Shown: one piece after another, positions 1 through 64,000 of the stretch
How positions within the stretch are numbered: the stretch's first letter is position 1
How the letters are laid out: the number at the start of each line of letters is the position of its first letter
Assembly: GCA_024234955.1 (NCBI GenBank)
Contig: JACKNK010000006.1
Span: 92,771-156,770 of the forward strand
Direction of reading: 5' to 3'
DNA length: 64,000 nt
From: Gammaproteobacteria bacterium
Lineage (GTDB): Bacteria > Pseudomonadota > Gammaproteobacteria > JACKNK01
Program-made: the position numbers and the translations under genes
The notes under the pieces: model-generated
Told to the model about the DNA's origin: nothing
The model's input: the letters and a program-made list of their open reading frames with translations, nothing else
The model's database searches: none

Positions 1-37
1 GGTGCAAACGGCGAACCGGAAATTGACGCGAGGCGCG

Positions 38-286
38 ATGATGACTGACTACAAGCCCATCCCCTGCATCGACTACAGCCTGCTGGAAGAAGCCATCGTG
101 CTGCGGCGTGCATTGCGCCTGGGCTGGCATGACGACGACGGCCAGGATCATGTCGAAACCGTCCAGCCCGCCGATCTGCGAACCCGCAATGGCGAAGAGT
201 TTTTGATCTTCCTGCGCAAGGACGGGGACCGACGGGAGGTTCGACTGGATCGAATTGTGGGTTTCGAGCCGGTCGCCGGTGCGTGA
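38..286 (+). CDS. rof: Rho-binding antiterminator Rof-like protein
   Basis: ORF 2..286. 'DYKPIPCIDYSLLEEA' and C-terminal 'REVRLDRIVGFEP' fit the Rof/YaeO pattern. ATG at 38 preferred over the window-edge GTG at 2. Confidence 0.55.
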   Translation: MMTDYKPIPCIDYSLLEEAIVLRRALRLGWHDDDGQDHVETVQPADLRTRNGEEFLIFLRKDGDRREVRLDRIVGFEPVAGA

Positions 287-318
287 CATCACGCGAAAAA
301 GGGCTTGACACACCAGGG

Positions 319-327
319 TTATTCACA
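319..327 (+). promoter_or_regulatory. DnaA-box-like 9-mer TTATTCACA
   Basis: One mismatch to the TTATCCACA consensus. Lies in a 490-nt gene-free gap. Confidence 0.3.
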
Positions 328-507
328 ATTCCGACCTGCCCCGCCCCCTTCCACCACAAACCCCTGAAACGCAGCACCGAAACCCCTTCAGTTGTTTCTA
401 ATAAACTTTAAATCGTTGTATTTACAACTATTTCTGTCTTTGTCTGTTTTTTGATCAATCAAACAGCAACGCCCGACCTGGAACGGTTTCCGGGTGCTGA
501 AAACAAG

Positions 508-528
508 TCATCCACAAAGTTATCCACA
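508..528 (+). promoter_or_regulatory. Tandem DnaA boxes (TCATCCACA aag TTATCCACA)
   Basis: Perfect consensus box at 520-528 and a one-mismatch box at 508-516 in the same orientation. Downstream of the AT-rich tract 391-465. Confidence 0.45.
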
Positions 529-645
529 GAACATGGGGAAAGCTGACGTTTTTCTTTACAGCCCGATGACTTAACACCACTTTGCGGGAATCCCTTGAAC
601 TTCCCTCCGCAAGTACGGCATATCGATACCGGATCACCTGCCCCC

Positions 646-674
646 TTGCACTCAGCGGTCACGATCCTTAGAAT
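646..674 (+). promoter_or_regulatory. sigma70-type promoter for rpmE
   Basis: TTGCAC (646-651), 17-nt spacer, TAGAAT (669-674). About 100 nt upstream of the rpmE ATG. Confidence 0.5.
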
Positions 675-773
675 GCCGCGCTCTTTGCCCCAGGTTCATC
701 GTTCCTGGCCCGGCATCACACCCGTTTTTTCGTGCCGCGATCACCGCGCACGAACCGATCGCGAGACATCGAG

Positions 774-983
774 ATGAAAGCCGACATCCATCCCTCGTAC
801 ACTGAAATCACTGTTACCTGCGCGTGCGGCAACAGCTTCCAGACCAAGTCCACGCTGGGTCACGATCTCCAGATCGAAGTGTGCTCTTCCTGCCACCCGT
901 TCTTTACCGGCAAGCAGAAGATCCTGGACACCGGTGGCCGCGTCGACAAGTTCCGCCGTCGCTTCAACCGTCCGGGCAAGTAA
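774..983 (+). CDS. rpmE: 50S ribosomal protein L31
   Basis: '[29 protein letters not shown]...[13 protein letters not shown]' is the L31 Zn-ribbon (CxxC...CxxC) signature. Start moved to the ATG at 774. Confidence 0.95.
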
Positions 984-1030
984 ACACACGCGTAACGCGA
1001 ACGGCTGACCCCGAACGCGCCGCGACAAAA

Positions 1031-1066
1031 AAGGCCGGGCCTCATCACGAGGCCCGGCCTTTTTGT
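1031..1066. terminator. Bidirectional intrinsic terminator
   Basis: GGCCGGGCC/GGCCCGGCC stem flanked by an A-run upstream and a T-run downstream. Sits between convergent rpmE and ORF 1150..2097. Confidence 0.7.
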
Positions 1067-1149
1067 TTGCAGGGCTCATGCGTTCCCCGTACAGATCGGC
1101 CAATCCGGCCCGGCCTAGTCCGAACCAGGCCGGGCCGGATCAGAGGACC

Positions 1150-2097
1150 TTACCAGCCCCAACCGTAACCGTATCCGGGGACGAAATACGGGCGACCATC
1201 CCAGACCGGGGCATAACCGAGGTACGGGTTCGGCTCGACCGGCGGCGCTGGATACGCCATCGCAGGCGGGACATCCAGCCAGTTCATGCGCGGCGCCATC
1301 GGTACCGATGGATTCATCGGACGGGCGTTACCACCCTGATCATGCATACCCGCCGCCCAGGCCGGACCCGGCGGCGGCACCATCGGCTCATCCATGTTCA
1401 CAGGCGGTGCAGATGGGGCGTGCGGGATGGGTGGATGTGCCGCCATCATCTCGGACATGTGTTGCTGCATCGCACGAATACGCTTTTCCGCTTCGGCGCG
1501 TGCCTTGGCATTGAATCCCATGGCCGCACCCATGTCTTCAGCGGCATTCGCGGCACTGTTCGCCGCCTCCGTGTTGACGGACTGGGCCACATCCGAGATC
1601 GGGGCCGGGGGGGCCGGGGGAGACGTCGGCGGCGCGGTGATCCCGGCCTGTGTTGACGCCACTTCCGGCAAGGCGGCGCTTTCTGCGTTCGCGGTGGTCT
1701 CGGTTGCAGCGGCCTGCGTCCCGGTCTCCACTGCAGGTTCGACAACCACTTCCGCAACCGCGACCTCAACGACGGTCACCGGAGCTTGTGCAACGACGTC
1801 GCTCGGGGCGGCATTGCCTTCCGTCGGTGCAGCGGCTTCGGGAGCCGCGCCGCCGGAAGCGTCCGTAGCGGCACCCTGTTCGACCACCGCCACGTCCGCC
1901 GTTGCGGTGTCTGCCACCGCTGCTTCGCTGGTGGCTGTCTCGGACTCTGGGGCACGCCCTGATTCATAGATAAAGATGCCCGCGATCGCGGCCAGTGACA
2001 GACCGACGACGAGCACGTAAGCACTCGCGCCCTGCTGACGTTGACGAAGATTGACGAGTGTCGGTCGCGGCAATTTGCCGATCGGAGAAACGGGCAT
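1150..2097 (-). CDS. Hypothetical membrane-anchored Ala/Pro-rich low-complexity protein
   Basis: N-terminal TM 'AYVLVVGLSLAAIAGIFIY', long A/E/T/V- and P-rich region, aromatic C-terminus 'GYGYGWGW'. No recognisable domain. Confidence 0.5.
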   Translation of the reverse strand: MPVSPIGKLPRPTLVNLRQRQQGASAYVLVVGLSLAAIAGIFIYESGRAPESETATSEAAVADTATADVAVVEQGAATDASGGAAPEAAAPTEGNAAPSDVVAQAPVTVVEVAVAEVVVEPAVETGTQAAATETTANAESAALPEVASTQAGITAPPTSPPAPPAPISDVAQSVNTEAANSAANAAEDMGAAMGFNAKARAEAEKRIRAMQQHMSEMMAAHPPIPHAPSAPPVNMDEPMVPPPGPAWAAGMHDQGGNARPMNPSVPMAPRMNWLDVPPAMAYPAPPVEPNPYLGYAPVWDGRPYFVPGYGYGWGW

Positions 2098-2270
2098 CTG
2101 GGCATACCTCTTGAAATGAATGAAGCGGGCGGGAGAGCAAGCGCGGACGGGCTTGTTTGCGACAGACTAGCACAGATATTCAAGCCTTCCGTTGAGCATT
2201 CGGGGCGGCCCATGCAGCGCGCCGAAACCCATCACGCAGGCGGCAGTATCGGCTGATAAACTCGCCCGTC

Positions 2271-4439
2271 ATGGACCCCGCCCACCTGCTCGAATCCCTC
2301 AACGACCCCCAGCGCGAGGCGGTCACCGTACCTTCCGGACATTGCCTGGTACTGGCTGGCGCCGGCAGCGGCAAGACCCGCGTGCTCGCACATCGCATCG
2401 CGTGGCTGATGCGTGTCGAAGGCGTGTCGCCATACGGCATCCTCGCGGTCACGTTTACCAACAAGGCGGCGAAAGAGATGCGCGGTCGGATCGAGCAGTT
2501 GATCGACATGCCCGCAGGGGGCATGTGGGTCGGCACCTTCCACGGTATTGCGCATCGTCTGCTGCGCTTGCATTGGCAAGATGTCGGCCTGCCGCGCACC
2601 TTCCAGATTCTCGATTCCGACGACCAGCTACGCCTGCTCAAACGCATCATCCGTGGGCTGGAACTCGATGAGGCCAAGTGGCCGGCCAAGCAGGCGATGT
2701 GGTTCATCAACGCCCGCAAGGATGAAGGCCAGCGCCCGCAACATCTGGAAGACCACGACGACCCGGTTATCCGACAATTGATTCGCATCTACGCTACTTA
2801 CGAAGAGGCCTGCCAGCGTTCCGGACTGGTCGATTTCGCCGAGCTTCTATTGCGCACCCACGAGTTGCTGCGCGACCGCCCGGATGTGCTGCGGCATTAT
2901 CAACACCGCTTTCGCTACGTGCTGGTCGACGAGTTTCAGGATACCAATGCGCTGCAATACGCCTGGATTCGCCTGCTCACCGGCACTCAGTCGCGCTTGT
3001 TCGTGGTCGGCGACGACGACCAGTCCATTTACGGCTGGCGCGGGGCGCGCATCGAAAACATCCTCGCCATCGATCAGGACTTCCCCGGCACCCGCACCAT
3101 CCGTCTCGAACAGAATTACCGTTCCACGGTCGCCATCCTGAAGGCCGCCAACGCCCTGATCAGCCACAACGAAGGTCGGCTCGGCAAGGAGTTGTGGACC
3201 GCCGGTGAGGACGGCGAACCGCTCAAGCTCTACTCCGCTTTCAACGATTTCGAAGAGGCCCGCTTCATCGTCGATCGCATTCAGCATTGGTGCGAGTCCG
3301 GTCATGCCCGTTCCGAATGCGCAATCCTGTATCGATCGAACGCACAATCGCGCCTGCTCGAACAGGCACTCAATCAGCAGGCCGTTCCCTATCGCGTTTA
3401 TGGCGGATTGCGCTTCTTCGAACGCATGGAGGTCAAGGACGCGCTCGCCTACCTGCGTCTGTGCAGCAATCGTTTCGACGATCCCTCGTTCGAGCGCGTC
3501 ATCAACACCCCGCCACGCGGCATCGGTCAGCGCAGTCTGGACGTGATCCGCGACAACGCACGCGCCTTTGGCACTTCACTGTGGCAGGGCGCGCAGCGGG
3601 TGGTGGATGAAGGCCAGTTGCCGGCGCGCGGCAGCAATGCCATCGCCCAGTTCCTGCACCTGATCGATCAGCTCGCGCGTGCCCTGGACGGTGCCGAACT
3701 CTGGGAACAGGTCGAGCATGTGGTCGCCCATTCCGGACTGATCGAACATTTCAAGAAGGAAAAAGGCGGGCGCGGCGAAGACCGCATCGAGAACCTGGAA
3801 GAACTGATCAACGCGGCCCGTGGCTTCGAACCGCCGGTCGCCGAGGACGGCGACAGCCCGGACATGGCGCCCATCGATGCCTTCCTCGCTCACGCCGCCC
3901 TCGAAGCCGGCGAGGGCCAGGCAGACGCCTGGGCCGATTCCGTGCAACTCATGACTCTGCATTCCGCCAAGGGGTTGGAATTCCCGCTGGTGTTCATCGC
4001 CGGCATGGAGGAAGGTCTGTTCCCGCACCAGATGTCGCTGGAAGAACCGGGGCGGCTCGAAGAAGAGCGCCGCCTCGCCTATGTCGGCATCACCCGCGCC
4101 GAACAGGAACTGTATTTCACCATGGCGGAAACCCGCCGCCTGCATGGCCGGGAGATGTATCCGCAACCGTCCCGCTTCCTCAGCGAGATTCCCGCCGAGC
4201 TCCTGCACGAAATCCGTCCTAAAGCCGGCATTTCGCAGCCCGTGTATCGCAGCCCCATGCCGGAACCCGCCCAGGGCACCGGCCTGCGGCTTGGCCAGCG
4301 CGTCACCCACGCCAAGTTCGGCGAAGGCATGATCATGAATGCCGAGGGGCAGGGAGCGCAGGCGCGCGTGCAGGTCAATTTCGCCGATGCCGGTCCGAAA
4401 TGGCTGGTGGTCGCCTACGCAAATCTTCAACCCCTCTGA
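2271..4439 (+). CDS. uvrD: DNA helicase II (UvrD)
   Basis: 'LNDPQREAV', Walker A '[11 protein letters not shown]', 'VDEFQDTN', 'LEQNYRS', '[12 protein letters not shown]', '[11 protein letters not shown]'. Confidence 0.95.
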
Positions 4440-4456
4440 ATCCGGAAACAGCGCCC

Positions 4457-4795
4457 ATGAGCGATCTGCCCAACTGCCCGAAATGTGACTCCGCCTACAC
4501 CTACGAAGACAGCGCCATGCTGGTTTGCCCGGAATGTGGCCACGAATGGAGCGCCAGCGAATCGGGCGCGGCAGAGGATGGCCTGGTGGTGCATGACGCA
4601 AACGGCAACCGGCTCGCCGATGGCGACACGGTCACGGTGATCAAGGACCTGAAGGTCAAAGGCTCCTCCTCCGTGGTCAAGGTCGGCACCAAGGTGAAGA
4701 ACATCCGCCTGGTGGAAGGCGATCACGACATCGATTGCAAGATCGACGGCATCGGCGCGATGAAACTCAAATCGGAATTCGTTAAAAAGGCCTGA
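4457..4795 (+). CDS. yjdM: Zinc-ribbon protein YjdM/PhnA family
   Basis: '[25 protein letters not shown]' zinc ribbon plus C-terminal '[23 protein letters not shown]...[20 protein letters not shown]'. Confidence 0.85.
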
Positions 4796-4832
4796 GCTTC
4801 CGGCCTGCCCCCCCCCCCAAAGCCATTCGATT

Positions 4833-5762
4833 TCAGGATTTTCGGGACTTGTGCGCTCTCGGATGCGCCTTGTCGTAAACCTCCGCAAGGTGCTGAAAAT
4901 CGAGGTGGGTGTATATCTGCGTGGTACTGATGTTGGCGTGACCCAACAGTTCCTGAACGGCGCGCAGATCGCCGCTGGACTCGAGCATGTGGGTCGCAAA
5001 CGAATGCCGTAGCGCGTGCGGATGCAAAGGCCCATCCACCCCCTGACGGATGCCCAGCTCACGCAGCCGTTTCTGCACCCCGCCGTTACCCAGCCGGCGC
5101 CCGCGATGATTCACGAACAAAGCCTTCTCGTCCAGTTTGGCGAGTCCTGCTCGCACCGTCAGCCAACGCTGGATGGCGGAAACCGCCTGTCGCCCCACTG
5201 GCAATACGCGAGTCTTGTTGCCTTTGCCGGTCACGGTCACGGTGGCGTCGCGCAGATCGATGTCTTGCAGATCGAGACCGGTCAGCTCAGACAGACGTAG
5301 ACCGGACGAATACATGAGCTCAAGCAAGGCCCGGTCGCGGATGACCAGCGGCTCGCTGCTGTCCACATCGAGCAGGCGCCCGACTTGATCGACATCCATC
5401 ACATGCGGCAGGGATCGACGCAGCTTCGGCGCAGAAACATCCTGGGCCGGGTTGTTGATGAGCACCCCCTCGCGGAGCAAATAGCCGAAGAACGTCCGCA
5501 AGGTGGAGAGAAAACGCTGAATGCTGCGCGGGGCCGCACCCGCACGATGCCGCGCCCCGGCCAGTGCGCGTATGTGCTGGGCGTCGATCTGTGACCAATC
5601 GCCAAGCCCGGCCTGATTCAGGAATTGGGCGAGGTAATCCAGGTCGCGCAGGTACGCCGCAACGGTATGCGGAGACAGGCGACGTTCGTCGCCCAGATGC
5701 GCGGCGAAACGGGTCCGCCAGAGATCGAAATCGAGACTCACTCGGGCTGCGTGGCGACCCAC
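4833..5762 (-). CDS. xerC: Tyrosine recombinase XerC
   Basis: Phage-integrase fold with 'LSPHTVAAYLRDL', 'ELMYSSGLRLSEL', 'HALRHSFATHML', 'LLGHANISTTQIYTH'. Conserved dapF-DUF484-xerC order. Confidence 0.85.
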   Translation of the reverse strand: MGRHAARVSLDFDLWRTRFAAHLGDERRLSPHTVAAYLRDLDYLAQFLNQAGLGDWSQIDAQHIRALAGARHRAGAAPRSIQRFLSTLRTFFGYLLREGVLINNPAQDVSAPKLRRSLPHVMDVDQVGRLLDVDSSEPLVIRDRALLELMYSSGLRLSELTGLDLQDIDLRDATVTVTGKGNKTRVLPVGRQAVSAIQRWLTVRAGLAKLDEKALFVNHRGRRLGNGGVQKRLRELGIRQGVDGPLHPHALRHSFATHMLESSGDLRAVQELLGHANISTTQIYTHLDFQHLAEVYDKAHPRAHKSRKS

Positions 5763-6448
5763 AACGCCTGACCGACGGTCTCGCCGAGCTGACGCAGGAA
5801 ATCGGTGCCCAGATGGGCCTGGAAACGCGCCGGATCATGGCTGCCTATCGCCAGGATGCCGACACTGCCATCGACCCCCAACGGGGTCAGCGCCGCCGAC
5901 TGGACCTCCGCCGCCTGATCACCGAACAGCAATTCGAGCTGCCCTCTCTGCAATCGCCCGCAGAGCGGCGAACGCGCCTTCAGGAAGCTGCCGAAATGAC
6001 GCTGGAAATCCAGATGTTCACGATCGGCCCGATTCGCCTCGGGAATCAGCCTGGCGTCGCCGAACAGCTTCAGGCCAAGGACATCGCCGCCCAGTTTGCC
6101 GACATGGGTCTGGATCGCCGCGATGCGGGCTGCCAGCGACGTGGCGGGAAACAGACTCAGACACAGTTCATGCAGGCGGGCATGGAGTTGTTCGTTGTAG
6201 CGGGCCGCGTCGAGCTGCTCGTCGATCCGCGCCTGAAGCGCCGCATTGCGTTCACGCAGCACCCGGGTCTGTCGCTCGATCAGGGAAACAGCGCCACCCG
6301 CGACCGGGTGACTGAGATCGAGACGTTCCAGCAGCGCGGGATGATCGTGCAGGAAGCCGGGGTTGGCCCCGAGAAACTCGACAACCTGGGCCGTATCGAG
6401 CGGGGTCGAATCCGGTTCGATCTTGGCGTTCTTGGGCGCTTTGCTCAT
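5738..6448 (-). CDS. DUF484 (YigA) family protein
   Basis: '[22 protein letters not shown]...[17 protein letters not shown]' N-terminus typical of YigA. Sits between dapF and xerC. Confidence 0.75.
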
Positions 6449-7293
6449 GATTGGATTTCCCCCTCGAATACGGTCTCGGCTGGGCCTGTCATCAGCACCG
6501 ATGCGTCATCGCGTGCGCCGTGGCCGTCACCGGGCCAGCGTATCACAAGGCGACCTCCCGGCAGGTCAACGCGCACCGCTTCAGCCAGCCAGCCTTGAAC
6601 CCGTCCCGCCACCATCGCGGCGCAGGCGCCGGTCCCGCAGGCCAACGTTTCTCCGGCGCCACGCTCGAATACCCGCAGGCGGATGTGATCCGGGGCCATC
6701 ACCTGCATGAAACCGGCGTTCACCCGACGCGGGAATCGGGGGTGATTTTCGATCAGCGGACCCAGTCGCTCGACCGGTACGGTATCGACGTTTTCGACCC
6801 GCAACACCGCATGCGGATTGCCCATGGAAACGGCAGCGATAGCCAATGTCTCACCGGCAACCTCCAGCGGGTATAGATCCGCGCGCGCATCTGCCTGGAA
6901 CGGGATGTCCGCCGGTTCCAGCCACGGTCGTCCCATGTCCACTTCGACCTGACCGTCGGCGAGCAGACGCGGACGGATCAGGCCGGCGGCGGTGTTGACC
7001 AGGATCTCATCCTTGTCGGTAAACCCGTGATCGCGGACGAAACGGGCGAAACACCGAGCACCGTTGCCGCATTGCTCCACTTCGCCACCGTCGGCGTTGA
7101 AGATGCGATAACGGAAATCTGCATCGGGATGATCGCTGGGATCGACCAGGAGAAGCTGATCGCAACCGATGCCAAATCGACGATCCGCGAGATGACGGAC
7201 CAGGGCGGTATCGACATCGACCTGTTGGGTGAGGCGCTCGATGACTACAAAGTCATTGCCCAGGCCGTGCATTTTGGTAAAGCGCAGAGTCAT
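6445..7293 (-). CDS. dapF: Diaminopimelate epimerase
   Basis: '[14 protein letters not shown]', '[13 protein letters not shown]', '[11 protein letters not shown]' (two catalytic Cys motifs). Start at ATG 7293 overlaps the upstream stop (ATGA). Confidence 0.9.
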
Positions 7294-7730
7294 TGGTCGC
7301 GGCGTTCCCGAATATTGAGCCTGTTGTAGTCCACCGCGATGCAGCGGTCCATGACCACGAAAATGCCCGCTTCGGTGGCGCGTTCGGCCTGTTCGTGATC
7401 GACCACGCCGATCTGCATCCAGATCGCCGGCACCTGCAAGGCGATGCACTGATCGATCAGCATCGGCAGACGACCGGGATTGAGGAAGACATTGACCAGA
7501 TCGATCCGATCCGGGACGTCATCAAGCTTGCTATAGGCCGTTTCACCGAGCACCGCGCCGACACCGGGGCGGACCGGAATGATTCGGTAACCCGCGCGCT
7601 GCATGTCTTCTGCGACGAAATGGCTGGGCCGCCCCGGCTTCGGTGACAGACCGACCACGGCAATATTCCCGACACGCGCCAGCAGTGCACGAATTTCCGC
7701 CTCAGGCGGATTCACGAAGCGCGCACTCAT
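7290..7730 (-). CDS. CoA-binding domain protein (YccU-like)
   Basis: '[33 protein letters not shown]...VDLVNVF' is the CoA-binding Rossmann pattern. Confidence 0.75.
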
Positions 7731-8386
7731 GCGACCCGTCCGTAGACGATGAAATGCCGATCGCTGATGATCTCGACCCGCAATACACCCAGGCCCGCAG
7801 CGCGCAACTGCGCTTCCACCTCATCCTCTCGATATGCGGCACGCAAGGAATGGTAGAAATCGTGGCGTAATACGTCCGGTTCGTTCGCCGCATGGGTATC
7901 CACCAGCGCCCGCGCCGCTTCCGGCGAATCCGGGCGCAACAGGTCCATGACAAACACCTGAGTGCCGTGATGGGCATGCTCAGCCACGGTGTTCCAGAGC
8001 GTCATCGGGTCGTTGAGGTGGTGCAGTAGGCTGTTGCTGATGATGGCGGCATACGCCTCATGCGGCAGCGGGGTGTGCGGCAGATGCGCAATCTGCAGCT
8101 CGATGCGATCCGAGAGCCCGGCACGATGGCAGGCATGCCGGCCCAACTGCAGCATCTGCTCGGCGGCGTCGATACCGAGCACCGTGCAGTCGGGATGGGC
8201 TCGTGCAAAACGCAGGGTGACATCGGCAGGGCCGCAGCCGAGGTCCAGGACCTGACCCCGGGTCTCGGGGAAATGTTCCCGATATGTCGCCACGAAAGCA
8301 TCGTGCGGCTCGCTGAAATCCGCCTCGGCGTAGGCCTGCGCCTGCGCCGGGTCGTTCATCAGTTCCGGCTCAGGAATGCGCTGCAT
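7727..8386 (-). CDS. Class I SAM-dependent methyltransferase
   Basis: Motif I 'VLDLGCGPADVT'. 4-nt overlap with the downstream gene. Confidence 0.7.
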   Translation of the reverse strand: MQRIPEPELMNDPAQAQAYAEADFSEPHDAFVATYREHFPETRGQVLDLGCGPADVTLRFARAHPDCTVLGIDAAEQMLQLGRHACHRAGLSDRIELQIAHLPHTPLPHEAYAAIISNSLLHHLNDPMTLWNTVAEHAHHGTQVFVMDLLRPDSPEAARALVDTHAANEPDVLRHDFYHSLRAAYREDEVEAQLRAAGLGVLRVEIISDRHFIVYGRVA

Positions 8387-8388
8387 GG

Positions 8389-9633
8389 TCAGTCCGGCAG
8401 GTGTTCACCGGCCATCAACTGGTCGAGGGTCTCGCGCTCCCGCAAAAGATGCAGGCGTTCGCCATCGGCCATGACTTCGGCAGCACGGGGGCGGGTGTTG
8501 TAATTCGAGCTCATGGAGAAACCGTAGGCCCCGGACGAGCGCACCGCCAGCAGATCGCCCGCATCGATGGTCAGCGTCCGATCCTTACCGAGGAAATCCC
8601 CGGTCTCGCAGATCGGCCCCACGATGTCGTACTGGCGTGCCTCGCCCTGATGCGGCTTTACCGCCTCGATCGCCTGCCAGGCCGAGTACAGCGAGGGGCG
8701 CAGCAGATCGTTCATCGCGGCATCGACGACCGCGAAGTTCTTGTGCCCGGTAAGCTTCAGATATTCGACCCGGGTGACCAGGATGCCGGCGTTACCGACG
8801 ATGGCTCGACCCGGCTCGATCAGAATTTCCAAATCCCGATCGCCCAGTACCTCGGCCAATGCCTGCGCGTAGGCCGCAGGTTCGGGCGGCTGTTCGTCCC
8901 GATACTGGATTCCCAGCCCACCCCCCAGATCGAGATGTCGGATCGCGATGCCGCGTGCAGACAGCCGATCCAGCAAGGCAAGGACGCGATGCAGGGCATC
9001 GACAAACGGGGCGACTCGCGTCAACTGCGAACCGATATGGCAGTCCACGCCATGAATCTCGATATTCGGCATGGCCGCCGCCTGGACATAGACCGACTCG
9101 GCGGCATCAATGTCGATTCCGAACTTGTTCTCTTTGAGTCCGGTGGAAATGTACGGGTGCGTCTGCGCATCCACGTCCGGGTTCACCCGCAGGGAGACCG
9201 GAGCACGTTTGCCGAGCGCGCCGGCAACCTGGTTCAGACGATCCAGCTCCGGTAGCGATTCGACGTTGAAGCAGCGGATGCCGACTTCCAGGGCACGGCG
9301 CATCTCGGCGGCAGTCTTGCCGACGCCGGAGAACACTACCCTGGCGGGGTCGCCCCCGGCGCGCAGCACGCGCTCCAGCTCCCCCACCGACACGATATCG
9401 AAACCCGAACCGAGCCGGGCAAGCACGTTCAGCAGGCCGATGTTGGAATTCGCCTTGACCGCATAACAGACCAGATGCGGGCGCCCGGCAAGGGCGCTAT
9501 CGAACGCCCGCCAATGACGCTCAAGCGTGGCGCGGGAATAGAGATAGAGTGGTGTGCCGAACTGTTCGACCGCAGAACGCACGGCAACGTCCTCGGCGAA
9601 CAGTTCGCCGTCGCGGTACTCGAAATGATTCAT
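8389..9633 (-). CDS. lysA: Diaminopimelate decarboxylase
   Basis: 'YAVKANSN', 'HIGSQ', 'LDLGGGLGI', 'GPICETGDFL', 'SSGAYGFSMSSNYN'. Confidence 0.95.
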   Translation of the reverse strand: MNHFEYRDGELFAEDVAVRSAVEQFGTPLYLYSRATLERHWRAFDSALAGRPHLVCYAVKANSNIGLLNVLARLGSGFDIVSVGELERVLRAGGDPARVVFSGVGKTAAEMRRALEVGIRCFNVESLPELDRLNQVAGALGKRAPVSLRVNPDVDAQTHPYISTGLKENKFGIDIDAAESVYVQAAAMPNIEIHGVDCHIGSQLTRVAPFVDALHRVLALLDRLSARGIAIRHLDLGGGLGIQYRDEQPPEPAAYAQALAEVLGDRDLEILIEPGRAIVGNAGILVTRVEYLKLTGHKNFAVVDAAMNDLLRPSLYSAWQAIEAVKPHQGEARQYDIVGPICETGDFLGKDRTLTIDAGDLLAVRSSGAYGFSMSSNYNTRPRAAEVMADGERLHLLRERETLDQLMAGEHLPD

Positions 9634-9647
9634 CGGAAGATGCCGTT

Positions 9648-9848
9648 TTATGGCTTGGCAGACGTGTCTGCAGAGGATTCCGTCGGTTCGTTGGCAGCGG
9701 CTTCAGCGGCGGCTTTGGCCTGCGCCGCGATCACGTCGGCCTCATGAGCCTTGATGACCTCATCCGGGAGATACAAGGGCCCTTTCTGGCCGCAGGCACC
9801 GAGCCCAAGAGCAACGAGTATCAGGAACAACGGGAACATAAGGCGCAT
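9648..9848 (-). CDS. lptM: LPS translocon maturation lipoprotein LptM (YifL)
   Basis: Lipobox plus signature 'LGLGACGQKGPLYLP'. Directly upstream of lysA, as is typical. Confidence 0.75.
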   Translation of the reverse strand: MRLMFPLFLILVALGLGACGQKGPLYLPDEVIKAHEADVIAAQAKAAAEAAANEPTESSADTSAKP

Positions 9849-9910
9849 GGGGAATACCGACGGGCTACGCTTGCAGGGTTGCGAGTGTACAACACGTTAT
9901 TGAGCTTCCC

Positions 9911-11826
<1,916 letters not shown>

Positions 11827-11830
<4 letters not shown>

Positions 11831-13254
11831 ACACCTTCGAGATACCGCCAATCGACGCCGCCGTCTGCGACACCCCAAGTACGGAAAATGCGGGGGCGGC
11901 CACGCGCCGCCCCCGCATCATGTTTGTGGATGACGAGGCGCGAGCGGGTCAGTTGTTCAAGCGCTTCATGGATGACCGCGAGTGCGATTGCATCACCTTC
12001 GTGGACCCGAGCGAAGCCCTGGATGATTTTCGGGGCAACGGCGCGGATCTGGTGGTGACCGACCTCAACATGCCCGGCATGAGCGGCACCGAACTGCTCG
12101 CCGGCGTCCGCGATTACGACCCGGATGTACCGGTGATCATCATCACCGCCTTCTCGACCCTGGAAAGCGCCATCGAGGCGCTCCGGCTGGGGGCCTCGGA
12201 CTTCATCAAGAAGCCCTACGACATGGACGAACTCATCGCCCGGGTCGAGAAACTGCTCGAACAAGGGAACCTGCGGCGCGAAAACCGCCTGCTAAAGCGC
12301 CAGATCACCGACAGTCGTCTTCGTTACGGCATGATCGGCGGATCTCCGGCGCTGCAGCGCGTGCAGAAAATGATCGACAAGATCGCCGACATCCGCTGCA
12401 ACGTGATCATCCAGGGCGAGTCCGGCACCGGCAAGGAACTGGCGGCGCGCGCCATCCACAATCTCGGTCAGGATGCCGATCGGCCCTTCGTGGTGGTCGA
12501 TTGCGGCGCACTTACCGACACCTTGCTGGAAAGCGAGCTGTTCGGGCATGAGAAAGGCGCCTTCACCGGAGCCGCGCATACCCGTAAAGGCCTTCTGGAA
12601 GCGGCATCCGGGGGTACCGTATTCCTGGATGAGATCGGCAATATCTCCGACTCGATGCAGGTCAAGCTGCTGCGCGTGGTGCAGGAAGGTCAGGTCACCC
12701 GGGTCGGCGGCGTGCGCCCGATCCAGATCGATGTCCGCTTTCTGGTCGCCACCAACCGCGACCTCGACCAGATGGTTCGCGACGGCGACTTCCGCCACGA
12801 CCTCTTCCACCGCCTCAACGTCGTCAAACTCACGATGCCCCCGCTGCGTGAGCGCCGCGAGGACATCGGCCAGCTCATCCAGCATTTCATCGATCATTTC
12901 AATGCACGCTACAAACGTAGCGTGGACGGCTTCGACGCCAACGCGATGCGACGCCTGCGTGACTTCGCCTGGCCCGGAAACGTGCGGGAACTTCGTAACC
13001 TGGTCGAGCGTCATATCTGTCTCGCAGACGGTTCGACGCTGACACTCGATGAGACCCTGAACAATGTCGGCCCGATCCAGGACATGGACGGGGATATGCC
13101 GACACTGGAAACCTTGGAAAGACGGTATATCCTGAAGGTCCTCGAATCCTTCGAGGGCAGTCGGGAACAAACGGCACGCGCGCTGGGCATCAACAAGAGC
13201 ACCTTATGGCGCAAGTTGCGTCAATATGAGGAAGAAGGGGTTCCCAACGACTGA
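11827..13254 (+). CDS. sigma54-dependent response regulator (NtrC family)
   Basis: REC 'IMFVDDE...[14 protein letters not shown]', AAA+ '[15 protein letters not shown]', GAFTGA 'EKGAFTGA', C-terminal Fis-type HTH. 4-nt overlap with the kinase. Confidence 0.9.
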
Positions 13255-13363
13255 TGTGCCACATGGAAATGCAACACCCCATGATGCACATTGCAATAGA
13301 CCCAACACCCAACTGCCACGCACGGTTCCAGACAAAGCCAAGCCAGGACGGTACTTCTCCCGA

Positions 13364-13379
13364 TGGTATGGGCTTTGCT
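13364..13379 (+). promoter_or_regulatory. sigma54 (-24/-12) promoter upstream of soxY
   Basis: TGGTAT-GGGCT-TTGCT with the GG-N10-GC spacing of the TGGCAC-N5-TTGC consensus. About 50 nt upstream of the soxY ATG and downstream of the NtrC-type regulator. Confidence 0.55.
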
Positions 13380-13430
13380 ATAAACCCGTGGGCTACCACC
13401 AAACCAAATCCCCCAGAGGAGCATCCCAAT

Positions 13431-13889
13431 ATGAGCATGAAACGCAGAACCTTCCTGAAGGGCACTGTCGCCGCTGTCGGCGTCGCTGCCGCTGCCGGTC
13501 TGCTGTCGCCGCGTGCGGTCCTGGCTGACTGGCCGAAGGCTGCCTTCGACGCCAAGTCCATGGACGACGCCACTGCGGCGGCTGGTCTGAGCGGCTTCGA
13601 GCATTCGGACGACATCGAAATCAAGGCCCCGGACATTGCTGAAAACGGCGCCGTCGTGCCGATCAGCGTCACCTCCGGCATGAAGGCGGAGTCCATCTCG
13701 ATTCTGGCGTCTGCCAATGGAACCCCGATGGCCGCAACCTTCGAACTCGGTGCCAAGGCGCAGAGCTTCGTCTCCGTGCGTATCAAGATGGGCAAGACCT
13801 CCGACGTGTTCGCCATCGTCAAGTCGGGCGGCAAGGCTTACGCCAACAAGAAGCAGGTCAAGGTCACCATCGGCGGCTGCGGCGGCTGA
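13431..13889 (+). CDS. soxY: Thiosulfate-oxidation carrier protein SoxY
   Basis: Tat signal 'MKRRTFLKGTVAAVGVAAAAG' and the diagnostic C-terminal 'GGCGG' swinging-arm motif. RBS AGAGGA upstream of ATG 13431. Confidence 0.9.
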   Translation: MSMKRRTFLKGTVAAVGVAAAAGLLSPRAVLADWPKAAFDAKSMDDATAAAGLSGFEHSDDIEIKAPDIAENGAVVPISVTSGMKAESISILASANGTPMAATFELGAKAQSFVSVRIKMGKTSDVFAIVKSGGKAYANKKQVKVTIGGCGG

Positions 13890-13947
13890 TCGGTCCCCCT
13901 GATCTCCAATACACGGCGTATCAACAAATTCGAAGAGGTTTAAACCC

Positions 13948-14259
13948 ATGGCGAGCATCAAACTGAAAGCCAAGTCCAAGAACGGCGTCACGTCGGTCAA
14001 GGCTCTGATCAACCACCCGATGGAAACCGGTCTGCGCAAAGACAAGAAGACCGGCGAGAAGATTCCGGCCCATTTCATCCAGGAAGTCACCTGCGACCTG
14101 AACGGTGAGCGCGTGATGACCGCTTACTGGGGCGGTTCCGTTTCCAAGAACCCCTACGTCGCGTTCAACATCGACGGTGGCGCCAAGGGTGACGCGATCA
14201 CTCTGGCCTGGGTCGATAACAAGGGCGAAAAGGACTCCGTGGAAGACAAGGTCGACTGA
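13948..14259 (+). CDS. soxZ: Thiosulfate-oxidation carrier complex protein SoxZ
   Basis: 'VKALINHPMETGLRKD..TGE.IPAHFI' SoxZ signature. Immediately follows soxY. Confidence 0.9.
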   Translation: MASIKLKAKSKNGVTSVKALINHPMETGLRKDKKTGEKIPAHFIQEVTCDLNGERVMTAYWGGSVSKNPYVAFNIDGGAKGDAITLAWVDNKGEKDSVEDKVD

Positions 14260-14283
14260 ACCGACCCGATCGACACGATTGGA

Positions 14284-14312
14284 AAAGCGGCTCCTTCGGG
14301 AGCCGCTTTTTT
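14284..14312 (+). terminator. Intrinsic terminator after soxZ
   Basis: AAGCGGCTCC-TTCG-GGAGCCGCTT hairpin followed by a T-run. Confidence 0.75.
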
Positions 14313-14333
14313 GTCTGCGTCACTCATCGGGAA

Positions 14334-15017
14334 TCAGCGCGCCCCGAAGATCGCCGTCCCGATGCGCACAATCGTGGCACCCTCAGCGATGGCCGACTCG
14401 AGATCGTCGGTCATGCCCATCGACAGGGTATCGAGCTCAAGCCCGACGCGACCAAACCTCTCCTTCATCTCACGCAGTTTCCGGAATGGCGCGCGTTGTT
14501 GTTGCGGGTCATGGCAGGGTGCCGGCACCGTCATCAGACCCCGCAGACGCAGATTCGGAAGCGCCGCAATCTGGATTGCCAAGGCCTCGGCGTCTGCCAA
14601 AGCAACACCGGATTTGCTCGCCTCGCCACTCACATTGACCTGCAACAGCACGTTCAAAGGTGACTGATCGTGCGGGCGCTGATCGCTCAGACGTTGCGCA
14701 ATCTTGAGTCGATCGACGCCATGCACCCACGAGAAGTGGGTGGCGATCTCGCGAGTCTTGTTGGACTGAATGGGACCGATGAAATGCCACTCGATATCCA
14801 GATCGGCCAGTTCGTGCTGCTTGGCAAGTGCCTCCTGCAGGTAACTTTCTCCGAACAGCCGCTGGCCGTGCGCATAGGCCGCACGTATCGAGGATGCCGG
14901 CTTGGTCTTGCTGACCGCGAGCAACTGCACCGCGTCCGCACTCCTACCGGACTCAGCCACCGCATTTCGGATGCGTTCGCGTACCGTATTCAGGGCGTCG
15001 GAGATGGAGTCATTCAT
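14334..15017 (-). CDS. yggS: YggS-family pyridoxal-phosphate homeostasis protein
   Basis: 'LLAVSKTKP', 'FGESYLQEA', 'WHFIGPIQSNK', 'LSMGMTDDLESAI'. Divergent from pilT, as is usual. Start at ATG 15017. Confidence 0.85.
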   Translation of the reverse strand: MNDSISDALNTVRERIRNAVAESGRSADAVQLLAVSKTKPASSIRAAYAHGQRLFGESYLQEALAKQHELADLDIEWHFIGPIQSNKTREIATHFSWVHGVDRLKIAQRLSDQRPHDQSPLNVLLQVNVSGEASKSGVALADAEALAIQIAALPNLRLRGLMTVPAPCHDPQQQRAPFRKLREMKERFGRVGLELDTLSMGMTDDLESAIAEGATIVRIGTAIFGAR

Positions 15018-15091
15018 GGGCGTTGGTTGCTTGTATGCAGAGCGGCAATTAGGCTGCACAGGATAACAACAACACGCGAGGCGACGTGCCC

Positions 15092-16129
15092 ATGGACATG
15101 ACCCAGCTGCTGGCGTTCGCGGTCAAGAACAAGGCGTCCGATCTGCATTTGTCGGCCGGCCTGCCGCCGATGATTCGCGTCGATGGTGACGTGCGCCGCA
15201 TCAACGTACCGGCGCTGGAGCACAAAGAGGTCCATGCCCTGATCTACGAGGTCATGGACGATCGCCAGCGCAAGGATTACGAGGAATTCTACGAGACCGA
15301 CTTTTCCTTCGAGGTCCCGCGACTGGCGCGTTTCCGTGTCAACGCCTTCAACCAGTCGCGCGGCGCGGCAGCGGTGTTTCGTACCATCCCCACGGAAATC
15401 CTCAGCCTGCAGCAGCTCAATGCACCCAAGGTTTTCGCCGAACTGGCGGGCATGAACCGGGGCATTGTCCTGGTCACCGGGCCGACCGGTTCGGGCAAAT
15501 CGACCACGCTGGCCGGCATGGTCAATCACAAGAACGAGACCGAGGCCTGCCACATCCTCACGGTCGAGGACCCGATCGAATTCGTTCATGAGAGCAAGAA
15601 AGCGCTGATCAATCAGCGCGAAGTGCATCGTCACACCCTGGGCTTTACCGAGGCGCTGCGCTCCGCCTTGCGCGAAGACCCGGACGTGATCCTGGTCGGC
15701 GAAATGCGCGACCTGGAAACCATTCGTCTCGCGCTTACCGCCGCCGAGACCGGCCATCTGGTTTTCGGCACCCTGCACACCTCTTCCGCCGCCAAGACCA
15801 TCGACCGAATTGTCGATGTGTTCCCCGCCGCCGAAAAAGCGATGGTGCGCTCGATGCTGTCCGAGTCCCTCCGGGCGGTGATTTCCCAAGCCCTGATCAA
15901 GCGCATCGATGGCGGTCGCGTCGCCGCGCACGAGATCATGATCGCCACCCCCGCGATCCGGAACCTGATCCGTGAAGACAAGATCGCGCAGATGTATTCG
16001 GCGATTCAGACCGGCTCGGCACAGGGCATGCAGACGCTCGATCAGAATCTCCGTCATCTGGTGGACAAGAAACTGATCACCATCGGCGACGCACGCATCC
16101 GCGCCGTCAACAAGGAAGCGTTCTACTAA
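15092..16129 (+). CDS. pilT: Type IV pilus retraction ATPase PilT
   Basis: 'ASDLHLSAGLPPMIRVDG', Walker A 'GPTGSGKSTTL', 'ILTVEDPIEF', 'ILVGEMRDLETI', 'AETGHLVFGTLHT'. Confidence 0.95.
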   Translation: MDMTQLLAFAVKNKASDLHLSAGLPPMIRVDGDVRRINVPALEHKEVHALIYEVMDDRQRKDYEEFYETDFSFEVPRLARFRVNAFNQSRGAAAVFRTIPTEILSLQQLNAPKVFAELAGMNRGIVLVTGPTGSGKSTTLAGMVNHKNETEACHILTVEDPIEFVHESKKALINQREVHRHTLGFTEALRSALREDPDVILVGEMRDLETIRLALTAAETGHLVFGTLHTSSAAKTIDRIVDVFPAAEKAMVRSMLSESLRAVISQALIKRIDGGRVAAHEIMIATPAIRNLIREDKIAQMYSAIQTGSAQGMQTLDQNLRHLVDKKLITIGDARIRAVNKEAFY

Positions 16130-16289
16130 GGAACCTCTGATCTATTCATGCACGTTCATCTGAAGCCTGAAATCACGTCTTTCGGCGTTGCAAAACTTGT
16201 GAATAGCGGGCTATTCGCTACGTTTCGCGCCTTGAAACCCACGATTTCATTCGTCCATTTGAGCCGCGACTGAATAAATCAGAGGTTCC
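16130..16289. repeat. MITE-like element with 19-nt terminal inverted repeats
   Basis: GGAACCTCTGATCTATTCA ... TGAATAAATCAGAGGTTCC (18/19 complementary) bracketing ~120 nt in the pilT-pilU gap. Same termini recur at 47361-47527. Confidence 0.6.
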
Positions 16290-16347
16290 CCAACCTTACC
16301 CTCCGTATCGTTCCCGCTCCGTCCCCGAGTCAACCAGAGGTTCCCGA

Positions 16348-17481
16348 ATGGACATCCGCGTCCTGCTCAAAATCATGGTCCAGAAAGGGGCCTCGGATCT
16401 GTTCATCACCGCCGGCGTCGCGCCCAGCTTCAAGCTGAACGGCAAGATGATGCCGATCGCCCAATCGGTACTGCCGGCGGACAAGGCTGAGCAGCTGGTC
16501 GTCGGGGTCATGGACGAAAAGCAGCTCGCCGAGTTCTACGAACACCGTGAATGCAACTTCGCCATCGAGTATCAGGGTATCGGTCGATTCCGCGTGTCTG
16601 CGTTCGTGCAGCGCGGCCATGCCGGCATGGTGTTGCGACGCATCGAGACCGAAATCCCCTCCATCGAGCAATTGAACCTGCCCAAGGTCACCGCCCCGTT
16701 GTCACTGACCAAACGCGGCCTGATCGTCGTGGTCGGTGCCACCGGCTCAGGCAAATCCACCAGTCTGGCGGCCATGATCGGCAACCGCAACGAAAAGACC
16801 AGCGGACACATCATCACCATCGAAGACCCGATCGAATTCATCCATCCGCACAAGAACTGCATCGTCAGTCAGCGCGAAGTGGGTGTGGATACCGAATCCT
16901 TCGAGGTCGCGCTCAAGAACACCCTGCGTCAGGCCCCGGATGTCATCCTGATCGGTGAGGTACGTTCCCGCGAGACCATGGAATACGCGATCAATTTCGC
17001 CGAAACCGGACACTTGGCGATGTGTACCCTGCACGCCAACAACGCCAACCAGGCTCTCGATCGGATCATCCACTTCTTCCCGGAGGACCGCCGTCAGCAG
17101 TTGTTGATGGACCTGTCGCTGAACATGAAGGCGATCATCGCGCAGCAGTTGTTGCCGGCGAAGAACGGCAAGGGGCGGCGGCTTGCCGCCGAAATCCTGA
17201 TCAACACCCCGTTCGTCTCCGAGCTGATCCGTCGTGGCGAGGTCCACAAGATCAAGGACATCATGAAGCGTAGCCGTGAACTGGGTATGCAGACCTTCGA
17301 TCAAGCCCTGTACGACCTTTATCAGGCCGATGAGATCACCGCCGAGACGGCCCTGGCGCACGCGGACTCGGCCAACGAGGTGCGCCTGATGATCAAGCTG
17401 GGTACCGGCGAGGTGGAGACCAGCGGCGATGGCGCTGGCGATGGTCCGAAACCCGATGCCGGCAACCTATCGTTGATGTGA
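16348..17481 (+). CDS. pilU: Type IV pilus ATPase PilU
   Basis: PilT paralog with 'ASDLFITAGVAPSFKLNG', 'GATGSGKSTSL', 'IITIEDPIEF', 'AETGHLAMCTLHA'. Extended C-terminus. Confidence 0.9.
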   Translation: MDIRVLLKIMVQKGASDLFITAGVAPSFKLNGKMMPIAQSVLPADKAEQLVVGVMDEKQLAEFYEHRECNFAIEYQGIGRFRVSAFVQRGHAGMVLRRIETEIPSIEQLNLPKVTAPLSLTKRGLIVVVGATGSGKSTSLAAMIGNRNEKTSGHIITIEDPIEFIHPHKNCIVSQREVGVDTESFEVALKNTLRQAPDVILIGEVRSRETMEYAINFAETGHLAMCTLHANNANQALDRIIHFFPEDRRQQLLMDLSLNMKAIIAQQLLPAKNGKGRRLAAEILINTPFVSELIRRGEVHKIKDIMKRSRELGMQTFDQALYDLYQADEITAETALAHADSANEVRLMIKLGTGEVETSGDGAGDGPKPDAGNLSLM

Positions 17482-18950
17482 TGGCTTTCCTCGACCCGCC
17501 AGCGCCGCTGAAACTCCGGCGCACCAAGATCATCGCGACCATCGGCCCCGCGACCCGCTCGCCGGACATCATCGAGAAGATGATGCTTGCCGGGGTCAAT
17601 GTCTTCCGCCTGAACATGTCGCATGGCACCCAGAACGACCACCTCAGCGCGTACCAGGCGATTCGCGCCGGTGCCGACAAGCATCATTTGCCGATCGGCA
17701 TACTCGCCGATCTGTGTGGTCCCAAGATCCGGGTCGGCGAACTCAAGGACGGCCAGATCGAGTTGCGCGATGGCGAGGAGGTCACCGTCACCACCCGTGA
17801 CGTGGTCGGTTACGACGGTCTGATCCCCAGCCATTACCGGCATCTTGCTGAGGACGTGCAGGCCGGCGATCGCATCCTGCTGGACGATGGCCTGCTGGAA
17901 CTGCGGGTGCTTTCCGCCGAACAGGCCGATGTCCGTTGCGAGGTCGTGCACGGTGGGGTTCTCAAATCGCGCAAGGGCATGAACCTGCCTTGCGTCGCGG
18001 TCTCAGCGCCAGCACTGACCAACAAGGACCGCGAGGATGCCGCATTCGCCCTCGATCTCGGGGTCGATTTTCTCGCACTGTCGTTCGTGCGTCGTGCCGG
18101 TGATGTTCAGGAACTTCGCGAACTGGTTGCCACCCGTCATGCAGACGTCGGCATCATTGCCAAGATCGAGAAACCGGAGGCGCTGGAAGAGATCGATGCC
18201 ATCATCCAGGTGGCCGACGGGATCATGGTGGCGCGCGGCGATCTGGGTGTGGAACTCGACGCCGAGCAGGTTCCGCTGGTTCAGGATCGACTCCTGGAAC
18301 TTGCGCAGGTCCACAACAAACCCTGCATCGTCGCCACCCAGATGCTGGAATCGATGATTCAGAACCCCCGCCCGACCCGTGCCGAAGTCGCGGATGTGGC
18401 GCACGCAGTGCGCACCGCCGCCGACGCGGTGATGCTCTCCGGCGAGACCGCCGTCGGCCGCTTTCCGCTCGATGCGGTGCGCATGATGGATCGCATCGCG
18501 CGACGATCCGAAGCGTATCTGTGGGAACACGGTCTGTTCGCCAACACCATCAAGAGCCGGGGCGACGGCAGGCTGCCGCTCGCCGATTCGGTCGCGCGCG
18601 CCACCTCGCTGCTGTCCCGCGACCTGCGCGTACGTGCGATCGTGGTGGTCTGCCATAGCGGGCTCTCGGTCGCGATCGTGTCCTCGGCACGACCGGCGGC
18701 GCCGATCATCGCGCTCTCCGACAGCGGCAAGACCTGCACCCGCATGACACTGCTTTGGGGCGTACTCCCGGATCGCGTCGAAGACGTCGAGATCAGTCCG
18801 GCCGTGGCCGTCGATCTGCCTGCCGTGGCGCGACAACTGGCACGCAAATACGAGCTTGGCGACGCCGGCGAACATATCCTGCTGGTCGAGGGCTATCACC
18901 CGGAACCGGAACGCAACGTGCCGTCGATCTCGGTGGTCGAGCTGCTCTGA
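17481..18950 (+). CDS. pyk: Pyruvate kinase
   Basis: 'RRTKIIATIGPA', 'NVFRLNMSHG', 'IIAKIEKPEA', 'IMVARGDLGVE', 'ATQMLESM'. ATG 17481 overlaps the pilU stop by 1 nt. Confidence 0.9.
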   Translation: MAFLDPPAPLKLRRTKIIATIGPATRSPDIIEKMMLAGVNVFRLNMSHGTQNDHLSAYQAIRAGADKHHLPIGILADLCGPKIRVGELKDGQIELRDGEEVTVTTRDVVGYDGLIPSHYRHLAEDVQAGDRILLDDGLLELRVLSAEQADVRCEVVHGGVLKSRKGMNLPCVAVSAPALTNKDREDAAFALDLGVDFLALSFVRRAGDVQELRELVATRHADVGIIAKIEKPEALEEIDAIIQVADGIMVARGDLGVELDAEQVPLVQDRLLELAQVHNKPCIVATQMLESMIQNPRPTRAEVADVAHAVRTAADAVMLSGETAVGRFPLDAVRMMDRIARRSEAYLWEHGLFANTIKSRGDGRLPLADSVARATSLLSRDLRVRAIVVVCHSGLSVAIVSSARPAAPIIALSDSGKTCTRMTLLWGVLPDRVEDVEISPAVAVDLPAVARQLARKYELGDAGEHILLVEGYHPEPERNVPSISVVELL

Positions 18951-18964
18951 GGCATCGCAGACAT

Positions 18965-19228
18965 ATGGCGACCTACTCCCATATCGACCCCAAGATCGTT
19001 GCCGATGGCGTGATCGCCCGGGAATGCTATGCGGTGGTCTACGCCCCGAAAGCCAATCGCAAACGCTTCCCGGCCAATTGCGTGGAGGTCTTCGACACCC
19101 TGGACGCGGCCTATGAGGCCGCCGACCCTGGCGCCAGACGCTTCGCCGCCGAGGTCATCGGCCCGTCCCGGTCCTCGGAGGGTCAGCAGTTGTTCTATCT
19201 GGTGCGCTGGCTCAGCGCCGTGGATTGA
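18965..19228 (+). CDS. Hypothetical small protein (87 aa)
   Basis: ATG at 18965 just after pyk. Non-repetitive composition, no recognisable motif. Confidence 0.4.
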   Translation: MATYSHIDPKIVADGVIARECYAVVYAPKANRKRFPANCVEVFDTLDAAYEAADPGARRFAAEVIGPSRSSEGQQLFYLVRWLSAVD

Positions 19229-19248
19229 ACGGCGCTCAAGGCCTTCGC

Positions 19249-19875
19249 TCAACCCACCGACATCAGATCGTCGAACCAGTGTGCGAGCACGTCGCTGGGA
19301 TCTTCGGCATGGCGCAGTTCGTTGTAGTCGAGCCGCGCATCTTGCGCATGCAACTCGCCATTTGCGGCGTGAAACACCCCGATCTCCTCACCGTCACGCT
19401 GCAATGACAGCGTCAGCGCATCCGGATTGAGCCAACTCGTTCCACCGGCCTGCCTGAAGATTGCCGTCACCCGCACTGCAGCCTGAAACCAAGCCGATGC
19501 CGCCTCCCGATCGAAGTGAAGCGGTTCGGCATCGGCCTCCTCCGGCTCGGCCTCGATCTCCAGTTGCGCCGCCTGGGTTTCGAGCAACAGGAAGGTTTCC
19601 TCCGCCAGTTCCACGACCGACTGGCCGACCAGCGCTCGATGCCATTCCGCGCCGTCGGCGAAACGGATACGCCACTGTCCGGCATTCAATGCGAGACACA
19701 GTTCGAACACCTGATCCCCCGCCGCAATCGGCCCGGTGGAAATGCCTTCGGTGGTGCATTCCAGATCGGCATCGCCACATAAGGACGCCTTGATCGCGGC
19801 GGCCAGACTGGCGTAGGCGCATAAGGCAGCATGCGTATCGGGCCAGCTCGGACTTGCCAATGATGGGAAGCTCAT
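19249..19875 (-). CDS. Hypothetical acidic protein
   Basis: Start trimmed to ATG 19875 ('MSFPSLASP') so it does not overlap tex. No recognised domain. Confidence 0.45.
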   Translation of the reverse strand: MSFPSLASPSWPDTHAALCAYASLAAAIKASLCGDADLECTTEGISTGPIAAGDQVFELCLALNAGQWRIRFADGAEWHRALVGQSVVELAEETFLLLETQAAQLEIEAEPEEADAEPLHFDREAASAWFQAAVRVTAIFRQAGGTSWLNPDALTLSLQRDGEEIGVFHAANGELHAQDARLDYNELRHAEDPSDVLAHWFDDLMSVG

Positions 19876-19942
19876 CACGCACCTCGGAAAGGAATCGGGA
19901 ACGGTGTGGACGCGCTGCTCGCAGCCCGCATCCACAGCGTAG

Positions 19943-22252
19943 TCAGCGTTTTCGGGCGCGGGCAAATGCGTCCGCCATACTGCTGCCGGGCGCTGACCCA
20001 CTGCTGGAAACCGGCTTGGACGACGGCGTAGAACGGCCAGTAACGCGGGGATGCGCCTCGCGCACGCCACGCGGATCGTCATTCATGCGCATGCTCAGGC
20101 CGACACGCTTGCGCGCCAGATCGACCTGCATGACCTTAACCTTGACCACGTCGCCCGCCTTGACCACCTGATGCGGGTCTTTGACGAACCGGTCTGCCAG
20201 CGCCGAGATATGCACCAGACCGTCCTGATGCACGCCGATGTCCACGAACGCGCCAAAATTGGTGACGTTGGTCACGACCCCTTCGAGGATCATGCCCGGC
20301 GCCAGGTCCTTGAGATCCTCGACGCCTTCCTGGAAGGTCGCGGTCTTGAACTCCGGGCGCGGATCCCGACCCGGCTTTTCCAGTTCGCTGATGATGTCGC
20401 GCACCGTCGGCAGACCGAACTGGCTATCGACAAAATCCTGCGGGGCAAGACGCTTCAGGAAGGCGGCGTCACCCAACACATCGGCCATGCCTTTACCGGT
20501 GCTGGCGAGAATCCGCTCGACCACCGGATAGGCCTCGGGATGGACCGCCGACGCGTCCAGCGGATTGTTGCCGCCGACGATACGCAGGAAGCCCGCCGCC
20601 TGTTCAAAGGTCTTGTCACCGAGGCGCGGCACATCCTTGAGCGCACGCCGATCCGGGAACGCCCCGTGGGCATCGCGGTGCGCGACGATATTCTCCGCCA
20701 GAGTCGCGGTCAGCCCGGAAACCCGGGCCAGCAACGCGGGCGATGCGGTGTTCACATCCACTCCGACCGCATTCACGCAGTCCTCGACGACCGCCTCCAG
20801 GCTGCGCGCCAGACGCAGCTGTGAGACATCGTGCTGATACTGACCGACCCCGATCGATTTCGGATCGATCTTGACCAGCTCGGCGAGCGGATCCTGCAGG
20901 CGGCGCGCGATCGACACCGCACCGCGCAACGAAACATCGAGCTCCGGCAACTCGTGACTGGCCAGTTCGGAGGCCGAATACACCGAGGCCCCCGCCTCAC
21001 TGACCATGATCTTGGTCAGACGCAGTTCGGCATGTTTTTGAATCAGCTCGGCGGCCAGCTTGTCGGTTTCCCGCGACGCAGTGCCGTTGCCGATGGCAAT
21101 CAGATCGACCTGATGTTTCCGGCACAGTGCCGCCAGCACCGCAATGGTCTGATCCCACTGATTCTTGGGGACATGCGGATACACCGTCGCGGTATCGACG
21201 ACCTTGCCGGTGGCGTCCACGACCGCGACCTTCACCCCGGTTCGCAGGCCCGGATCAAGCCCCAGGGTGGCGCGCGGACCGGCCGGTGCCGCCAGCAGAA
21301 GATCGTGCAGATTGCGCGCAAACACCGCGATCGCCTCCTCATCGGCGGCCTCGCGGATACGGGTTAGCAGCTCGGTTTCAAGTCGTGTCAGCAATTTGAC
21401 GCGCCAGGTCAGACGCACGGTATCGGCGAGCCAGGCGTCGGCGGCACGCCCGGCATTCTCGATGCCGAAACGGGCCGCGACCATGCGCTCCGGACGGGTG
21501 CGTCCCTCTGCGTCCGCGACGATGTCCAGCGACAGGCTCAGCACCCCCTCGTTTCTCCCCCGGAACAACGCGAGCGCGCGATGCGAAGGAATCTTGTTGA
21601 GGGCTTCATCGAATTCGAAATAATCACTGAACTTCGCGCCTTCCTGGGCCTTGCCCGCCATCACTTCCGACTTCAGTCGCGCCTCATCCCACAGCCAGTC
21701 CCGCACCCGACCGGCGAGTTCTGCGTCTTCCGCGAATTGCTCCATCAATATCTGCCGCGCCCCGTCCAGCGCGGCCTTGGTATCGGCGACGTCGTGCGCG
21801 GCATTCACAAAACCGGCGGCAGCGGTTTCCGGGTCGGTGTCGGGTGATTCGAGCAACTGGCGTGCGAGCGGCTCCAGGCCCGCTTCCCGGGCAATCTGCG
21901 CCCGCGTGCGCCGTTTTTTCTTGTACGGCAGGTAAAGGTCTTCGAGACGGGTCTTGGTTTCGGCGCCGAGCAGATCGCGTTTCAAGGCATCGCTGAGTTT
22001 GCCCTGCTCTTCGACCGCTTTGATCACCGCGACGCGCCGATCTTCCAGCTCGCGCAGATACCCCAGGCGCTCGTCGAGCAGACGCAGTTGAGCGTCGTCC
22101 AGCCCTCCGGTCACTTCCTTTCGATAGCGGGCGACGAAGGGGACCGTCGCGCCCTCATCGAGCAGGGCGATCGCGGCCTCGACCTGGCTAGCGTGAACCT
22201 CGATTTCAGCGGCAATACGCTGGCTGATTGGCGGTAACAATGGCGGCTCCAA
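19943..22252 (-). CDS. tex: Transcription accessory protein Tex (S1 RNA-binding)
   Basis: '[19 protein letters not shown]', YqgF/RuvC-like and HhH core, C-terminal S1 domain '[26 protein letters not shown]'. Confidence 0.9.
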
Positions 22253-22291
22253 TAATGTCGTATCCCGCCGGGCCAGGCCGCAGAACGGGAA

Positions 22292-22328
22292 AGCGCCATC
22301 CGGATCGACAGGAAATCCGGATGGCGCT
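22292..22328 (-). terminator. Putative terminator hairpin downstream of the OmpA/TSP3 gene
   Basis: Perfect 14-bp stem AGCGCCATCCGGAT / ATCCGGATGGCGCT with a 9-nt loop between that gene's stop and the tex start. No strong U-tract. Confidence 0.4.
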
Positions 22329-22358
22329 TCTGCTCAAGAATCGAGCGGAGAACAGTCG

Positions 22359-24446
22359 TTATGGCTGGTTAGCCGGGCGCAACTCAACGCGGCGATTCTT
22401 CGCACGACCTTCTGCGGTTCGATTGTCGGCAACCGGTTCCGTCTCGCCGTAGCCTTTGGAACTCAGCCGGTCTTTCGGAACACCCTTGTCGATCAGATAG
22501 GTACGCACGCTTGCGGCTCGGCGTTGCGACAGATCGAGATTGTACGCATCCGGACCCTGCGCATCCGTATGGCCGGCAATTTCCACGACCAGATCGCCAT
22601 TGGCGATCAGAACGTTGGCGACACGGTCAAGAATCACCGAAGACGCTTCGGTCAGGGTGTCGTCATTGCTCAGGAAGTTGACGCCTTCGAGGGCGATGGC
22701 CCGGATCAGGGAGCAGCCAAACGGGCTGACCTCATCGCCGGCCGGAGTCCCCGGACAAAGATCTGCCGAATTGGCCACACCGTCCGCATCGTCATCCGGC
22801 TCGCAACCGTCTGCATTCACCGGGGTGCCAGCGGGGGTGTTGGGGCATTTGTCCCCCGAATCGAGGACCCCATCGTGATCGGAATCCAGTTCGCAACCGC
22901 TGGCATCCACCGTGGCACCAGGAACGGTATCCGGACAGTTGTCAGCGGAGTCACGCACGCCGTCACCGTCGCTATCCAGCTCGCAGCCGTTCACATCCAC
23001 CTTGGCACCGGCAACCGTATCCGGACACTGGTCGGCAGAGTCACGCACCCCGTCGCCGTCGCTATCCAGCTCGCAGCCGCTGGCGTCCACCTTGGCACCG
23101 GCAACCGTATTCGGACATTTGTCAGCGGAATCGCGCACCCCATCGCCGTCGCTATCCAGCTCGCAGCCGTTCACATCCACCTTGGCCCCGGCGACCGTAT
23201 CCGGACACTGGTCGGCAGAGTCACGCACCCCGTCGCCGTCGCTATCCAGCTCGCAGCCGTTCGCGTCCACCTTGGCACCGGCAACGGTGTCCGGACATTT
23301 GTCAGCGGAATCGAGGACGCCATCGGCATCGGAATCGAGTTCGCACCCCAGCCCGTCCACCTTCGCGCCCAGCACGGTGGACGGACAGCGGTCACGCGCG
23401 TCGATCACTCCGTCGCCATCGGCATCAAGTTCACAGCCATGCACGTCAACCGCCGCCATCGGGGTACTGGACGGGCAATCGTCCAGACCATCGACAACGC
23501 CATCCTTGTCGCCATCGAGTTCGCACCCATTGCGATCCACGACTGCGCCGGTTCGGGTGTTCGGGCACTTGTCCTGACTATCGACGACCCGATCGCCGTC
23601 GCTATCGAGCTCACAACCCTGCGTATTCACGGGCAGCCCCGCTGCGGTCTGCGGGCAGAGATCGAGGCGATCGACAACCCCATCCGCATCGGAATCCAGC
23701 TCACAACCTTTGGCATCGACGCGCGCGACCGCCGGCGTTTCCGGACACTGATCCAGGACATCGATGACGCCATCCACATCCGAATCCAGCGGACAACCGG
23801 AAGGATCGACAGGCACACCCGCAGCGGTATCCGGGCAACGATCACCGCGATCGACCACGCCATCGCCGTCGCTGTCCCGTTCACGGAAGCGGATGCGGAA
23901 AGTGACGTCGTTGACGTCATCGGTGTAGAAGCTGAGGGTATTGGTGCGCTGCACCCATTCACCCTCACGATTGCTGGCGTGATCGACGACTTCGAAGTGC
24001 GCCGGCATCACCCAGGTGTAATTCAGATGGGTGAAGTTCTCCGGGTGGTGCCAGATGCCGAAATGACCATTGGCACGCGGCTCACCATCGGAGCTGGTGA
24101 AGGTGTAAATGCCGTCCTCGCCGCGCACCAGACTGTCGCCGAACGGGGCCGCGTAGATCACCGAGAAATGCCCCTGATTGAAATGCAGGGTATTGACCTC
24201 CTCGTCGTCGGCCTTCCATTCATGCTTGTTCGGGCTGATGTAATAGAAGTCCGCCAGCTGCACCGATTTCTCGACATGGAAGTCGTAAGAAGTGTTATCC
24301 GTGCGCAAGGTGCGGTGCAGCAGATAACCGGCGGCGTCGTCGTTGAGATAGACGATGGTGTCGCTGGTGACCTCGGCATTGACCTGCGGGGAGAACAGAA
24401 TCGGGACCAGGATCGCGAAAAGCGGGAGATTAAGGCGCATCGACAT
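22359..24446 (-). CDS. OmpA-family peptidoglycan-binding protein with 13 thrombospondin type-3 (Ca-binding) repeats
   Basis: Signal peptide 'MSMRLNLPLFAILVPILFSPQVNA', ~190-aa N-domain, 13 x 30-aa 'DSDGDGVxDxxDxCPxT...GCEL' units, C-terminal OmpA_C 'GHTDAQGPDAYNLDLSQRRAASV...NRRVEL'. Confidence 0.85.
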   Translation of the reverse strand: MSMRLNLPLFAILVPILFSPQVNAEVTSDTIVYLNDDAAGYLLHRTLRTDNTSYDFHVEKSVQLADFYYISPNKHEWKADDEEVNTLHFNQGHFSVIYAAPFGDSLVRGEDGIYTFTSSDGEPRANGHFGIWHHPENFTHLNYTWVMPAHFEVVDHASNREGEWVQRTNTLSFYTDDVNDVTFRIRFRERDSDGDGVVDRGDRCPDTAAGVPVDPSGCPLDSDVDGVIDVLDQCPETPAVARVDAKGCELDSDADGVVDRLDLCPQTAAGLPVNTQGCELDSDGDRVVDSQDKCPNTRTGAVVDRNGCELDGDKDGVVDGLDDCPSSTPMAAVDVHGCELDADGDGVIDARDRCPSTVLGAKVDGLGCELDSDADGVLDSADKCPDTVAGAKVDANGCELDSDGDGVRDSADQCPDTVAGAKVDVNGCELDSDGDGVRDSADKCPNTVAGAKVDASGCELDSDGDGVRDSADQCPDTVAGAKVDVNGCELDSDGDGVRDSADNCPDTVPGATVDASGCELDSDHDGVLDSGDKCPNTPAGTPVNADGCEPDDDADGVANSADLCPGTPAGDEVSPFGCSLIRAIALEGVNFLSNDDTLTEASSVILDRVANVLIANGDLVVEIAGHTDAQGPDAYNLDLSQRRAASVRTYLIDKGVPKDRLSSKGYGETEPVADNRTAEGRAKNRRVELRPANQP
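22740..23877. repeat. 90-bp coding tandem repeat array (13 units; near-identical core ~22930-23290)
   Basis: Successive 90-nt blocks such as 'ccggacactggtcggcagagtcacgcaccccgtcgccgtcgctatccagctcgcagcc...' recur almost verbatim. Confidence 0.85.
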
Positions 24447-24588
24447 GGCGGGCTTCCGTTTCAGAGGCAGCAAGGAATGGCGCCAAATGTACCGGAGCGC
24501 GCCCCAGGACCCCATTCGGAAGTGCTTTGCCGGGCATAAAAACAGTTATGGATGACCGGGTTTCCGCGTTCAGACCTGGCATGCGCGA

Positions 24589-25596
24589 TCACGGCCTGGT
24601 GGCATTCAGACCGACAAAGCTGCCGCCATTTTCTTCCGCGAGCTTGCGCATCAGGGCGGCGAAACGGACCGCATTCAAAGTCGCTTCCTTGCCGTTCTGG
24701 AACATGGTCGGAAAACCGACCGCGTGGATACGTACCAGGCGTTCCTTGGGTTTTTTGCCGGAATTCAGACGGCTCACGGTGTTGAGCAGGTCCTGGATCG
24801 ATCCGCGCGAAAAATCGTCGCCAAACACATACAGACTGATGCGCCGATCCGGGCGATGGTATTTGCGGATCGCTGCTTCGATGCCCTCTTCCGGGCTTGA
24901 ATTGGAGAACGGGGTCCAGCCGGCGAGACGCTCGAGAATGGCCTTGCGACGGCCTTCGGTATCCGGAATCCAGCGGTCCTTGTAGGCCTCGAACATGTAA
25001 TCGCCCATGTCATTCATGACCTGGATGCCCTTGACCTTGGGATGGATGTCGAGGATTTCCGTCAGCTTCTTGAGCACCAGCGACCAGGCGCCCTTTTGCA
25101 TCGAGCCCGAGGTGTCGATGATGAAGATGATGTATTCCGCATCGACCGGCACCCCGCCGATGGTGGTGTCTTCCTGATGGCGCTGATAGCTGGCCCCGAG
25201 CAGGCGACGCTGCGCCTCGCTGAGCTTCTGTTGGGCCTGGCTGAGCTGCTTGGCGATCACGGTCTGCGCTTCGTGGGTGTTGCGCGTGGTCTGATATTGC
25301 CCCCGGATTTTGGAAAGATCGCCCTGCAGACGGGCAAGCCGGGTCTTGATCTCGGAAAGTTGCTCCTGGCTGGCGGTCAGATCGCGATTGAGCACCGTGG
25401 TCTCACCACGAATCTCGAACAGTTCCTGCTGACGTTGCGCGACCAGTCCGGAAAGGTCGGCCGAGATGCGCTCGATGGTCACCGGTTCGGCAATCTTGAC
25501 GATCACCAGCAGCAGAATGATGGCCCCGAAGCCGCAGGACACCACGTCCAGGAAAGACATGGAAAAGATCTCAACCTCACGACGACTGCGTTTCAT
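24589..25596 (-). CDS. ExbD/TolR-like single-pass protein with coiled-coil and vWA ectodomain (paralog 2)
   Basis: TM 'SMSFLDVVSCGFGAIILLLVIV' with an embedded Asp. About 90 aa of Q/E/R/L-rich heptad-like sequence. vWA with MIDAS 'IIDTSGSM'. Confidence 0.75.
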   Translation of the reverse strand: MKRSRREVEIFSMSFLDVVSCGFGAIILLLVIVKIAEPVTIERISADLSGLVAQRQQELFEIRGETTVLNRDLTASQEQLSEIKTRLARLQGDLSKIRGQYQTTRNTHEAQTVIAKQLSQAQQKLSEAQRRLLGASYQRHQEDTTIGGVPVDAEYIIFIIDTSGSMQKGAWSLVLKKLTEILDIHPKVKGIQVMNDMGDYMFEAYKDRWIPDTEGRRKAILERLAGWTPFSNSSPEEGIEAAIRKYHRPDRRISLYVFGDDFSRGSIQDLLNTVSRLNSGKKPKERLVRIHAVGFPTMFQNGKEATLNAVRFAALMRKLAEENGGSFVGLNATRP

Positions 25597-25669
25597 GACG
25601 CACCCCGCGAGGCAAACGCGCTAATCGCAACGTCGCAGAGAACGCAGCGCGGGCGATTCGCCACCGGGC

Positions 25670-26761
25670 TCACGGCCAGTCCCTCGATGGCGTGATGAAA
25701 GCGCCTTTGCTCTGCACCGCGAGTTCCCAATAACCGGCGGCAGCGAAGGCGTCGCCTTCCATCGGGAACAGGATCGTGTTCACCGGAACGCCTTTCGGGA
25801 GGCGTTTGACTGCGTCGTTGAAGTGTTCGATGCGTTCCTCGTTGGTGACCTTGGTCTTGCTCGGTCTGGACTTGCCCTGGGTCGGCAGGCCGTCGGTGAT
25901 CAGCAGGACGTTGTCCGGCTGCGGCGTCATGTCGCGCACCGCGTCGAAGGCGTTGTACAGACTGGTGCCACCGCGTGGCAGGCGTTGATAGACGGCGCGG
26001 ATGGCGTCTTCAATGTCGCCGCGCTCGCCCGTCTTCAGCCAGCCTGGCCGGCCTGCGATGACCGGCTCGGCCTGGGTGTTGAAGGCGTAAACCTGGAATT
26101 CGCCGCCCACCGGGAGATTGCTGATCAACCATTCTGCCGTGGCCTGGGCGCGTTTCCATTTCGGCGAGGCGCGCTGCTCGGCTTCGCTCAGGTTGCGGCG
26201 CAGGATCACGTTTATGACCGTCTCATCGAGCATGCTGGCGGAGGCATCGAGCAGGATCAGCACGCGTTTGCCCCCGAGTTTGAGCCCGGTCAGATACTGG
26301 CGGTCGCCGTCGCCCTGAACGCGATGCAGCCGCTCTCCCTCTTCCCGATCGGCTTCGGCCTGCGCGCCCAGACGTTTATTTTCGGTGTCCAGGGTCTTCA
26401 GGTCGGACTTCAATTCGTTGATGTGCGCCTTGGTCGCCAGAGTCTGCTGTTCCAGGCGGGCAATTTCGACATCCAGGTCGGTGCGCTTCTGAATCACCCG
26501 TTCGGCCTCACCTTCCATGCGCACCCGTTCCGCCTCGGTCGCCTCCAGACTGTTACGCGCCTCGACCAGGTTCGCCCGCCCGGCGATCACCTCCTTCTCC
26601 AGCCTGAGCACCTCGCCGCGCAGATCGGTGAAGGTCTTTTCGCGGGTCTGCACGGTATCGTGATTGAGGATCAGCACCAGCAACACCACCGCGCCGAAGC
26701 CGCAGAACATGATGTCCAGGAACGACAGCGAGAACGGCGAAAGCGTGCGGCGTGGTCTCAT
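25670..26761 (-). CDS. ExbD/TolR-like single-pass protein with coiled-coil and vWA ectodomain (paralog 1)
   Basis: TM 'SLSFLDIMFCGFGAVVLLVLIL' with an embedded Asp. About 105 aa of coiled-coil-like sequence. vWA with MIDAS 'LLDASASM' and 'LLITDGLPT'. Confidence 0.75.
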   Translation of the reverse strand: MRPRRTLSPFSLSFLDIMFCGFGAVVLLVLILNHDTVQTREKTFTDLRGEVLRLEKEVIAGRANLVEARNSLEATEAERVRMEGEAERVIQKRTDLDVEIARLEQQTLATKAHINELKSDLKTLDTENKRLGAQAEADREEGERLHRVQGDGDRQYLTGLKLGGKRVLILLDASASMLDETVINVILRRNLSEAEQRASPKWKRAQATAEWLISNLPVGGEFQVYAFNTQAEPVIAGRPGWLKTGERGDIEDAIRAVYQRLPRGGTSLYNAFDAVRDMTPQPDNVLLITDGLPTQGKSRPSKTKVTNEERIEHFNDAVKRLPKGVPVNTILFPMEGDAFAAAGYWELAVQSKGAFITPSRDWP

Positions 26762-26786
26762 GGTCGGTTATGGGATGCGGTCGAAC

Positions 26787-27581
26787 TCACGAACGCAGCT
26801 TGCGGATGAATTCCCGGTCCACATAACGCTCGGCATCGAGCACCAGCCGTTCCTGCATCAACTGGATCTGGTGGATGAAGAACATCAGCACGATGGAAAT
26901 GACCAGGGCGATGAAGGTCGAGTTGAAAGCCACCCCCAGGCTTTCAGTCACTCCGGTGATGTCGCCCTCAACCGCCTTGTGTGCCTGACCCAGTGCATCG
27001 CCGATACCGCGCACCGTGCCGATGAAACCGACCGAGGGAATCGCCCAGGCGATGTAGCGGATGATCGACAGTTCGGTCTCCATGCGCCCGCCTTCGGAAT
27101 CGCAGACATCGCGTGCGGCCGTGGATACGTCCTGCACATTGCCGGTCGCAGCGAAGCGTTCGATCGCGGTCGCCAATGCCCTGGGCAGCACCCAGTCGCG
27201 CATCTGCGCGGGCAACGCGGCAAGGCGCTCGGACAGCAGTCGCGTGTCTTCCTTGCCGATTGGCATACCAGGTGGCAGATCGAGCAGGTCGCGTTCCCCC
27301 AGGCGTTGCTGCCGCCAGGTATCCCGACCCTTGTAAGCGAGAATCGCGAACGCCCACAGCATGAGCACGAGACAGGACTCCTGCTCGTAGTCCTTGAGCA
27401 CCACGTAGAAGGAATCTTCGGTGATCGCGTCCGGATTCGCGGCCAGCATCTCCGCTTTGGCGCGCAGATCGGCATCCGCATTGGGCCGGATCACCGCCAC
27501 GTAGAGCGCATGCATGACGATGAAGGCGATCAGCAGGGCGAATATCTGGTACAGCAATTCGGTCGGCAGGTTCTTTTTCAT
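26787..27581 (-). CDS. MotA/TolQ/ExbB-family proton channel protein
   Basis: N-terminal TM, large soluble loop, C-terminal TM pair 'IAWAIPSVGFIGTVRGIGDAL ... LGVAFNSTFIALVISIVLMFF' typical of the family. Confidence 0.85.
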   Translation of the reverse strand: MKKNLPTELLYQIFALLIAFIVMHALYVAVIRPNADADLRAKAEMLAANPDAITEDSFYVVLKDYEQESCLVLMLWAFAILAYKGRDTWRQQRLGERDLLDLPPGMPIGKEDTRLLSERLAALPAQMRDWVLPRALATAIERFAATGNVQDVSTAARDVCDSEGGRMETELSIIRYIAWAIPSVGFIGTVRGIGDALGQAHKAVEGDITGVTESLGVAFNSTFIALVISIVLMFFIHQIQLMQERLVLDAERYVDREFIRKLRS

Positions 27582-27844
27582 GAACGAAGGCTTTGCTCAA
27601 GGTGTGGGCAACAAGCCGCGACGAGCGCGGGCGACGTTGTCCATCCTACATTTCTTGATGCCATGCGTGCCTTACCGCTTCCGCACGATAGCGCGAAGCC
27701 GTTCGACCGGCGGACGATCTTAAAACTTCGGTGGGATTGACGATGAACAGCCTTATCGCTTGAATGCGCGACCCGCCGAAGCATCCCGGAATCGTATCGG
27801 CGTGTTGCGTTTGAGCCCGCGCAATCCGGGCCGTGTGTAGCGTG

Positions 27845-28615
27845 ATGCGTCTCATCAGTTTCGACACCTATCGCAGCGTCGGTATCACCGGGGTCATCCC
27901 GCTCAAACCCGACGGGTTCGCCCGTCACCAAGCGCTCATTGCATCCGCCGACTGGGTATTGTTCCCGCAGACCTGGCAGCTGAATGTGCTCTGCTATGCG
28001 TGGAAACTTCCCGTATTTCCGTCGCCCGCTAGCTACGACATCGGCTATGACAAGGTCGAGCAGACCCGGGTGTTCGAAGCGCTGGCCCCGTCGCATGTCC
28101 CACATACCTTGATCCTGCCGGCGACGGAAACGGCGATGGCCGAGGCGATTGACGTGCTGGGCCTGCCGATGGTGGTCAAGGAACCGCGCAATTCGATGGG
28201 CCGAGGCGTGAGTCTGATCGAAACCCGCCAACAACTTCGGGAATGGTGCGCAAGCAGGCCGGTGCTGTATGCGCAGGAGTACCTGCCCCTGGAAGGCGAT
28301 CTCCGCATCGTCTGGGTCGGCGATCGCGTCGTCGCGGCCTATTGGCGACTGGGCGGCGACGGGTTTCACCACAACCTCGCCTGCGGCGCTGAACTTTCCT
28401 TCGATGCCATCCCTGACGCGGCACTGGAGCTGGTGTCCCGCGTGGCGACCGCGCTCGACATCGATCACGCCGGATTCGACGTCGCCTGGGTCGATGGCCA
28501 CCCTTACCTGCTGGAAATGAATGTCCTGTTCGGCAACATCGGCGTACAGCGGGCAGGCGTTGCCCTGGGGCCTGTCATCGAGGGCTATCTTCGCCGGCGC
28601 CAGATGGGCCGATAA
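27845..28615 (+). CDS. ATP-grasp (RimK-like) ligase family protein
   Basis: 'LPMVVKEPRNSMGRGVSLI', 'LYAQEYLP.EGDLRIVWVGDRVVAAYWR', 'DHAGFDVAWVDGHPYLLEMN' match the ATP-grasp core. Divergent from the MotA-like operon. Confidence 0.65.
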   Translation: MRLISFDTYRSVGITGVIPLKPDGFARHQALIASADWVLFPQTWQLNVLCYAWKLPVFPSPASYDIGYDKVEQTRVFEALAPSHVPHTLILPATETAMAEAIDVLGLPMVVKEPRNSMGRGVSLIETRQQLREWCASRPVLYAQEYLPLEGDLRIVWVGDRVVAAYWRLGGDGFHHNLACGAELSFDAIPDAALELVSRVATALDIDHAGFDVAWVDGHPYLLEMNVLFGNIGVQRAGVALGPVIEGYLRRRQMGR

Positions 28616-28752
28616 CTGGATTGGCCCCGTCCTTCACCGACCGATTCTCCTGGCCGGCATCATGTCCCTGGAATCCCTGCAGTCCATCTGAAAAGGAGTA
28701 CCGCCGGTATTCGAGAGATCTCACGCGCGGCGGTGATGGATGATCGTGTTCT

Positions 28753-31700
28753 TCATAAGCCGAATACATCACCCAATGTATTGAAGCCTTTGGATATTGC
28801 TTTCCAGGCCTTGTTGAAGGCTTTGACGAACTGAATCTGGGCGAAAAATGCGGCGATTTCCTTGCCCACCACCCCAAAAGTGTGAAAGACCTCCGTACTG
28901 ACGAAGCCACCGGCGAGCAGGGTGTAACGGAGTGCATCGTGCGAAATGTTCAACACGGTGTTGAGCGCCACGCCCGCTTCTTTAACCGGCACGCCAATGT
29001 CTTTGAGGGCGGCGGCGACCCATTGCAACTTCAAGTTGGCTGCGCCGTCCCAGGCGACGTTTAGGAAGCCGGTGACGTTGACGGCGTCGAACCCGGCCGC
29101 ATGAAGCAGTTTGCCGACCGTGGTCAGTTGGAATTCGGTGAAGCCATAGAGGCCCTTGAGAACCATTCCAGTCTCTATGCCGTTGAACCCCAGAAGCTTC
29201 AGGGTGCTGGCAATCTGGTTCTGCGGGGACTGCAGGACGCTCTTCATCACCGCGCCGATGTCGTTGACGGGGAACCCGGCGGCCTTGAGCGCGGCAGGGA
29301 TACCCGTCGCATCGGCGAGCTGCGCTTGCAGGCCGGTCGCGACCTCCCAGGCGTTGTAACCACCTCTCTTGAGCACCAAGGCAAGGGCGTCGGTACCCAG
29401 GTTGTAGACCGGCCCCAACCCGGTCGCGGCGAACACGGAATCCAGTCCGGAATTCTTGAGCACGGTGAGTGCGGCGTCCGCAGGGAGCTGATAGAAGGTG
29501 TTCAAACCCTGAACGATGTCCTGGGCGCTGGCTTGCATGCGGAGCGCGGCCTTGACGGCAGATTCCGGGTCGGCGTTGTAGACACTCTTGGCGACGGACA
29601 GCGCGTTGACCGTCAATTCGACGGAGCCGCGTGCGACCGCATCCGCGAGGTCCTCGAACTTCCCCCAGACCATCTTGATGAGATCAAGACCGTGCACGGC
29701 AAGGTGGTTGAGGATCGCCGTATAGAGCGTATCGAAACCGGTGGGCGGTGTGCTCAGCGTCAGTGTCGGGAAAGAGATGTTGACACCGTAGAGGTTGAGG
29801 GCGCCGCTGAGCGACATCGAGAATTCGGCACCCACCGCGACGCTGATTGCCGTCTGCAAAGTGAAGGAGACGTTGATCAGATTCAGGTTGCCAAGCGGAG
29901 TGGGCAACTTGCAGTTGAGGAAAACGCCCATCGTGCCCGAGGCCGAATAACGCGTTGGCGAAATGCTCGCAACCAGGTTGGTATTGAGCGAGAGCCAGTT
30001 GTGACTGAACGTGAGCTTGATACCGTCATTGTTGCCTTGAAGGTCAACTCGCTCGGTGGCACCGAACAACTTCATTCGCGCCGACCCCGCCAACGTCGGC
30101 GTTCCCGACATGGCCAGGTTCGCCTGCAGGACCGGCCCCGGGTTGTTGGGCCCGACGCCTGTCAGTTCCACGATGCCCGCCAGGTCGATCGAGTCCATGT
30201 CCAGCTTCAGACGCAGTCCGTCGCTGGTGTCCGCGACCAGATAGACGCCCGCGCCCCAGCCCCACAGGTCGGAGCGGCCTTGCACGGTCACGCCCTCGTC
30301 GCGGAAATGGATGCCGCCGATTGAACAGGCGGTGGGCACGATGTTGACCTTCACGCCCTTGAGCGACAGGTCGAAGACCTGGTTGAACACGCCTTGTACC
30401 TGGGAAAGCGGGACATAGCGGAGCGGCGAGACCGCCTTGATGACGTCCGCGACTTTGAGCTTTTCGAAATCTGCGGCGATGACGAATTCGTCCGGGTCGG
30501 TGATGTCGACCTTGAAAGCCAGCATGCCGTCCACGGCACCGAGACGCATGTCGCCGACGATGCCGAAGCTGTCGAGCGCACCGGCGACGTTGACGCCGGC
30601 TTCGACGGCCATCCGTCGCAGCGATATGCCGGGTATGCCGAAGGGTTTGTCCCAGGCGCCCGAGTTCTGGACCTTTCCGGTGAGTTCGCCGTCCGGGTGT
30701 CGTCCGGTGCCGTTCATGGTGAACGAGCCGGTCAGGGATTCCGGTTCGAGCTTGAAGCCGCCCGTGAACACAAGGTGGCGGGTGCTGGTGCCTTCCTTCA
30801 GGGACACGACCAGGTCGCTGGACAGCGTGAATGCCGGTTCCGGAGGCGTCCCCTTCACCGAGATACCGAAGTCGGAGCGGGTCAGACGCAACTTGAAAGC
30901 GCTGGTGTCGACCAGGGTGATCTGACGTTTGGCCGCCATTTCGAACACGAATTCGGGCGTTCGGCCGGAGGCATCGATGGCCGCGTGCAGGGCCAGTTCC
31001 TTGAGCTGGAGGAGCTTGCCGACGAGGCGGACGATGTCATTGGTCGATTCGGAAATCTTGATGTTGGCGAAGGCGTTGAAGCCTTCGTTGATGCCGGAGT
31101 CCAGGCCCGGGTCGTATACCGTCTTGAGCGTCTGGACGATGATCTTAGGATCGGTCAGCGCCAGGGAGCCGATGATGGGAAGTTCGGTGATACCTGCCAG
31201 CGAGCGGGCGGGTTGAGCACCCGAAAGGACCTGGTTGAGGCTCAACGGGGTCGGCAGGGTCAGCGTGATCGCGCAGTTCGGTTTGCCCTTGTGATGGAAG
31301 AACGCGACTTCGATGCCGGTGTCGTCGGTGCTCAGCAACGTGGTCTTGCCGCTGAGGATCAGCGCGTGGTTGTCGGGTACGCCGAGTTCGACCTCACCCT
31401 TGTCGTTGATGGGGGTTTCTGCGCCGGCGACGCCTTCCATGCCGAGCGTACCGGGGCGGCTGGAGACCTGGACGCCGGTGACGGTGATCGCGGCGCCGAT
31501 GATCTTGCTGACGACGTCGCCGGCGAACGGTGTCAGCAGAGTCCGGTCCAGCGTGATCTGGTCGTTGCGTGTGGCGGCGGTCAATTGCGCCTTGAAGGTT
31601 GCCGTGGAGGCTGGCGTCGCGGTCGCTGCGTATGGGTTGTTGGTCACGCTGATCGTGCCGTCCCGGTTGGCGGTGGCCAGCAGGTTGCCTGCGGAGTTGA

Positions 31701-38999: not shown

Positions 39000-41696
39000 T
39001 CAATGCACGGAAGTTAGTCCGCGACGGGAAGAGAGCAGAGCGACGTCTTTGCGGCTGGTGTTGCGGTGCAGACTATTTAGAACACCTTGCTGGGTTTCGG
39101 GTGTCCAAAAAATCCGCAGATAGTTTCGAGCGCGAGTAATTGCTGTGTAAAAGATGGCGTGAGTAATGTCGTCTTCATTGGCATCGGTGATGACGACTTT
39201 TACAGAGCCATACTCTAGCCCTTGTGCCTTGTGAATCGACACAGCGTAGGCGACCTGAAATGGAACGGATGTGTTCAGCGCGTCATCGTCCTCGTCACTT
39301 GCGTCGTAGTCATAGACAGTGAAACGAACAATCGAATCTCTAATCCAGATCAGGTCAACACCGAGGACATCAAGCTCGGTTAGTGGGCGATCGAGTTCAA
39401 CATCAAAGTTAATCCATCCGCGATCGTACTCTATACCGACGATTCGGCCCTTTAGGTTGTTATAGATAACTGGATGAAATCGCTCGGTTTCGTGGAAAAG
39501 AACGGGGTCGCCGACCTTGTACGTGTTCATGCGCCAGATGACCGCTGGGCTGTGGTTGCTACTCTGCAAAAAGCGGTTGATATTGTTAATGCCATACAAG
39601 CCGTCGTAGTTAAGGCAAAGAATAATTTCATCCTCACCTTGGGGTTCGAACAGCGACTTGTCTAGCACGGTCGAATAGCTGTTGCGAGCGATGCTCTCGG
39701 CAATGTCGTCGTCGATATTTCGAACTTTATTCCAAAAATCTAGTAGGGATGGGTTCGTGGTTCTAAAGGGTGTTGGAAGTTCGAACACAGACGAACCTGG
39801 TATGAATGAGCGCGCGATACCAAACCAGTTGCCGAACTGGATCGACTCAATTTGGTAGACATCACCGACGAGGACAAGCAATTTGAAGGAGACTTTGTTC
39901 ATAACTTTGACCAGGTCTTCATTGCTCACAGTGCTGCATTCATCAATGATGAGAAGGTCGTATTCTGAATCTGCGCCGGATCTAAAAATCTCTTTGCTGA
40001 TGGTTCGGAAAGACGAGTTTTGTGCGGTTACCTTGCGCTTAAGGTTGTCGATAGCAGGATTGGTGTGCGCGAGGAAGAGCTTTTTCTTGTCGTTGAAATA
40101 GTGCGCTATGTGGTCAACCATTGTTGACTTCCCCGTGCCCGCAGCACCGTAGATCAGGGCGACTCGTGACTGACTGAACAACAGCTTGAGCGCTTCGATC
40201 TTGGTTGGATCGTCGATCCTGTGATATGTGCCAGCGAGCCAGCGCTCAACGGCTTGTGTGTATCCGGCGACCTCAGAGGACGCGTACTCCAGAAGTTTCT
40301 CCACGATAGAAACGGTATCGTTCTCGTACCCACGTATGAAAACGTGCCCCTTGTCGAACAAAAGCTCTCGCTCCTTGTGTTTGTAGTACAGATTACCGTT
40401 GTGTGCGGAGATTAAATTGTTTACGTCGCCGTACTCATCCAAGTCGGATGCGGGCGTGTAAAGAACTCCGTGTCGCTCCACATTGTTCTTTACCCGCCGA
40501 GCCAGCAGCTCGTGATTTCGTCCGGTTATGTCAAGGCTTTCGACAAGATCCCAATATCTAGGGTTGTGCCCTGGCAACGACGTACAGAACGGCATCTTGT
40601 CAAATGGAATGCAACCGAATGGAAGCTTCAATCTGGAAAGGGAGTCGCATCCATCGCGGTGATACTGCGGTTTGAGAATTTGGTTTTGCATCCGCAGCAT
40701 GAGATAGCGAATGACGTTATGCCCCGGTACTCTGGATCTGACGATTTGGCGAGCCGCATCCAAAACGGGAAATATCGAAGGCGTGGTTACAGCTGCTGTC
40801 CCAGCGTGCCGGACGCTAATGTACGCATCGTCGGATAAATCGACAAGGTCCAACAAACTATCGGGCCCAGTTGTGAGGCTGCGCATTAAGTGACGGTACT
40901 CTTCGGAATTCGTCCGTACCTTTGTGTCTATGCCAAATAGACGTGCGAAATTGTTGAGCTCACACGGTCTGATAGAAACTTCCCATTCCCGGATTATCGT
41001 GATTGGCATCGACTGGTCTAGCACTTCGATCATGTCGCGCTGAAGCGTCAGCATGGCTGCATATTTGTCCGTCATGTCAATATGAGTGAACGCGATAATT
41101 CGATCAAACTTGTTAACTTTGTTGACCGCGCGATAAAAAGTCACCTCGTAGTAGATGCGACCGCCGACAAAAAACGGACGTGTTTTGTGAATGTAATACC
41201 GGTTGCTGGCGCTGCTGTGAAGTGAACTCGAACGTACTCGATCGATTCGCGCTGCGATCTTTTCGTGGTATTCCCGAAGGGATGGGTCTAGGTCGATCGG
41301 GAAATTTTCTAAGTTATGCAGAATCACAACTCCAAAGTCGTTTTGGAGCAAGCTGCGAAGACGGTGAAGGTATTCGTAGTATTTGAGCATCAATCGCTCA
41401 GAAGAGTCGCCATCTAAAGTGTAGTGGGACGCACTTTTCTGAATGAGTTTGTGAAATTGGCCTAGAAATCTAAATCTTGCCCTGCTTCTGACAAAAGAGA
41501 GACCAGGGCCGACAGCATCGTAGTGGAAGTCAGTATCAGATGGGCCCAGATGGATGCGAACAATCACGCCCTCAACGAGGTTGCGAAGCTGAGAAAGTAT
41601 GTTTTGGGAAAGCAATGTCCGCTGATCAGAAAGCGATTCGATGTTTCGGCATATAACCGCGTCGGCACTCTCTATCTGCTGGCTTACCGTCGTCAT
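39000..41696 (-). CDS. SF1B (RecD/Dda/TraA-like, AAA_30 + UvrD_C_2 type) helicase with ~500-aa N-terminal domain of unknown function
   Basis: C-half has Walker A 'GAAGTGKST', Walker B 'LLIIDECS', 'LVGDVYQ', 'AVSIHKAQGLEY', 'YTAITRARNYL'. The N-half has no recognised motif. The gene is clearly AT-richer than the window. Confidence 0.85.
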   Translation of the reverse strand: MTTVSQQIESADAVICRNIESLSDQRTLLSQNILSQLRNLVEGVIVRIHLGPSDTDFHYDAVGPGLSFVRSRARFRFLGQFHKLIQKSASHYTLDGDSSERLMLKYYEYLHRLRSLLQNDFGVVILHNLENFPIDLDPSLREYHEKIAARIDRVRSSSLHSSASNRYYIHKTRPFFVGGRIYYEVTFYRAVNKVNKFDRIIAFTHIDMTDKYAAMLTLQRDMIEVLDQSMPITIIREWEVSIRPCELNNFARLFGIDTKVRTNSEEYRHLMRSLTTGPDSLLDLVDLSDDAYISVRHAGTAAVTTPSIFPVLDAARQIVRSRVPGHNVIRYLMLRMQNQILKPQYHRDGCDSLSRLKLPFGCIPFDKMPFCTSLPGHNPRYWDLVESLDITGRNHELLARRVKNNVERHGVLYTPASDLDEYGDVNNLISAHNGNLYYKHKERELLFDKGHVFIRGYENDTVSIVEKLLEYASSEVAGYTQAVERWLAGTYHRIDDPTKIEALKLLFSQSRVALIYGAAGTGKSTMVDHIAHYFNDKKKLFLAHTNPAIDNLKRKVTAQNSSFRTISKEIFRSGADSEYDLLIIDECSTVSNEDLVKVMNKVSFKLLVLVGDVYQIESIQFGNWFGIARSFIPGSSVFELPTPFRTTNPSLLDFWNKVRNIDDDIAESIARNSYSTVLDKSLFEPQGEDEIILCLNYDGLYGINNINRFLQSSNHSPAVIWRMNTYKVGDPVLFHETERFHPVIYNNLKGRIVGIEYDRGWINFDVELDRPLTELDVLGVDLIWIRDSIVRFTVYDYDASDEDDDALNTSVPFQVAYAVSIHKAQGLEYGSVKVVITDANEDDITHAIFYTAITRARNYLRIFWTPETQQGVLNSLHRNTSRKDVALLSSRRGLTSVH

Positions 41697-41814
41697 CTAC
41701 TGTCAAATTCCGCTTGGGGTATAAGAATCAATTGTGCCATCGCCGCATTTCTGAGTTAAGAACGCGAGTAGAGCGCGAGGGTCAGTTCTCGCATTGTTGC
41801 GTCGCGGCATGATC

Positions 41815-42111
41815 TTACTCACCGAAATATCCGGCTTCGCTCTGATGCCTGATCGCGAGGATCAATACGGCCTCCTCGCAACGTTCGTAGCTGTACAACG
41901 CGACATAGCCCGAACGACCACGGGAAATTAGTAGTGCTCTCAATCCGTGCTCAGCGGCTCGTCCGATTAAAGGATGATTGGCAAGTACTTCAGTGGCTTC
42001 TGCGATCAGGTCCACCGTCTCGGTGACGGCCGCACGGTCGCTCTCAATGAGGAAGTCAGCAAGACATTTGGGTGCGGCGAGTGCCTGCTCGGAATAGATC
42101 AGTCGCGCCAA
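41815..42111 (-). CDS. Type II toxin, RelE/ParE family
   Basis: 'PLIGRAAEHGLRALLISRGRSGYVALYSYERCEEAVLILAIRHQSEAGY' is the ParE-like C-terminal pattern. 13-nt overlap with the upstream antitoxin. Confidence 0.75.
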   Translation of the reverse strand: MARLIYSEQALAAPKCLADFLIESDRAAVTETVDLIAEATEVLANHPLIGRAAEHGLRALLISRGRSGYVALYSYERCEEAVLILAIRHQSEAGYFGE

Positions 42112-42383
42112 GTCTTGGCCTTCGGTCTTTCTGCGGTGTCACCACTGGCGCGAGCACGCAGGTAGTCATGCACTTCGGCGGCGTCGAAGCCGGTGCCGGA
42201 TGCCAGGGTTTCTGATTCGGCCGCCAGGGCCTCGGCCATGAACTCGGCTCGTTGGGCGGCAGCCGTGGCGGCATCGCGAATAGCGCTTACCATGAATGCG
42301 TGGGGGGTGATTCCCCGAGTCTTGGCGGCTTCCGCTGCGAGTTTCTTGACGTCTTCGGGGAGCTTGAGTGAGGTGGTGGACAT
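42099..42383 (-). CDS. Ribbon-helix-helix antitoxin
   Basis: 'TSLKLPEDVKKLAAEAAKTRGITPHAFMVSAIRDA' RHH fold. Upstream of, and overlapping, the ParE-like toxin. Confidence 0.7.
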   Translation of the reverse strand: MSTTSLKLPEDVKKLAAEAAKTRGITPHAFMVSAIRDAATAAAQRAEFMAEALAAESETLASGTGFDAAEVHDYLRARASGDTAERPKAKTWRD

Positions 42384-42464
42384 GCGTGATCACCCAGTGC
42401 GTTATGGGTGTTACCAAGGTGGCACTCGTCGAAAGGCGCAGCAATTTGATGGTGTTGTCTGGCG

Positions 42465-42755
42465 TTATTCGACGTGTGGTTTGGTCGCCATATCCAGTCC
42501 TACGGCCCGCAACACGGCGAGGGTGGTTTTCAAGGTGGGGTTTCCCCTGTCGCTGAACGAGCGGTAGAGCTGTTCGCGGGACAGGCCGGTATCTCTGGCG
42601 ACCTGGGTCATGCCCTTGGCCCTAGCGACCACGCCCAGGGCCTTGGCGATGTAAGCGGCGTCACCAGTTTCGAAGGCGTCGGCCAGGAAGGTTTCGATGG
42701 CCTCCGGCGTCGTCAACGCGTCGGCGGGGTCGAAGGGGAACAGGATTTCGTTCAT
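42465..42755 (-). CDS. HigA-type addiction-module antidote protein (HTH), no cognate toxin
   Basis: 'FDPADALTTPEAIETFLADAFETGDAAYIAKALGVVARAKGMTQVARDTGLSREQLYRSFS..GNPTLKT'. Only ~80 nt separate it from hicB, leaving no room for the killer partner. Confidence 0.7.
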   Translation of the reverse strand: MNEILFPFDPADALTTPEAIETFLADAFETGDAAYIAKALGVVARAKGMTQVARDTGLSREQLYRSFSDRGNPTLKTTLAVLRAVGLDMATKPHVE

Positions 42756-42837
42756 TTCCTTTGAACTCGGTGTGGAGTTGACGCTCAGACCCGGGCGCAA
42801 GCGAGGGTGTGGGCAAGAGCGTTTGCGGAATTGGTCG

Positions 42838-43050
42838 CTACGCCGCGACCTCCACGTAGTGAACGTGGGCGCTGGGTTCCGGGATCACTTCACCGTTCTC
42901 GCGCATCCCCTCCAAGTGGAATTCGATGGCTTCGCGAATGTTGGCCTCGACTTCGTTTGGGGTGGCTCCCGTCGCGACGCATCCCGGCAAATCCGGGACG
43001 TATGCGGAGTAGTTGGTTGCGGCTTTCTCAATGACGATGGCGTATTTCAT
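42838..43050 (-). CDS. hicB: HicB-family antitoxin
   Basis: 'YAIVIEKAATNYSAYVPDLPGCVATGATPNEVEANIREAIEFHLEGM'. Confidence 0.85.
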   Translation of the reverse strand: MKYAIVIEKAATNYSAYVPDLPGCVATGATPNEVEANIREAIEFHLEGMRENGEVIPEPSAHVHYVEVAA

Positions 43051-43056
43051 GAAGCC

Positions 43057-43242
43057 TCACTTCCAGCCGGCCTGTTTGTAGATGCTGTTGACGGTGCCTG
43101 GGGCAAGATCGTCGCTGGGTTTTCCGGGGATGGTGACACGACCGGGTTTGCTCGCGTGTTTGAACTGGCGATGGCTGCCACGGGTAGCTTTCAACTCCCA
43201 GCCGTCTTCCTTGAGCATGCGTAGAACGTCTCCGACCTTCAT
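43057..43242 (-). CDS. hicA: HicA-family mRNA interferase toxin
   Basis: 'VLRMLKEDGWELKATRGSHRQFKHASKPGRVTIPGKPSDDLAPGTVNSIYKQAG'. Confidence 0.85.
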   Translation of the reverse strand: MKVGDVLRMLKEDGWELKATRGSHRQFKHASKPGRVTIPGKPSDDLAPGTVNSIYKQAGWK

Positions 43243-43371
43243 GCGCGCAGCTTAGCACCGCGTCGGTTGATGTCTCCGATTGCGTCGAGGGCTGCTTCGG
43301 TTGGCGGGTGCCTTCGATCGGGGCGTCCCTTCGACTCCGCTCAGGGGGCGCTTTGGTACTGGGGGGCGGCG

Positions 43372-46278
43372 CTATTTTTGGGCGAATACGAACTTGGGCT
43401 TCAGCCATTCCACCAGCAACGGCAGGAACAGCAACGCCAGCAGGAGGTCTAGGACCAGGGCTTCGGCGATGTAGAGGCTGACCGACCAGAGGTTGGCGAG
43501 CTGGGTGTTCATCAGGGGGATGAAGCTGGCGAGCAGGACGGCGACGGCGAGGATGATGGCGCCGCCGGTCGAGCTGAGGGTGGCTTCGAGTGCCTCTTTC
43601 CAACTGCCTTTGTGGTAGCACATCTCTTCGCGTAGGCGGGCGAGCATGTAGACGCCGTAGTCGACGCCGAGGCCCATGGCGATGCTGAGCGCGACCTGGG
43701 TGTGGAAGGCGAGGTTGGCGGACCATTCCTTGATCGCGGTCATGTAGCCGCCGAGGCCGTACTGCGTGAGCAGGGTGATGAAGCACAGCGCGATCAGGAT
43801 GCCGGCGGCGAGCCAGGAGCGGAACATGATCGCGCTCATCAGGAACACGGTGGTCGAAGTGGCCAGCGGGGCGTGTATCCATTCCTCGAAGGCGACGTCG
43901 CGGGTGGCTTCGGTGACGCCGAGGAAACCGCCCATCGCCGGGCGTGGGTCGTCCTGGGTTTCGACCGTGACGGTGTGGCCGTCGGAGGCGGTGATGCGTT
44001 CGCCGGCCTCGACGCCGAAACGCAGCTTGTCCATACCGGGGTCGTCGGCGTGGGCGAGCAGCCAGTCCTGGATGTCGCGGATGGTGCGGTGCGATTCGAC
44101 CGGGTCCATGGTGTTGACGAAGGCGACGATGACGGCCTCGTCCCAGCTGGCGGTGTTGACGAAGGCGTCCAGTTCGCCGGCGCCGGCGCTGGTGGAGAGG
44201 ATGCCGTTGTAGAGCCGCACGCTGGCGTCCGGGTCGGGCAGGTCTTCGATGTTGCCGCCGTAGTTGGCGAGGTGCGCCGCCATGTGCTCGGGCGTGGGGA
44301 TGGCGTAGAGCTCCATGTGGTGGAGCGGCGGTTCGCCGTCGGGGGCGTTGAGCATCATGTTCAGCGTCTTGACGAACTGCACGTAGGAGACGCTGAAGCC
44401 GATGTGCGGGTAGCCGCGCAGCCAGTCCTCGAAGCGGGCCAGTGCTTCCATGACCTCGGCGCTGTTGAACACGCCCTGCACCGGGTCTTCCTGTTCGTCC
44501 CAGCAGCGATCGGGGCCGATGATGCGGTCGCCGTCGGCATTCCAGGCGTCCGCGCCGCAGGGCGGCAGGGTGCCGGCCTTGGAGCGCACCACGATGTTGG
44601 CGGTGATGACGCCGGGCATCATCTCCGACAGGCTCATCAGGTCGCTGATCAGCGGGACGTCGCCGTCGCCGGTCAGCTCGCCCATCAGGGTGTGATCCTT
44701 GTAGGCGGCGCGCGGGTAGTCGATGCCCTTTTCGGCGCCCGGCATGATGTCGAACTCGTCCTGGATGCGCGCGACTTCGGGGTCAGAACGACCGGCCTCG
44801 CCGGCCAGGATGGCGCTGACGCCACGACCGAGCTGGGCCTCGTGGGCGCTGAGCCAGATCACCCCGAGCACGGCGGCGACCGGCAGCCATTTCCAGCGCC
44901 CGGTCAGCAGGCGGGTGAGGCCGCGGGCGAGGTGGATCGTCCACGGGCGCTCCTCGGCGCCGGAGTGCAGCTTGGGCGGATGCCACATCAGCACCAGCGG
45001 GATCAGCGTGGTGGTGGTGAGGATCAGCGTGGTCAGGCCGAAGATGCCGAACCACGCGTAGGCCTTGTAGAAGGAGATGTCGACGAAGGAGATCGCGACG
45101 AAGCCATGCAGGTCGGTGCCGATCGACAGCGCCGCCGGCACGATGGTGTGGCGGATGGATTCGTAGGCGGCCTTCTCGGGGTTGCCGGAGCGTTCCAGTT
45201 CCTGCAGGAAGCGGCGCGTGATCTGCATCGCGTGGCCGATGCCGATGGCGAGCAGCAGCAGCGGCGTCAGCGCCATCATGGTGGTCAGCTTGAACTGGGT
45301 GTAACCCATCAGGCCGAGCGTCAGGACGATGGTCATGCCAACGCCGAGCAGCGGCAGCAGCGCCGCGCCCCAGTGGCGGAACTGGTGGTAGAGGATCAGC
45401 AGCACGATCAGCAGGGAGATGCCGATCAGCCAGGCCTTGTCCCAGATCTCCTGCACCATCGAGGCGAGGAACCAGGGTTCGCCGGAAACCTGGAATTCGA
45501 CGCGGTCGCCGTATTCCGCCTGGTACTTCGCCAGCAGGGCCTGGGCGGATTCGACCCAGGCGACCGGCGCGTCCTTCAGCTTGTCGTTGAAGTCGCCGAT
45601 GATGAAGGTGCCGACCGCCTTGCAGTCGGTCTGCACGCGGGCGACGGTGGCCGAGTCCATCCTGCCGTTTTCGTCGAGCAGGTTGCATTTGTTTCCGTCC
45701 GCGTCGCGGTAGTAAACCAGCAGCGGTTCCATCACCAGGTGGTGTTCGAGGCCCTTGCGCAGGTATTCGATCTGGGCGTGCTGTTCCTCCGGGTCGGAGG
45801 ACAGGCCGGAGGCGGGCAGCAGGCGTTTGAAGTCGAGGCTGCCATCCTCGCTGAGACCGAGATTGCGCAGCTTGGGCGAAGGAATGCCGGCGAAATTGAC
45901 CGGCTTGGCGTAGTCCAGCTTGGCGGCATCGAGGTAGAAGTCGCGCAGCATGTTGATGAACCACGGCTGGAAGATGTCGCCGTCCTTCACGACGAAGCCC
46001 CAGACCATCAGGTTGCCCATGCCGTAGTGGCGGTCGGCGTAGAGGTTGGTGGAGATGTAGCGGTTGGACAGCGGCAGCAGCGAGTCCGGGTCGTTGCGCA
46101 GGTCGATCTTGTTGACGAACAGCGCCGCCAGCAGCGTGAACGCGAACAGGCTGAATATCAGCAGCTTGCGGTGGCTCAGCGCCCAGCGCGCGTAGGTGCC
46201 GGCCCAGTCCCGGCCGTTGGTGCGGGGTGGTTTTTCGGCGGGAGTCTGATCGCCGCCGGGGTTGACGTCCTGGCTCAC
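43372..46278 (-). CDS. RND/MMPL-superfamily transporter (12-TM, two large periplasmic loops)
   Basis: Two homologous halves, each with a TM1-loop-TM2-6 layout ('LLLLAIGIGHAMQITRRF', 'ALSIAMGLGVDYGVYMLARL' in the SSD/RND-like TM4 positions). Confidence 0.8.
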   Translation of the reverse strand: MSQDVNPGGDQTPAEKPPRTNGRDWAGTYARWALSHRKLLIFSLFAFTLLAALFVNKIDLRNDPDSLLPLSNRYISTNLYADRHYGMGNLMVWGFVVKDGDIFQPWFINMLRDFYLDAAKLDYAKPVNFAGIPSPKLRNLGLSEDGSLDFKRLLPASGLSSDPEEQHAQIEYLRKGLEHHLVMEPLLVYYRDADGNKCNLLDENGRMDSATVARVQTDCKAVGTFIIGDFNDKLKDAPVAWVESAQALLAKYQAEYGDRVEFQVSGEPWFLASMVQEIWDKAWLIGISLLIVLLILYHQFRHWGAALLPLLGVGMTIVLTLGLMGYTQFKLTTMMALTPLLLLAIGIGHAMQITRRFLQELERSGNPEKAAYESIRHTIVPAALSIGTDLHGFVAISFVDISFYKAYAWFGIFGLTTLILTTTTLIPLVLMWHPPKLHSGAEERPWTIHLARGLTRLLTGRWKWLPVAAVLGVIWLSAHEAQLGRGVSAILAGEAGRSDPEVARIQDEFDIMPGAEKGIDYPRAAYKDHTLMGELTGDGDVPLISDLMSLSEMMPGVITANIVVRSKAGTLPPCGADAWNADGDRIIGPDRCWDEQEDPVQGVFNSAEVMEALARFEDWLRGYPHIGFSVSYVQFVKTLNMMLNAPDGEPPLHHMELYAIPTPEHMAAHLANYGGNIEDLPDPDASVRLYNGILSTSAGAGELDAFVNTASWDEAVIVAFVNTMDPVESHRTIRDIQDWLLAHADDPGMDKLRFGVEAGERITASDGHTVTVETQDDPRPAMGGFLGVTEATRDVAFEEWIHAPLATSTTVFLMSAIMFRSWLAAGILIALCFITLLTQYGLGGYMTAIKEWSANLAFHTQVALSIAMGLGVDYGVYMLARLREEMCYHKGSWKEALEATLSSTGGAIILAVAVLLASFIPLMNTQLANLWSVSLYIAEALVLDLLLALLFLPLLVEWLKPKFVFAQK

Positions 46279-46282
46279 GGGA

Positions 46283-47233
46283 TCACTCGGTACCGTAGTT
46301 TTCCATCGTCTTCTCGGTCCAGAACTCGTCCGGCAGGTCGACGTCGAGGGCGATCGTGCTGCGCGGCACGAACACCATGCTGTCCTTGCCGTCGGTGTGC
46401 ATGACCGCGTAGATGAAACGCGGGTAGGTGATGCGCGGGTCCGGGCGGTCCAGCGGCTGCCAGTCGATGAAGATCGATTTCACCTTCTCGCCGTCCTTGT
46501 AATAGACGGTGCGATAGAGGGCGAAGCTCTCCTTGTCGATTTCGCTGATGTGGTAGTCGTACCACCACTTGCTGAACTTGGTGGTGCTCTTCAGCACGTA
46601 GACCGGACGGCCTTTGTGCTCGCATTGCGGCTCCGGCATGTTGAGCGTGTAACGGCCCTTCTCCGCGTCGGACAGCTCCATGACGGGCAGGCAGTCGTTG
46701 AACACCTCCTCGCCGAGCAGTTCGTGGGTTTCGTGTTCCGGGCGGCGCAGGCTGATCTCGCCGTAGGTGATGGTGGAGCCGAACCAGACGTCGTCGTGGG
46801 CCGGCTCGGAGATGCGGCGGAACTTGCGCAGCGCCGGCAGCCAAAGGGTGATGACGGAGCTGCGCGCGGTGTCCTTGTAGTTCTCCAGCATGACGCCGGC
46901 GTCCTTCGCCTTGCCGGAGGTGAGGATGGCGAGGCGGATGGATTCCAGCTCCGGGTTCGCCGGCTGGTTGTTCACGAAGGTGTCGAAGGTCTGCACGATC
47001 GGCCGTCGACCGGCGTGGCGCATCGCCAGCGGCACGCGGTTGACGATCACGGCGGACTCCTGTCCATGACGCTTGCTGACCGCATTATTGACCAGGCCGC
47101 CGTGAGTGGCGGTGTAGACCTCGCGGGCGATGGCGTCGCCGTCCATTGCCGGGGGGGCGCTCATCACCGCCGAGGCGACCAGCAGTGATGCGGTCATCAC
47201 AGGCAGGCGAAAAATCCAATGCTGGGGGATCAA
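46283..47233 (-). CDS. Outer-membrane lipoprotein-sorting (LolA-like) family protein, RND partner
   Basis: Signal peptide 'LPVMTASLLVASAVMSAPPA'. 4-nt gap to the RND gene. Size and position match the periplasmic partner commonly paired with MMPL/HpnN-like pumps. Confidence 0.6.
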   Translation of the reverse strand: MIPQHWIFRLPVMTASLLVASAVMSAPPAMDGDAIAREVYTATHGGLVNNAVSKRHGQESAVIVNRVPLAMRHAGRRPIVQTFDTFVNNQPANPELESIRLAILTSGKAKDAGVMLENYKDTARSSVITLWLPALRKFRRISEPAHDDVWFGSTITYGEISLRRPEHETHELLGEEVFNDCLPVMELSDAEKGRYTLNMPEPQCEHKGRPVYVLKSTTKFSKWWYDYHISEIDKESFALYRTVYYKDGEKVKSIFIDWQPLDRPDPRITYPRFIYAVMHTDGKDSMVFVPRSTIALDVDLPDEFWTEKTMENYGTE

Positions 47234-47360
47234 TGGCGCTCTCCTCTCCCATGCCCGGTTTCGGCTGGGTGAATTCTTATTATTGCCGTAGCGACAGCGT
47301 TCTTCCGGCCCTCGATTTGCAGATACCGAATCGAACCGATGCGGGACACAACATACCCAC

Positions 47361-47527
47361 TAAGTAACCTCTGATTGAATCAGAGGCTCCCTAAGCGTAC
47401 TCGGCCCGGAACGGTACGCCATTCCGGATCGCACCCTGGATCAAACCGGTCGAGCGCAGGATGGACACCTAAGGAACCTCTGATTGAATCAGGCACGGTT
47501 CAGCTGAATGATTCGATCAGAGGTTCC
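47361..47527. repeat. Two palindromic elements sharing the termini of the 16130 MITE
   Basis: 'ctaagtAACCTCTGATTGAATCAGAGGCTccctaag' (47361-47395) and 'ctaagGAACCTCTGATTGAATCAGG...CTGAATGATTCGATCAGAGGTTCCctaaat' (47468-47532). Confidence 0.6.
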
Positions 47528-47716
47528 CTAAATATCGACCGGGAAAGGCACCGCGCTGTCGGCGCTGATACTTTCGCTGGGAGTGATCGGTTTGACCGGC
47601 TCCGGGGCCTTGGGAGGCGGATCGGCGGCCAATACCATGCCCGCAAACAGGCTGGCAAACAGGCTGGCAAACAGGCCGCCCATGACGATCCGCAGCGGAC
47701 CTTGATCAGTAAACAT
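47528..47716 (-). CDS. Possible small membrane protein (62 aa)
   Basis: 'GGLFASLFASLFAGMVLAA' hydrophobic segment generated by a 12-nt x3 tandem repeat. ATG overlaps the end of the FHA-FGE gene by 11 nt. No homology evidence. Confidence 0.3.
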   Translation of the reverse strand: MFTDQGPLRIVMGGLFASLFASLFAGMVLAADPPPKAPEPVKPITPSESISADSAVPFPVDI

Positions 47717-50141
47717 ATCGAGCCACCCGGAAGCCGAGATCGTTACGCGTGTCCTGACTGTAGTCGCGATAAGCAAGACGCAGTTCGCCGATGCTGCCGT
47801 GCTTCCAGCCGGTGTCCTTGACCACATGATGCTCACCGGTCGGCGGGCCGACCGGGTCCTTGATCGCGGTGCTCGCCTCGCCCGGATAGACGGCATACCA
47901 ATCGCCGGTCCATTCCGCGACGTTGCCGCCCATGTCATACAGCCCAGCGGGGTTCGGAGCAAAACTGCCGACCGGGGCGGACACCCGGAAACCGTCGTCG
48001 TAATTGGGCACGGTCACGGCGAACACGTCGTCGATGCGTTTGTCGGCCCAGTTGCCGGCGTTCGCTGGTGGCGGAAAACCCTCACCCCAGGCATAGCGCA
48101 CGGGCGTCGGACGCCCCGCGACTCGCGCCGCGTAGGCCCATTCCGCCTCGCTCGGGAGACGATACCCGGTATTCATCGGCGTGACCGGAACCAGCTTGCC
48201 CTTGGCCTCTACGTAAGCGGGCGGAAGACCGTCCTTCACGCTCAGCCAGTTGCAGTAGCGTGCGGCGTCGTCCCAGCTCACATCGACCACCGGCTGCTCC
48301 GGGCGATTCAGGGTCTGGCCTTCGGCAAAGCCGGAATCGTGCCCGGGCTTGAAGGCCTGGTACTGGGCATTGGTGACCTCCTTCTCGGAGAGGAAATACG
48401 GCCGGGTCAACGCGACCAGGCGCTCGGATTCATTCGCACGGCGCCCGGCTTCGCGCCGCGACGCGCCCATTTCAAAGCTCCCGCTCGGCTCGATCAGACG
48501 CAGCGTCTGCCCCGCCCCGCTTGTCTGCCGATCGACCTTTGCGGCTTCCTGCTTGGCGGTCTCAACCTGTTTGGGCGTCTTCAGGACCACGTTCAGACGT
48601 TGCGCAATGTCCGTGCGCGGGGTCACTTCGATTCGCTCCGGCAGATAACCCGCCTTGCGGATCTCCAGTCGATGCGTGCGCGTCGGCAATCGCAGGCGAC
48701 GGGTCGCGGTGCCGACGGATTTGCCGTCGATCGAAAGCTCGGCGTCCACCGGCTGGGTATTGAGGAACACCACCCCGAATTCCGGGGTAAGCGCGACGTG
48801 TTCACTGCGACGCTGCTCGGCCTCGACCTGAACGTCGATTTCAAGGTTCTCGCGACCGACCTTGCTGAACACCAGGCGATGCGCGACACCCGCCTTGACC
48901 GGCGTCTGCAGTGGCGTGACCCCAAGATAGGCCCCATCCAGGGTGACCGTTGCGCCGGACGGATCGCTACTCAACACCAGCTCACCATCCGCCGGTTCAA
49001 GCGCCAGTTTGCCCAGGTCCTGATCCTGTCCGGCCTGAACCTGGAGCTTGCGCTGCAACGGTTTGAACAAGGCCTTCTGCAAGGTCAGTTCATGCGTGCC
49101 CTGGACGACTTCCACACTCAGCGGTGTCCGACCGATCACGGCCCCGTCGAGATGGATTTCCGCATCGCCGGGTTCCGAATCGATGCCGACACGCGCCCAC
49201 GCCGGCTTCAGGCTGACCGATTCCGTGACCTGCTCGTCGCGCCCGACGATCACGATCTGACGGGTTTCCGGAAGATAGCGCTCGGCCTCGATGCGCAGCG
49301 TGTGTTCACCTGGCGGCAGTCCGTAACGACCATCCGCCGCAGCGCTCAACACCTGACCGTCGACCGACACCTGAACCGTCACCGCCGGACTCAGGTTGAG
49401 ACGCAACCATCCGGGCAGTTCCTGCAATGCAAACTCGTGACGGCGGAACGCCCCGGACTCAACCCGGATTTCCTGCGTCAGCGGCAGATAACCTGCCTTC
49501 TCGGCCTGCACCCGATAGGCGCCGGGCAAGGCCATGAGACGACCGCCGAGATGGAACGGCGGGGGGAAACCATCAATGGACTGGCGATCCGGTTCCGGCT
49601 GGATGTGCAGCTCGAACGGCGTCGCCAACATCACGAACAAGGCCGCCAGCACAATCACCACCGCCGCCCCGATCAGACTGCGGATCAGCCAGGGCGGCGC
49701 GCTGCGATGCGGGCGATCCGCCGCGACGTGCGGCAAGGGTTCCTCGAAGACCGGCGCGGCGTCCGGCGGCGGCGCACTCGGCGGACGCATCACCGGCGGC
49801 GGTGCGGGAGTGACATCCTCCTCGATATCGATGAACACCTGATCGCCATCGACCCGCCAACTCAGCAGCGCCCCGGCCACCTGCACGATGTCGCCCGACT
49901 TCAGCCAAGTCGAACCGCTGAGATGACGTCGGTTGTGAAACAGGCCGTGCTCGTCGTCGCCGGTCTGGATGAAGGCATGACCGCGATCGAACGCGATCCA
50001 GCCATGCACCGCGTCCTCGCCCAGCCCGGGCAGACGCAGATGCGCCTCGTCGCCGCGCCCCAGCGCAAATGGCAGATCGCGCTCATCGGCACGGCGCTCG
50101 CCATCGGCGTCACGGATGATGAATATCTTCCCGGAACTCAT
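47706..50141 (-). CDS. FHA domain - TM - PEGA repeats - formylglycine-generating-enzyme (SUMF1/FGE) domain protein
   Basis: N-terminal FHA ('LGRGDEAHLRL...HGWIAF..GHAFIQ'), Pro-rich linker, TM 'LIGAAVVIVLAALFVMLA', 4-5 PEGA-like units ('IHLDGAVIGRTPL','VTLDGAYLGVTPL','LSIDGKSVGT'), C-terminal FGE ('SWDDAARYCNWLS','YRLPSEAEWAYAAR','GNVAEWTGDWY','GFRVAR'). Start at ATG 50141 with RBS AGGGGGAGGA. Confidence 0.85.
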   Translation of the reverse strand: MSSGKIFIIRDADGERRADERDLPFALGRGDEAHLRLPGLGEDAVHGWIAFDRGHAFIQTGDDEHGLFHNRRHLSGSTWLKSGDIVQVAGALLSWRVDGDQVFIDIEEDVTPAPPPVMRPPSAPPPDAAPVFEEPLPHVAADRPHRSAPPWLIRSLIGAAVVIVLAALFVMLATPFELHIQPEPDRQSIDGFPPPFHLGGRLMALPGAYRVQAEKAGYLPLTQEIRVESGAFRRHEFALQELPGWLRLNLSPAVTVQVSVDGQVLSAAADGRYGLPPGEHTLRIEAERYLPETRQIVIVGRDEQVTESVSLKPAWARVGIDSEPGDAEIHLDGAVIGRTPLSVEVVQGTHELTLQKALFKPLQRKLQVQAGQDQDLGKLALEPADGELVLSSDPSGATVTLDGAYLGVTPLQTPVKAGVAHRLVFSKVGRENLEIDVQVEAEQRRSEHVALTPEFGVVFLNTQPVDAELSIDGKSVGTATRRLRLPTRTHRLEIRKAGYLPERIEVTPRTDIAQRLNVVLKTPKQVETAKQEAAKVDRQTSGAGQTLRLIEPSGSFEMGASRREAGRRANESERLVALTRPYFLSEKEVTNAQYQAFKPGHDSGFAEGQTLNRPEQPVVDVSWDDAARYCNWLSVKDGLPPAYVEAKGKLVPVTPMNTGYRLPSEAEWAYAARVAGRPTPVRYAWGEGFPPPANAGNWADKRIDDVFAVTVPNYDDGFRVSAPVGSFAPNPAGLYDMGGNVAEWTGDWYAVYPGEASTAIKDPVGPPTGEHHVVKDTGWKHGSIGELRLAYRDYSQDTRNDLGFRVARYVY

Positions 50142-50205
50142 CCTCCCCCTCCCTGCGAGCGACGGGTGATGCGGTGTCCCTTCCGGCCAGCGATCGGGGA
50201 AATAC

Positions 50206-51741
50206 TCATAGGGCCTCGCTGCAGCGGATGCTGATCGGCGGCAGCGGCACGCCGGGACGGACCTGAAATACGCGGCGCACGTCGCGATAGCCGACACGGG
50301 TGCCGACGGCGGTGTAGTCGCCTGGGGTGAGCTCCAGGCCCATGTCCTGGAACTTTCCAAACTGGCCGACGTGATAGATCGACACCTCGGTTTCGCCGTC
50401 GGAGCGCAGGCTGACCGCAATCGCGGTACTGGCAACCTCGACGGCGGCACGCAGCTTGTCGAGCTTGGCATTCAGGCCCGGCTCACCGCCGCCCGCCGCC
50501 GCCTTCAGCAGGGTCTGCGCGTTCTTCAGGGGCTCCGCCCCGTACAGGCGTTCCGGGCGCGATAGATAGTGATCGAGTTGACGATGCAGTGCCTGACGTT
50601 GCTGCGCCAGTTCCAGGCCATCGCGGGCAAACCCGGCATTCGGATCGAGCTGCAGCGCCGCCTGATACTGCTTTGTGGCTTCGGCCCAGTCCTCCTTGCC
50701 TGCCGCCGCCGTCGCCCGACGCCGATAGTCCTGGAGCGCGCTGCCACGCTGTGCATTGGCCAGGCGAGTCCGCAGATCGCGGACCGCCGGATCGTTCGGA
50801 CGGATCGCCGCCGCCTGTTCAAGCCCTTGCTGGGCGCTGCCGTATCGACCCTGCTCCAGCGACTTCAGCGCCTGACTCATGGCCGTCTGAAAACGCGCAT
50901 GGTTGAGTGCCTCGACAATCCGCGCCTGCGCGGTGCGTGCGCGTTGATCCAGCGGATCGAGTTCCAGCGCATGCCGATACGCGCGGTTTGCCGCTTCGAG
51001 ATCGTTGGCGGCCTCGGCGGTCTGCGCCTCGGACAAGGCGTTGAGCAAGGCCGGGCGTTGTTGCGCGCGCTGCGCACCGGCCTTTGCCGCCGCGTTCTCC
51101 GGATCGGCGGCCAGTGCAGCCGTGTAGGCCTTGGCGGCGGACTCGGAAGCATCTTGGGCGAGCGCGGCATCGGCGCTATCCAGATGCGCCTGAAGATAAT
51201 TTTCCCGCTTTGCCGCAAGCCCGGCGAAGTCGGCGGCGACCTGCTCCCAACCCTGTTTTGCCTGGGCAAACACGCCGCGTTGAAAGGCTTGATCGGCCTC
51301 GGCCATGCGTGCGATCAGCCTCGCCCAGTCCGCCTCCGCCCATTGTGGAGCACGCATCACTTCCAGTTCCGCCTGCTTCCGCAGGGCATCCTGCAGTGCT
51401 GCCTGTGCCTGCGCGCGGGTGACGCCGGCTTCGACCGGCTTGGCGTCATTCGATGGAGACACCGCCGATTCAGTCAGCGCCGATTCAGTCAGCGCCGATT
51501 CAGTCAGCGCCGATTCGGGCGTCGCCTGCCTTTCCGGAACCGTTCCACCCGAAGGAAGGAATATCAGGCCGATGGCGATCAGGACCAGCACCGCCAGCGC
51601 CAAGCCGATCAGCCAGGCGCGGTTGTCGGACTCCGACCGGTAATGCGTTTCGACGCTGCTTTGCCGCCCGCCGGGCGGCATCGGCGCGGGTCGTTCGACG
51701 ACGCTGCCGGACGGCGAGCGCAGTGGCGGTGGGGCAGCCAA
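50206..51741 (-). CDS. Membrane-anchored TPR-repeat protein
   Basis: TM 'WLIGLALAVLVLIAIGLIFL', 'ALTES' x3 repeat, multiple TPR-like 'A...Y..AL.LDP....A' units. Start uncertain (TTG 51741 or ATG 51681). Confidence 0.65.
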   Translation of the reverse strand: MAAPPPLRSPSGSVVERPAPMPPGGRQSSVETHYRSESDNRAWLIGLALAVLVLIAIGLIFLPSGGTVPERQATPESALTESALTESALTESAVSPSNDAKPVEAGVTRAQAQAALQDALRKQAELEVMRAPQWAEADWARLIARMAEADQAFQRGVFAQAKQGWEQVAADFAGLAAKRENYLQAHLDSADAALAQDASESAAKAYTAALAADPENAAAKAGAQRAQQRPALLNALSEAQTAEAANDLEAANRAYRHALELDPLDQRARTAQARIVEALNHARFQTAMSQALKSLEQGRYGSAQQGLEQAAAIRPNDPAVRDLRTRLANAQRGSALQDYRRRATAAAGKEDWAEATKQYQAALQLDPNAGFARDGLELAQQRQALHRQLDHYLSRPERLYGAEPLKNAQTLLKAAAGGGEPGLNAKLDKLRAAVEVASTAIAVSLRSDGETEVSIYHVGQFGKFQDMGLELTPGDYTAVGTRVGYRDVRRVFQVRPGVPLPPISIRCSEAL

Positions 51742-51744
51742 GGA

Positions 51745-52977
51745 TCAGTCCCCCCGGCTGGGGAAGCCGGTTTCGGTGGCGTAGATCTTCTTCAGCAGCT
51801 GACGCCATTGCGCGTACTGGGACTCCGCACTGCCGGTCAGACGATGGGTCTCTCCGTCCACTTCGACCACCAGCGGCTTGGCTTCCTGACTGAAGGATTC
51901 GCCAAGCTCTTCCAGGGCCGCCTTGTGAATGGTGGTCTGTTCGTCCTTGTCGAAACCGGTCTTGGCCGCATAGATACCGCCAAGCACGGCCAGCTCACCG
52001 GCGACGGTCTTGGCGGATTGGGTGCCGATGCTGTCGCTGTTCTTGGTACTGGCCATCAGGGCGATACCGCCGACCACGGCGAGGGCGCCGAGAATCTTGC
52101 GGTTGAGCGCGGTCTCCTCGACTTCGCGCAGATCGGCGGCCTCGGCGGCGCGGGTCTCGCGCCAATCGGTGTAAGGCGTCCAGGTGTCGCGATAGAACTG
52201 ATCGAAATGGCCGTTCAGGGTATCGATCAGCAGATAGTCGCGGTCGCGGATGGCGTTGATGCGCTTGAGCATGGGGTCGTCGGCGGACGGCAGACGACGG
52301 ACCTGATACTTGCCATCCGGGTCCTGAAGCAGGTAGTCACCAAAGGCCAGCGGCGCCATGTCGGCGGCGAAACGCAGTTCGGCAATCTCGCGGATGCGCT
52401 GAATATCCTTGGCATCGAGTTCCGCACGCGCCTTGATCAGATCGTTGGCGATCTTGTTGTACAGCGGCTGGAAGGCATCCTCGCTGCCGCGCACGGTATT
52501 GGTGTAATCCTTGGTATCGACACGGTGTTCGTAGTCGCGCTTGAACCAGTTTTCGCCCCGCGCATCGGCGGCCTCGATACGCAGTTCGAGCTGTTCGGCA
52601 TCCGAGCGCAGGATCTTGCCGGTCACCAGCACTTCCGCCCCTTCGGTGCCCTGCGGCACCACCCGCACCGCGCCCCAATAACCGCTGCGTTCGATGGTCT
52701 TGCCGAGATGGATCGGCATGAAGCGCGCCTCGGCGTTGCGGATGTCCACGGACAGACCGCGTGCCTCGCCTTCATCTTCCGGCAAAGCGCCCGGGTCGAA
52801 GACCTGAATCCAGAGATCGAGAATCTCGCTGCTGGGAATCTCGTGCGCGGCCTGGGTCACCGCAACCGGCTCGATGCGCTCGGTGACGATGGGATTGGAA
52901 ATACAGCCGGCCAGCAACATCGGCAAGGCAACCAGAGGTGCCAGGACACGGCGCATAAGGGGCATGGGCTTGATCAT
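51745..52977 (-). CDS. Hypothetical lipoprotein (410 aa)
   Basis: Lipobox 'LPMLLAGC'. C-terminal hydrophobic/Gly-rich patch 'ILGALAVVGGIALMAST...ELAVLGGIYAAKTG'. Start overlaps the upstream stop by 1 nt. Confidence 0.6.
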   Translation of the reverse strand: MIKPMPLMRRVLAPLVALPMLLAGCISNPIVTERIEPVAVTQAAHEIPSSEILDLWIQVFDPGALPEDEGEARGLSVDIRNAEARFMPIHLGKTIERSGYWGAVRVVPQGTEGAEVLVTGKILRSDAEQLELRIEAADARGENWFKRDYEHRVDTKDYTNTVRGSEDAFQPLYNKIANDLIKARAELDAKDIQRIREIAELRFAADMAPLAFGDYLLQDPDGKYQVRRLPSADDPMLKRINAIRDRDYLLIDTLNGHFDQFYRDTWTPYTDWRETRAAEAADLREVEETALNRKILGALAVVGGIALMASTKNSDSIGTQSAKTVAGELAVLGGIYAAKTGFDKDEQTTIHKAALEELGESFSQEAKPLVVEVDGETHRLTGSAESQYAQWRQLLKKIYATETGFPSRGD

Positions 52978-53894
52978 CAGTTCTGCTCGTCCTTGTAACG
53001 ACGGTATTCGTCCCAGAGCTTCGCACGAAGCGCCGGATCGGTCTCATTTTCTGCGGCTTCACGCAGCTGGCGGGCGATCACATCGTCGTCATCGCCACCT
53101 GGCGTTCCCGGCGGCGCGCCATCCGGTTTACCCTTGCCGCGACCCTGGCCCTGGCCTTTCCCGGTGCCGTCCTTGGGACTCTGACCGGAACGCCGTCCTT
53201 GTTGACCGGTTTCGCCGCTGTCACCCTCGGATTTGGGCAGGCCGCGAACCGTTTCGGTGACCTCGGGATCGGTCTGCGCTTCGCTCGTTCCGGCGTCGGC
53301 GCCTTTGCCGTCGCGCGCCGCTTTGCCGTCGGCATCGCCGTTCGCCTCACCCTTACCCTTGCTCTGCGCATCATGCTGGGCTGAGCCGGTGCTGCCGGAT
53401 GAACCGGCACCGCCGCCACCGCCACCGCCCCCGGATGCGCCCTTGGTACGCAGACGTTCCTGTTCACGCAGCAGGGTCTGATCGAATTCGCCCATCGCGG
53501 CCCGCAACTCCGCTTCGGCATCGCCGATGCGCTCGCCGGTCGTACGCTCCGATTCGACCGCGATCGCCGCCGCCCGGGGTGCCGCAGGGGCCTTGATGTC
53601 ACATAGGCCCGCAACGGTTTCCGGGACACCGCCCGCCAACTGGTATTCCCGGCAGTGGTCGCGCAGACGTTCCGTCAGACTGGCAAGGTATCGGCGGTAA
53701 TCCGCCTGTTCGGATTCCGACAATCGTCCTGCTGCCATTTCGGTCTCAAAGTCCGTGCCTGCGGATTCGAGTGCCGCATGGGTGGCACGGACCCGTTGCG
53801 CGGCATCGGACACCATATCGGCCCACGCCACGGACACACCGCCGATCAGGAACAGGGGCAGAACCAGGAATGTCTTGAGAATTCGTGCAGACAT
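52977..53894 (-). CDS. Hypothetical secreted protein with helical N-half and Gly/Lys/Asp-rich disordered C-half
   Basis: Signal peptide 'MSARILKTFLVLPLFLIGGVSVAWA', 'GGGGGGGGAGSSGS' and 'GKGQGQGRGKGKPDG' low-complexity tracts. First gene of the 53.9-47.5 kb operon. Confidence 0.5.
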   Translation of the reverse strand: MSARILKTFLVLPLFLIGGVSVAWADMVSDAAQRVRATHAALESAGTDFETEMAAGRLSESEQADYRRYLASLTERLRDHCREYQLAGGVPETVAGLCDIKAPAAPRAAAIAVESERTTGERIGDAEAELRAAMGEFDQTLLREQERLRTKGASGGGGGGGGAGSSGSTGSAQHDAQSKGKGEANGDADGKAARDGKGADAGTSEAQTDPEVTETVRGLPKSEGDSGETGQQGRRSGQSPKDGTGKGQGQGRGKGKPDGAPPGTPGGDDDDVIARQLREAAENETDPALRAKLWDEYRRYKDEQN

Positions 53895-54092
53895 GATGAA
53901 AACCGGATTGTGCATCGACATCACCTTGCGGGAGCGCGCTCGACCGCGTTGAGTTGGACAGGCGTGTCGGACGGATGTTCGACTACGAACAAGTCTAGGC
54001 GCCGATCATGGAACAAATGTGGCCGCAGCGGGAGAGCGCGCCGGCACGCTTATAATCGCGCCCTTTCCCTGCTTTCAAACCGGGTCCTGCCG

Positions 54093-54641
54093 ATGTCCAC
54101 TCCCCCCCTGCTGCGCGTGGTCCATGCCATCGATGCGCTGAATGAATTCGTCGGTCGCGGCGTCGCCTGGCTGACCCTGATCATGGTGCTGGTGACCTTC
54201 ACCGTGGTGCTGCTGCGCTACGGCTTCAACCTCGGCTGGATCGCGATGCAGGAATCGATCACCTACATGCACGCGGCGGTGTTCATGCTCGGCGCGGGTT
54301 ACACCCTGCTGCACGACGGCCATGTGCGGGTGGACATCTTCTACCGGGGCATGGCCCCGAAACGCAAGGCGGCGATCGATCTGTTCGGCGCGCTGTTCCT
54401 GCTGTTGCCGACCTTTCTGTTTCTGATCTGGGCATCCTGGGACTATGTCGCGGATTCCTGGGCGGTGCAGGAAGCCTCCGCAGAGACTGGCGGCATCCCG
54501 TATCGATACCTGCTCAAGAGCGTGATCCTGCTGATGGCCGGATTGATGATCCTGCAAGGCCTCTCGCAGGCGCTGCGCAGCCTGTTGATCCTGCTCGGAC
54601 GCATCGAACCGGTGGTCGAGCCGATGCACGAGGAGGTCTGA
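54093..54641 (+). CDS. dctQ: TRAP transporter small permease subunit (DctQ family)
   Basis: Four-TM ~180-aa protein directly preceding dctM. Start at ATG 54093. Confidence 0.8.
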   Translation: MSTPPLLRVVHAIDALNEFVGRGVAWLTLIMVLVTFTVVLLRYGFNLGWIAMQESITYMHAAVFMLGAGYTLLHDGHVRVDIFYRGMAPKRKAAIDLFGALFLLLPTFLFLIWASWDYVADSWAVQEASAETGGIPYRYLLKSVILLMAGLMILQGLSQALRSLLILLGRIEPVVEPMHEEV

Positions 54642-54642
54642 A

Positions 54643-56040
54643 ATGGAGGCGTTATCGCTCTTTCTCGAAGACTGGGGCGCGTTCGCGATGTTCGGCGCCG
54701 TGTTCGTGTTTCTGCTGTTCGGTTATCCGGTGGCGCTGACCCTCGCCGGGGTTGCATTGATGTTTGCCGGCCTGGGTACCTGGACCGACAGTTTCGACAG
54801 CGATTTCCTGGAAGCCATGCCGTCGCGACTGTTCGGCATCATGGACAACACCACGCTGATTGCGGTGCCGCTGTTCGTATTCATGGGGGTGATGCTGGAA
54901 CGCTCCAAGGTTGCAGAGCAACTGCTGGAAACCATGGCGGAACTGTTCGGGCGCCTGCGCGGCGGCCTGGGTATTTCGGTCACCCTGGTCGGCGCCTTGC
55001 TTGCCGCCAGCACCGGCATCGTCGGCGCCACTGTGGTCACCATGGGCCTGTTATCTCTGCCGACCATGCTGCGTCGCGGATACAGCCCGGCGCTGGCCTG
55101 CGGCACCATCTGCGCCTCCGGGACACTGGGACAGATCATCCCGCCGTCGATCGTGCTGGTGCTGCTCGGCGACGTGCTGTCCTCGGCCTATCAGCAGGCC
55201 CAGTTGAACATGGGCATCTTTTCGCCGCAGACGGTGTCGGTCGGCGATCTGTTCGCCGGTGCCTTGATTCCCGGCCTCCTGCTGGTCGCCTTGTATGTGA
55301 TCTGGCAAGTGATCGTCGCCCTGCTCAAACCGGATGCCGCCCCCGCGATTGAACTCAGCGCACGCAGCGACGATCTGGGGGCGCGCGTGCTCAAGGTGCT
55401 GTTTCCGCCGTTGTTGCTGATCCTGGCCGTGCTCGGGTCCATCCTCGGCGGTCTTGCGACCCCGACCGAAGCCGCCTCGGTGGGCGCCATCGGCGCGGTG
55501 CTGCTGGCGGTCTCCCAGCGTCAGTTCAATCTGGAGCGCCTACGCGATGTGATGCGGACCACCACCCTGGTCTCCAGCATGGTGTTCCTGATCCTGATCG
55601 GAGCCTCGCTGTTTTCATTGGTATTCAGAGGATTCGGTGGCGATGAACTGGTCGAGAGCTGGCTCAGTGATCTGCCCGGCGGGGAAGTCGGGGCGATGTT
55701 GGTGGTGATGGGCGTGATGTTCCTGCTCGGCTTCGTGCTCGACTTCATCGAGATCACCTTCGTGGTCGTGCCGCTGGTCGGGCCGATCCTGCTTGCCATG
55801 GGCCTGGACCCGGTCTGGCTGGGCGTGATGATCGCCATGAACCTGCAGACGTCCTTCCTGACCCCGCCCTTCGGCTTTGCGCTGTTCTATCTGCGCGGCG
55901 TCGCGCCACCGGAAGTCCGCACCCTGGACATCTACAAGGGCGTATTCCCGTTCATCCTGATTCAACTTCTGGCGATGGGCATCCTCGCCCTGTGGCCGGA
56001 ACTGGCCACCTGGCTGCCCGGCGTGCTGTATCCGGATTGA
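54643..56040 (+). CDS. dctM: TRAP transporter large permease subunit (DctM family)
   Basis: 12+ TM protein with 'AVPLFVFMG', 'GIVGATVVTMG', 'GTLGQIIPPS', 'TPTEAASVGA', 'FLTPPFGFALFYL'. Confidence 0.9.
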   Translation: MEALSLFLEDWGAFAMFGAVFVFLLFGYPVALTLAGVALMFAGLGTWTDSFDSDFLEAMPSRLFGIMDNTTLIAVPLFVFMGVMLERSKVAEQLLETMAELFGRLRGGLGISVTLVGALLAASTGIVGATVVTMGLLSLPTMLRRGYSPALACGTICASGTLGQIIPPSIVLVLLGDVLSSAYQQAQLNMGIFSPQTVSVGDLFAGALIPGLLLVALYVIWQVIVALLKPDAAPAIELSARSDDLGARVLKVLFPPLLLILAVLGSILGGLATPTEAASVGAIGAVLLAVSQRQFNLERLRDVMRTTTLVSSMVFLILIGASLFSLVFRGFGGDELVESWLSDLPGGEVGAMLVVMGVMFLLGFVLDFIEITFVVVPLVGPILLAMGLDPVWLGVMIAMNLQTSFLTPPFGFALFYLRGVAPPEVRTLDIYKGVFPFILIQLLAMGILALWPELATWLPGVLYPD

Positions 56041-56069
56041 TCCGGGTTGATCGCGATGCAAACCCCGAA

Positions 56070-56612
56070 TCAGTATCGGTAACCGTAACGAAGTCCCAGG
56101 CTGTCCAGACCTTCATTGGGGTCCCCCAGGGAGCCGTTCGAGACATGATCGAAATACACCGAGACCGCGTGGTGGGTATCGACCCGGTAAATGAATTCGA
56201 CCGGGATATGAAACAGCAAATCGGCGCCCAGGGACTTGTGCTGGCGGTCCGGGCTGCGGATCTCACCGTCATGCGCGGCCACGCCGAGACCGATGGACGG
56301 TCGGAATTTGCTGGTGGTCTCAAGTTCCCAACGCGCATCGACGTAAAACCGATTGGTGCCGCTGGAATCGTTCATGGACAACCCGATCGCAGGCCGGACC
56401 GTTCCCGGGCCGAATGACACCGAGGGTTGGAGAACGACTTCCACGTTGAAGTCATAGCCACTTTCCCGGCGGAACCCGCTCCACATTCCATCGACATCGT
56501 GCTGCAACACCCCCAGCTTGACCTCTTGAAGCAGTCCGTTGGCGGCGAGACTGCCCTTTATCGGAGCAAGTACCGCCAGTACGGAAATCAGGGCGACGAT
56601 CGGCTTATTCAT
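56070..56612 (-). CDS. pagL: Lipid A deacylase PagL-like / acyloxyacyl hydrolase outer-membrane protein
   Basis: Signal peptide, beta-barrel-like alternating pattern, catalytic-type 'FDHVSNGSLG' (H-x-S-N-G), C-terminal 'GLRYGYRY'. Confidence 0.65.
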   Translation of the reverse strand: MNKPIVALISVLAVLAPIKGSLAANGLLQEVKLGVLQHDVDGMWSGFRRESGYDFNVEVVLQPSVSFGPGTVRPAIGLSMNDSSGTNRFYVDARWELETTSKFRPSIGLGVAAHDGEIRSPDRQHKSLGADLLFHIPVEFIYRVDTHHAVSVYFDHVSNGSLGDPNEGLDSLGLRYGYRY

Positions 56613-56910
56613 ATCGGCATTTCTCGGCTGGTGGGATCGGTTCGAGTTCCGACATCGTTGGCCGGGGAGGACCGGCCTTGCAAGCCCGCAGCGTCGCGAC
56701 AGCGGCATTCCCGGCGGAGTTCAATATCCGTCAAGCTCGGAATTCCCCATTCATCATCGACAAAGAGCACGCCGCTTGTCGAAATCCGCACGGGCCTGAT
56801 TCGACTGGGGATCGGTCACTGTCTCTGGCTGTTTTCCGATCTGCTCTATGCGCCACAAGGCGCGTTGGGCTTGCAGCGGTTCTTCCCTGGGCTGGCGATG
56901 ATGGCGTTGT

Positions 56911-59274
56911 TCATTCCGATCTCGGCGCTGCTTCGCCAGCGCCTGGCTCGCGAATCGGGTCAAGTTCGACCTTTACACTGACCCGATCCCAGCCACCTGC
57001 TTCATCGAAGGCGGTGAGTTCCTGATCGCCGGGCTCAGCAAACCGATACACCAGTGGCACGCCGGCAATGGCGCTGCCGATGGGTTCCCCATTGCGCAAC
57101 CAATAAATCCTGCCTTCGCCGCTGGACGCGAGCAACGCAACGCGCGGCGCCTGTGTCTCGCCTGGCGCGGGCCGAAGACGGCTCCCTTCAACCGGCTCGT
57201 CGATCTTCACCCCGACACCCGTTCGGGCGGCGGTCGGGAGCGTATCTTCCATACACTCGGGGCGGGCGGCCGGGATTTGACTGCGGTGACGCAGTTCCGG
57301 TCCCAACCAAGGGGCAAGCGGCACTGGCCAACGCGCAATCTGCACCGGCTCCGGATGCGCCGCAGGACAGGTCGGCGTACTCAGGGCACGGCTCTCGCGG
57401 TCGATCCAGGCGCGGATCAGCAAGCGCTCCCCGTCCTCGGACGTCAGGGTGGGGGGTGCGGTCATGTCCATCACCCAGGCATCGACACGGCGATGACACA
57501 AGGCATCGGGCGTGCTCGCTTTGATCCCCCCCAGCGGCCAGCAGATTTCCACTTCGGAGACGTTCTCCGGCGGCGCAGGGATCGGCTGGTATTGCCCCAA
57601 GGTGGCGGCGATGTCGAACAACAGCGGTGCGGCAGTGACCGCCCCGAACTGCCCTGGCGCCGGCGTGCCATCGGGACGACCGACCCATACGCCAACGGTG
57701 TATGCGTTGCCGACACCAATCGCCCAGGCATCGCGATAGCCGTAACTGGTACCGGTCTTCCAGGCGAGTTGTACCCGCCCGGCATTCGGCGGCCGTCGTG
57801 GGTTGTCTGCCAGCATGCGGCGCACGATCCAGGCCGCGCCGGGCGAGAGCAGACGGCGCCGGACCAGCGCATCGTCCGGCTGGTAACGCGGGTCGGCAGC
57901 CAGGCCGTCGTCCGCCAGTGCGGTATAGGCCCCGACCAGGTCCTCGAGACGGGCGGAAACGCCACCCAGGATCATCGCCAGATTGGGGCGCGCGCCATCG
58001 GGCAGATAGAGTCGCAATCCCGCATCGCGCAGACGGGCGTAAAAAAGATCCGGGCCGAGGGCCTCGAGCAAGGCGACGGCGGGCAGGTTGAGGGAACGCT
58101 GCAAGGCCTCACCCGCACTGACCGGGCCGGAGAAGCCGGCGCTGAAGTTGCCGGGACGATATCCGCCACGGAAACGACGCGGCGCATCGACGAGCAGGCT
58201 GCCCGAGTCGATCAGTCCCCGATCGATGGCGAGGCCATAGAGCATGGGCTTGAGCAGGGATCCCGGCGAACGTCTTGCGTGCACCATATCGACATGGCCG
58301 AAACGGTCGCCGTCGGTGAAATCGGCCGAACCGAGATAAGCGCGCACGGCACGGCTGCCATTTTCAACGACCAGCACCGCCAGAGATTGCCGCGCCGGGA
58401 AACGGTTGACCGCGTTCAGCACCCGCTCCTCCAGCGCATGCTGCAATCCCGCATCGATGGTGGTGCGTATCGCGGCCCCCTTCGCAGCCGGCCCCTGCAG
58501 ACGCCGTGCGAGCAGCGGTGCACTGTTGGGACTGGGCCTGAACCAGACCGAGACGGGTTCTTTCAGCGCATCTTCCACGACCGACGCGGGCCAGACCCCA
58601 AGCGATTGCAGTCGCCGCAATACCTTGTCCCGGGCGATCCGGGTTCGTTCCGGATGGCGATCGGGGCGCAATGCGGTCGGCCGTTGCGGCAACACCGCCA
58701 GCATGGCGGCTTCGGCATGGGTGAGTTCGGTGGGCGGCTTGCCGAGATAGGCATAACTGGCCGCCTGCACCCCTTCCAAAGGGCCACCGAAAGGCGCGTG
58801 GTTCAAATAGAGCGTGAGGATTTCCCGCTTGCTCAGTCGCCATTCCAGCTGCAAGGCGCGCAATATCTGCCGGGCCTTGCCGGACAGGCTGCGGGTGCCC
58901 GGCTCGAACAGACGCGCCACCTGCATGGTCAAGGTCGATCCCCCGGAGACGATCTCGCCGTGACGCAGGCGTTGCGCGGCGGCACGGAGCAATGCCCAGG
59001 GGTTCACCCCGGGATGATGCTCGAACCACCGATCTTCGTAAGCGATCAGGGCCTCGAGATAGCGCGGCGATACCGCGTCCGGCGTGGTCGGATAACGCCA
59101 TACCCCGTTCGCATCGGCGAACGCACGGAGCGGCGAACCGTCCTCGGCGGCGACCACCGTCGCGAATGCCGAGTCCGCGTCTGGCAGCGGGGGTGGAAAC
59201 CAGCGATCCAGCAGTAGCAGCAACGCGGGCACAGCGAGCAACCCGAGCAGCCAGCGCGTCCGCTTCGGCGTCAC
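56911..59274 (-). CDS. pbpC: Penicillin-binding protein 1C (transglycosylase/transpeptidase)
   Basis: GT51 motifs 'EDRWFEHHPGVN','GGSTLTMQ','RKARE-like KREILTLYLN', TP 'SPGSLLKP' (SxxK), 'KTGTS', C-terminal PbpC-type domain. GTG 59274 (GTGA overlap with the upstream stop) preferred over ATG 59319. Confidence 0.85.
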   Translation of the reverse strand: MTPKRTRWLLGLLAVPALLLLLDRWFPPPLPDADSAFATVVAAEDGSPLRAFADANGVWRYPTTPDAVSPRYLEALIAYEDRWFEHHPGVNPWALLRAAAQRLRHGEIVSGGSTLTMQVARLFEPGTRSLSGKARQILRALQLEWRLSKREILTLYLNHAPFGGPLEGVQAASYAYLGKPPTELTHAEAAMLAVLPQRPTALRPDRHPERTRIARDKVLRRLQSLGVWPASVVEDALKEPVSVWFRPSPNSAPLLARRLQGPAAKGAAIRTTIDAGLQHALEERVLNAVNRFPARQSLAVLVVENGSRAVRAYLGSADFTDGDRFGHVDMVHARRSPGSLLKPMLYGLAIDRGLIDSGSLLVDAPRRFRGGYRPGNFSAGFSGPVSAGEALQRSLNLPAVALLEALGPDLFYARLRDAGLRLYLPDGARPNLAMILGGVSARLEDLVGAYTALADDGLAADPRYQPDDALVRRRLLSPGAAWIVRRMLADNPRRPPNAGRVQLAWKTGTSYGYRDAWAIGVGNAYTVGVWVGRPDGTPAPGQFGAVTAAPLLFDIAATLGQYQPIPAPPENVSEVEICWPLGGIKASTPDALCHRRVDAWVMDMTAPPTLTSEDGERLLIRAWIDRESRALSTPTCPAAHPEPVQIARWPVPLAPWLGPELRHRSQIPAARPECMEDTLPTAARTGVGVKIDEPVEGSRLRPAPGETQAPRVALLASSGEGRIYWLRNGEPIGSAIAGVPLVYRFAEPGDQELTAFDEAGGWDRVSVKVELDPIREPGAGEAAPRSE

Positions 59275-60077
59275 CCCGCGATCAACCGGACGCTCGGAGG
59301 CAGACTGACATCCATGCACAAAGGGAGATGATCCGAGACCGCTAGCGGCAACACCCGAGTCCCCGCCACATCCAGCGTTTCCGACACCAGGATATGGTCA
59401 ATGCTGCGTCGCGGTTTCCAGCTCGGAAAGGTCGCCAGATCGGGCTGCGGCGGACGTAACGAGGTACTGCGGATCAGTTCGCTCATCTGTTCGCTATCGG
59501 CGAGCAGATTGAGATCGCCCATGACGATCAGATGCGGATAGGTGGCGGTCTGTTCACGCAGGTAATCGAGTTGCAGACCGCGTGCGCGCCGCCCCAGCGC
59601 CAGGTGCAGGATGATCAGCACCAGGTCGTTCTCGCCGGCATCGAAATGGGCGCACAAGGCGCCACGACCCGGAGGGCCTGGCAGACGATGCCCCTCCACG
59701 CAACGCGGTCGATACCGACTGAGCAGCCCGATGCTGTGCTGTGCAATGCGCCCCATGTTGCGATTGGTCTGGTCGCTCCAGTATGGGAACCGAGCATTGC
59801 GGGCGAGATATTCGGTGAGATTGATGTCACCGGTACGCAGGCTGCCGGCGTCCGCTTCCTGCAGGCCGACGATGTCGAACTCGTGCAGCATGCCGGCGAT
59901 GCGCTGGAGGGTCTGTTCCCGCTTGGCGTGAGGGAGAAGGTGCTTCCAGGACCCGGTCAGATAATGCCGAAAGCTCGGTGTGGCGATACCCGCCTGAATG
60001 TTGTAACTGAGCAGACGGAGCCGCTGGCCTTCGTCTGCAGACGTGTCGGTCATCGGCACGGTCGGCGCATGCTCCAT
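59271..60077 (-). CDS. Endonuclease/exonuclease/phosphatase (EEP) family protein
   Basis: 'LRLLSYNIQ', 'IVGLQEAD', 'MGDLNL', C-terminal 'SDHLPL'. Confidence 0.75.
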   Translation of the reverse strand: MEHAPTVPMTDTSADEGQRLRLLSYNIQAGIATPSFRHYLTGSWKHLLPHAKREQTLQRIAGMLHEFDIVGLQEADAGSLRTGDINLTEYLARNARFPYWSDQTNRNMGRIAQHSIGLLSRYRPRCVEGHRLPGPPGRGALCAHFDAGENDLVLIILHLALGRRARGLQLDYLREQTATYPHLIVMGDLNLLADSEQMSELIRSTSLRPPQPDLATFPSWKPRRSIDHILVSETLDVAGTRVLPLAVSDHLPLCMDVSLPPSVRLIAG

Positions 60078-60092
60078 GACCGACTCTGCAGA

Positions 60093-60812
60093 TCAGCCGT
60101 TGCCACCCACCGACGTGCTGGGCGGGGCATCCTCTGGCGCCGCCTGCGGGGCAGTGGCCGGCCCCGTGGTGGCCGGAACCGCCGACGGCGACTCCTTGGC
60201 GACCAGATAATCGATCAGGGCAAACAATTTGGCCGCTGTCCCACCCGCCGATTCGACGTTGGTCAGATATTTTCCGTTGACGACGATCGCGGGGACGCCA
60301 TGCACGCCCCATTTGCGTCCCAGGCTCGCGGCGCGGCGAACTTCCTTCGCCACCCCGAAGGAACGGGCCGTTGTCAGATATTCGGTGGCATCGACACCCT
60401 GCTCGGCGAAGAACTCCGCCAAGGCAGCATCGCTGAACAATTGCCGTTTATCCTTGTGAATCGCATCGAACAGCGGCACGTGGATCTTGTCGAGGACACC
60501 CATTGCCTCCGCCGCGTAGAAAGCGCGGCTATGCACGGCCCAGCTTGGGTTCAGGGGTGCTGGCAGCCGCACAAATTGGACATTGGCAGGCTTGCGAGCC
60601 AGCCATGCATCGACATCCGGCTCCAGGTGGTAGCAATGCGGGCAGCCGTACCAGAACACTTCCGCAACCTCGACCGTACCGTTATCCGGAGTGGCCCGCA
60701 GCGCTGGCTTGATAACCTGATATTCGATGCCTTCGTCGTACTCAGCGGCGCTTGCGGGGGCGACCGAGTAGCTGAAGAACGCGGCGATCAGGACGGGGAA
60801 GAGGGAACGCAT
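60093..60812 (-). CDS. dsbA: Thiol:disulfide interchange protein DsbA with Pro/Ala-rich C-terminal tail
   Basis: Signal peptide, active site 'FWYGCPHCYHLEP', 'GVHGVPAIVVNGKY'. Confidence 0.85.
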   Translation of the reverse strand: MRSLFPVLIAAFFSYSVAPASAAEYDEGIEYQVIKPALRATPDNGTVEVAEVFWYGCPHCYHLEPDVDAWLARKPANVQFVRLPAPLNPSWAVHSRAFYAAEAMGVLDKIHVPLFDAIHKDKRQLFSDAALAEFFAEQGVDATEYLTTARSFGVAKEVRRAASLGRKWGVHGVPAIVVNGKYLTNVESAGGTAAKLFALIDYLVAKESPSAVPATTGPATAPQAAPEDAPPSTSVGGNG

Positions 60813-60839
60813 GTTGAACTCCGTATAAACCCTGACGGG

Positions 60840-61334
60840 TTATTTCAACGAGGCGACGGCCTGGGTGAAGCCGTTCAGGGACAAGGGCACATTCAGCCGC
60901 TTGCCTTGCAGATTGAAAAAGCTGACCGTGCCTTTGGCGCCTTTCTGGAAGGCGCTGAGAATTTCAGGTTTGAGCAATAGACCGGCTCGGCAACCCACCG
61001 GGGTGCAGGTCTCGAACATCATGCTGAACGGCTCCACCTCATCGACCTGGATCTGAATACCGGGGCGCAACGCCACACCCAGCGGCAGTGTGGCGATCAT
61101 TACCGGTTCTTCCCGCTTTGGCGTTTGCAGCACCATCACATGCAGCAGCTGCTGTTGGGTTTCCTTGACCACCAGATTCTGGAACACATGGCAGATCTCC
61201 TGGTCGCTGCCCTCCGGTGTCTCGCACTGTCCGCGCCAGTCCTTGAACACGGCGTCCTTGTCCGGTTTCGCAAACACGGCAGCGGGCGCCACCAACATCG
61301 ACAGGGACAACAGTGCGGCGGAAAAGCGGGTCAT
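60840..61334 (-). CDS. Invasion-associated locus B (IalB) family protein, paralog 1
   Basis: Signal peptide, 'FKDWRGQCE', 'LPLGVALRPGIQIQVD', 'CTPVGCRA', 'VPLSLNGFTQAVASL'. Confidence 0.7.
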   Translation of the reverse strand: MTRFSAALLSLSMLVAPAAVFAKPDKDAVFKDWRGQCETPEGSDQEICHVFQNLVVKETQQQLLHVMVLQTPKREEPVMIATLPLGVALRPGIQIQVDEVEPFSMMFETCTPVGCRAGLLLKPEILSAFQKGAKGTVSFFNLQGKRLNVPLSLNGFTQAVASLK

Positions 61335-61346
61335 GGGTAACTGCCT

Positions 61347-61853
61347 TTACTTGAGCGAGGCGAGACCGGCCGTGAAACCGGACAGGGAGACCGGCACGGT
61401 GGCGGTCTTCAGATTCATATCGGCAAAGCTGATTTTCAGAGTAGACCCCTTTTTCAGCGCGTCGATCATCGCATCCGCCATATTGCCGCCCGCACGGCAA
61501 CCGTCCGGAAGACAAGTGTTGACCGGGATGCGCTGCTTCTCGCCGTCGTCGATCTGCAACTGCACACCCGGTGGCAGCGCCATACCCAGGGGCATGGTCA
61601 GGACTAGATACGGGCTGTCTTCACCGGGCAGATAGGTGACCGCAACGCGCAACAGCGGACGCTTCTTCTCACCGGCGGTAAAAATCTGGAACAGATGGCA
61701 CACCTGGGTCTTCTTGCCTTCCTCGCCGACCTCTTCACAAGCCACGGTCCAATCCTTGAACTTGGCGCCATTCTCCGGCGCCGCAAACACGGAATGGGAC
61801 GAAAACAGGGCCATTGCGGCCAGCAGGGAACGAATCAGGACGGAGCGAAACAT
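61347..61853 (-). CDS. Invasion-associated locus B (IalB) family protein, paralog 2
   Basis: Same pattern: 'FKDWTVACE', 'MPLGMALPPGVQLQID', 'CLPDGCRA', 'VPVSLSGFTAGLASL'. Start at ATG 61853. Confidence 0.7.
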   Translation of the reverse strand: MFRSVLIRSLLAAMALFSSHSVFAAPENGAKFKDWTVACEEVGEEGKKTQVCHLFQIFTAGEKKRPLLRVAVTYLPGEDSPYLVLTMPLGMALPPGVQLQIDDGEKQRIPVNTCLPDGCRAGGNMADAMIDALKKGSTLKISFADMNLKTATVPVSLSGFTAGLASLK

Positions 61854-62083
61854 GAGTGTGCCTCGAAAAAGTACGCAGAGAATGGGGCGGCATTGTAGCG
61901 AGTCCGCAGCAATTTTACGTACCACTGCGCGTTCGTCCCGATTATGTCGCCTGAATGGAACCCTCCCTCAGAGTCTCAAATCAACATTCGGTTCCCCGTC
62001 AATCACCGCGAGAGCGGTCTACCACCGGCTTGGGTACAATCCCCGGCCTTCCGCCCACCACCAAAGTAAAAGCGAGCCCGTCG

Positions 62084-63148
62084 ATGGCCGAACTCGAGAA
62101 CGACCGTTTCCTGCGCGCCCTGCTGCGCGAATCCGTGGACCGTACCCCGATGTGGATGATGCGTCAGGCCGGGCGCTACCTCCCGGAATACCGCGCCACC
62201 CGCACCAAGGCAGGCAGTTTCATGCAGTTGTGCATGTCACCGGAACTGGCCTGCGAGGTCACGCTCCAGCCACTGGATCGATTCCCGCTCGATGCCGCAA
62301 TCCTGTTTTCCGACATCCTGACCGTGCCGGATGCCATGGGCCTGGGGCTTGGCTTCGCGGAAGGCGAAGGGCCTTATTTCGAGAAGCCGATCCGCACCGA
62401 GGCCGATATCGACGCACTGCCGATCCCGGATCCGGAAGATGAGCTCAAGTACGTCATGGATGCGGTGCGCACCATTCGTTCGGCGCTCAATGGCCGGGTG
62501 CCGCTGATCGGCTTCTCCGGCAGCCCCTGGACCCTGGTCACCTATATGGTGGAAGGGGGCTCCAGCAAGAACTTCAGCCGCAGCAAGCAGATGATGTACG
62601 ACCGCCCGGACCTGATGCACAAGCTGCTCGGCAAGGTCGCGGATGCCGTCACCTTGTATCTGAACGCGCAGATCGCCGCCGGCGCGCAGGCCGTGCAGAT
62701 CTTCGACACCTGGGGCGGTGCGCTGTCGACGCCGAAGTACCAGGAATTCTCGCTGGCCTACATGCGCCGCATCGTAGCCGGCCTGACCCGCGAGGCCGAA
62801 GGCCGCAAGGTGCCGGTAATCATGTTCACCAAGGGCGGCGGCCAGTGGCTGGAACTGATGGCCGACACCGGCGCTGACGCGCTCGGTCTCGACTGGACCA
62901 CGCAGATCGGCGACGCCCGCAGCCGCGTCGGCGATCGGGTGTCCCTGCAAGGCAACCTCGATCCCTGCGCGTTGTACGCCTCCCCGGACAGCATCCGCCG
63001 CGAAGTCGCCGACATCCTCGCCGGCTACGGTCACGGCAACGGCCACGTCTTCAACCTCGGCCACGGCATCACCCCGGACATCGACCCGGAACACGTCACC
63101 GCGCTGGTCGAGGCCGTGCACGAGCTGAGCAAGCCCTATCACGTCTGA
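62084..63148 (+). CDS. hemE: Uroporphyrinogen decarboxylase
   Basis: 'NDRFLRALL...[16 protein letters not shown]', 'AILFSDIL', 'GFSGSPWTL', 'QIFDTWGG', 'HVFNLGHGI'. Confidence 0.95.
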
Positions 63149-63247
63149 GGCACAACCCGTAGGGGTTCCGCCGTGCAGCCTCCGGGAAGCACCCGTCTTC
63201 CCTGAATGCATCTGACGCCCGCCGGCGGAACCCCTGCGGGTTCCGCC

Positions 63248-64000
63248 CTACCCCTTCGACGTGGCTTTGCTGACCAGCCAGATCGCCAGACTGGCGAACA
63301 TGAAGCCGGGCAACAGTTCGTAGACATCGAACACCCCGCCCGAAAGCGGCTTCCAGACGATCACCGTCAGCGCCCCGATCAGAATCCCGGCAAAGGCCCC
63401 GGCCCGCGTCATCTTTTCCCAATAGAGGGAAAACACGATCGCCGGCCCGAACGCCGCGCCGAATCCGGCCCAGGCGTAGGAAACCAGATCGAGCACACCG
63501 CTGTCCGGAGACCACGCGAGGCTCAACGCCACCATCGCAACCGCCACCACGGCACCACGTCCCACCCACACCGTTTCCACCGCCCCTGCTTGAGGCCGAA
63601 ACAGTTGCTTATAAAAATCCTCAGTCAACGCCGACGAGGCCACCAGGAGTTGTGAATCGGCGGTACTCATGATCGCCGCGAGAATGGCCGCCAGGCAGAT
63701 GCCGGCCACCAGCGGATGGAACAGCACCCCGACCAGGACGATGAACACCTGCTCCGGATCTGCCCCCAACTCGCCGGGCTTCAACACCTGCCACCCGGAC
63801 AGACCCACGGCGATCGCCGAAATCAGACCGAGGAACGTCCACACCAACGCGATATTCCGCGCCTTGCCAAGACCTTCGACCCGGTCGATCGCCATGAATC
63901 GGGCGAGGATATGCGGCTGCCCGAAGTAACCGAGCCCCCAAGCCAACAGCGACAACACCGTCAGCCCCCCGATCGCACTGCCATCGGCCCCCGAGAATGG
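63248..64000 (-). CDS. putP: Sodium:solute (proline) symporter, C-terminal part; N-terminus beyond window
   Basis: 'GYFGQPHILARFMA', 'AAIMSTADSQLL', 'YAWAGFGAAFGP' are SSF/PutP motifs. The frame is open to the window edge. Confidence 0.75.
   Translation of the reverse strand, partial: PFSGADGSAIGGLTVLSLLAWGLGYFGQPHILARFMAIDRVEGLGKARNIALVWTFLGLISAIAVGLSGWQVLKPGELGADPEQVFIVLVGVLFHPLVAGICLAAILAAIMSTADSQLLVASSALTEDFYKQLFRPQAGAVETVWVGRGAVVAVAMVALSLAWSPDSGVLDLVSYAWAGFGAAFGPAIVFSLYWEKMTRAGAFAGILIGALTVIVWKPLSGGVFDVYELLPGFMFASLAIWLVSKATSKG

Follow-up and report, generated by a model that had tools for sequence, protein, structure and literature searches.

What work could a MotA/TolQ/ExbB-type channel deliver at a locus where the next two genes encode membrane-anchored vWA proteins and no ExbD/TolR homolog is found? 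The question is raised by four genes within a 64,000-nt stretch of DNA (the window, whose coordinates are used below) from a Gammaproteobacteria bacterium (GCA_024234955.1, contig JACKNK010000006.1, positions 92,771 to 156,770 of the forward strand). All four lie on the minus strand, with intergenic gaps of 25, 73 and 142 nt:

26787..27581, minus strand: gene 1, MotA/TolQ/ExbB-type channel subunit of 264 aa, the presumed pentameric A subunit
25670..26761, minus strand: gene 2, vWA paralog A, 363 aa
24589..25596, minus strand: gene 3, vWA paralog B of 335 aa, built like gene 2
22359..24446, minus strand: gene 4, secreted protein of 695 aa with 13 TSP3 repeats and an OmpA_C domain

The start of gene 4 was placed at MSMRL..., the point where the alignment begins with the ortholog in L003, the closest related locus; the longest ORF reaches 24515. 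An initial sequence-only reading had described four co-directional genes with this spacing, which the ORF coordinates bear out, and had seen no TonB, TolA, Pal, flagellar or ZorC/D-type partner; none was matched among the four proteins and their immediate neighbours.

Gene 1 is a member of Pfam MotA_ExbB (PF01618) at 52.4 bits, against a cut-off of 22.9, and has four hydrophobic segments in a MotA-like arrangement. A profile of the gene 1 family (A3) matches E. coli TolQ at E=0.0078, and its invariant T189 and T222 fall on the TolQ motifs GTVWGI and ATAIGL, which hold the TolQ pore threonines. The Pfam match above cut-off and the retention of both threonines confirm the earlier assignment of gene 1 as a MotA/TolQ/ExbB protein. 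Gene 1 adjoins gene 2 in 79 of 83 loci.

Genes 2 and 3 share a single plan, in which an N-terminal TM helix bearing an aspartate (D16 in gene 2, D17 in gene 3) is followed by a helix of ~100 residues, a linker and a vWA domain with a MIDAS motif (DxSxS...T...D, present in gene 3 as DTSGS). The motif SFLDIMFCGFGA is found in gene 2 and the motif SFLDVVSCGFGA in gene 3. Pfam VWA_2 is matched by gene 2 at 1.2e-8 and weakly by gene 3 at 1.3e-3. The AlphaFold model of gene 2 (alignment A1, mean pLDDT 88) consists of a single helix over residues 9–139 and an alpha/beta domain over residues 166–363, and its top Foldseek matches are the vWA domains of ITIH1, CLCA1, BatB (rank 9) and Cav alpha2delta, fitting the vWA head that had been noted. 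Alignment of the two families by hhalign (probability 99.9%, E=1.3e-33, 316 aligned columns) identifies genes 2 and 3 as full-length paralogs, as was first proposed.

Little or no variation is seen in the F-L-D...C-G-F-G of the TM helix in either protein. Invariant residues of gene 2 are F14, D16, G23, S174 and D290, and those of gene 3, among 30 homologs, are D17, D161, S163, S165 and D260; the MIDAS residues are conserved in both families. The TM motifs are judged to exceed chance because F14, D16 and G23 do not vary across 42 diverse homologs and because 160 of the 163 ORFs of these two genes, drawn from 83 loci, have the aspartate, the other three being frameshifted or truncated. Homology of this helix to that of ExbD, TolR or MotB is, however, not demonstrable by sequence: Pfam ExbD has no match in either protein at E≤1, a search of the PDB with the TM profile returns no ExbD, TolR or MotB chain at E≤10, and hhalign sets D16 of gene 2 on D25 of ExbD with a probability of only 14.6%. 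The claim that the sole TM helix carries its aspartate in the ExbD/TolR/MotB position thus holds for the near-invariant residue and its placement on ExbD Asp25, but not for any statistically detectable homology of the helix.

The order and strand of the trio are kept in Gammaproteobacteria, Desulfobacterota, Myxococcota, Acidobacteriota, Planctomycetota and Kiritimatiellia, and genes 2 and 3 always come as a pair, with one of either type per locus in at least 70 loci. An ExbD/TolR homolog was found neither in the window nor in any of 82 related loci, in agreement with the original observation that no conventional B subunit lies close by. Co-occurrence beyond this genome holds for the trio, retained across at least six phyla or classes, but not for gene 4, of which a homolog follows gene 3 in one of the 46 related loci with 2.5 kb or more of downstream flank.

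How, then, should gene 4 be viewed? One hypothesis is that the four genes form a self-contained machine in which the TSP3/OmpA protein anchors the motor to the cell wall or works with it as a partner. Gene 4 lies only 142 nt 3' of gene 3 on the same strand, with no terminator-like site found in the interval. Its 13 Pfam TSP_3 stretches are accompanied by a strong OmpA_C peptidoglycan-binding domain (1.9e-24), which genes 2 and 3 lack. A homolog is also present downstream in L003, and an OmpA-domain ORF immediately follows gene 3 in locus L062. However, L003 is the single positive locus among the 46, and there another 1.5 kb lies between gene 3 and the homolog; TSP3-OmpA proteins are a widespread stand-alone family (gene 4 scores 295 bits against the NCBIfam PA1041-family anchor, cut-off 250); and a different module, of five genes, co-occurs with the trio almost universally. 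The co-occurrence data largely refute the four-gene machine, which we regard as improbable, and gene 4 is probably an adjacent, lineage-specific neighbour rather than the system component it was taken for.

The five conserved partners of the trio usually lie directly 5' of the motA-like gene. In the window they occupy 47528–53924:

47528..47716, minus strand: small secreted peptide of 62 aa, with a signal peptide and then a C-terminal ...PITPSESISADSAVPFPVDI (from the translation)
47706..50141, minus strand: bitopic inner-membrane protein of 811 aa, in which an FHA-like N-terminus and a single TM helix precede PEGA/CarboxypepD_reg repeats in the periplasm and an FGE-sulfatase-fold domain at the C-terminus
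50206..51741, minus strand: TM-anchored periplasmic TPR-repeat protein of ~500 aa (Pfam TPR_2/TPR_11), start codon uncertain
51745..52977, minus strand: lipoprotein of 410 aa, with lipobox LLAGC and, around residue 300, a hydrophobic segment rich in Gly (from the translation)
52977..53924, minus strand: secreted Gly-rich protein of 315 aa, with a signal peptide, a helical N-terminus and a low-complexity region rich in Gly and charged residues (from the translation)

In other genomes the peptide gene ends just 5' of the motA-like gene, and the motif F-x-P-[ST]-E-x-[IV]-x-x-D-x-x-V-x-F-P-x-D-I-stop occurs at most 260 nt from the start of gene 1 in 59 of 66 eligible loci. The gene for the FHA-like/FGE protein immediately precedes gene 1 in 52 of 54 loci. 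In the window this protein has a TM helix at residues 156–174 and matches Pfam FGE-sulfatase (4e-42) and PEGA (5e-39), with FHA slightly under its cut-off (19.5 against 20.7 bits); its FGE domain is nearest to GldK/PorK. The TPR protein (TM helix at residues 44–62, 57% identity to its L003 ortholog) is encoded in 43 of 46 loci, the lipoprotein (82% identity, no Pfam or NCBIfam family matched) in 39 of 41, and the secreted Gly-rich protein (signal-like segment at residues 15–33) in all 18 loci with enough flank. On this co-occurrence, the trio is part of a predicted envelope system of eight genes, which this genome carries in two separate pieces, and the boundaries first drawn have to be widened by five genes, which were missed because they lie 20 kb distant here. 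A published description of the larger module was not found in the literature.

The split is the work of a single block:

27582..47527, no strand assigned: block of 19.9 kb, found in this genome only, between gene 1 and the peptide gene

In L003 the same two genes are separated by ~93 nt, and homology between the window and L003 stops at ~27588 and ~47703. Besides unrelated genes, the block contains a toxin-antitoxin and helicase islet of low GC, in which Pfam identifies ParDE, MNT/HepT and BrnT/BrnA-like genes and an SF1 helicase; GC falls to 46–52% at 39–41.5 kb. With the two parts 20 kb from each other, co-expression of the motor genes with the upstream module is not assured here.

Could genes 2 and 3 belong to something other than a motor? 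They might be vWA proteins anchored in the membrane for scaffolding or adhesion, like BatA/BatB in the aerotolerance operon, with gene 1 unrelated or a regulatory channel and the TM aspartate structural. The BatB rank among the Foldseek matches is consistent with this, as are a weak BatC match of the TPR protein (E=4.6e-4) and the lack of statistical support for helix homology to ExbD. Yet an aspartate so conserved in single-pass helices, beside a MotA/ExbB gene with both pore threonines and without another B subunit, is difficult to account for except as part of a motor; the order gene 1-gene 2-gene 3 is strict across loci; and no MoxR or DUF58 partner was seen among the window neighbours. 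We consider the scaffold explanation unlikely, and the stator-type motor reading of genes 1–3 well supported.

We therefore favour, with a probability of roughly 0.7, the assignment of genes 1–3 to a family already predicted in silico, a TolQ-like motor with a trans-pore-helix vWA pair, working by a 5:1:1 axle-in-ring mechanism with its heads acting on the upstream module. Williams-Jones et al. (Mol Biol Evol 2025; PMC12204202, section 8, Fig. 4c/d) predicted this architecture and drew the same mechanistic conclusion for Proteobacteria and the PVC group, with Idiomarina loihiensis as reference species. There, as here, a tolQ/motA-like gene with a Thr ring in its product is followed by two heterologous single-TM vWA proteins with a conserved aspartate in the trans-pore helix, without a syntenic tolR, exbD or motB and without an SHLS/His motif; membership rests on the match of every described feature, not on sequence alignment. 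The window copy differs in being split by the 19.9-kb block and in its TSP3/OmpA neighbour. The locus had been called undescribed and had not been matched to a named system; neither point is supported, because this publication describes the architecture, although as an in-silico prediction rather than a characterised system. The window trio adds a member to that family, and the larger module goes beyond the published account, which makes no mention of conserved upstream genes, the small peptide with its C-terminal motif or the FHA-containing gX protein.

In the proposed mechanism, five copies of gene 1 would assemble in the inner membrane as a ring-shaped ion channel of the MotA/ExbB type, inside which the N-terminal helices of one gene 2 and one gene 3 product would stand side by side, with D16 and D17 facing the conserved Thr ring in the role of the ExbD/TolR/MotB aspartates. 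Ion flow would cause this heterodimeric axle to turn or cycle. The axle would be prolonged into a stalk of parallel helices, ~100 residues or about 15 nm in length, bearing two differing vWA (MIDAS) heads toward the wall and outer membrane, and these heads would probably act on products of the upstream module rather than on the TSP3/OmpA neighbour. Genes 2 and 3 are probably the rotating axle of the gene 1 channel. What the data show is the domain content, the gene 2 fold, the conserved Asp, Thr and MIDAS residues, the paralogy and the co-occurrence of the genes; the 5:1:1 stoichiometry, the rotation, the binding targets of the heads and the physiological output are what we infer.

Comparison with ExbB-ExbD and TolQ-TolR supplies an A subunit of the same Pfam family with both pore threonines, and a B subunit with one N-terminal TM helix and an aspartate few residues from its cytoplasmic end; the local motif F-L-D-[IV]-[MV] of genes 2 and 3 resembles F-I-D-V-M of ExbD and L-L-D-V-L of TolR. 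Unlike Ton and Tol-Pal, the locus lacks the ExbD/TolR periplasmic fold, TonB and TolA, its predicted axle is a heterodimer that bears vWA heads on a long helical stalk, and gene 1, like MotA, seems to carry two additional TM segments at its N-terminus. MotAB/PomAB and ZorAB share with it the MotA-family channel, the Asp-bearing B helix and the four hydrophobic segments, but genes 2 and 3 have no MotB-like peptidoglycan-binding (OmpA-like) domain or plug, and the locus has no FliG-interacting cytoplasmic domain.

Weak PADLOC matches of ZorA to gene 1 (E=0.0017) and of ZorB to the OmpA domain of gene 4, together with the toxin-antitoxin and helicase islet in the nearby 20-kb block, raise the possibility of anti-phage defence through a MotA-type channel, Zorya-like or otherwise. 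However, at 264 aa gene 1 lacks the long ZorA tail and is accompanied by neither ZorC nor ZorD, the ZorB matches are limited to a generic domain of the non-conserved gene 4, and the islet sits in a block absent from relatives. The conserved partners are envelope proteins whose synteny is fixed across phyla, unlike a variable defence island, and a defence function is very improbable.

The last comparison is with the T9SS/gliding core GldK-GldL-GldM-GldN (PorKLMN), a lead rather than a membership. Host phyla differ, and no GldL, GldM or GldN homology was detected. GldK is the best NCBIfam match of the 811-aa protein, at 98.7 bits far under the cut-off of 350, and is an outer-membrane lipoprotein, whereas the protein here is a bitopic inner-membrane protein with FHA-like and PEGA domains. 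Both systems nonetheless combine a 5:2-type motor (a predicted one here), whose B subunit is a long periplasm-spanning dimer, with a neighbouring gene for a non-catalytic FGE-sulfatase-fold protein, and in both the order runs from the FGE protein to the A subunit to the B subunits.

The locus comprises four co-directional genes separated by gaps of 25, 73 and 142 nt, as the sequence-only reading had described, and is bordered by two immediate neighbours:

26787-27581, minus strand: gene 1, MotA_ExbB channel subunit, 264 aa
25670-26761, minus strand: gene 2, vWA paralog, 363 aa
24589-25596, minus strand: gene 3, vWA paralog, 335 aa
22359-24446, minus strand: gene 4, TSP3/OmpA protein, 695 aa, start MSMRL...
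19943-22252: Tex-like gene, immediate neighbour
27833-28615: ATP-grasp gene, immediate neighbour, divergent

The start of gene 4 was taken from the position where the alignment of its ortholog in L003, the closest relative, begins; the longest ORF reaches 24515. The domain content given in the earlier reading was recovered in the present analysis: the MotA/TolQ/ExbB signature of gene 1 by Pfam (MotA_ExbB, PF01618, 52.4 bits against a gathering threshold of 22.9), the motif SFLD(I/V)..CGFGA common to genes 2 and 3 by translation, and the 13 TSP3 repeats and OmpA domain of gene 4 by Pfam (13 TSP_3 stretches plus the OmpA domain). Its statement that TonB, TolA, Pal, flagellar, gliding and ZorC/D partners are absent also held, with zero matches among the four proteins and flanking genes (Pfam, NCBIfam, PADLOC).

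The gene 1 product is an equivalog of neither TolQ nor ExbB, scoring 21.9 and 19.3 bits against the respective NCBIfam models, far under their cut-offs. A phmmer search with gene 1 returned zero matches among PDB sequences, and TolQ was reached only with the family profile A3 (30 members), which matches E. coli TolQ at E=0.0078. This profile aligns the invariant family segments GFIGTVRGI and AFNSTFIAL to TolQ GLFGTVWGI and ALIATAIGL, and on the basis of that alignment T189 and T222 correspond to the two pore-lining threonines.

A model of gene 2 derived from a 42-sequence alignment (mean pLDDT 88) was used in place of a single-sequence AlphaFold model, which was discarded (pLDDT 59). The model exhibits an uninterrupted helix spanning residues 9-139 (the TM segment plus ~100 residues, ~15 nm), followed by a low-confidence linker and an alpha/beta domain at 166-363. 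Foldseek matches this domain to the vWA domains of ITIH1, CLCA1, BatB and Cav alpha2delta with target-normalised TM-scores of up to 0.73, and Pfam matches gene 2 to VWA_2 at 1.2e-8. One alternative, given BatB among these matches, is a non-motor complex of Bat-like vWA proteins, which the co-occurrence of the genes across loci and the missing defining components make unlikely. In gene 2 homologs down to 30% identity, residues F14, D16, G23, L27, S174 (the MIDAS serine) and D290 do not vary, D16 being invariant in both family alignments A1 and A2. Genes 2 and 3 are full-length paralogs (hhalign probability 99.9%, E=1.3e-33, 316 columns) that are only 24% identical, and their families remain distinct with one of each per locus. 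Gene 3 has its own invariant residues, D17 and the MIDAS motif DTSGS, and a weak VWA_2 match (1.3e-3), while its family profile retrieved only coiled-coil noise from the PDB; a C-terminal vWA fold is predicted for it from its profile-level paralogy to gene 2 and from the MIDAS motif. Of the 163 gene 2 and gene 3 ORFs from 83 loci, 160 have the TM Asp and the remaining three are frameshifted or truncated; the TM consensus, xFSLSFLDxIxCGFGAVILL, is without His and without the SHLS motif. At one related locus from a single MAG (L001 10720-12094, identical to L009 8714-10088), an apparent frameshift divides the gene 3 paralog into two ORFs, the longer of which has lost the SFLD helix; this represents either a pseudogene or an assembly error.

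One question, which the earlier reading had named as able to overturn it, is whether the TM helix of genes 2 and 3 is related to that of ExbD, TolR and MotB, and here the outcome was mixed. Neither gene matches Pfam ExbD at E<=1, and a 50-column N-terminal profile covering the helix retrieved no ExbD, TolR or MotB chain from the PDB at E<=10; its matches there, NDUFB4 and Fuzzy, were dismissed as chance. Direct hhalign comparison with E. coli and Serratia ExbD and E. coli TolR places D16 on ExbD D25 (slSFLDvi/vtpFIDVml), at a probability of only 14.6% (P=0.0018). Homology is thus undemonstrable, since the segment is only ~25 residues long, and what stands of the claim is functional analogy to a B subunit. 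The rationale for this analogy is based on an invariant Asp placed towards the cytoplasmic end of the sole TM helix, on strict adjacency to a MotA/ExbB gene that retains the Thr ring, and on the lack of any other B subunit: jackhmmer searches with E. coli ExbD and TolR found no homolog in the window or in 82 related loci of up to 17 kb, and genes 1-4 and their neighbours are without Pfam ExbD or MotB matches. Whereas the ExbD/TolR family carries a periplasmic domain, genes 2 and 3 have a helix and a vWA domain in its place. They likewise differ from MotB and ZorB, in which the Asp helix is fused to an OmpA-like peptidoglycan-binding domain, as neither has an OmpA domain; gene 4 has one, but it carries a signal peptide, is without an Asp helix and is not conserved.

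The earlier reading could not match the locus to a named system, yet it corresponds to a family published in silico, which is not a characterised system (Williams-Jones et al., Mol Biol Evol 2025, PMC12204202). That work describes proteins with a trans-pore helix (TPH) and a vWA domain that are without the SHLS motif, in which the TolR/ExbD-like helix carries a conserved Asp that AF3 predicts to lie inside a Thr ring, and whose genes, which come chiefly from Proteobacteria and Verrucomicrobia, are described as "predominantly found in heterologous pairs". The window shares with this family an adjacent tolQ/motA-like gene, the absence of a syntenic tolR/exbD/motB, and a heterologous vWA pair with a single N-terminal Asp helix and a C-terminal vWA domain. 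Of the 5:2 complex predicted for the family, the conserved Thr (T189, T222) and Asp residues were confirmed in the window. On the match of these described features, the window trio can be assigned as a new member of the family, whose reference proteins in that work are from Idiomarina loihiensis. The idea of a stator-type motor is therefore sound, but it is already a published prediction (PMC12204202).

Could the trio instead serve in defence? A Zorya-like system is suggested by a PADLOC match to ZorA, but only at E=0.0017 over 88 residues. Zorya requires a ZorA with a long cytoplasmic tail together with ZorB and ZorC/D or ZorE, whereas gene 1 encodes 264 aa and zero ZorC or ZorD matches were obtained; these missing components and the co-occurrence data render the alternative unlikely. 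The PADLOC matches were dismissed as generic coiled-coil or OmpA. Ternary conflict systems of the vWA-MoxR type (Kaur et al. 2020) were also rejected, as neither MotA nor ExbB figures in that paper and MoxR is absent here.

The gene 2 family comprises 5,651 clusters at 90% identity (E<=1e-5) and 1,446 at 50% identity. Synteny was assessed in the 80 closest loci from one scan of genome contigs, which lie in Gammaproteobacteria (Lysobacterales, Thiogranum, Arenicellales, Methylococcales, Pseudomonadales, Cellvibrionaceae, Steroidobacteraceae, Thiotrichales) as well as in Desulfobacterota, Myxococcales, Acidobacteriota, Isosphaeraceae and Kiritimatiellia. Gene 1, a gene 2-type and a gene 3-type gene follow one another in this order on one strand at every listed locus uncut by a contig end, and the order and strand of genes 1 and 2, which lie 25 nt apart in the window, are kept in at least 70 of the 80. 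In ~44 more distant loci of the set (range L036-L082; for example L039:1725-3146 and L067:6572-8014) genes 1 and 2 are separated by a further gene, gX. Its product is cytoplasmic, ~470 aa long, and in some members has an FHA domain at the C-terminus; the gene is found neither in the window nor in its closer relatives. The N-terminus of gX resembles an actin/Hsp70-type ATPase fold, but without a supporting Pfam match.

The expectation that all four genes would co-occur elsewhere was thus borne out for genes 1-3, with fixed order and strand, but not for gene 4, a homolog of which is found in just one of the 46 loci whose sequence extends 2.5 kb or more beyond the end of gene 3. That sole listed locus is L003, whose gene 2 is 83% identical to that of the window and where a further 1.5 kb separates gene 3 from the homolog; an OmpA-domain ORF that follows gene 3 at a second locus (L062) is unrelated to gene 4. 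By NCBIfam, gene 4 belongs to the PA1041 family, a stand-alone group of anchors that bind peptidoglycan (NF053612, 295 bits, cut-off 250), with a score spread over 13 repeat stretches, and the 695-aa protein is three times the model length with an extra ~190-aa N-terminal domain. A four-gene machine that includes gene 4, as suggested by its co-directional position, is consequently unlikely on the co-occurrence data and the missing defining components, and gene 4 is best regarded as an incidental neighbour that is probably no part of the system.

Across loci, the co-occurring set not only excludes gene 4 but includes five further genes, which in the window lie 20 kb away, so that the four-gene boundary was misplaced at both ends. 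The upstream partners were found by all-against-all clustering of flank ORFs, with counts given over loci having enough flank. Upstream of gene 1 there is a PEGA/FGE-sulfatase protein of ~800 aa (52/54 loci), a TPR protein (43/46), a ~410-aa protein (39/41) and a ~300-aa protein (18/18). These four larger genes are all intact in the window, in the same order and strand, at 47706-53924, and are accompanied by a gene for a small peptide; the products of the four larger genes were characterised by translation, hydropathy and family searches:

52977-53924: secreted Gly-rich protein
51745-52977: lipoprotein (LLAGC)
50206-51741: TM-anchored TPR protein
47706-50141: probable FHA domain, one TM helix, PEGA repeats and a C-terminal FGE-sulfatase-fold domain
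47528-47716: small secreted peptide, a signal peptide and then ...PITPSESISADSAVPFPVDI-stop, overlapping the end of the FGE gene

The FHA assignment in the 47706-50141 product is at 19.5 bits, below the cut-off of 20.7. The best NCBIfam match of its FGE domain is the T9SS ring lipoprotein GldK/PorK (TIGR03525), and this denotes resemblance and not membership because the score of 98.7 bits is far under the cut-off of 350. The last 80 residues of the protein contain zero cysteine, which we take to mean that, like GldK, it lacks the catalytic Cys pair. No family assignment was found for the small peptide, but few parts of the whole system are as conserved as its last 19 residues: in 59 of 66 eligible loci the motif F-x-P-[ST]-E-x-[IV]-x-x-D-x-x-V-x-F-P-x-D-I-stop ends at most 260 nt from where gene 1 starts. 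It is possible that the peptide is a MIDAS ligand. No paper was found on the upstream module, the peptide or gX, and in PMC12204202 the clusters are captioned as vWA genes beside tolQ-like genes "only", with these three unmentioned.

How might these components work together? Ion-driven 5:2 motors power flagella, Ton uptake, Tol-Pal division, gliding/T9SS and Zorya defence, and new output modules of such motors have each revealed new envelope biology. We favour, with a probability of about 70%, a model in which five copies of gene 1 would enclose a heterodimeric axle of genes 2 and 3, driven by ion flow through the Asp/Thr site, with paired stalks that would bring two non-identical MIDAS heads into the outer periplasm. 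Conserved candidate partners of the heads are the acidic C-terminus of the peptide and the products of the PEGA/FGE, TPR and lipoprotein genes; wall contact may come from PEGA repeats instead of gene 4, and the FHA domains are suggestive of regulation through Ser/Thr phosphorylation. The family has two different stalked vWA proteins in place of the usual ExbD/TolR/MotB subunit, and it is very common in environmental bacteria. The upstream module and peptide motif supply concrete candidates for vWA-head binding, motor anchoring and regulation.

A broader hypothesis, which we consider doubtful, is that the motor trio drives an unrecognised trans-envelope machine of eight or nine genes, a functional analogue of the T9SS PorKLMN core outside Bacteroidota. 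Such a machine would comprise an inner-membrane protein under FHA regulation, which bears PEGA repeats and a GldK-like FGE domain without catalytic function, a scaffold formed by the TPR protein, the lipoprotein and the secreted Gly-rich protein, and the invariant acidic C-terminal motif of the small secreted peptide would be the MIDAS ligand of rotating vWA heads. The gldK-gldL-gldM(-gldN) cluster offers a parallel, with the same succession of genes: an FGE-fold protein first, then a 5:2 A subunit, then a long periplasmic B dimer. However, GldK/PorK is a lipoprotein whereas the window FGE protein is TM-anchored with FHA-like and PEGA domains, and genes 1-3 have no NCBIfam match to GldL or GldM. 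The parallel serves as an experimental lead and not as a classification. If the hypothesis were true, the machine would be spread over Gammaproteobacteria, Desulfobacterota, Myxococcota, Acidobacteriota and the PVC group, and its output would be secretion, surface movement or remodelling of the outer membrane.

Only 93 nt lie between the end of the peptide gene and gene 1 in L003, whereas in the window this otherwise contiguous operon is interrupted between the two genes by a 19.9-kb block (27582-47527), as judged from the homology between window and L003, which stops at ~27588 and resumes at ~47703. The block is absent at the equivalent position in L003 and in 52/54 other loci. Both the motor half and the module half are intact despite the 20-kb separation, which suggests that the system still works as two transcription units. 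Relative to the prediction in PMC12204202, in which the core idea is already published, the present analysis adds that gene 4 appears incidental, that a five-gene module and a peptide motif accompany the motor and that the halves are separable by 20 kb; the extended module makes the function of an abundant family directly testable. The contents of the block are as follows:

27833-28615: the ATP-grasp gene
28753-32508: 1,251-aa sortilin/BNR-like protein, weak sortilin/Vps10 and beta-propeller matches
33267-35785: ComA/ComB (phosphosulfolactate synthase/phosphatase) fusion and pentameric ligand-gated channel homolog (Neur_chan_LBD, 1.6e-16)
36113-36657: ParD/ParE, low-GC islet
36848-37653: MNT/HepT, low-GC islet
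37775-38330: BrnT/BrnA-like pair, low-GC islet
38356-38763: CopG-like gene, low-GC islet
39000-41696: SF1 helicase-like gene, 898 aa, low-GC islet
43372-47233: MMPL/RND-type transporter (968 aa), then LolA-like protein (316 aa), directly downstream of the peptide gene

The start codon of the ComA/ComB or the channel gene probably lies further downstream, since their longest ORFs overlap by ~360 nt. The region 36113-41696 has 46-58% GC against ~62% for the window (46-52% at 39-41.5 kb) and has the look of a toxin-antitoxin or defence islet gained by horizontal transfer; no tRNA gene was found at the block, nor an integrase among the ORFs scanned. An MMPL gene is also near the system at L001, but on the opposite side. 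Elsewhere in the window, a tandem pair of PilT/T2SSE-type ATPase genes (15086-17481; 347 and 377 aa) is located upstream of a gene for pyruvate kinase.

Follow-up and report, generated by a model that had tools for sequence, protein, structure and literature searches.

An intact member of the catalogued PDC-S53 family, acquired by horizontal transfer, is encoded in the 64-kb stretch of gammaproteobacterial DNA analyzed here (the window). The gene is probably best understood as a candidate for single-protein immunity against phages or other mobile elements. A sequence-only reading of this stretch had proposed a stand-alone candidate defense gene, and that proposal is supported by membership in PDC-S53 and by relatives that lie amid restriction-modification (RM), McrBC, ApeA, SduA_C and DruA genes. 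The defense role is a prediction only, at the level of candidate status. The idea of defense is not new, because the family is already catalogued in PADLOC.

The PADLOC search that had been suggested for this gene returns an end-to-end match to the PDC-S53 model PDLC05035 (E=0, 1370 bits, residues 1-895 against 1-897 of 900). PDC-S53 is one of 145 "guilt-by-embedding" phage-defense candidates, and is defined by genes that lie inside BREX, DISARM or type I RM systems (Payne, Hughes, Fineran, Jackson 2024, bioRxiv 10.1101/2024.01.29.577857). At 90% identity the family forms more than 6,890 clusters, of about 899 aa each; at 50% identity its clusters number more than 1,200, span at least eight phyla and include CPR bacteria. 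In the literature open to search, no experimental test of PDC-S53 was found, and the name is absent from the main texts and the supplementary material of Payne et al. that were searched. In a cold-seep study, four of eight other PADLOC candidates were protective, with PDC-S53 outside the tested set. Because only four of the eight screened candidates protected, candidate status is weak evidence for a role in defense.

The 898-residue reading frame and every SF1B motif quoted from it beforehand are located on the minus strand (Table 1), and the catalytic helicase motifs are intact. The ATG start codon is judged correct because homolog alignments begin at residue 1 and because M1 is at least 97% conserved in 95 diverse representatives, which are 34-64% identical to the query. 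Of the 97 columns conserved at 90% or more in these relatives, the query retains 96. As called in the public annotation (P0002), the protein is 796 aa long, 102 residues shorter, with a query coverage of 89%. One homolog locus (L013), with 16 stop codons in a one-frame translation of its match region, was left out of the alignments. Promoter and terminator scans gave counts not above those of shuffled sequence, and neither Rfam nor tRNA searches found a match in the window.

Table 1. Positions of the gene, its predicted domains and motifs, and the flanking features in the window
Feature	Residues	Nucleotides	Strand	Basis or remark
Candidate defense gene, complete, ATG start, 898 aa plus stop codon	1-898	39000-41696	-	ORF and translation; PADLOC PDC-S53 member
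Six-helix N-terminal bundle	1-155	41232-41696	-	AlphaFold2 models, conservation
Bundle loop that carries S90-H91		41412-41435	-	
Five-strand beta-barrel, OB-fold-like	163-240	40977-41210	-	Model, Foldseek
Second helical domain	244-495	40212-40967	-	Model, conservation
Conserved stretch PFDKMPFCTSLPGHNPRYWD, in second helical domain	364-383	40548-40607	-	
SF1B (RecD2/Pif1/Dda-type) helicase core	496-898	39003-40211	-	Pfam, NCBIfam, Foldseek
Walker A, GAAGTGKST	517-525	40122-40148	-	
Walker B (DE), LLIIDECS	581-588	39933-39956	-	
Motif III (GDxxQ), GDVYQ	611-615	39852-39866	-	
Beta-rich insertion in domain 2A, acidic tail SDEDDD at its end	~746-810	39267-39461	-	
Motifs V/VI, SIHKAQGLEY and YTAITRARNYL	820-829, 850-860	39117-39239	-	
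Boundary motif GCAACAATGNNNGANCTGACCCC, 23 nt, two full copies		38737-38759, 38901-38923	+	Downstream of helicase stop codon
Boundary motif, inverted copy		41778-41800	-	In 118-nt gap between ParE-like gene and helicase start codon
ParE-like toxin		41815-42111	-	Directly upstream, same strand; GC3 0.576, low like the helicase
TacA-like antitoxin		42099-42383	-	Paired with ParE-like toxin

The C-terminal ~400 residues form a complete SF1B helicase core that carries an SH3-like 2B insertion. Pfam matches of the protein are confined to this half (AAA_30 at 504-660 and UvrD_C_2 at 816-862), and residues K523, D585, E586, Q615 and R855 are conserved at 97% or more in the 95 representatives. The best Foldseek matches in the PDB are RecD2 (3gpl, E=4.5e-20), RecD, Pif1 and Dda, over a range of E=1e-20 to 1e-11. 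The insertion, quoted beforehand as DRGWINFDVELDRP...VYDYDASDEDDD (residues 758-805), had been likened to an SH3/2B-type accessory domain. This likeness is borne out by the AlphaFold2 model, in which the insertion is beta-rich (strands E749-758, 761-768, 783-786 and 789-795), and by alignment to RecD2 structures, in which it occupies the place of the SH3-like 2B domain. The whole-protein model is confident, with a pLDDT of 82.6.

The N-terminal 495 residues are a family-specific module that, according to the models, starts with a helical bundle, continues with an OB-like barrel and ends in a second helical domain. The sequence-only reading had found that this part of the protein matches nothing recognizable and has no obvious nuclease motif, and wider searches agree: there is no Pfam match even at E<=10, no significant PDB match by sequence or by Foldseek structure search, and no recognizable nuclease or other effector domain by Pfam or PDB sequence search. 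Among the best 150 of 1,224 matches to an N-terminal profile, all proteins long enough to be complete share the fused architecture of about 900 aa. The AlphaFold2 model of the N-terminal half is confident (pLDDT 87.1), and the second helical domain reaches a pLDDT of 88-96 over most of its length. The loop that carries H91 is the lowest-confidence part of the whole-protein model, with a pLDDT below 50 at residues 90-94.

In the bundle, R38 and H91 are near-invariant (at least 97% in the 95 representatives), and S90, Y106, E100 and R101 are likewise highly conserved. In the second helical domain, Y331, Q344, F365 and P369 are conserved at 97% or more, and H377 and E396 at 90-97%. The modeled barrel, with strands E163-177, 180-189, 200-204, 213-225 and 228-240, resembles an OB fold, a similarity that is statistically weak: SSB, RPA70N, PriB and LEF-3 dominate the N-terminal hit lists and match the barrel with probabilities of 0.75-0.98 and target-normalized TM-scores (TMt) of 0.4-0.5, at weak E-values (0.05-1).

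Composition and distribution support horizontal acquisition of the gene. Three 1-kb bins over the gene have GC contents of 0.482, 0.512 and 0.491, which are the lowest in the window and bear out the earlier remark that this is its most AT-rich stretch; the next lowest bin is at 0.555, and typical values are 0.60-0.66, or about 0.62. The GC3 of the helicase gene is 0.57 compared to 0.66-0.92 in most neighbors. In addition, none of 40 relatives of the host genome, one of them from the same genus, carries the gene. Recent acquisition, as suggested from the letters of the DNA, is thus consistent with both the foreign composition and the absence from these relatives. Identity across unrelated phyla is 70-79%, a level that points to horizontal transfer. 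The host is a sulfur-oxidizer. Synteny with relatives does not delimit the insertion: of the flanking genes, one encodes an MMPL protein with just 52-53% amino acid identity to that of the nearest genomes, and an ion-channel gene is missing from the same-genus genome.

The gene had also been described as bounded on both sides by boundary motifs, and copies do flank it on either side (Table 1). Degenerate copies run up to ~38990, and the window contains 6 matches compared to 0.03 expected by chance. Two arms, at 38730-38758 and 41779-41807, pair as a 29-nt inverted repeat with 90% complementarity. Among the loci compared, this boundary motif is absent from all 44 of other genomes and present only in the two of the host genome. 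It is therefore considered a feature of the host genome, and was rejected as part of a mobile unit of the helicase.

The term "cassette", if read as an integron cassette, does not hold, and should not be used in that sense, because the motif is not attC-like. The motif regions fold no better than shuffled sequence (z of -0.4 to +0.9) and form no attC-like hairpin, which would be an imperfect one of about 60-120 nt with R''/R' boxes. By contrast, two attC-like repeats taken from the integron of this genome have z of -2.8 and -4.0, and none of 200 shuffled versions folds equally well. True integron integrases exist in the host genome and are found on other contigs. An integron gene cassette was rejected on both counts.

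The gene is embedded among toxin-antitoxin modules, as had been noted. Its neighbors include ParD/ParE, MNT/HepT and BrnT/BrnA, a CopG-like gene, ParE with a TacA-like antitoxin, and a HigA-like gene; toxin-antitoxin pairs adjoin it in the window, and no known defense system does. The host genome has a single HepT copy. This position fits a variable island of immunity and addiction genes.

Elsewhere, relatives of the gene occur within or beside type I RM operons, and this independently confirms the embedding of PDC-S53 in such operons. One Saccharibacteria locus (L015) reads HsdM-..-HsdS-[helicase]-Panacea TA-HsdR, and another (L007) reads HsdM-HsdS-HsdR-[helicase]. Type I RM components are found in 3-4 of 13 other loci. 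One relative has McrBC, Eco57I-type RM and an AAA_15 ATPase as neighbors, another an integrase and SduA_C (Shedu-like), and further relatives adjoin integrases and an AAA_15/21 ATPase. A DruA gene, ApeA-HEPN, type IIG and type IIS RM genes, and prophage lysogeny units are also found near family members. No conserved partner gene was seen across the examined loci, and no relaxase or transfer genes were seen beside the examined relatives. Consistent residence of homologs in relaxase, conjugation or phage-replication modules, which the sequence-only reading had named as the pattern that would speak against defense, was looked for; relatives lie instead in defense islands, and the family is rare in mobile-element records, occurring in only seven of 72,556 plasmid records and two of 50,697 phage records.

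If PDC-S53 acts in defense, its motor would load on the 5′ single-stranded DNA of an invader, either in replication or recombination intermediates or in an entering conjugative strand, and the OB-like barrel may aid this loading. The motor could then dismantle the intermediates directly, or its translocation could switch on an activity of the N-terminal module, in which the R38/H91 pair and the PFDKMPFC...GHNPR stretch may serve as active or sensor sites. Invader replication would be blocked as a result, possibly via abortive infection. A bolder proposal, offered tentatively and more doubtful than not, is that PDC-S53 is a self-contained "translocating sensor-effector", in which a RecD2-type motor and an OB-like reader of single-stranded DNA drive or unlock a novel catalytic or signaling domain built on R38/H91, on PFDKMPFC...GHNPR, or on both. 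Neither the R38/H91 bundle nor the PFDKMPFC...GHNPR site resembles any solved structure.

A more specific version of the defense reading sees the N-terminal bundle as a divergent HEPN-like domain, or a new catalytic domain, acting through R38 and H91 as a cryptic nuclease or RNase gated by the motor. The helicase and OB module would meet the invader's single-stranded DNA, the nuclease would be activated, and the infected cell would be killed. The near-invariance of R38 and H91 and the high conservation of S90, Y106, E100 and R101 speak for this reading, but R38 and H91 sit on different structural elements, and H91 lies in a poorly predicted loop. The conserved Rx4-6H motif of HEPN domains is absent, and the sole such spacing, R76-H82, is not conserved. 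The Pfam search at E<=10 found neither HEPN nor any other domain in this region, the PDB sequence search found no match, and HEPN structures number 0 among the best 50 Foldseek PDB matches to the 495-aa N-terminal model. A HEPN domain in the bundle is thus not supported, and the gated-nuclease reading is judged unlikely. The gene could also be a housekeeping helicase of mobile elements that serves replication, recombination or transfer in the manner of Dda or Pif1, with the window copy as cargo left over from an element that has decayed. The profile of PHROGs family 325 ("Dda-like helicase") aligns with residues 1-873, which takes in part of the N-terminal module, and matches the N-terminal half alone at E=4.9e-14, and this full-length match means that there are phage-borne relatives that could serve replication. 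Moreover, the family is found in two phage genomes and seven plasmids; at several loci the gene adjoins integrases, an IS91 transposase or a resolvase; one Methylomonas assembly has two identical copies; and a search of BFVD finds RecD-like helicases of giant viruses as weak matches. Set against more than 6,890 clusters overall, however, the phage and plasmid records are few, and many loci have zero element genes within 7 kb. In both phages the gene is divergent from those for primase, polymerase and exonuclease, and it lies beside RM/methylase genes or a repressor: in phi1605 it adjoins type IIS RM, and in TPDSL_ph1 it is co-oriented with the repressor. The position of the family between hsdS and hsdR in Saccharibacteria also argues against service to an element, and this explanation is considered improbable.

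An ordinary host DNA-repair helicase, orthologous to RecD2 or RecD, is strongly disfavored and has very little probability. The core is structurally closest to these two proteins, and one homolog adjoins recB-like and recD-like genes, but the NCBIfam models do not support orthology: the RecD2 model TIGR01448 matches partially, over residues 654-870, at 94.4 bits compared to a cut-off of 500, and TIGR01447 (RecD) reaches 81.1 bits compared to 310. The absence from all 40 relatives, the foreign composition and the close similarity across phyla likewise disagree with a core repair gene. Candidate immunity is the preferred reading of the gene.

The window copy itself is of modest value, as one more intact member of a PADLOC-listed family. 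What is gained is a confident domain map, a set of near-invariant residues (R38, H91, Y331, Q344, F365, P369, K523 and D585/E586), and the independent evidence that family members lie inside RM operons. If PDC-S53 does defend, it would be an immune system of a single gene that is both very abundant and, with about 75% identity across phyla, very mobile. Its mechanism would probably be new, because no solved structure corresponds to the 500-residue front half. If the sensor-effector proposal were true, the family would stand among the most widespread uncharacterized single-gene immune systems, given its clusters at 50% identity and its range of phyla.

Several known systems share parts of this architecture. 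D. radiodurans RecD2 (PDB 3E1S, 3GPL) and E. coli RecD likewise combine an SF1B core, complete in its motifs, with an SH3-like 2B insertion, and they lead the Foldseek results (E=4.5e-20 to ~1e-14). Sequence identity to them is 12-18%, both lack the 495-aa module of bundle, OB-like barrel and helical domain, and they are core repair genes, whereas the query is a mobile accessory gene. T4 Dda (439 aa) and Pif1 have the SF1B fold in common with the query and also lack the N-terminal module, and the two phage-borne full-length relatives lie outside replication gene clusters. The relaxase-helicases TraA, TrwC and TraI share a RecD-like helicase domain, but the query is without the HUH relaxase domain, and no relaxase Pfam domain was found in the protein. 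TIGR02768 matches residues 499-625 at 48.7 bits compared to a cut-off of 590, and a relaxase or conjugation module was rejected since the P-loop region alone matches such models, at 28-49 bits compared to cut-offs of 590-1317.

Among defense systems, Nhi (nuclease-helicase immunity) and AbiO each act against phages as a single protein with an SF1 helicase at its base. Their PADLOC models (Nhi 9.8e-12, AbiO 2.6e-10) match the P-loop domain only (residues 505-660). Nhi has a recognizable nuclease domain, whereas none was detected in the query, the N-terminal module of which is unrelated; membership in Nhi is not supported. The second-best PADLOC family, PDC-S68 (80 bits), has the helicase core in common, with matches limited to residues 509-626 and 794-868, and its models, at 1200-1270 aa, differ in N-terminal architecture. 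With respect to PDC-S53 itself, relatives elsewhere lie in type I RM operons, while the window copy has toxin-antitoxin pairs around it and is outside any known defense system. The protein has the same length as other members (~899 aa), is likewise encoded by a single gene, and shows no structural difference from the family.

The helicase gene is a further member of a catalogued family of phage defence candidates, PDC-S53 (model PDLC05035). The PADLOC check proposed by the sequence-only reading returned one full-length model from PADLOC-DB, PDC-S53, which the protein matches end to end (E=0, 1370 bits, residues 1-895 vs 1-897/900). The remaining PADLOC matches, to PDC-S68, type IV RecD, Nhi, AbiO and GajB, are limited to the helicase core. 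PDC systems are the output of a guilt-by-embedding screen, in which genes nested in BREX, DISARM or type I RM operons gave 145 untested candidates that were added to PADLOC (Payne et al., bioRxiv 10.1101/2024.01.29.577857). A literature search found no paper naming PDC-S53, and it is not among the eight candidates of a cold-seep study, four of which protected.

The open reading frame begins with ATG and encodes 898 amino acids, and every SF1B motif that had been quoted from it is found in the translation. Pfam matches are confined to the C-terminal half (AAA_30 at residues 504-660, Viral_helicase1, AAA_19, and UvrD_C_2 at 816-862). The N-terminal half, which had been described as unrecognised, is without a Pfam match at E<=10 when its 495 residues are searched whole or as three pieces. 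The 898-residue start is correct, since the alignment with homologues begins at residue 1 and at least 97% of representatives keep M1. For the same protein the public gene call (P0002) has 796 residues and spans 89% of the query; as it is 102 residues short, it most likely begins at M103. A start at M103 would drop about 100 N-terminal residues (41391-41696, minus strand), including the near-invariant R38 and H91.

A whole-protein AlphaFold2 model, built on a 27-sequence alignment, has a mean pLDDT of 82.6 and a pTM of 0.78. Foldseek matches this model to RecD2 (3gpl, E=4.5e-20), the RecD subunit of RecBCD, Pif1 and Dda in the PDB, which confirms the predicted SF1B core. The insertion (about residues 746-810) is beta-rich in the model and occupies the position of the SH3-like 2B domain of RecD2, in line with the SH3/2B-type assignment made earlier. 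Modelled alone, the N-terminal 495 residues reach a pLDDT of 87.1 and form three parts. Foldseek gives this model no significant match in the PDB (best E 0.05); its list consists mostly of OB-fold ssDNA binders such as SSB, RPA70N, PriB, LEF-3 and editosome OB proteins (probability 0.75-0.98, target-normalised TM-score 0.4-0.5). A viral structure library likewise yields OB-fold binders, plus weak matches to giant-virus RecD-like helicases, and PDB sequences yield no match to an N-terminal-half profile. The helical bundle has no conserved Rx4-6H (HEPN) motif, and no HEPN structure is among the 50 best PDB matches. Together with the lack of a Pfam match, this leaves a HEPN-like bundle unsupported.

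Features of the helicase, its island, its relatives and the host genome (bare positions are window coordinates)
Feature	Location	Strand	Remark
ParD/ParE	36113-36657	+	left of helicase
MNT/HepT	36848-37653	+	left of helicase
BrnT/BrnA-like genes	37775-38330	+	left of helicase
CopG-like gene	38356-38763	+	left of helicase
Helicase	39000-41696	-	898 aa
ParE-like toxin, TacA-like antitoxin	41815-42383	-	right of helicase
HigA-like gene	42465-42800	-	right of helicase
23-nt motif GCAACAATGNNNGANCTGACCCC	33156, 37703, 38358, 38737, 38901 (+), 41778 (-)		
GAAGTGKST	residues 517-525		Walker A motif
LLIIDECS	residues 581-588		motif
GDVYQ	residues 611-615		motif
DRGWINFDVELDRP...VYDYDASDEDDD	residues 758-805		insertion
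SIHKAQGLEY	residues 820-829		motif
YTAITRARNYL	residues 850-860		motif
Six-helix bundle	residues 1-155		N-terminal model
Five-strand barrel	residues 163-240		N-terminal model
Second helical domain	residues 244-490		N-terminal model
Second motif island	C2:504006-507750 (= L034:6007-9750)		own genome
attC-like hairpins, ~89 nt, CTAAC...GTTAGG	L048:5583-5671 and 11795-11883		next to C1 integron integrase
Integron integrase	C1:781920-782858	+	own genome
Integron integrase	C2:460633-461571	-	own genome
Integron integrase	C1:116016-116940	-	match at C1:116209
Actinomycetales relative	L007		HsdM-HsdS-HsdR-helicase
Saccharibacteria relative	L015		HsdM, two small genes, HsdS, helicase, Panacea-type toxin-antitoxin pair, HsdR
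Geomobilimonas relative	L030		Eco57I-type RM, AAA_15 ATPase, McrBC
Methylomonas relatives	L031-L033		integrase, IS91; one assembly with two identical copies
Gammaproteobacterial relative	L043		DruA, kinase with ORC/CDC6-like domain
Further relative	L044		integrase, KfrA, SduA_C (Shedu-like)
Methylobacter relative	L045		integrase-type genes, resolvase, AAA_15/21 ATPase, Rhs
Thiococcus relative	L046		antitoxin, ApeA-HEPN

Across 95 representatives with 34-64% identity to the query, only R38, H91, Y331, Q344, F365 and P369 of the N-terminal residues are kept in at least 97%, the start methionine aside. Kept at 90-97% are S90, Y106, Y168, Y183, E184, K196, Y212, E246, H377 and E396. The window copy looks functional, because it retains 96 of the 97 columns conserved at 90% or more, the lone exception being a conservative L-to-M change.

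The neighbours on both sides place the helicase in a toxin-antitoxin island, as had been proposed. The island is bounded by core-looking genes: its left side has ComA-ComB and a pentameric ligand-gated ion channel, its right side an MMPL transporter. Even the closest genomes have diverged too far for an empty insertion site to be reconstructed. In 1-kb bins the helicase gene is indeed the most AT-rich part of the window (GC 0.48-0.51 vs 0.555 for the next lowest bin and a usual 0.60-0.66), and at 200-nt resolution GC stays below about 0.52 between ~39,000 and ~41,900. The GC3 of the helicase is 0.57, and its neighbours range from 0.65 to 0.92 with one exception. This is the ParE-like toxin gene directly upstream (41815-42111, minus strand), whose GC3 of 0.576 is close to the 0.572 of the helicase, in contrast to the remaining toxin-antitoxin genes. 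Helicase and toxin gene may have been acquired jointly or be co-transcribed.

The boundary motif is real: the window has six matches where chance predicts 0.03. The copies at 38737, 38901 and 41778 bracket the helicase and make up an inverted repeat of 29 nt with 90% complementarity. Across the entire 3.29-Mb assembly the motif is confined to two places, both variable islands: the helicase island and a cluster on contig C2 (504-507.7 kb). There, inverted copies flank a gene for a 288-aa IS200-like Y1 (HUH) transposase beside Rhs toxin cassettes, and a head-to-head doublet lies at ~C2:507422-507469. A sequence resembling a tRNA/tmRNA 3' end (...GGCAGTTCGATTCTGTCCCCGGCCACCA) just before this second island (L034:5590-5630, C2 ~503,590) suggests insertion at a tRNA-type site. 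The motif is absent from every locus fetched out of another genome, and it is thus a feature of this host rather than of the helicase's vehicle. At best guess, the motif is a REP-like element that goes with the Y1 transposase, the two forming a low-copy REP/RAYT-type pair. As an integron attC site the motif was rejected, as five motif-bearing window regions fold no better than shuffled sequence (z -0.4 to +0.9). The genome has three integron integrases above the NCBIfam cut-off, two intact and one interrupted, and two attC-like repeats by one on C1 form long hairpins (z = -2.8 and -4.0; 0 of 200 shuffles equal). These integrons are sedentary chromosomal ones, separate from the island in the window.

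A word-indexed search finds at least 6,890 clusters at 90% identity (from 8,000 candidates scored); almost all of the best 120 matches are 898-904 aa long, and no name among them is more specific than 'ATP-dependent RecD-like DNA helicase'. Against 1.84 billion representatives, the N-terminal-half profile matches 1,224 clusters at 50% identity. The best 150 of these include about 100 proteins of 870-1001 aa; the others, of 260-860 aa, are taken for fragments, so that within this list the module appears to occur only as a fusion with the helicase. Relatives 69-79% identical are found in Gammaproteobacteria, Burkholderiales, a delta-proteobacterium, Bacteroidota, Phycisphaerae and Actinomycetales, and those 41-67% identical in other Actinomycetota, Acinetobacter, Vampirovibrionales, Bacillota, Saccharibacteria and Gracilibacteria. 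None of 40 relatives of this genome, among them the sole other genome from its genus, carries the gene. Such identity across phyla, together with this absence, indicates frequent horizontal transfer of the family, and with the foreign GC it bears out the proposed acquisition of this copy. The closest homologue by best-segment identity (79%), in a delta-proteobacterial MAG (L013:10001-12694), has 16 stop codons in single-frame translation and is either a decayed copy or affected by assembly frameshifts.

Type I RM components occur in 3-4 of 13 relatives' loci in a PADLOC scan of 112 neighbour ORFs, and the Saccharibacteria locus is a true instance of embedding in a type I RM operon. An HTH-SocA/Panacea antitoxin gene and a 136-aa partner (L015:13328-14426) are nested there with the helicase between hsdS and hsdR, mirroring its toxin-antitoxin company in the window. 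In Methylomonas GCA_032142695.1 (L031, L033), each identical copy follows a tyrosine integrase and an IS91-family Y2 transposase and precedes an NA37 nucleoid-associated protein gene; two such copies in like context suggest that an active mobile unit carries the helicase.

At E<=1e-30 the family is found in 7 of 72,556 plasmids and 2 of 50,697 phage records. In phage phi1605 the helicase has a type IIS restriction enzyme and a methylase for neighbours. In TPDSL_ph1 it points in the same direction as the repressor and diverges from the genes for polymerase, exonuclease and SSB. Such a position is typical of a lysogen-expressed accessory gene, not of a replication gene. In both of these Bacillota phages a 278-aa gene (L040:6146-6982, L041:6146-6982), weakly matching phrog_6948 (function unknown), stops 19 nt short of the helicase start codon; a ~70-aa gene, annotated as repressor in TPDSL_ph1, follows it. 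The three genes are possibly a system variant; the helicase in the window has no such 278-aa or ~70-aa partner. A relaxase/conjugation or phage-replication context, named by the sequence-only reading as contrary to defence, was not found among the homologues inspected, as no relaxase or transfer module lies next to the helicase and the phage copies lie outside replication genes. One small mobilisable plasmid has MobB ~3 kb away.

Set beside the domain anatomy, intact gene, horizontal acquisition and defence-island company of relatives described here, the best reading is a single-protein anti-phage or anti-mobile-element candidate, which we consider fairly probable. By analogy with known families, an SF1B 5'-3' ssDNA motor would be coupled to an OB-like reader, the barrel, which would bind ssDNA, and to a conserved N-terminal module acting as either effector or sensor; replication intermediates of the invader would be the target, and the outcome would likewise follow these families. 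A narrower form of this defence reading, in which the motor gates a cryptic nuclease, is doubtful. That the helicase instead serves the mobile element that carries it would fit its full-length match to PHROG 325 and the neighbouring integrases, but where the gene lies, and how seldom phages and plasmids carry it, argue against this, and we regard it as unlikely.

Taken as a whole, the PDC-S53 family is a good target for experiments. That the gene is a host repair RecD2 is very improbable; against the NCBIfam RecD2 model the helicase scores 94 bits vs an equivalog cut-off of 500. The corresponding values are 81 bits vs an equivalog cut-off of 310 for RecD, and 49 bits vs a cut-off of 590 for TraA, whose match is restricted to residues 499-625.
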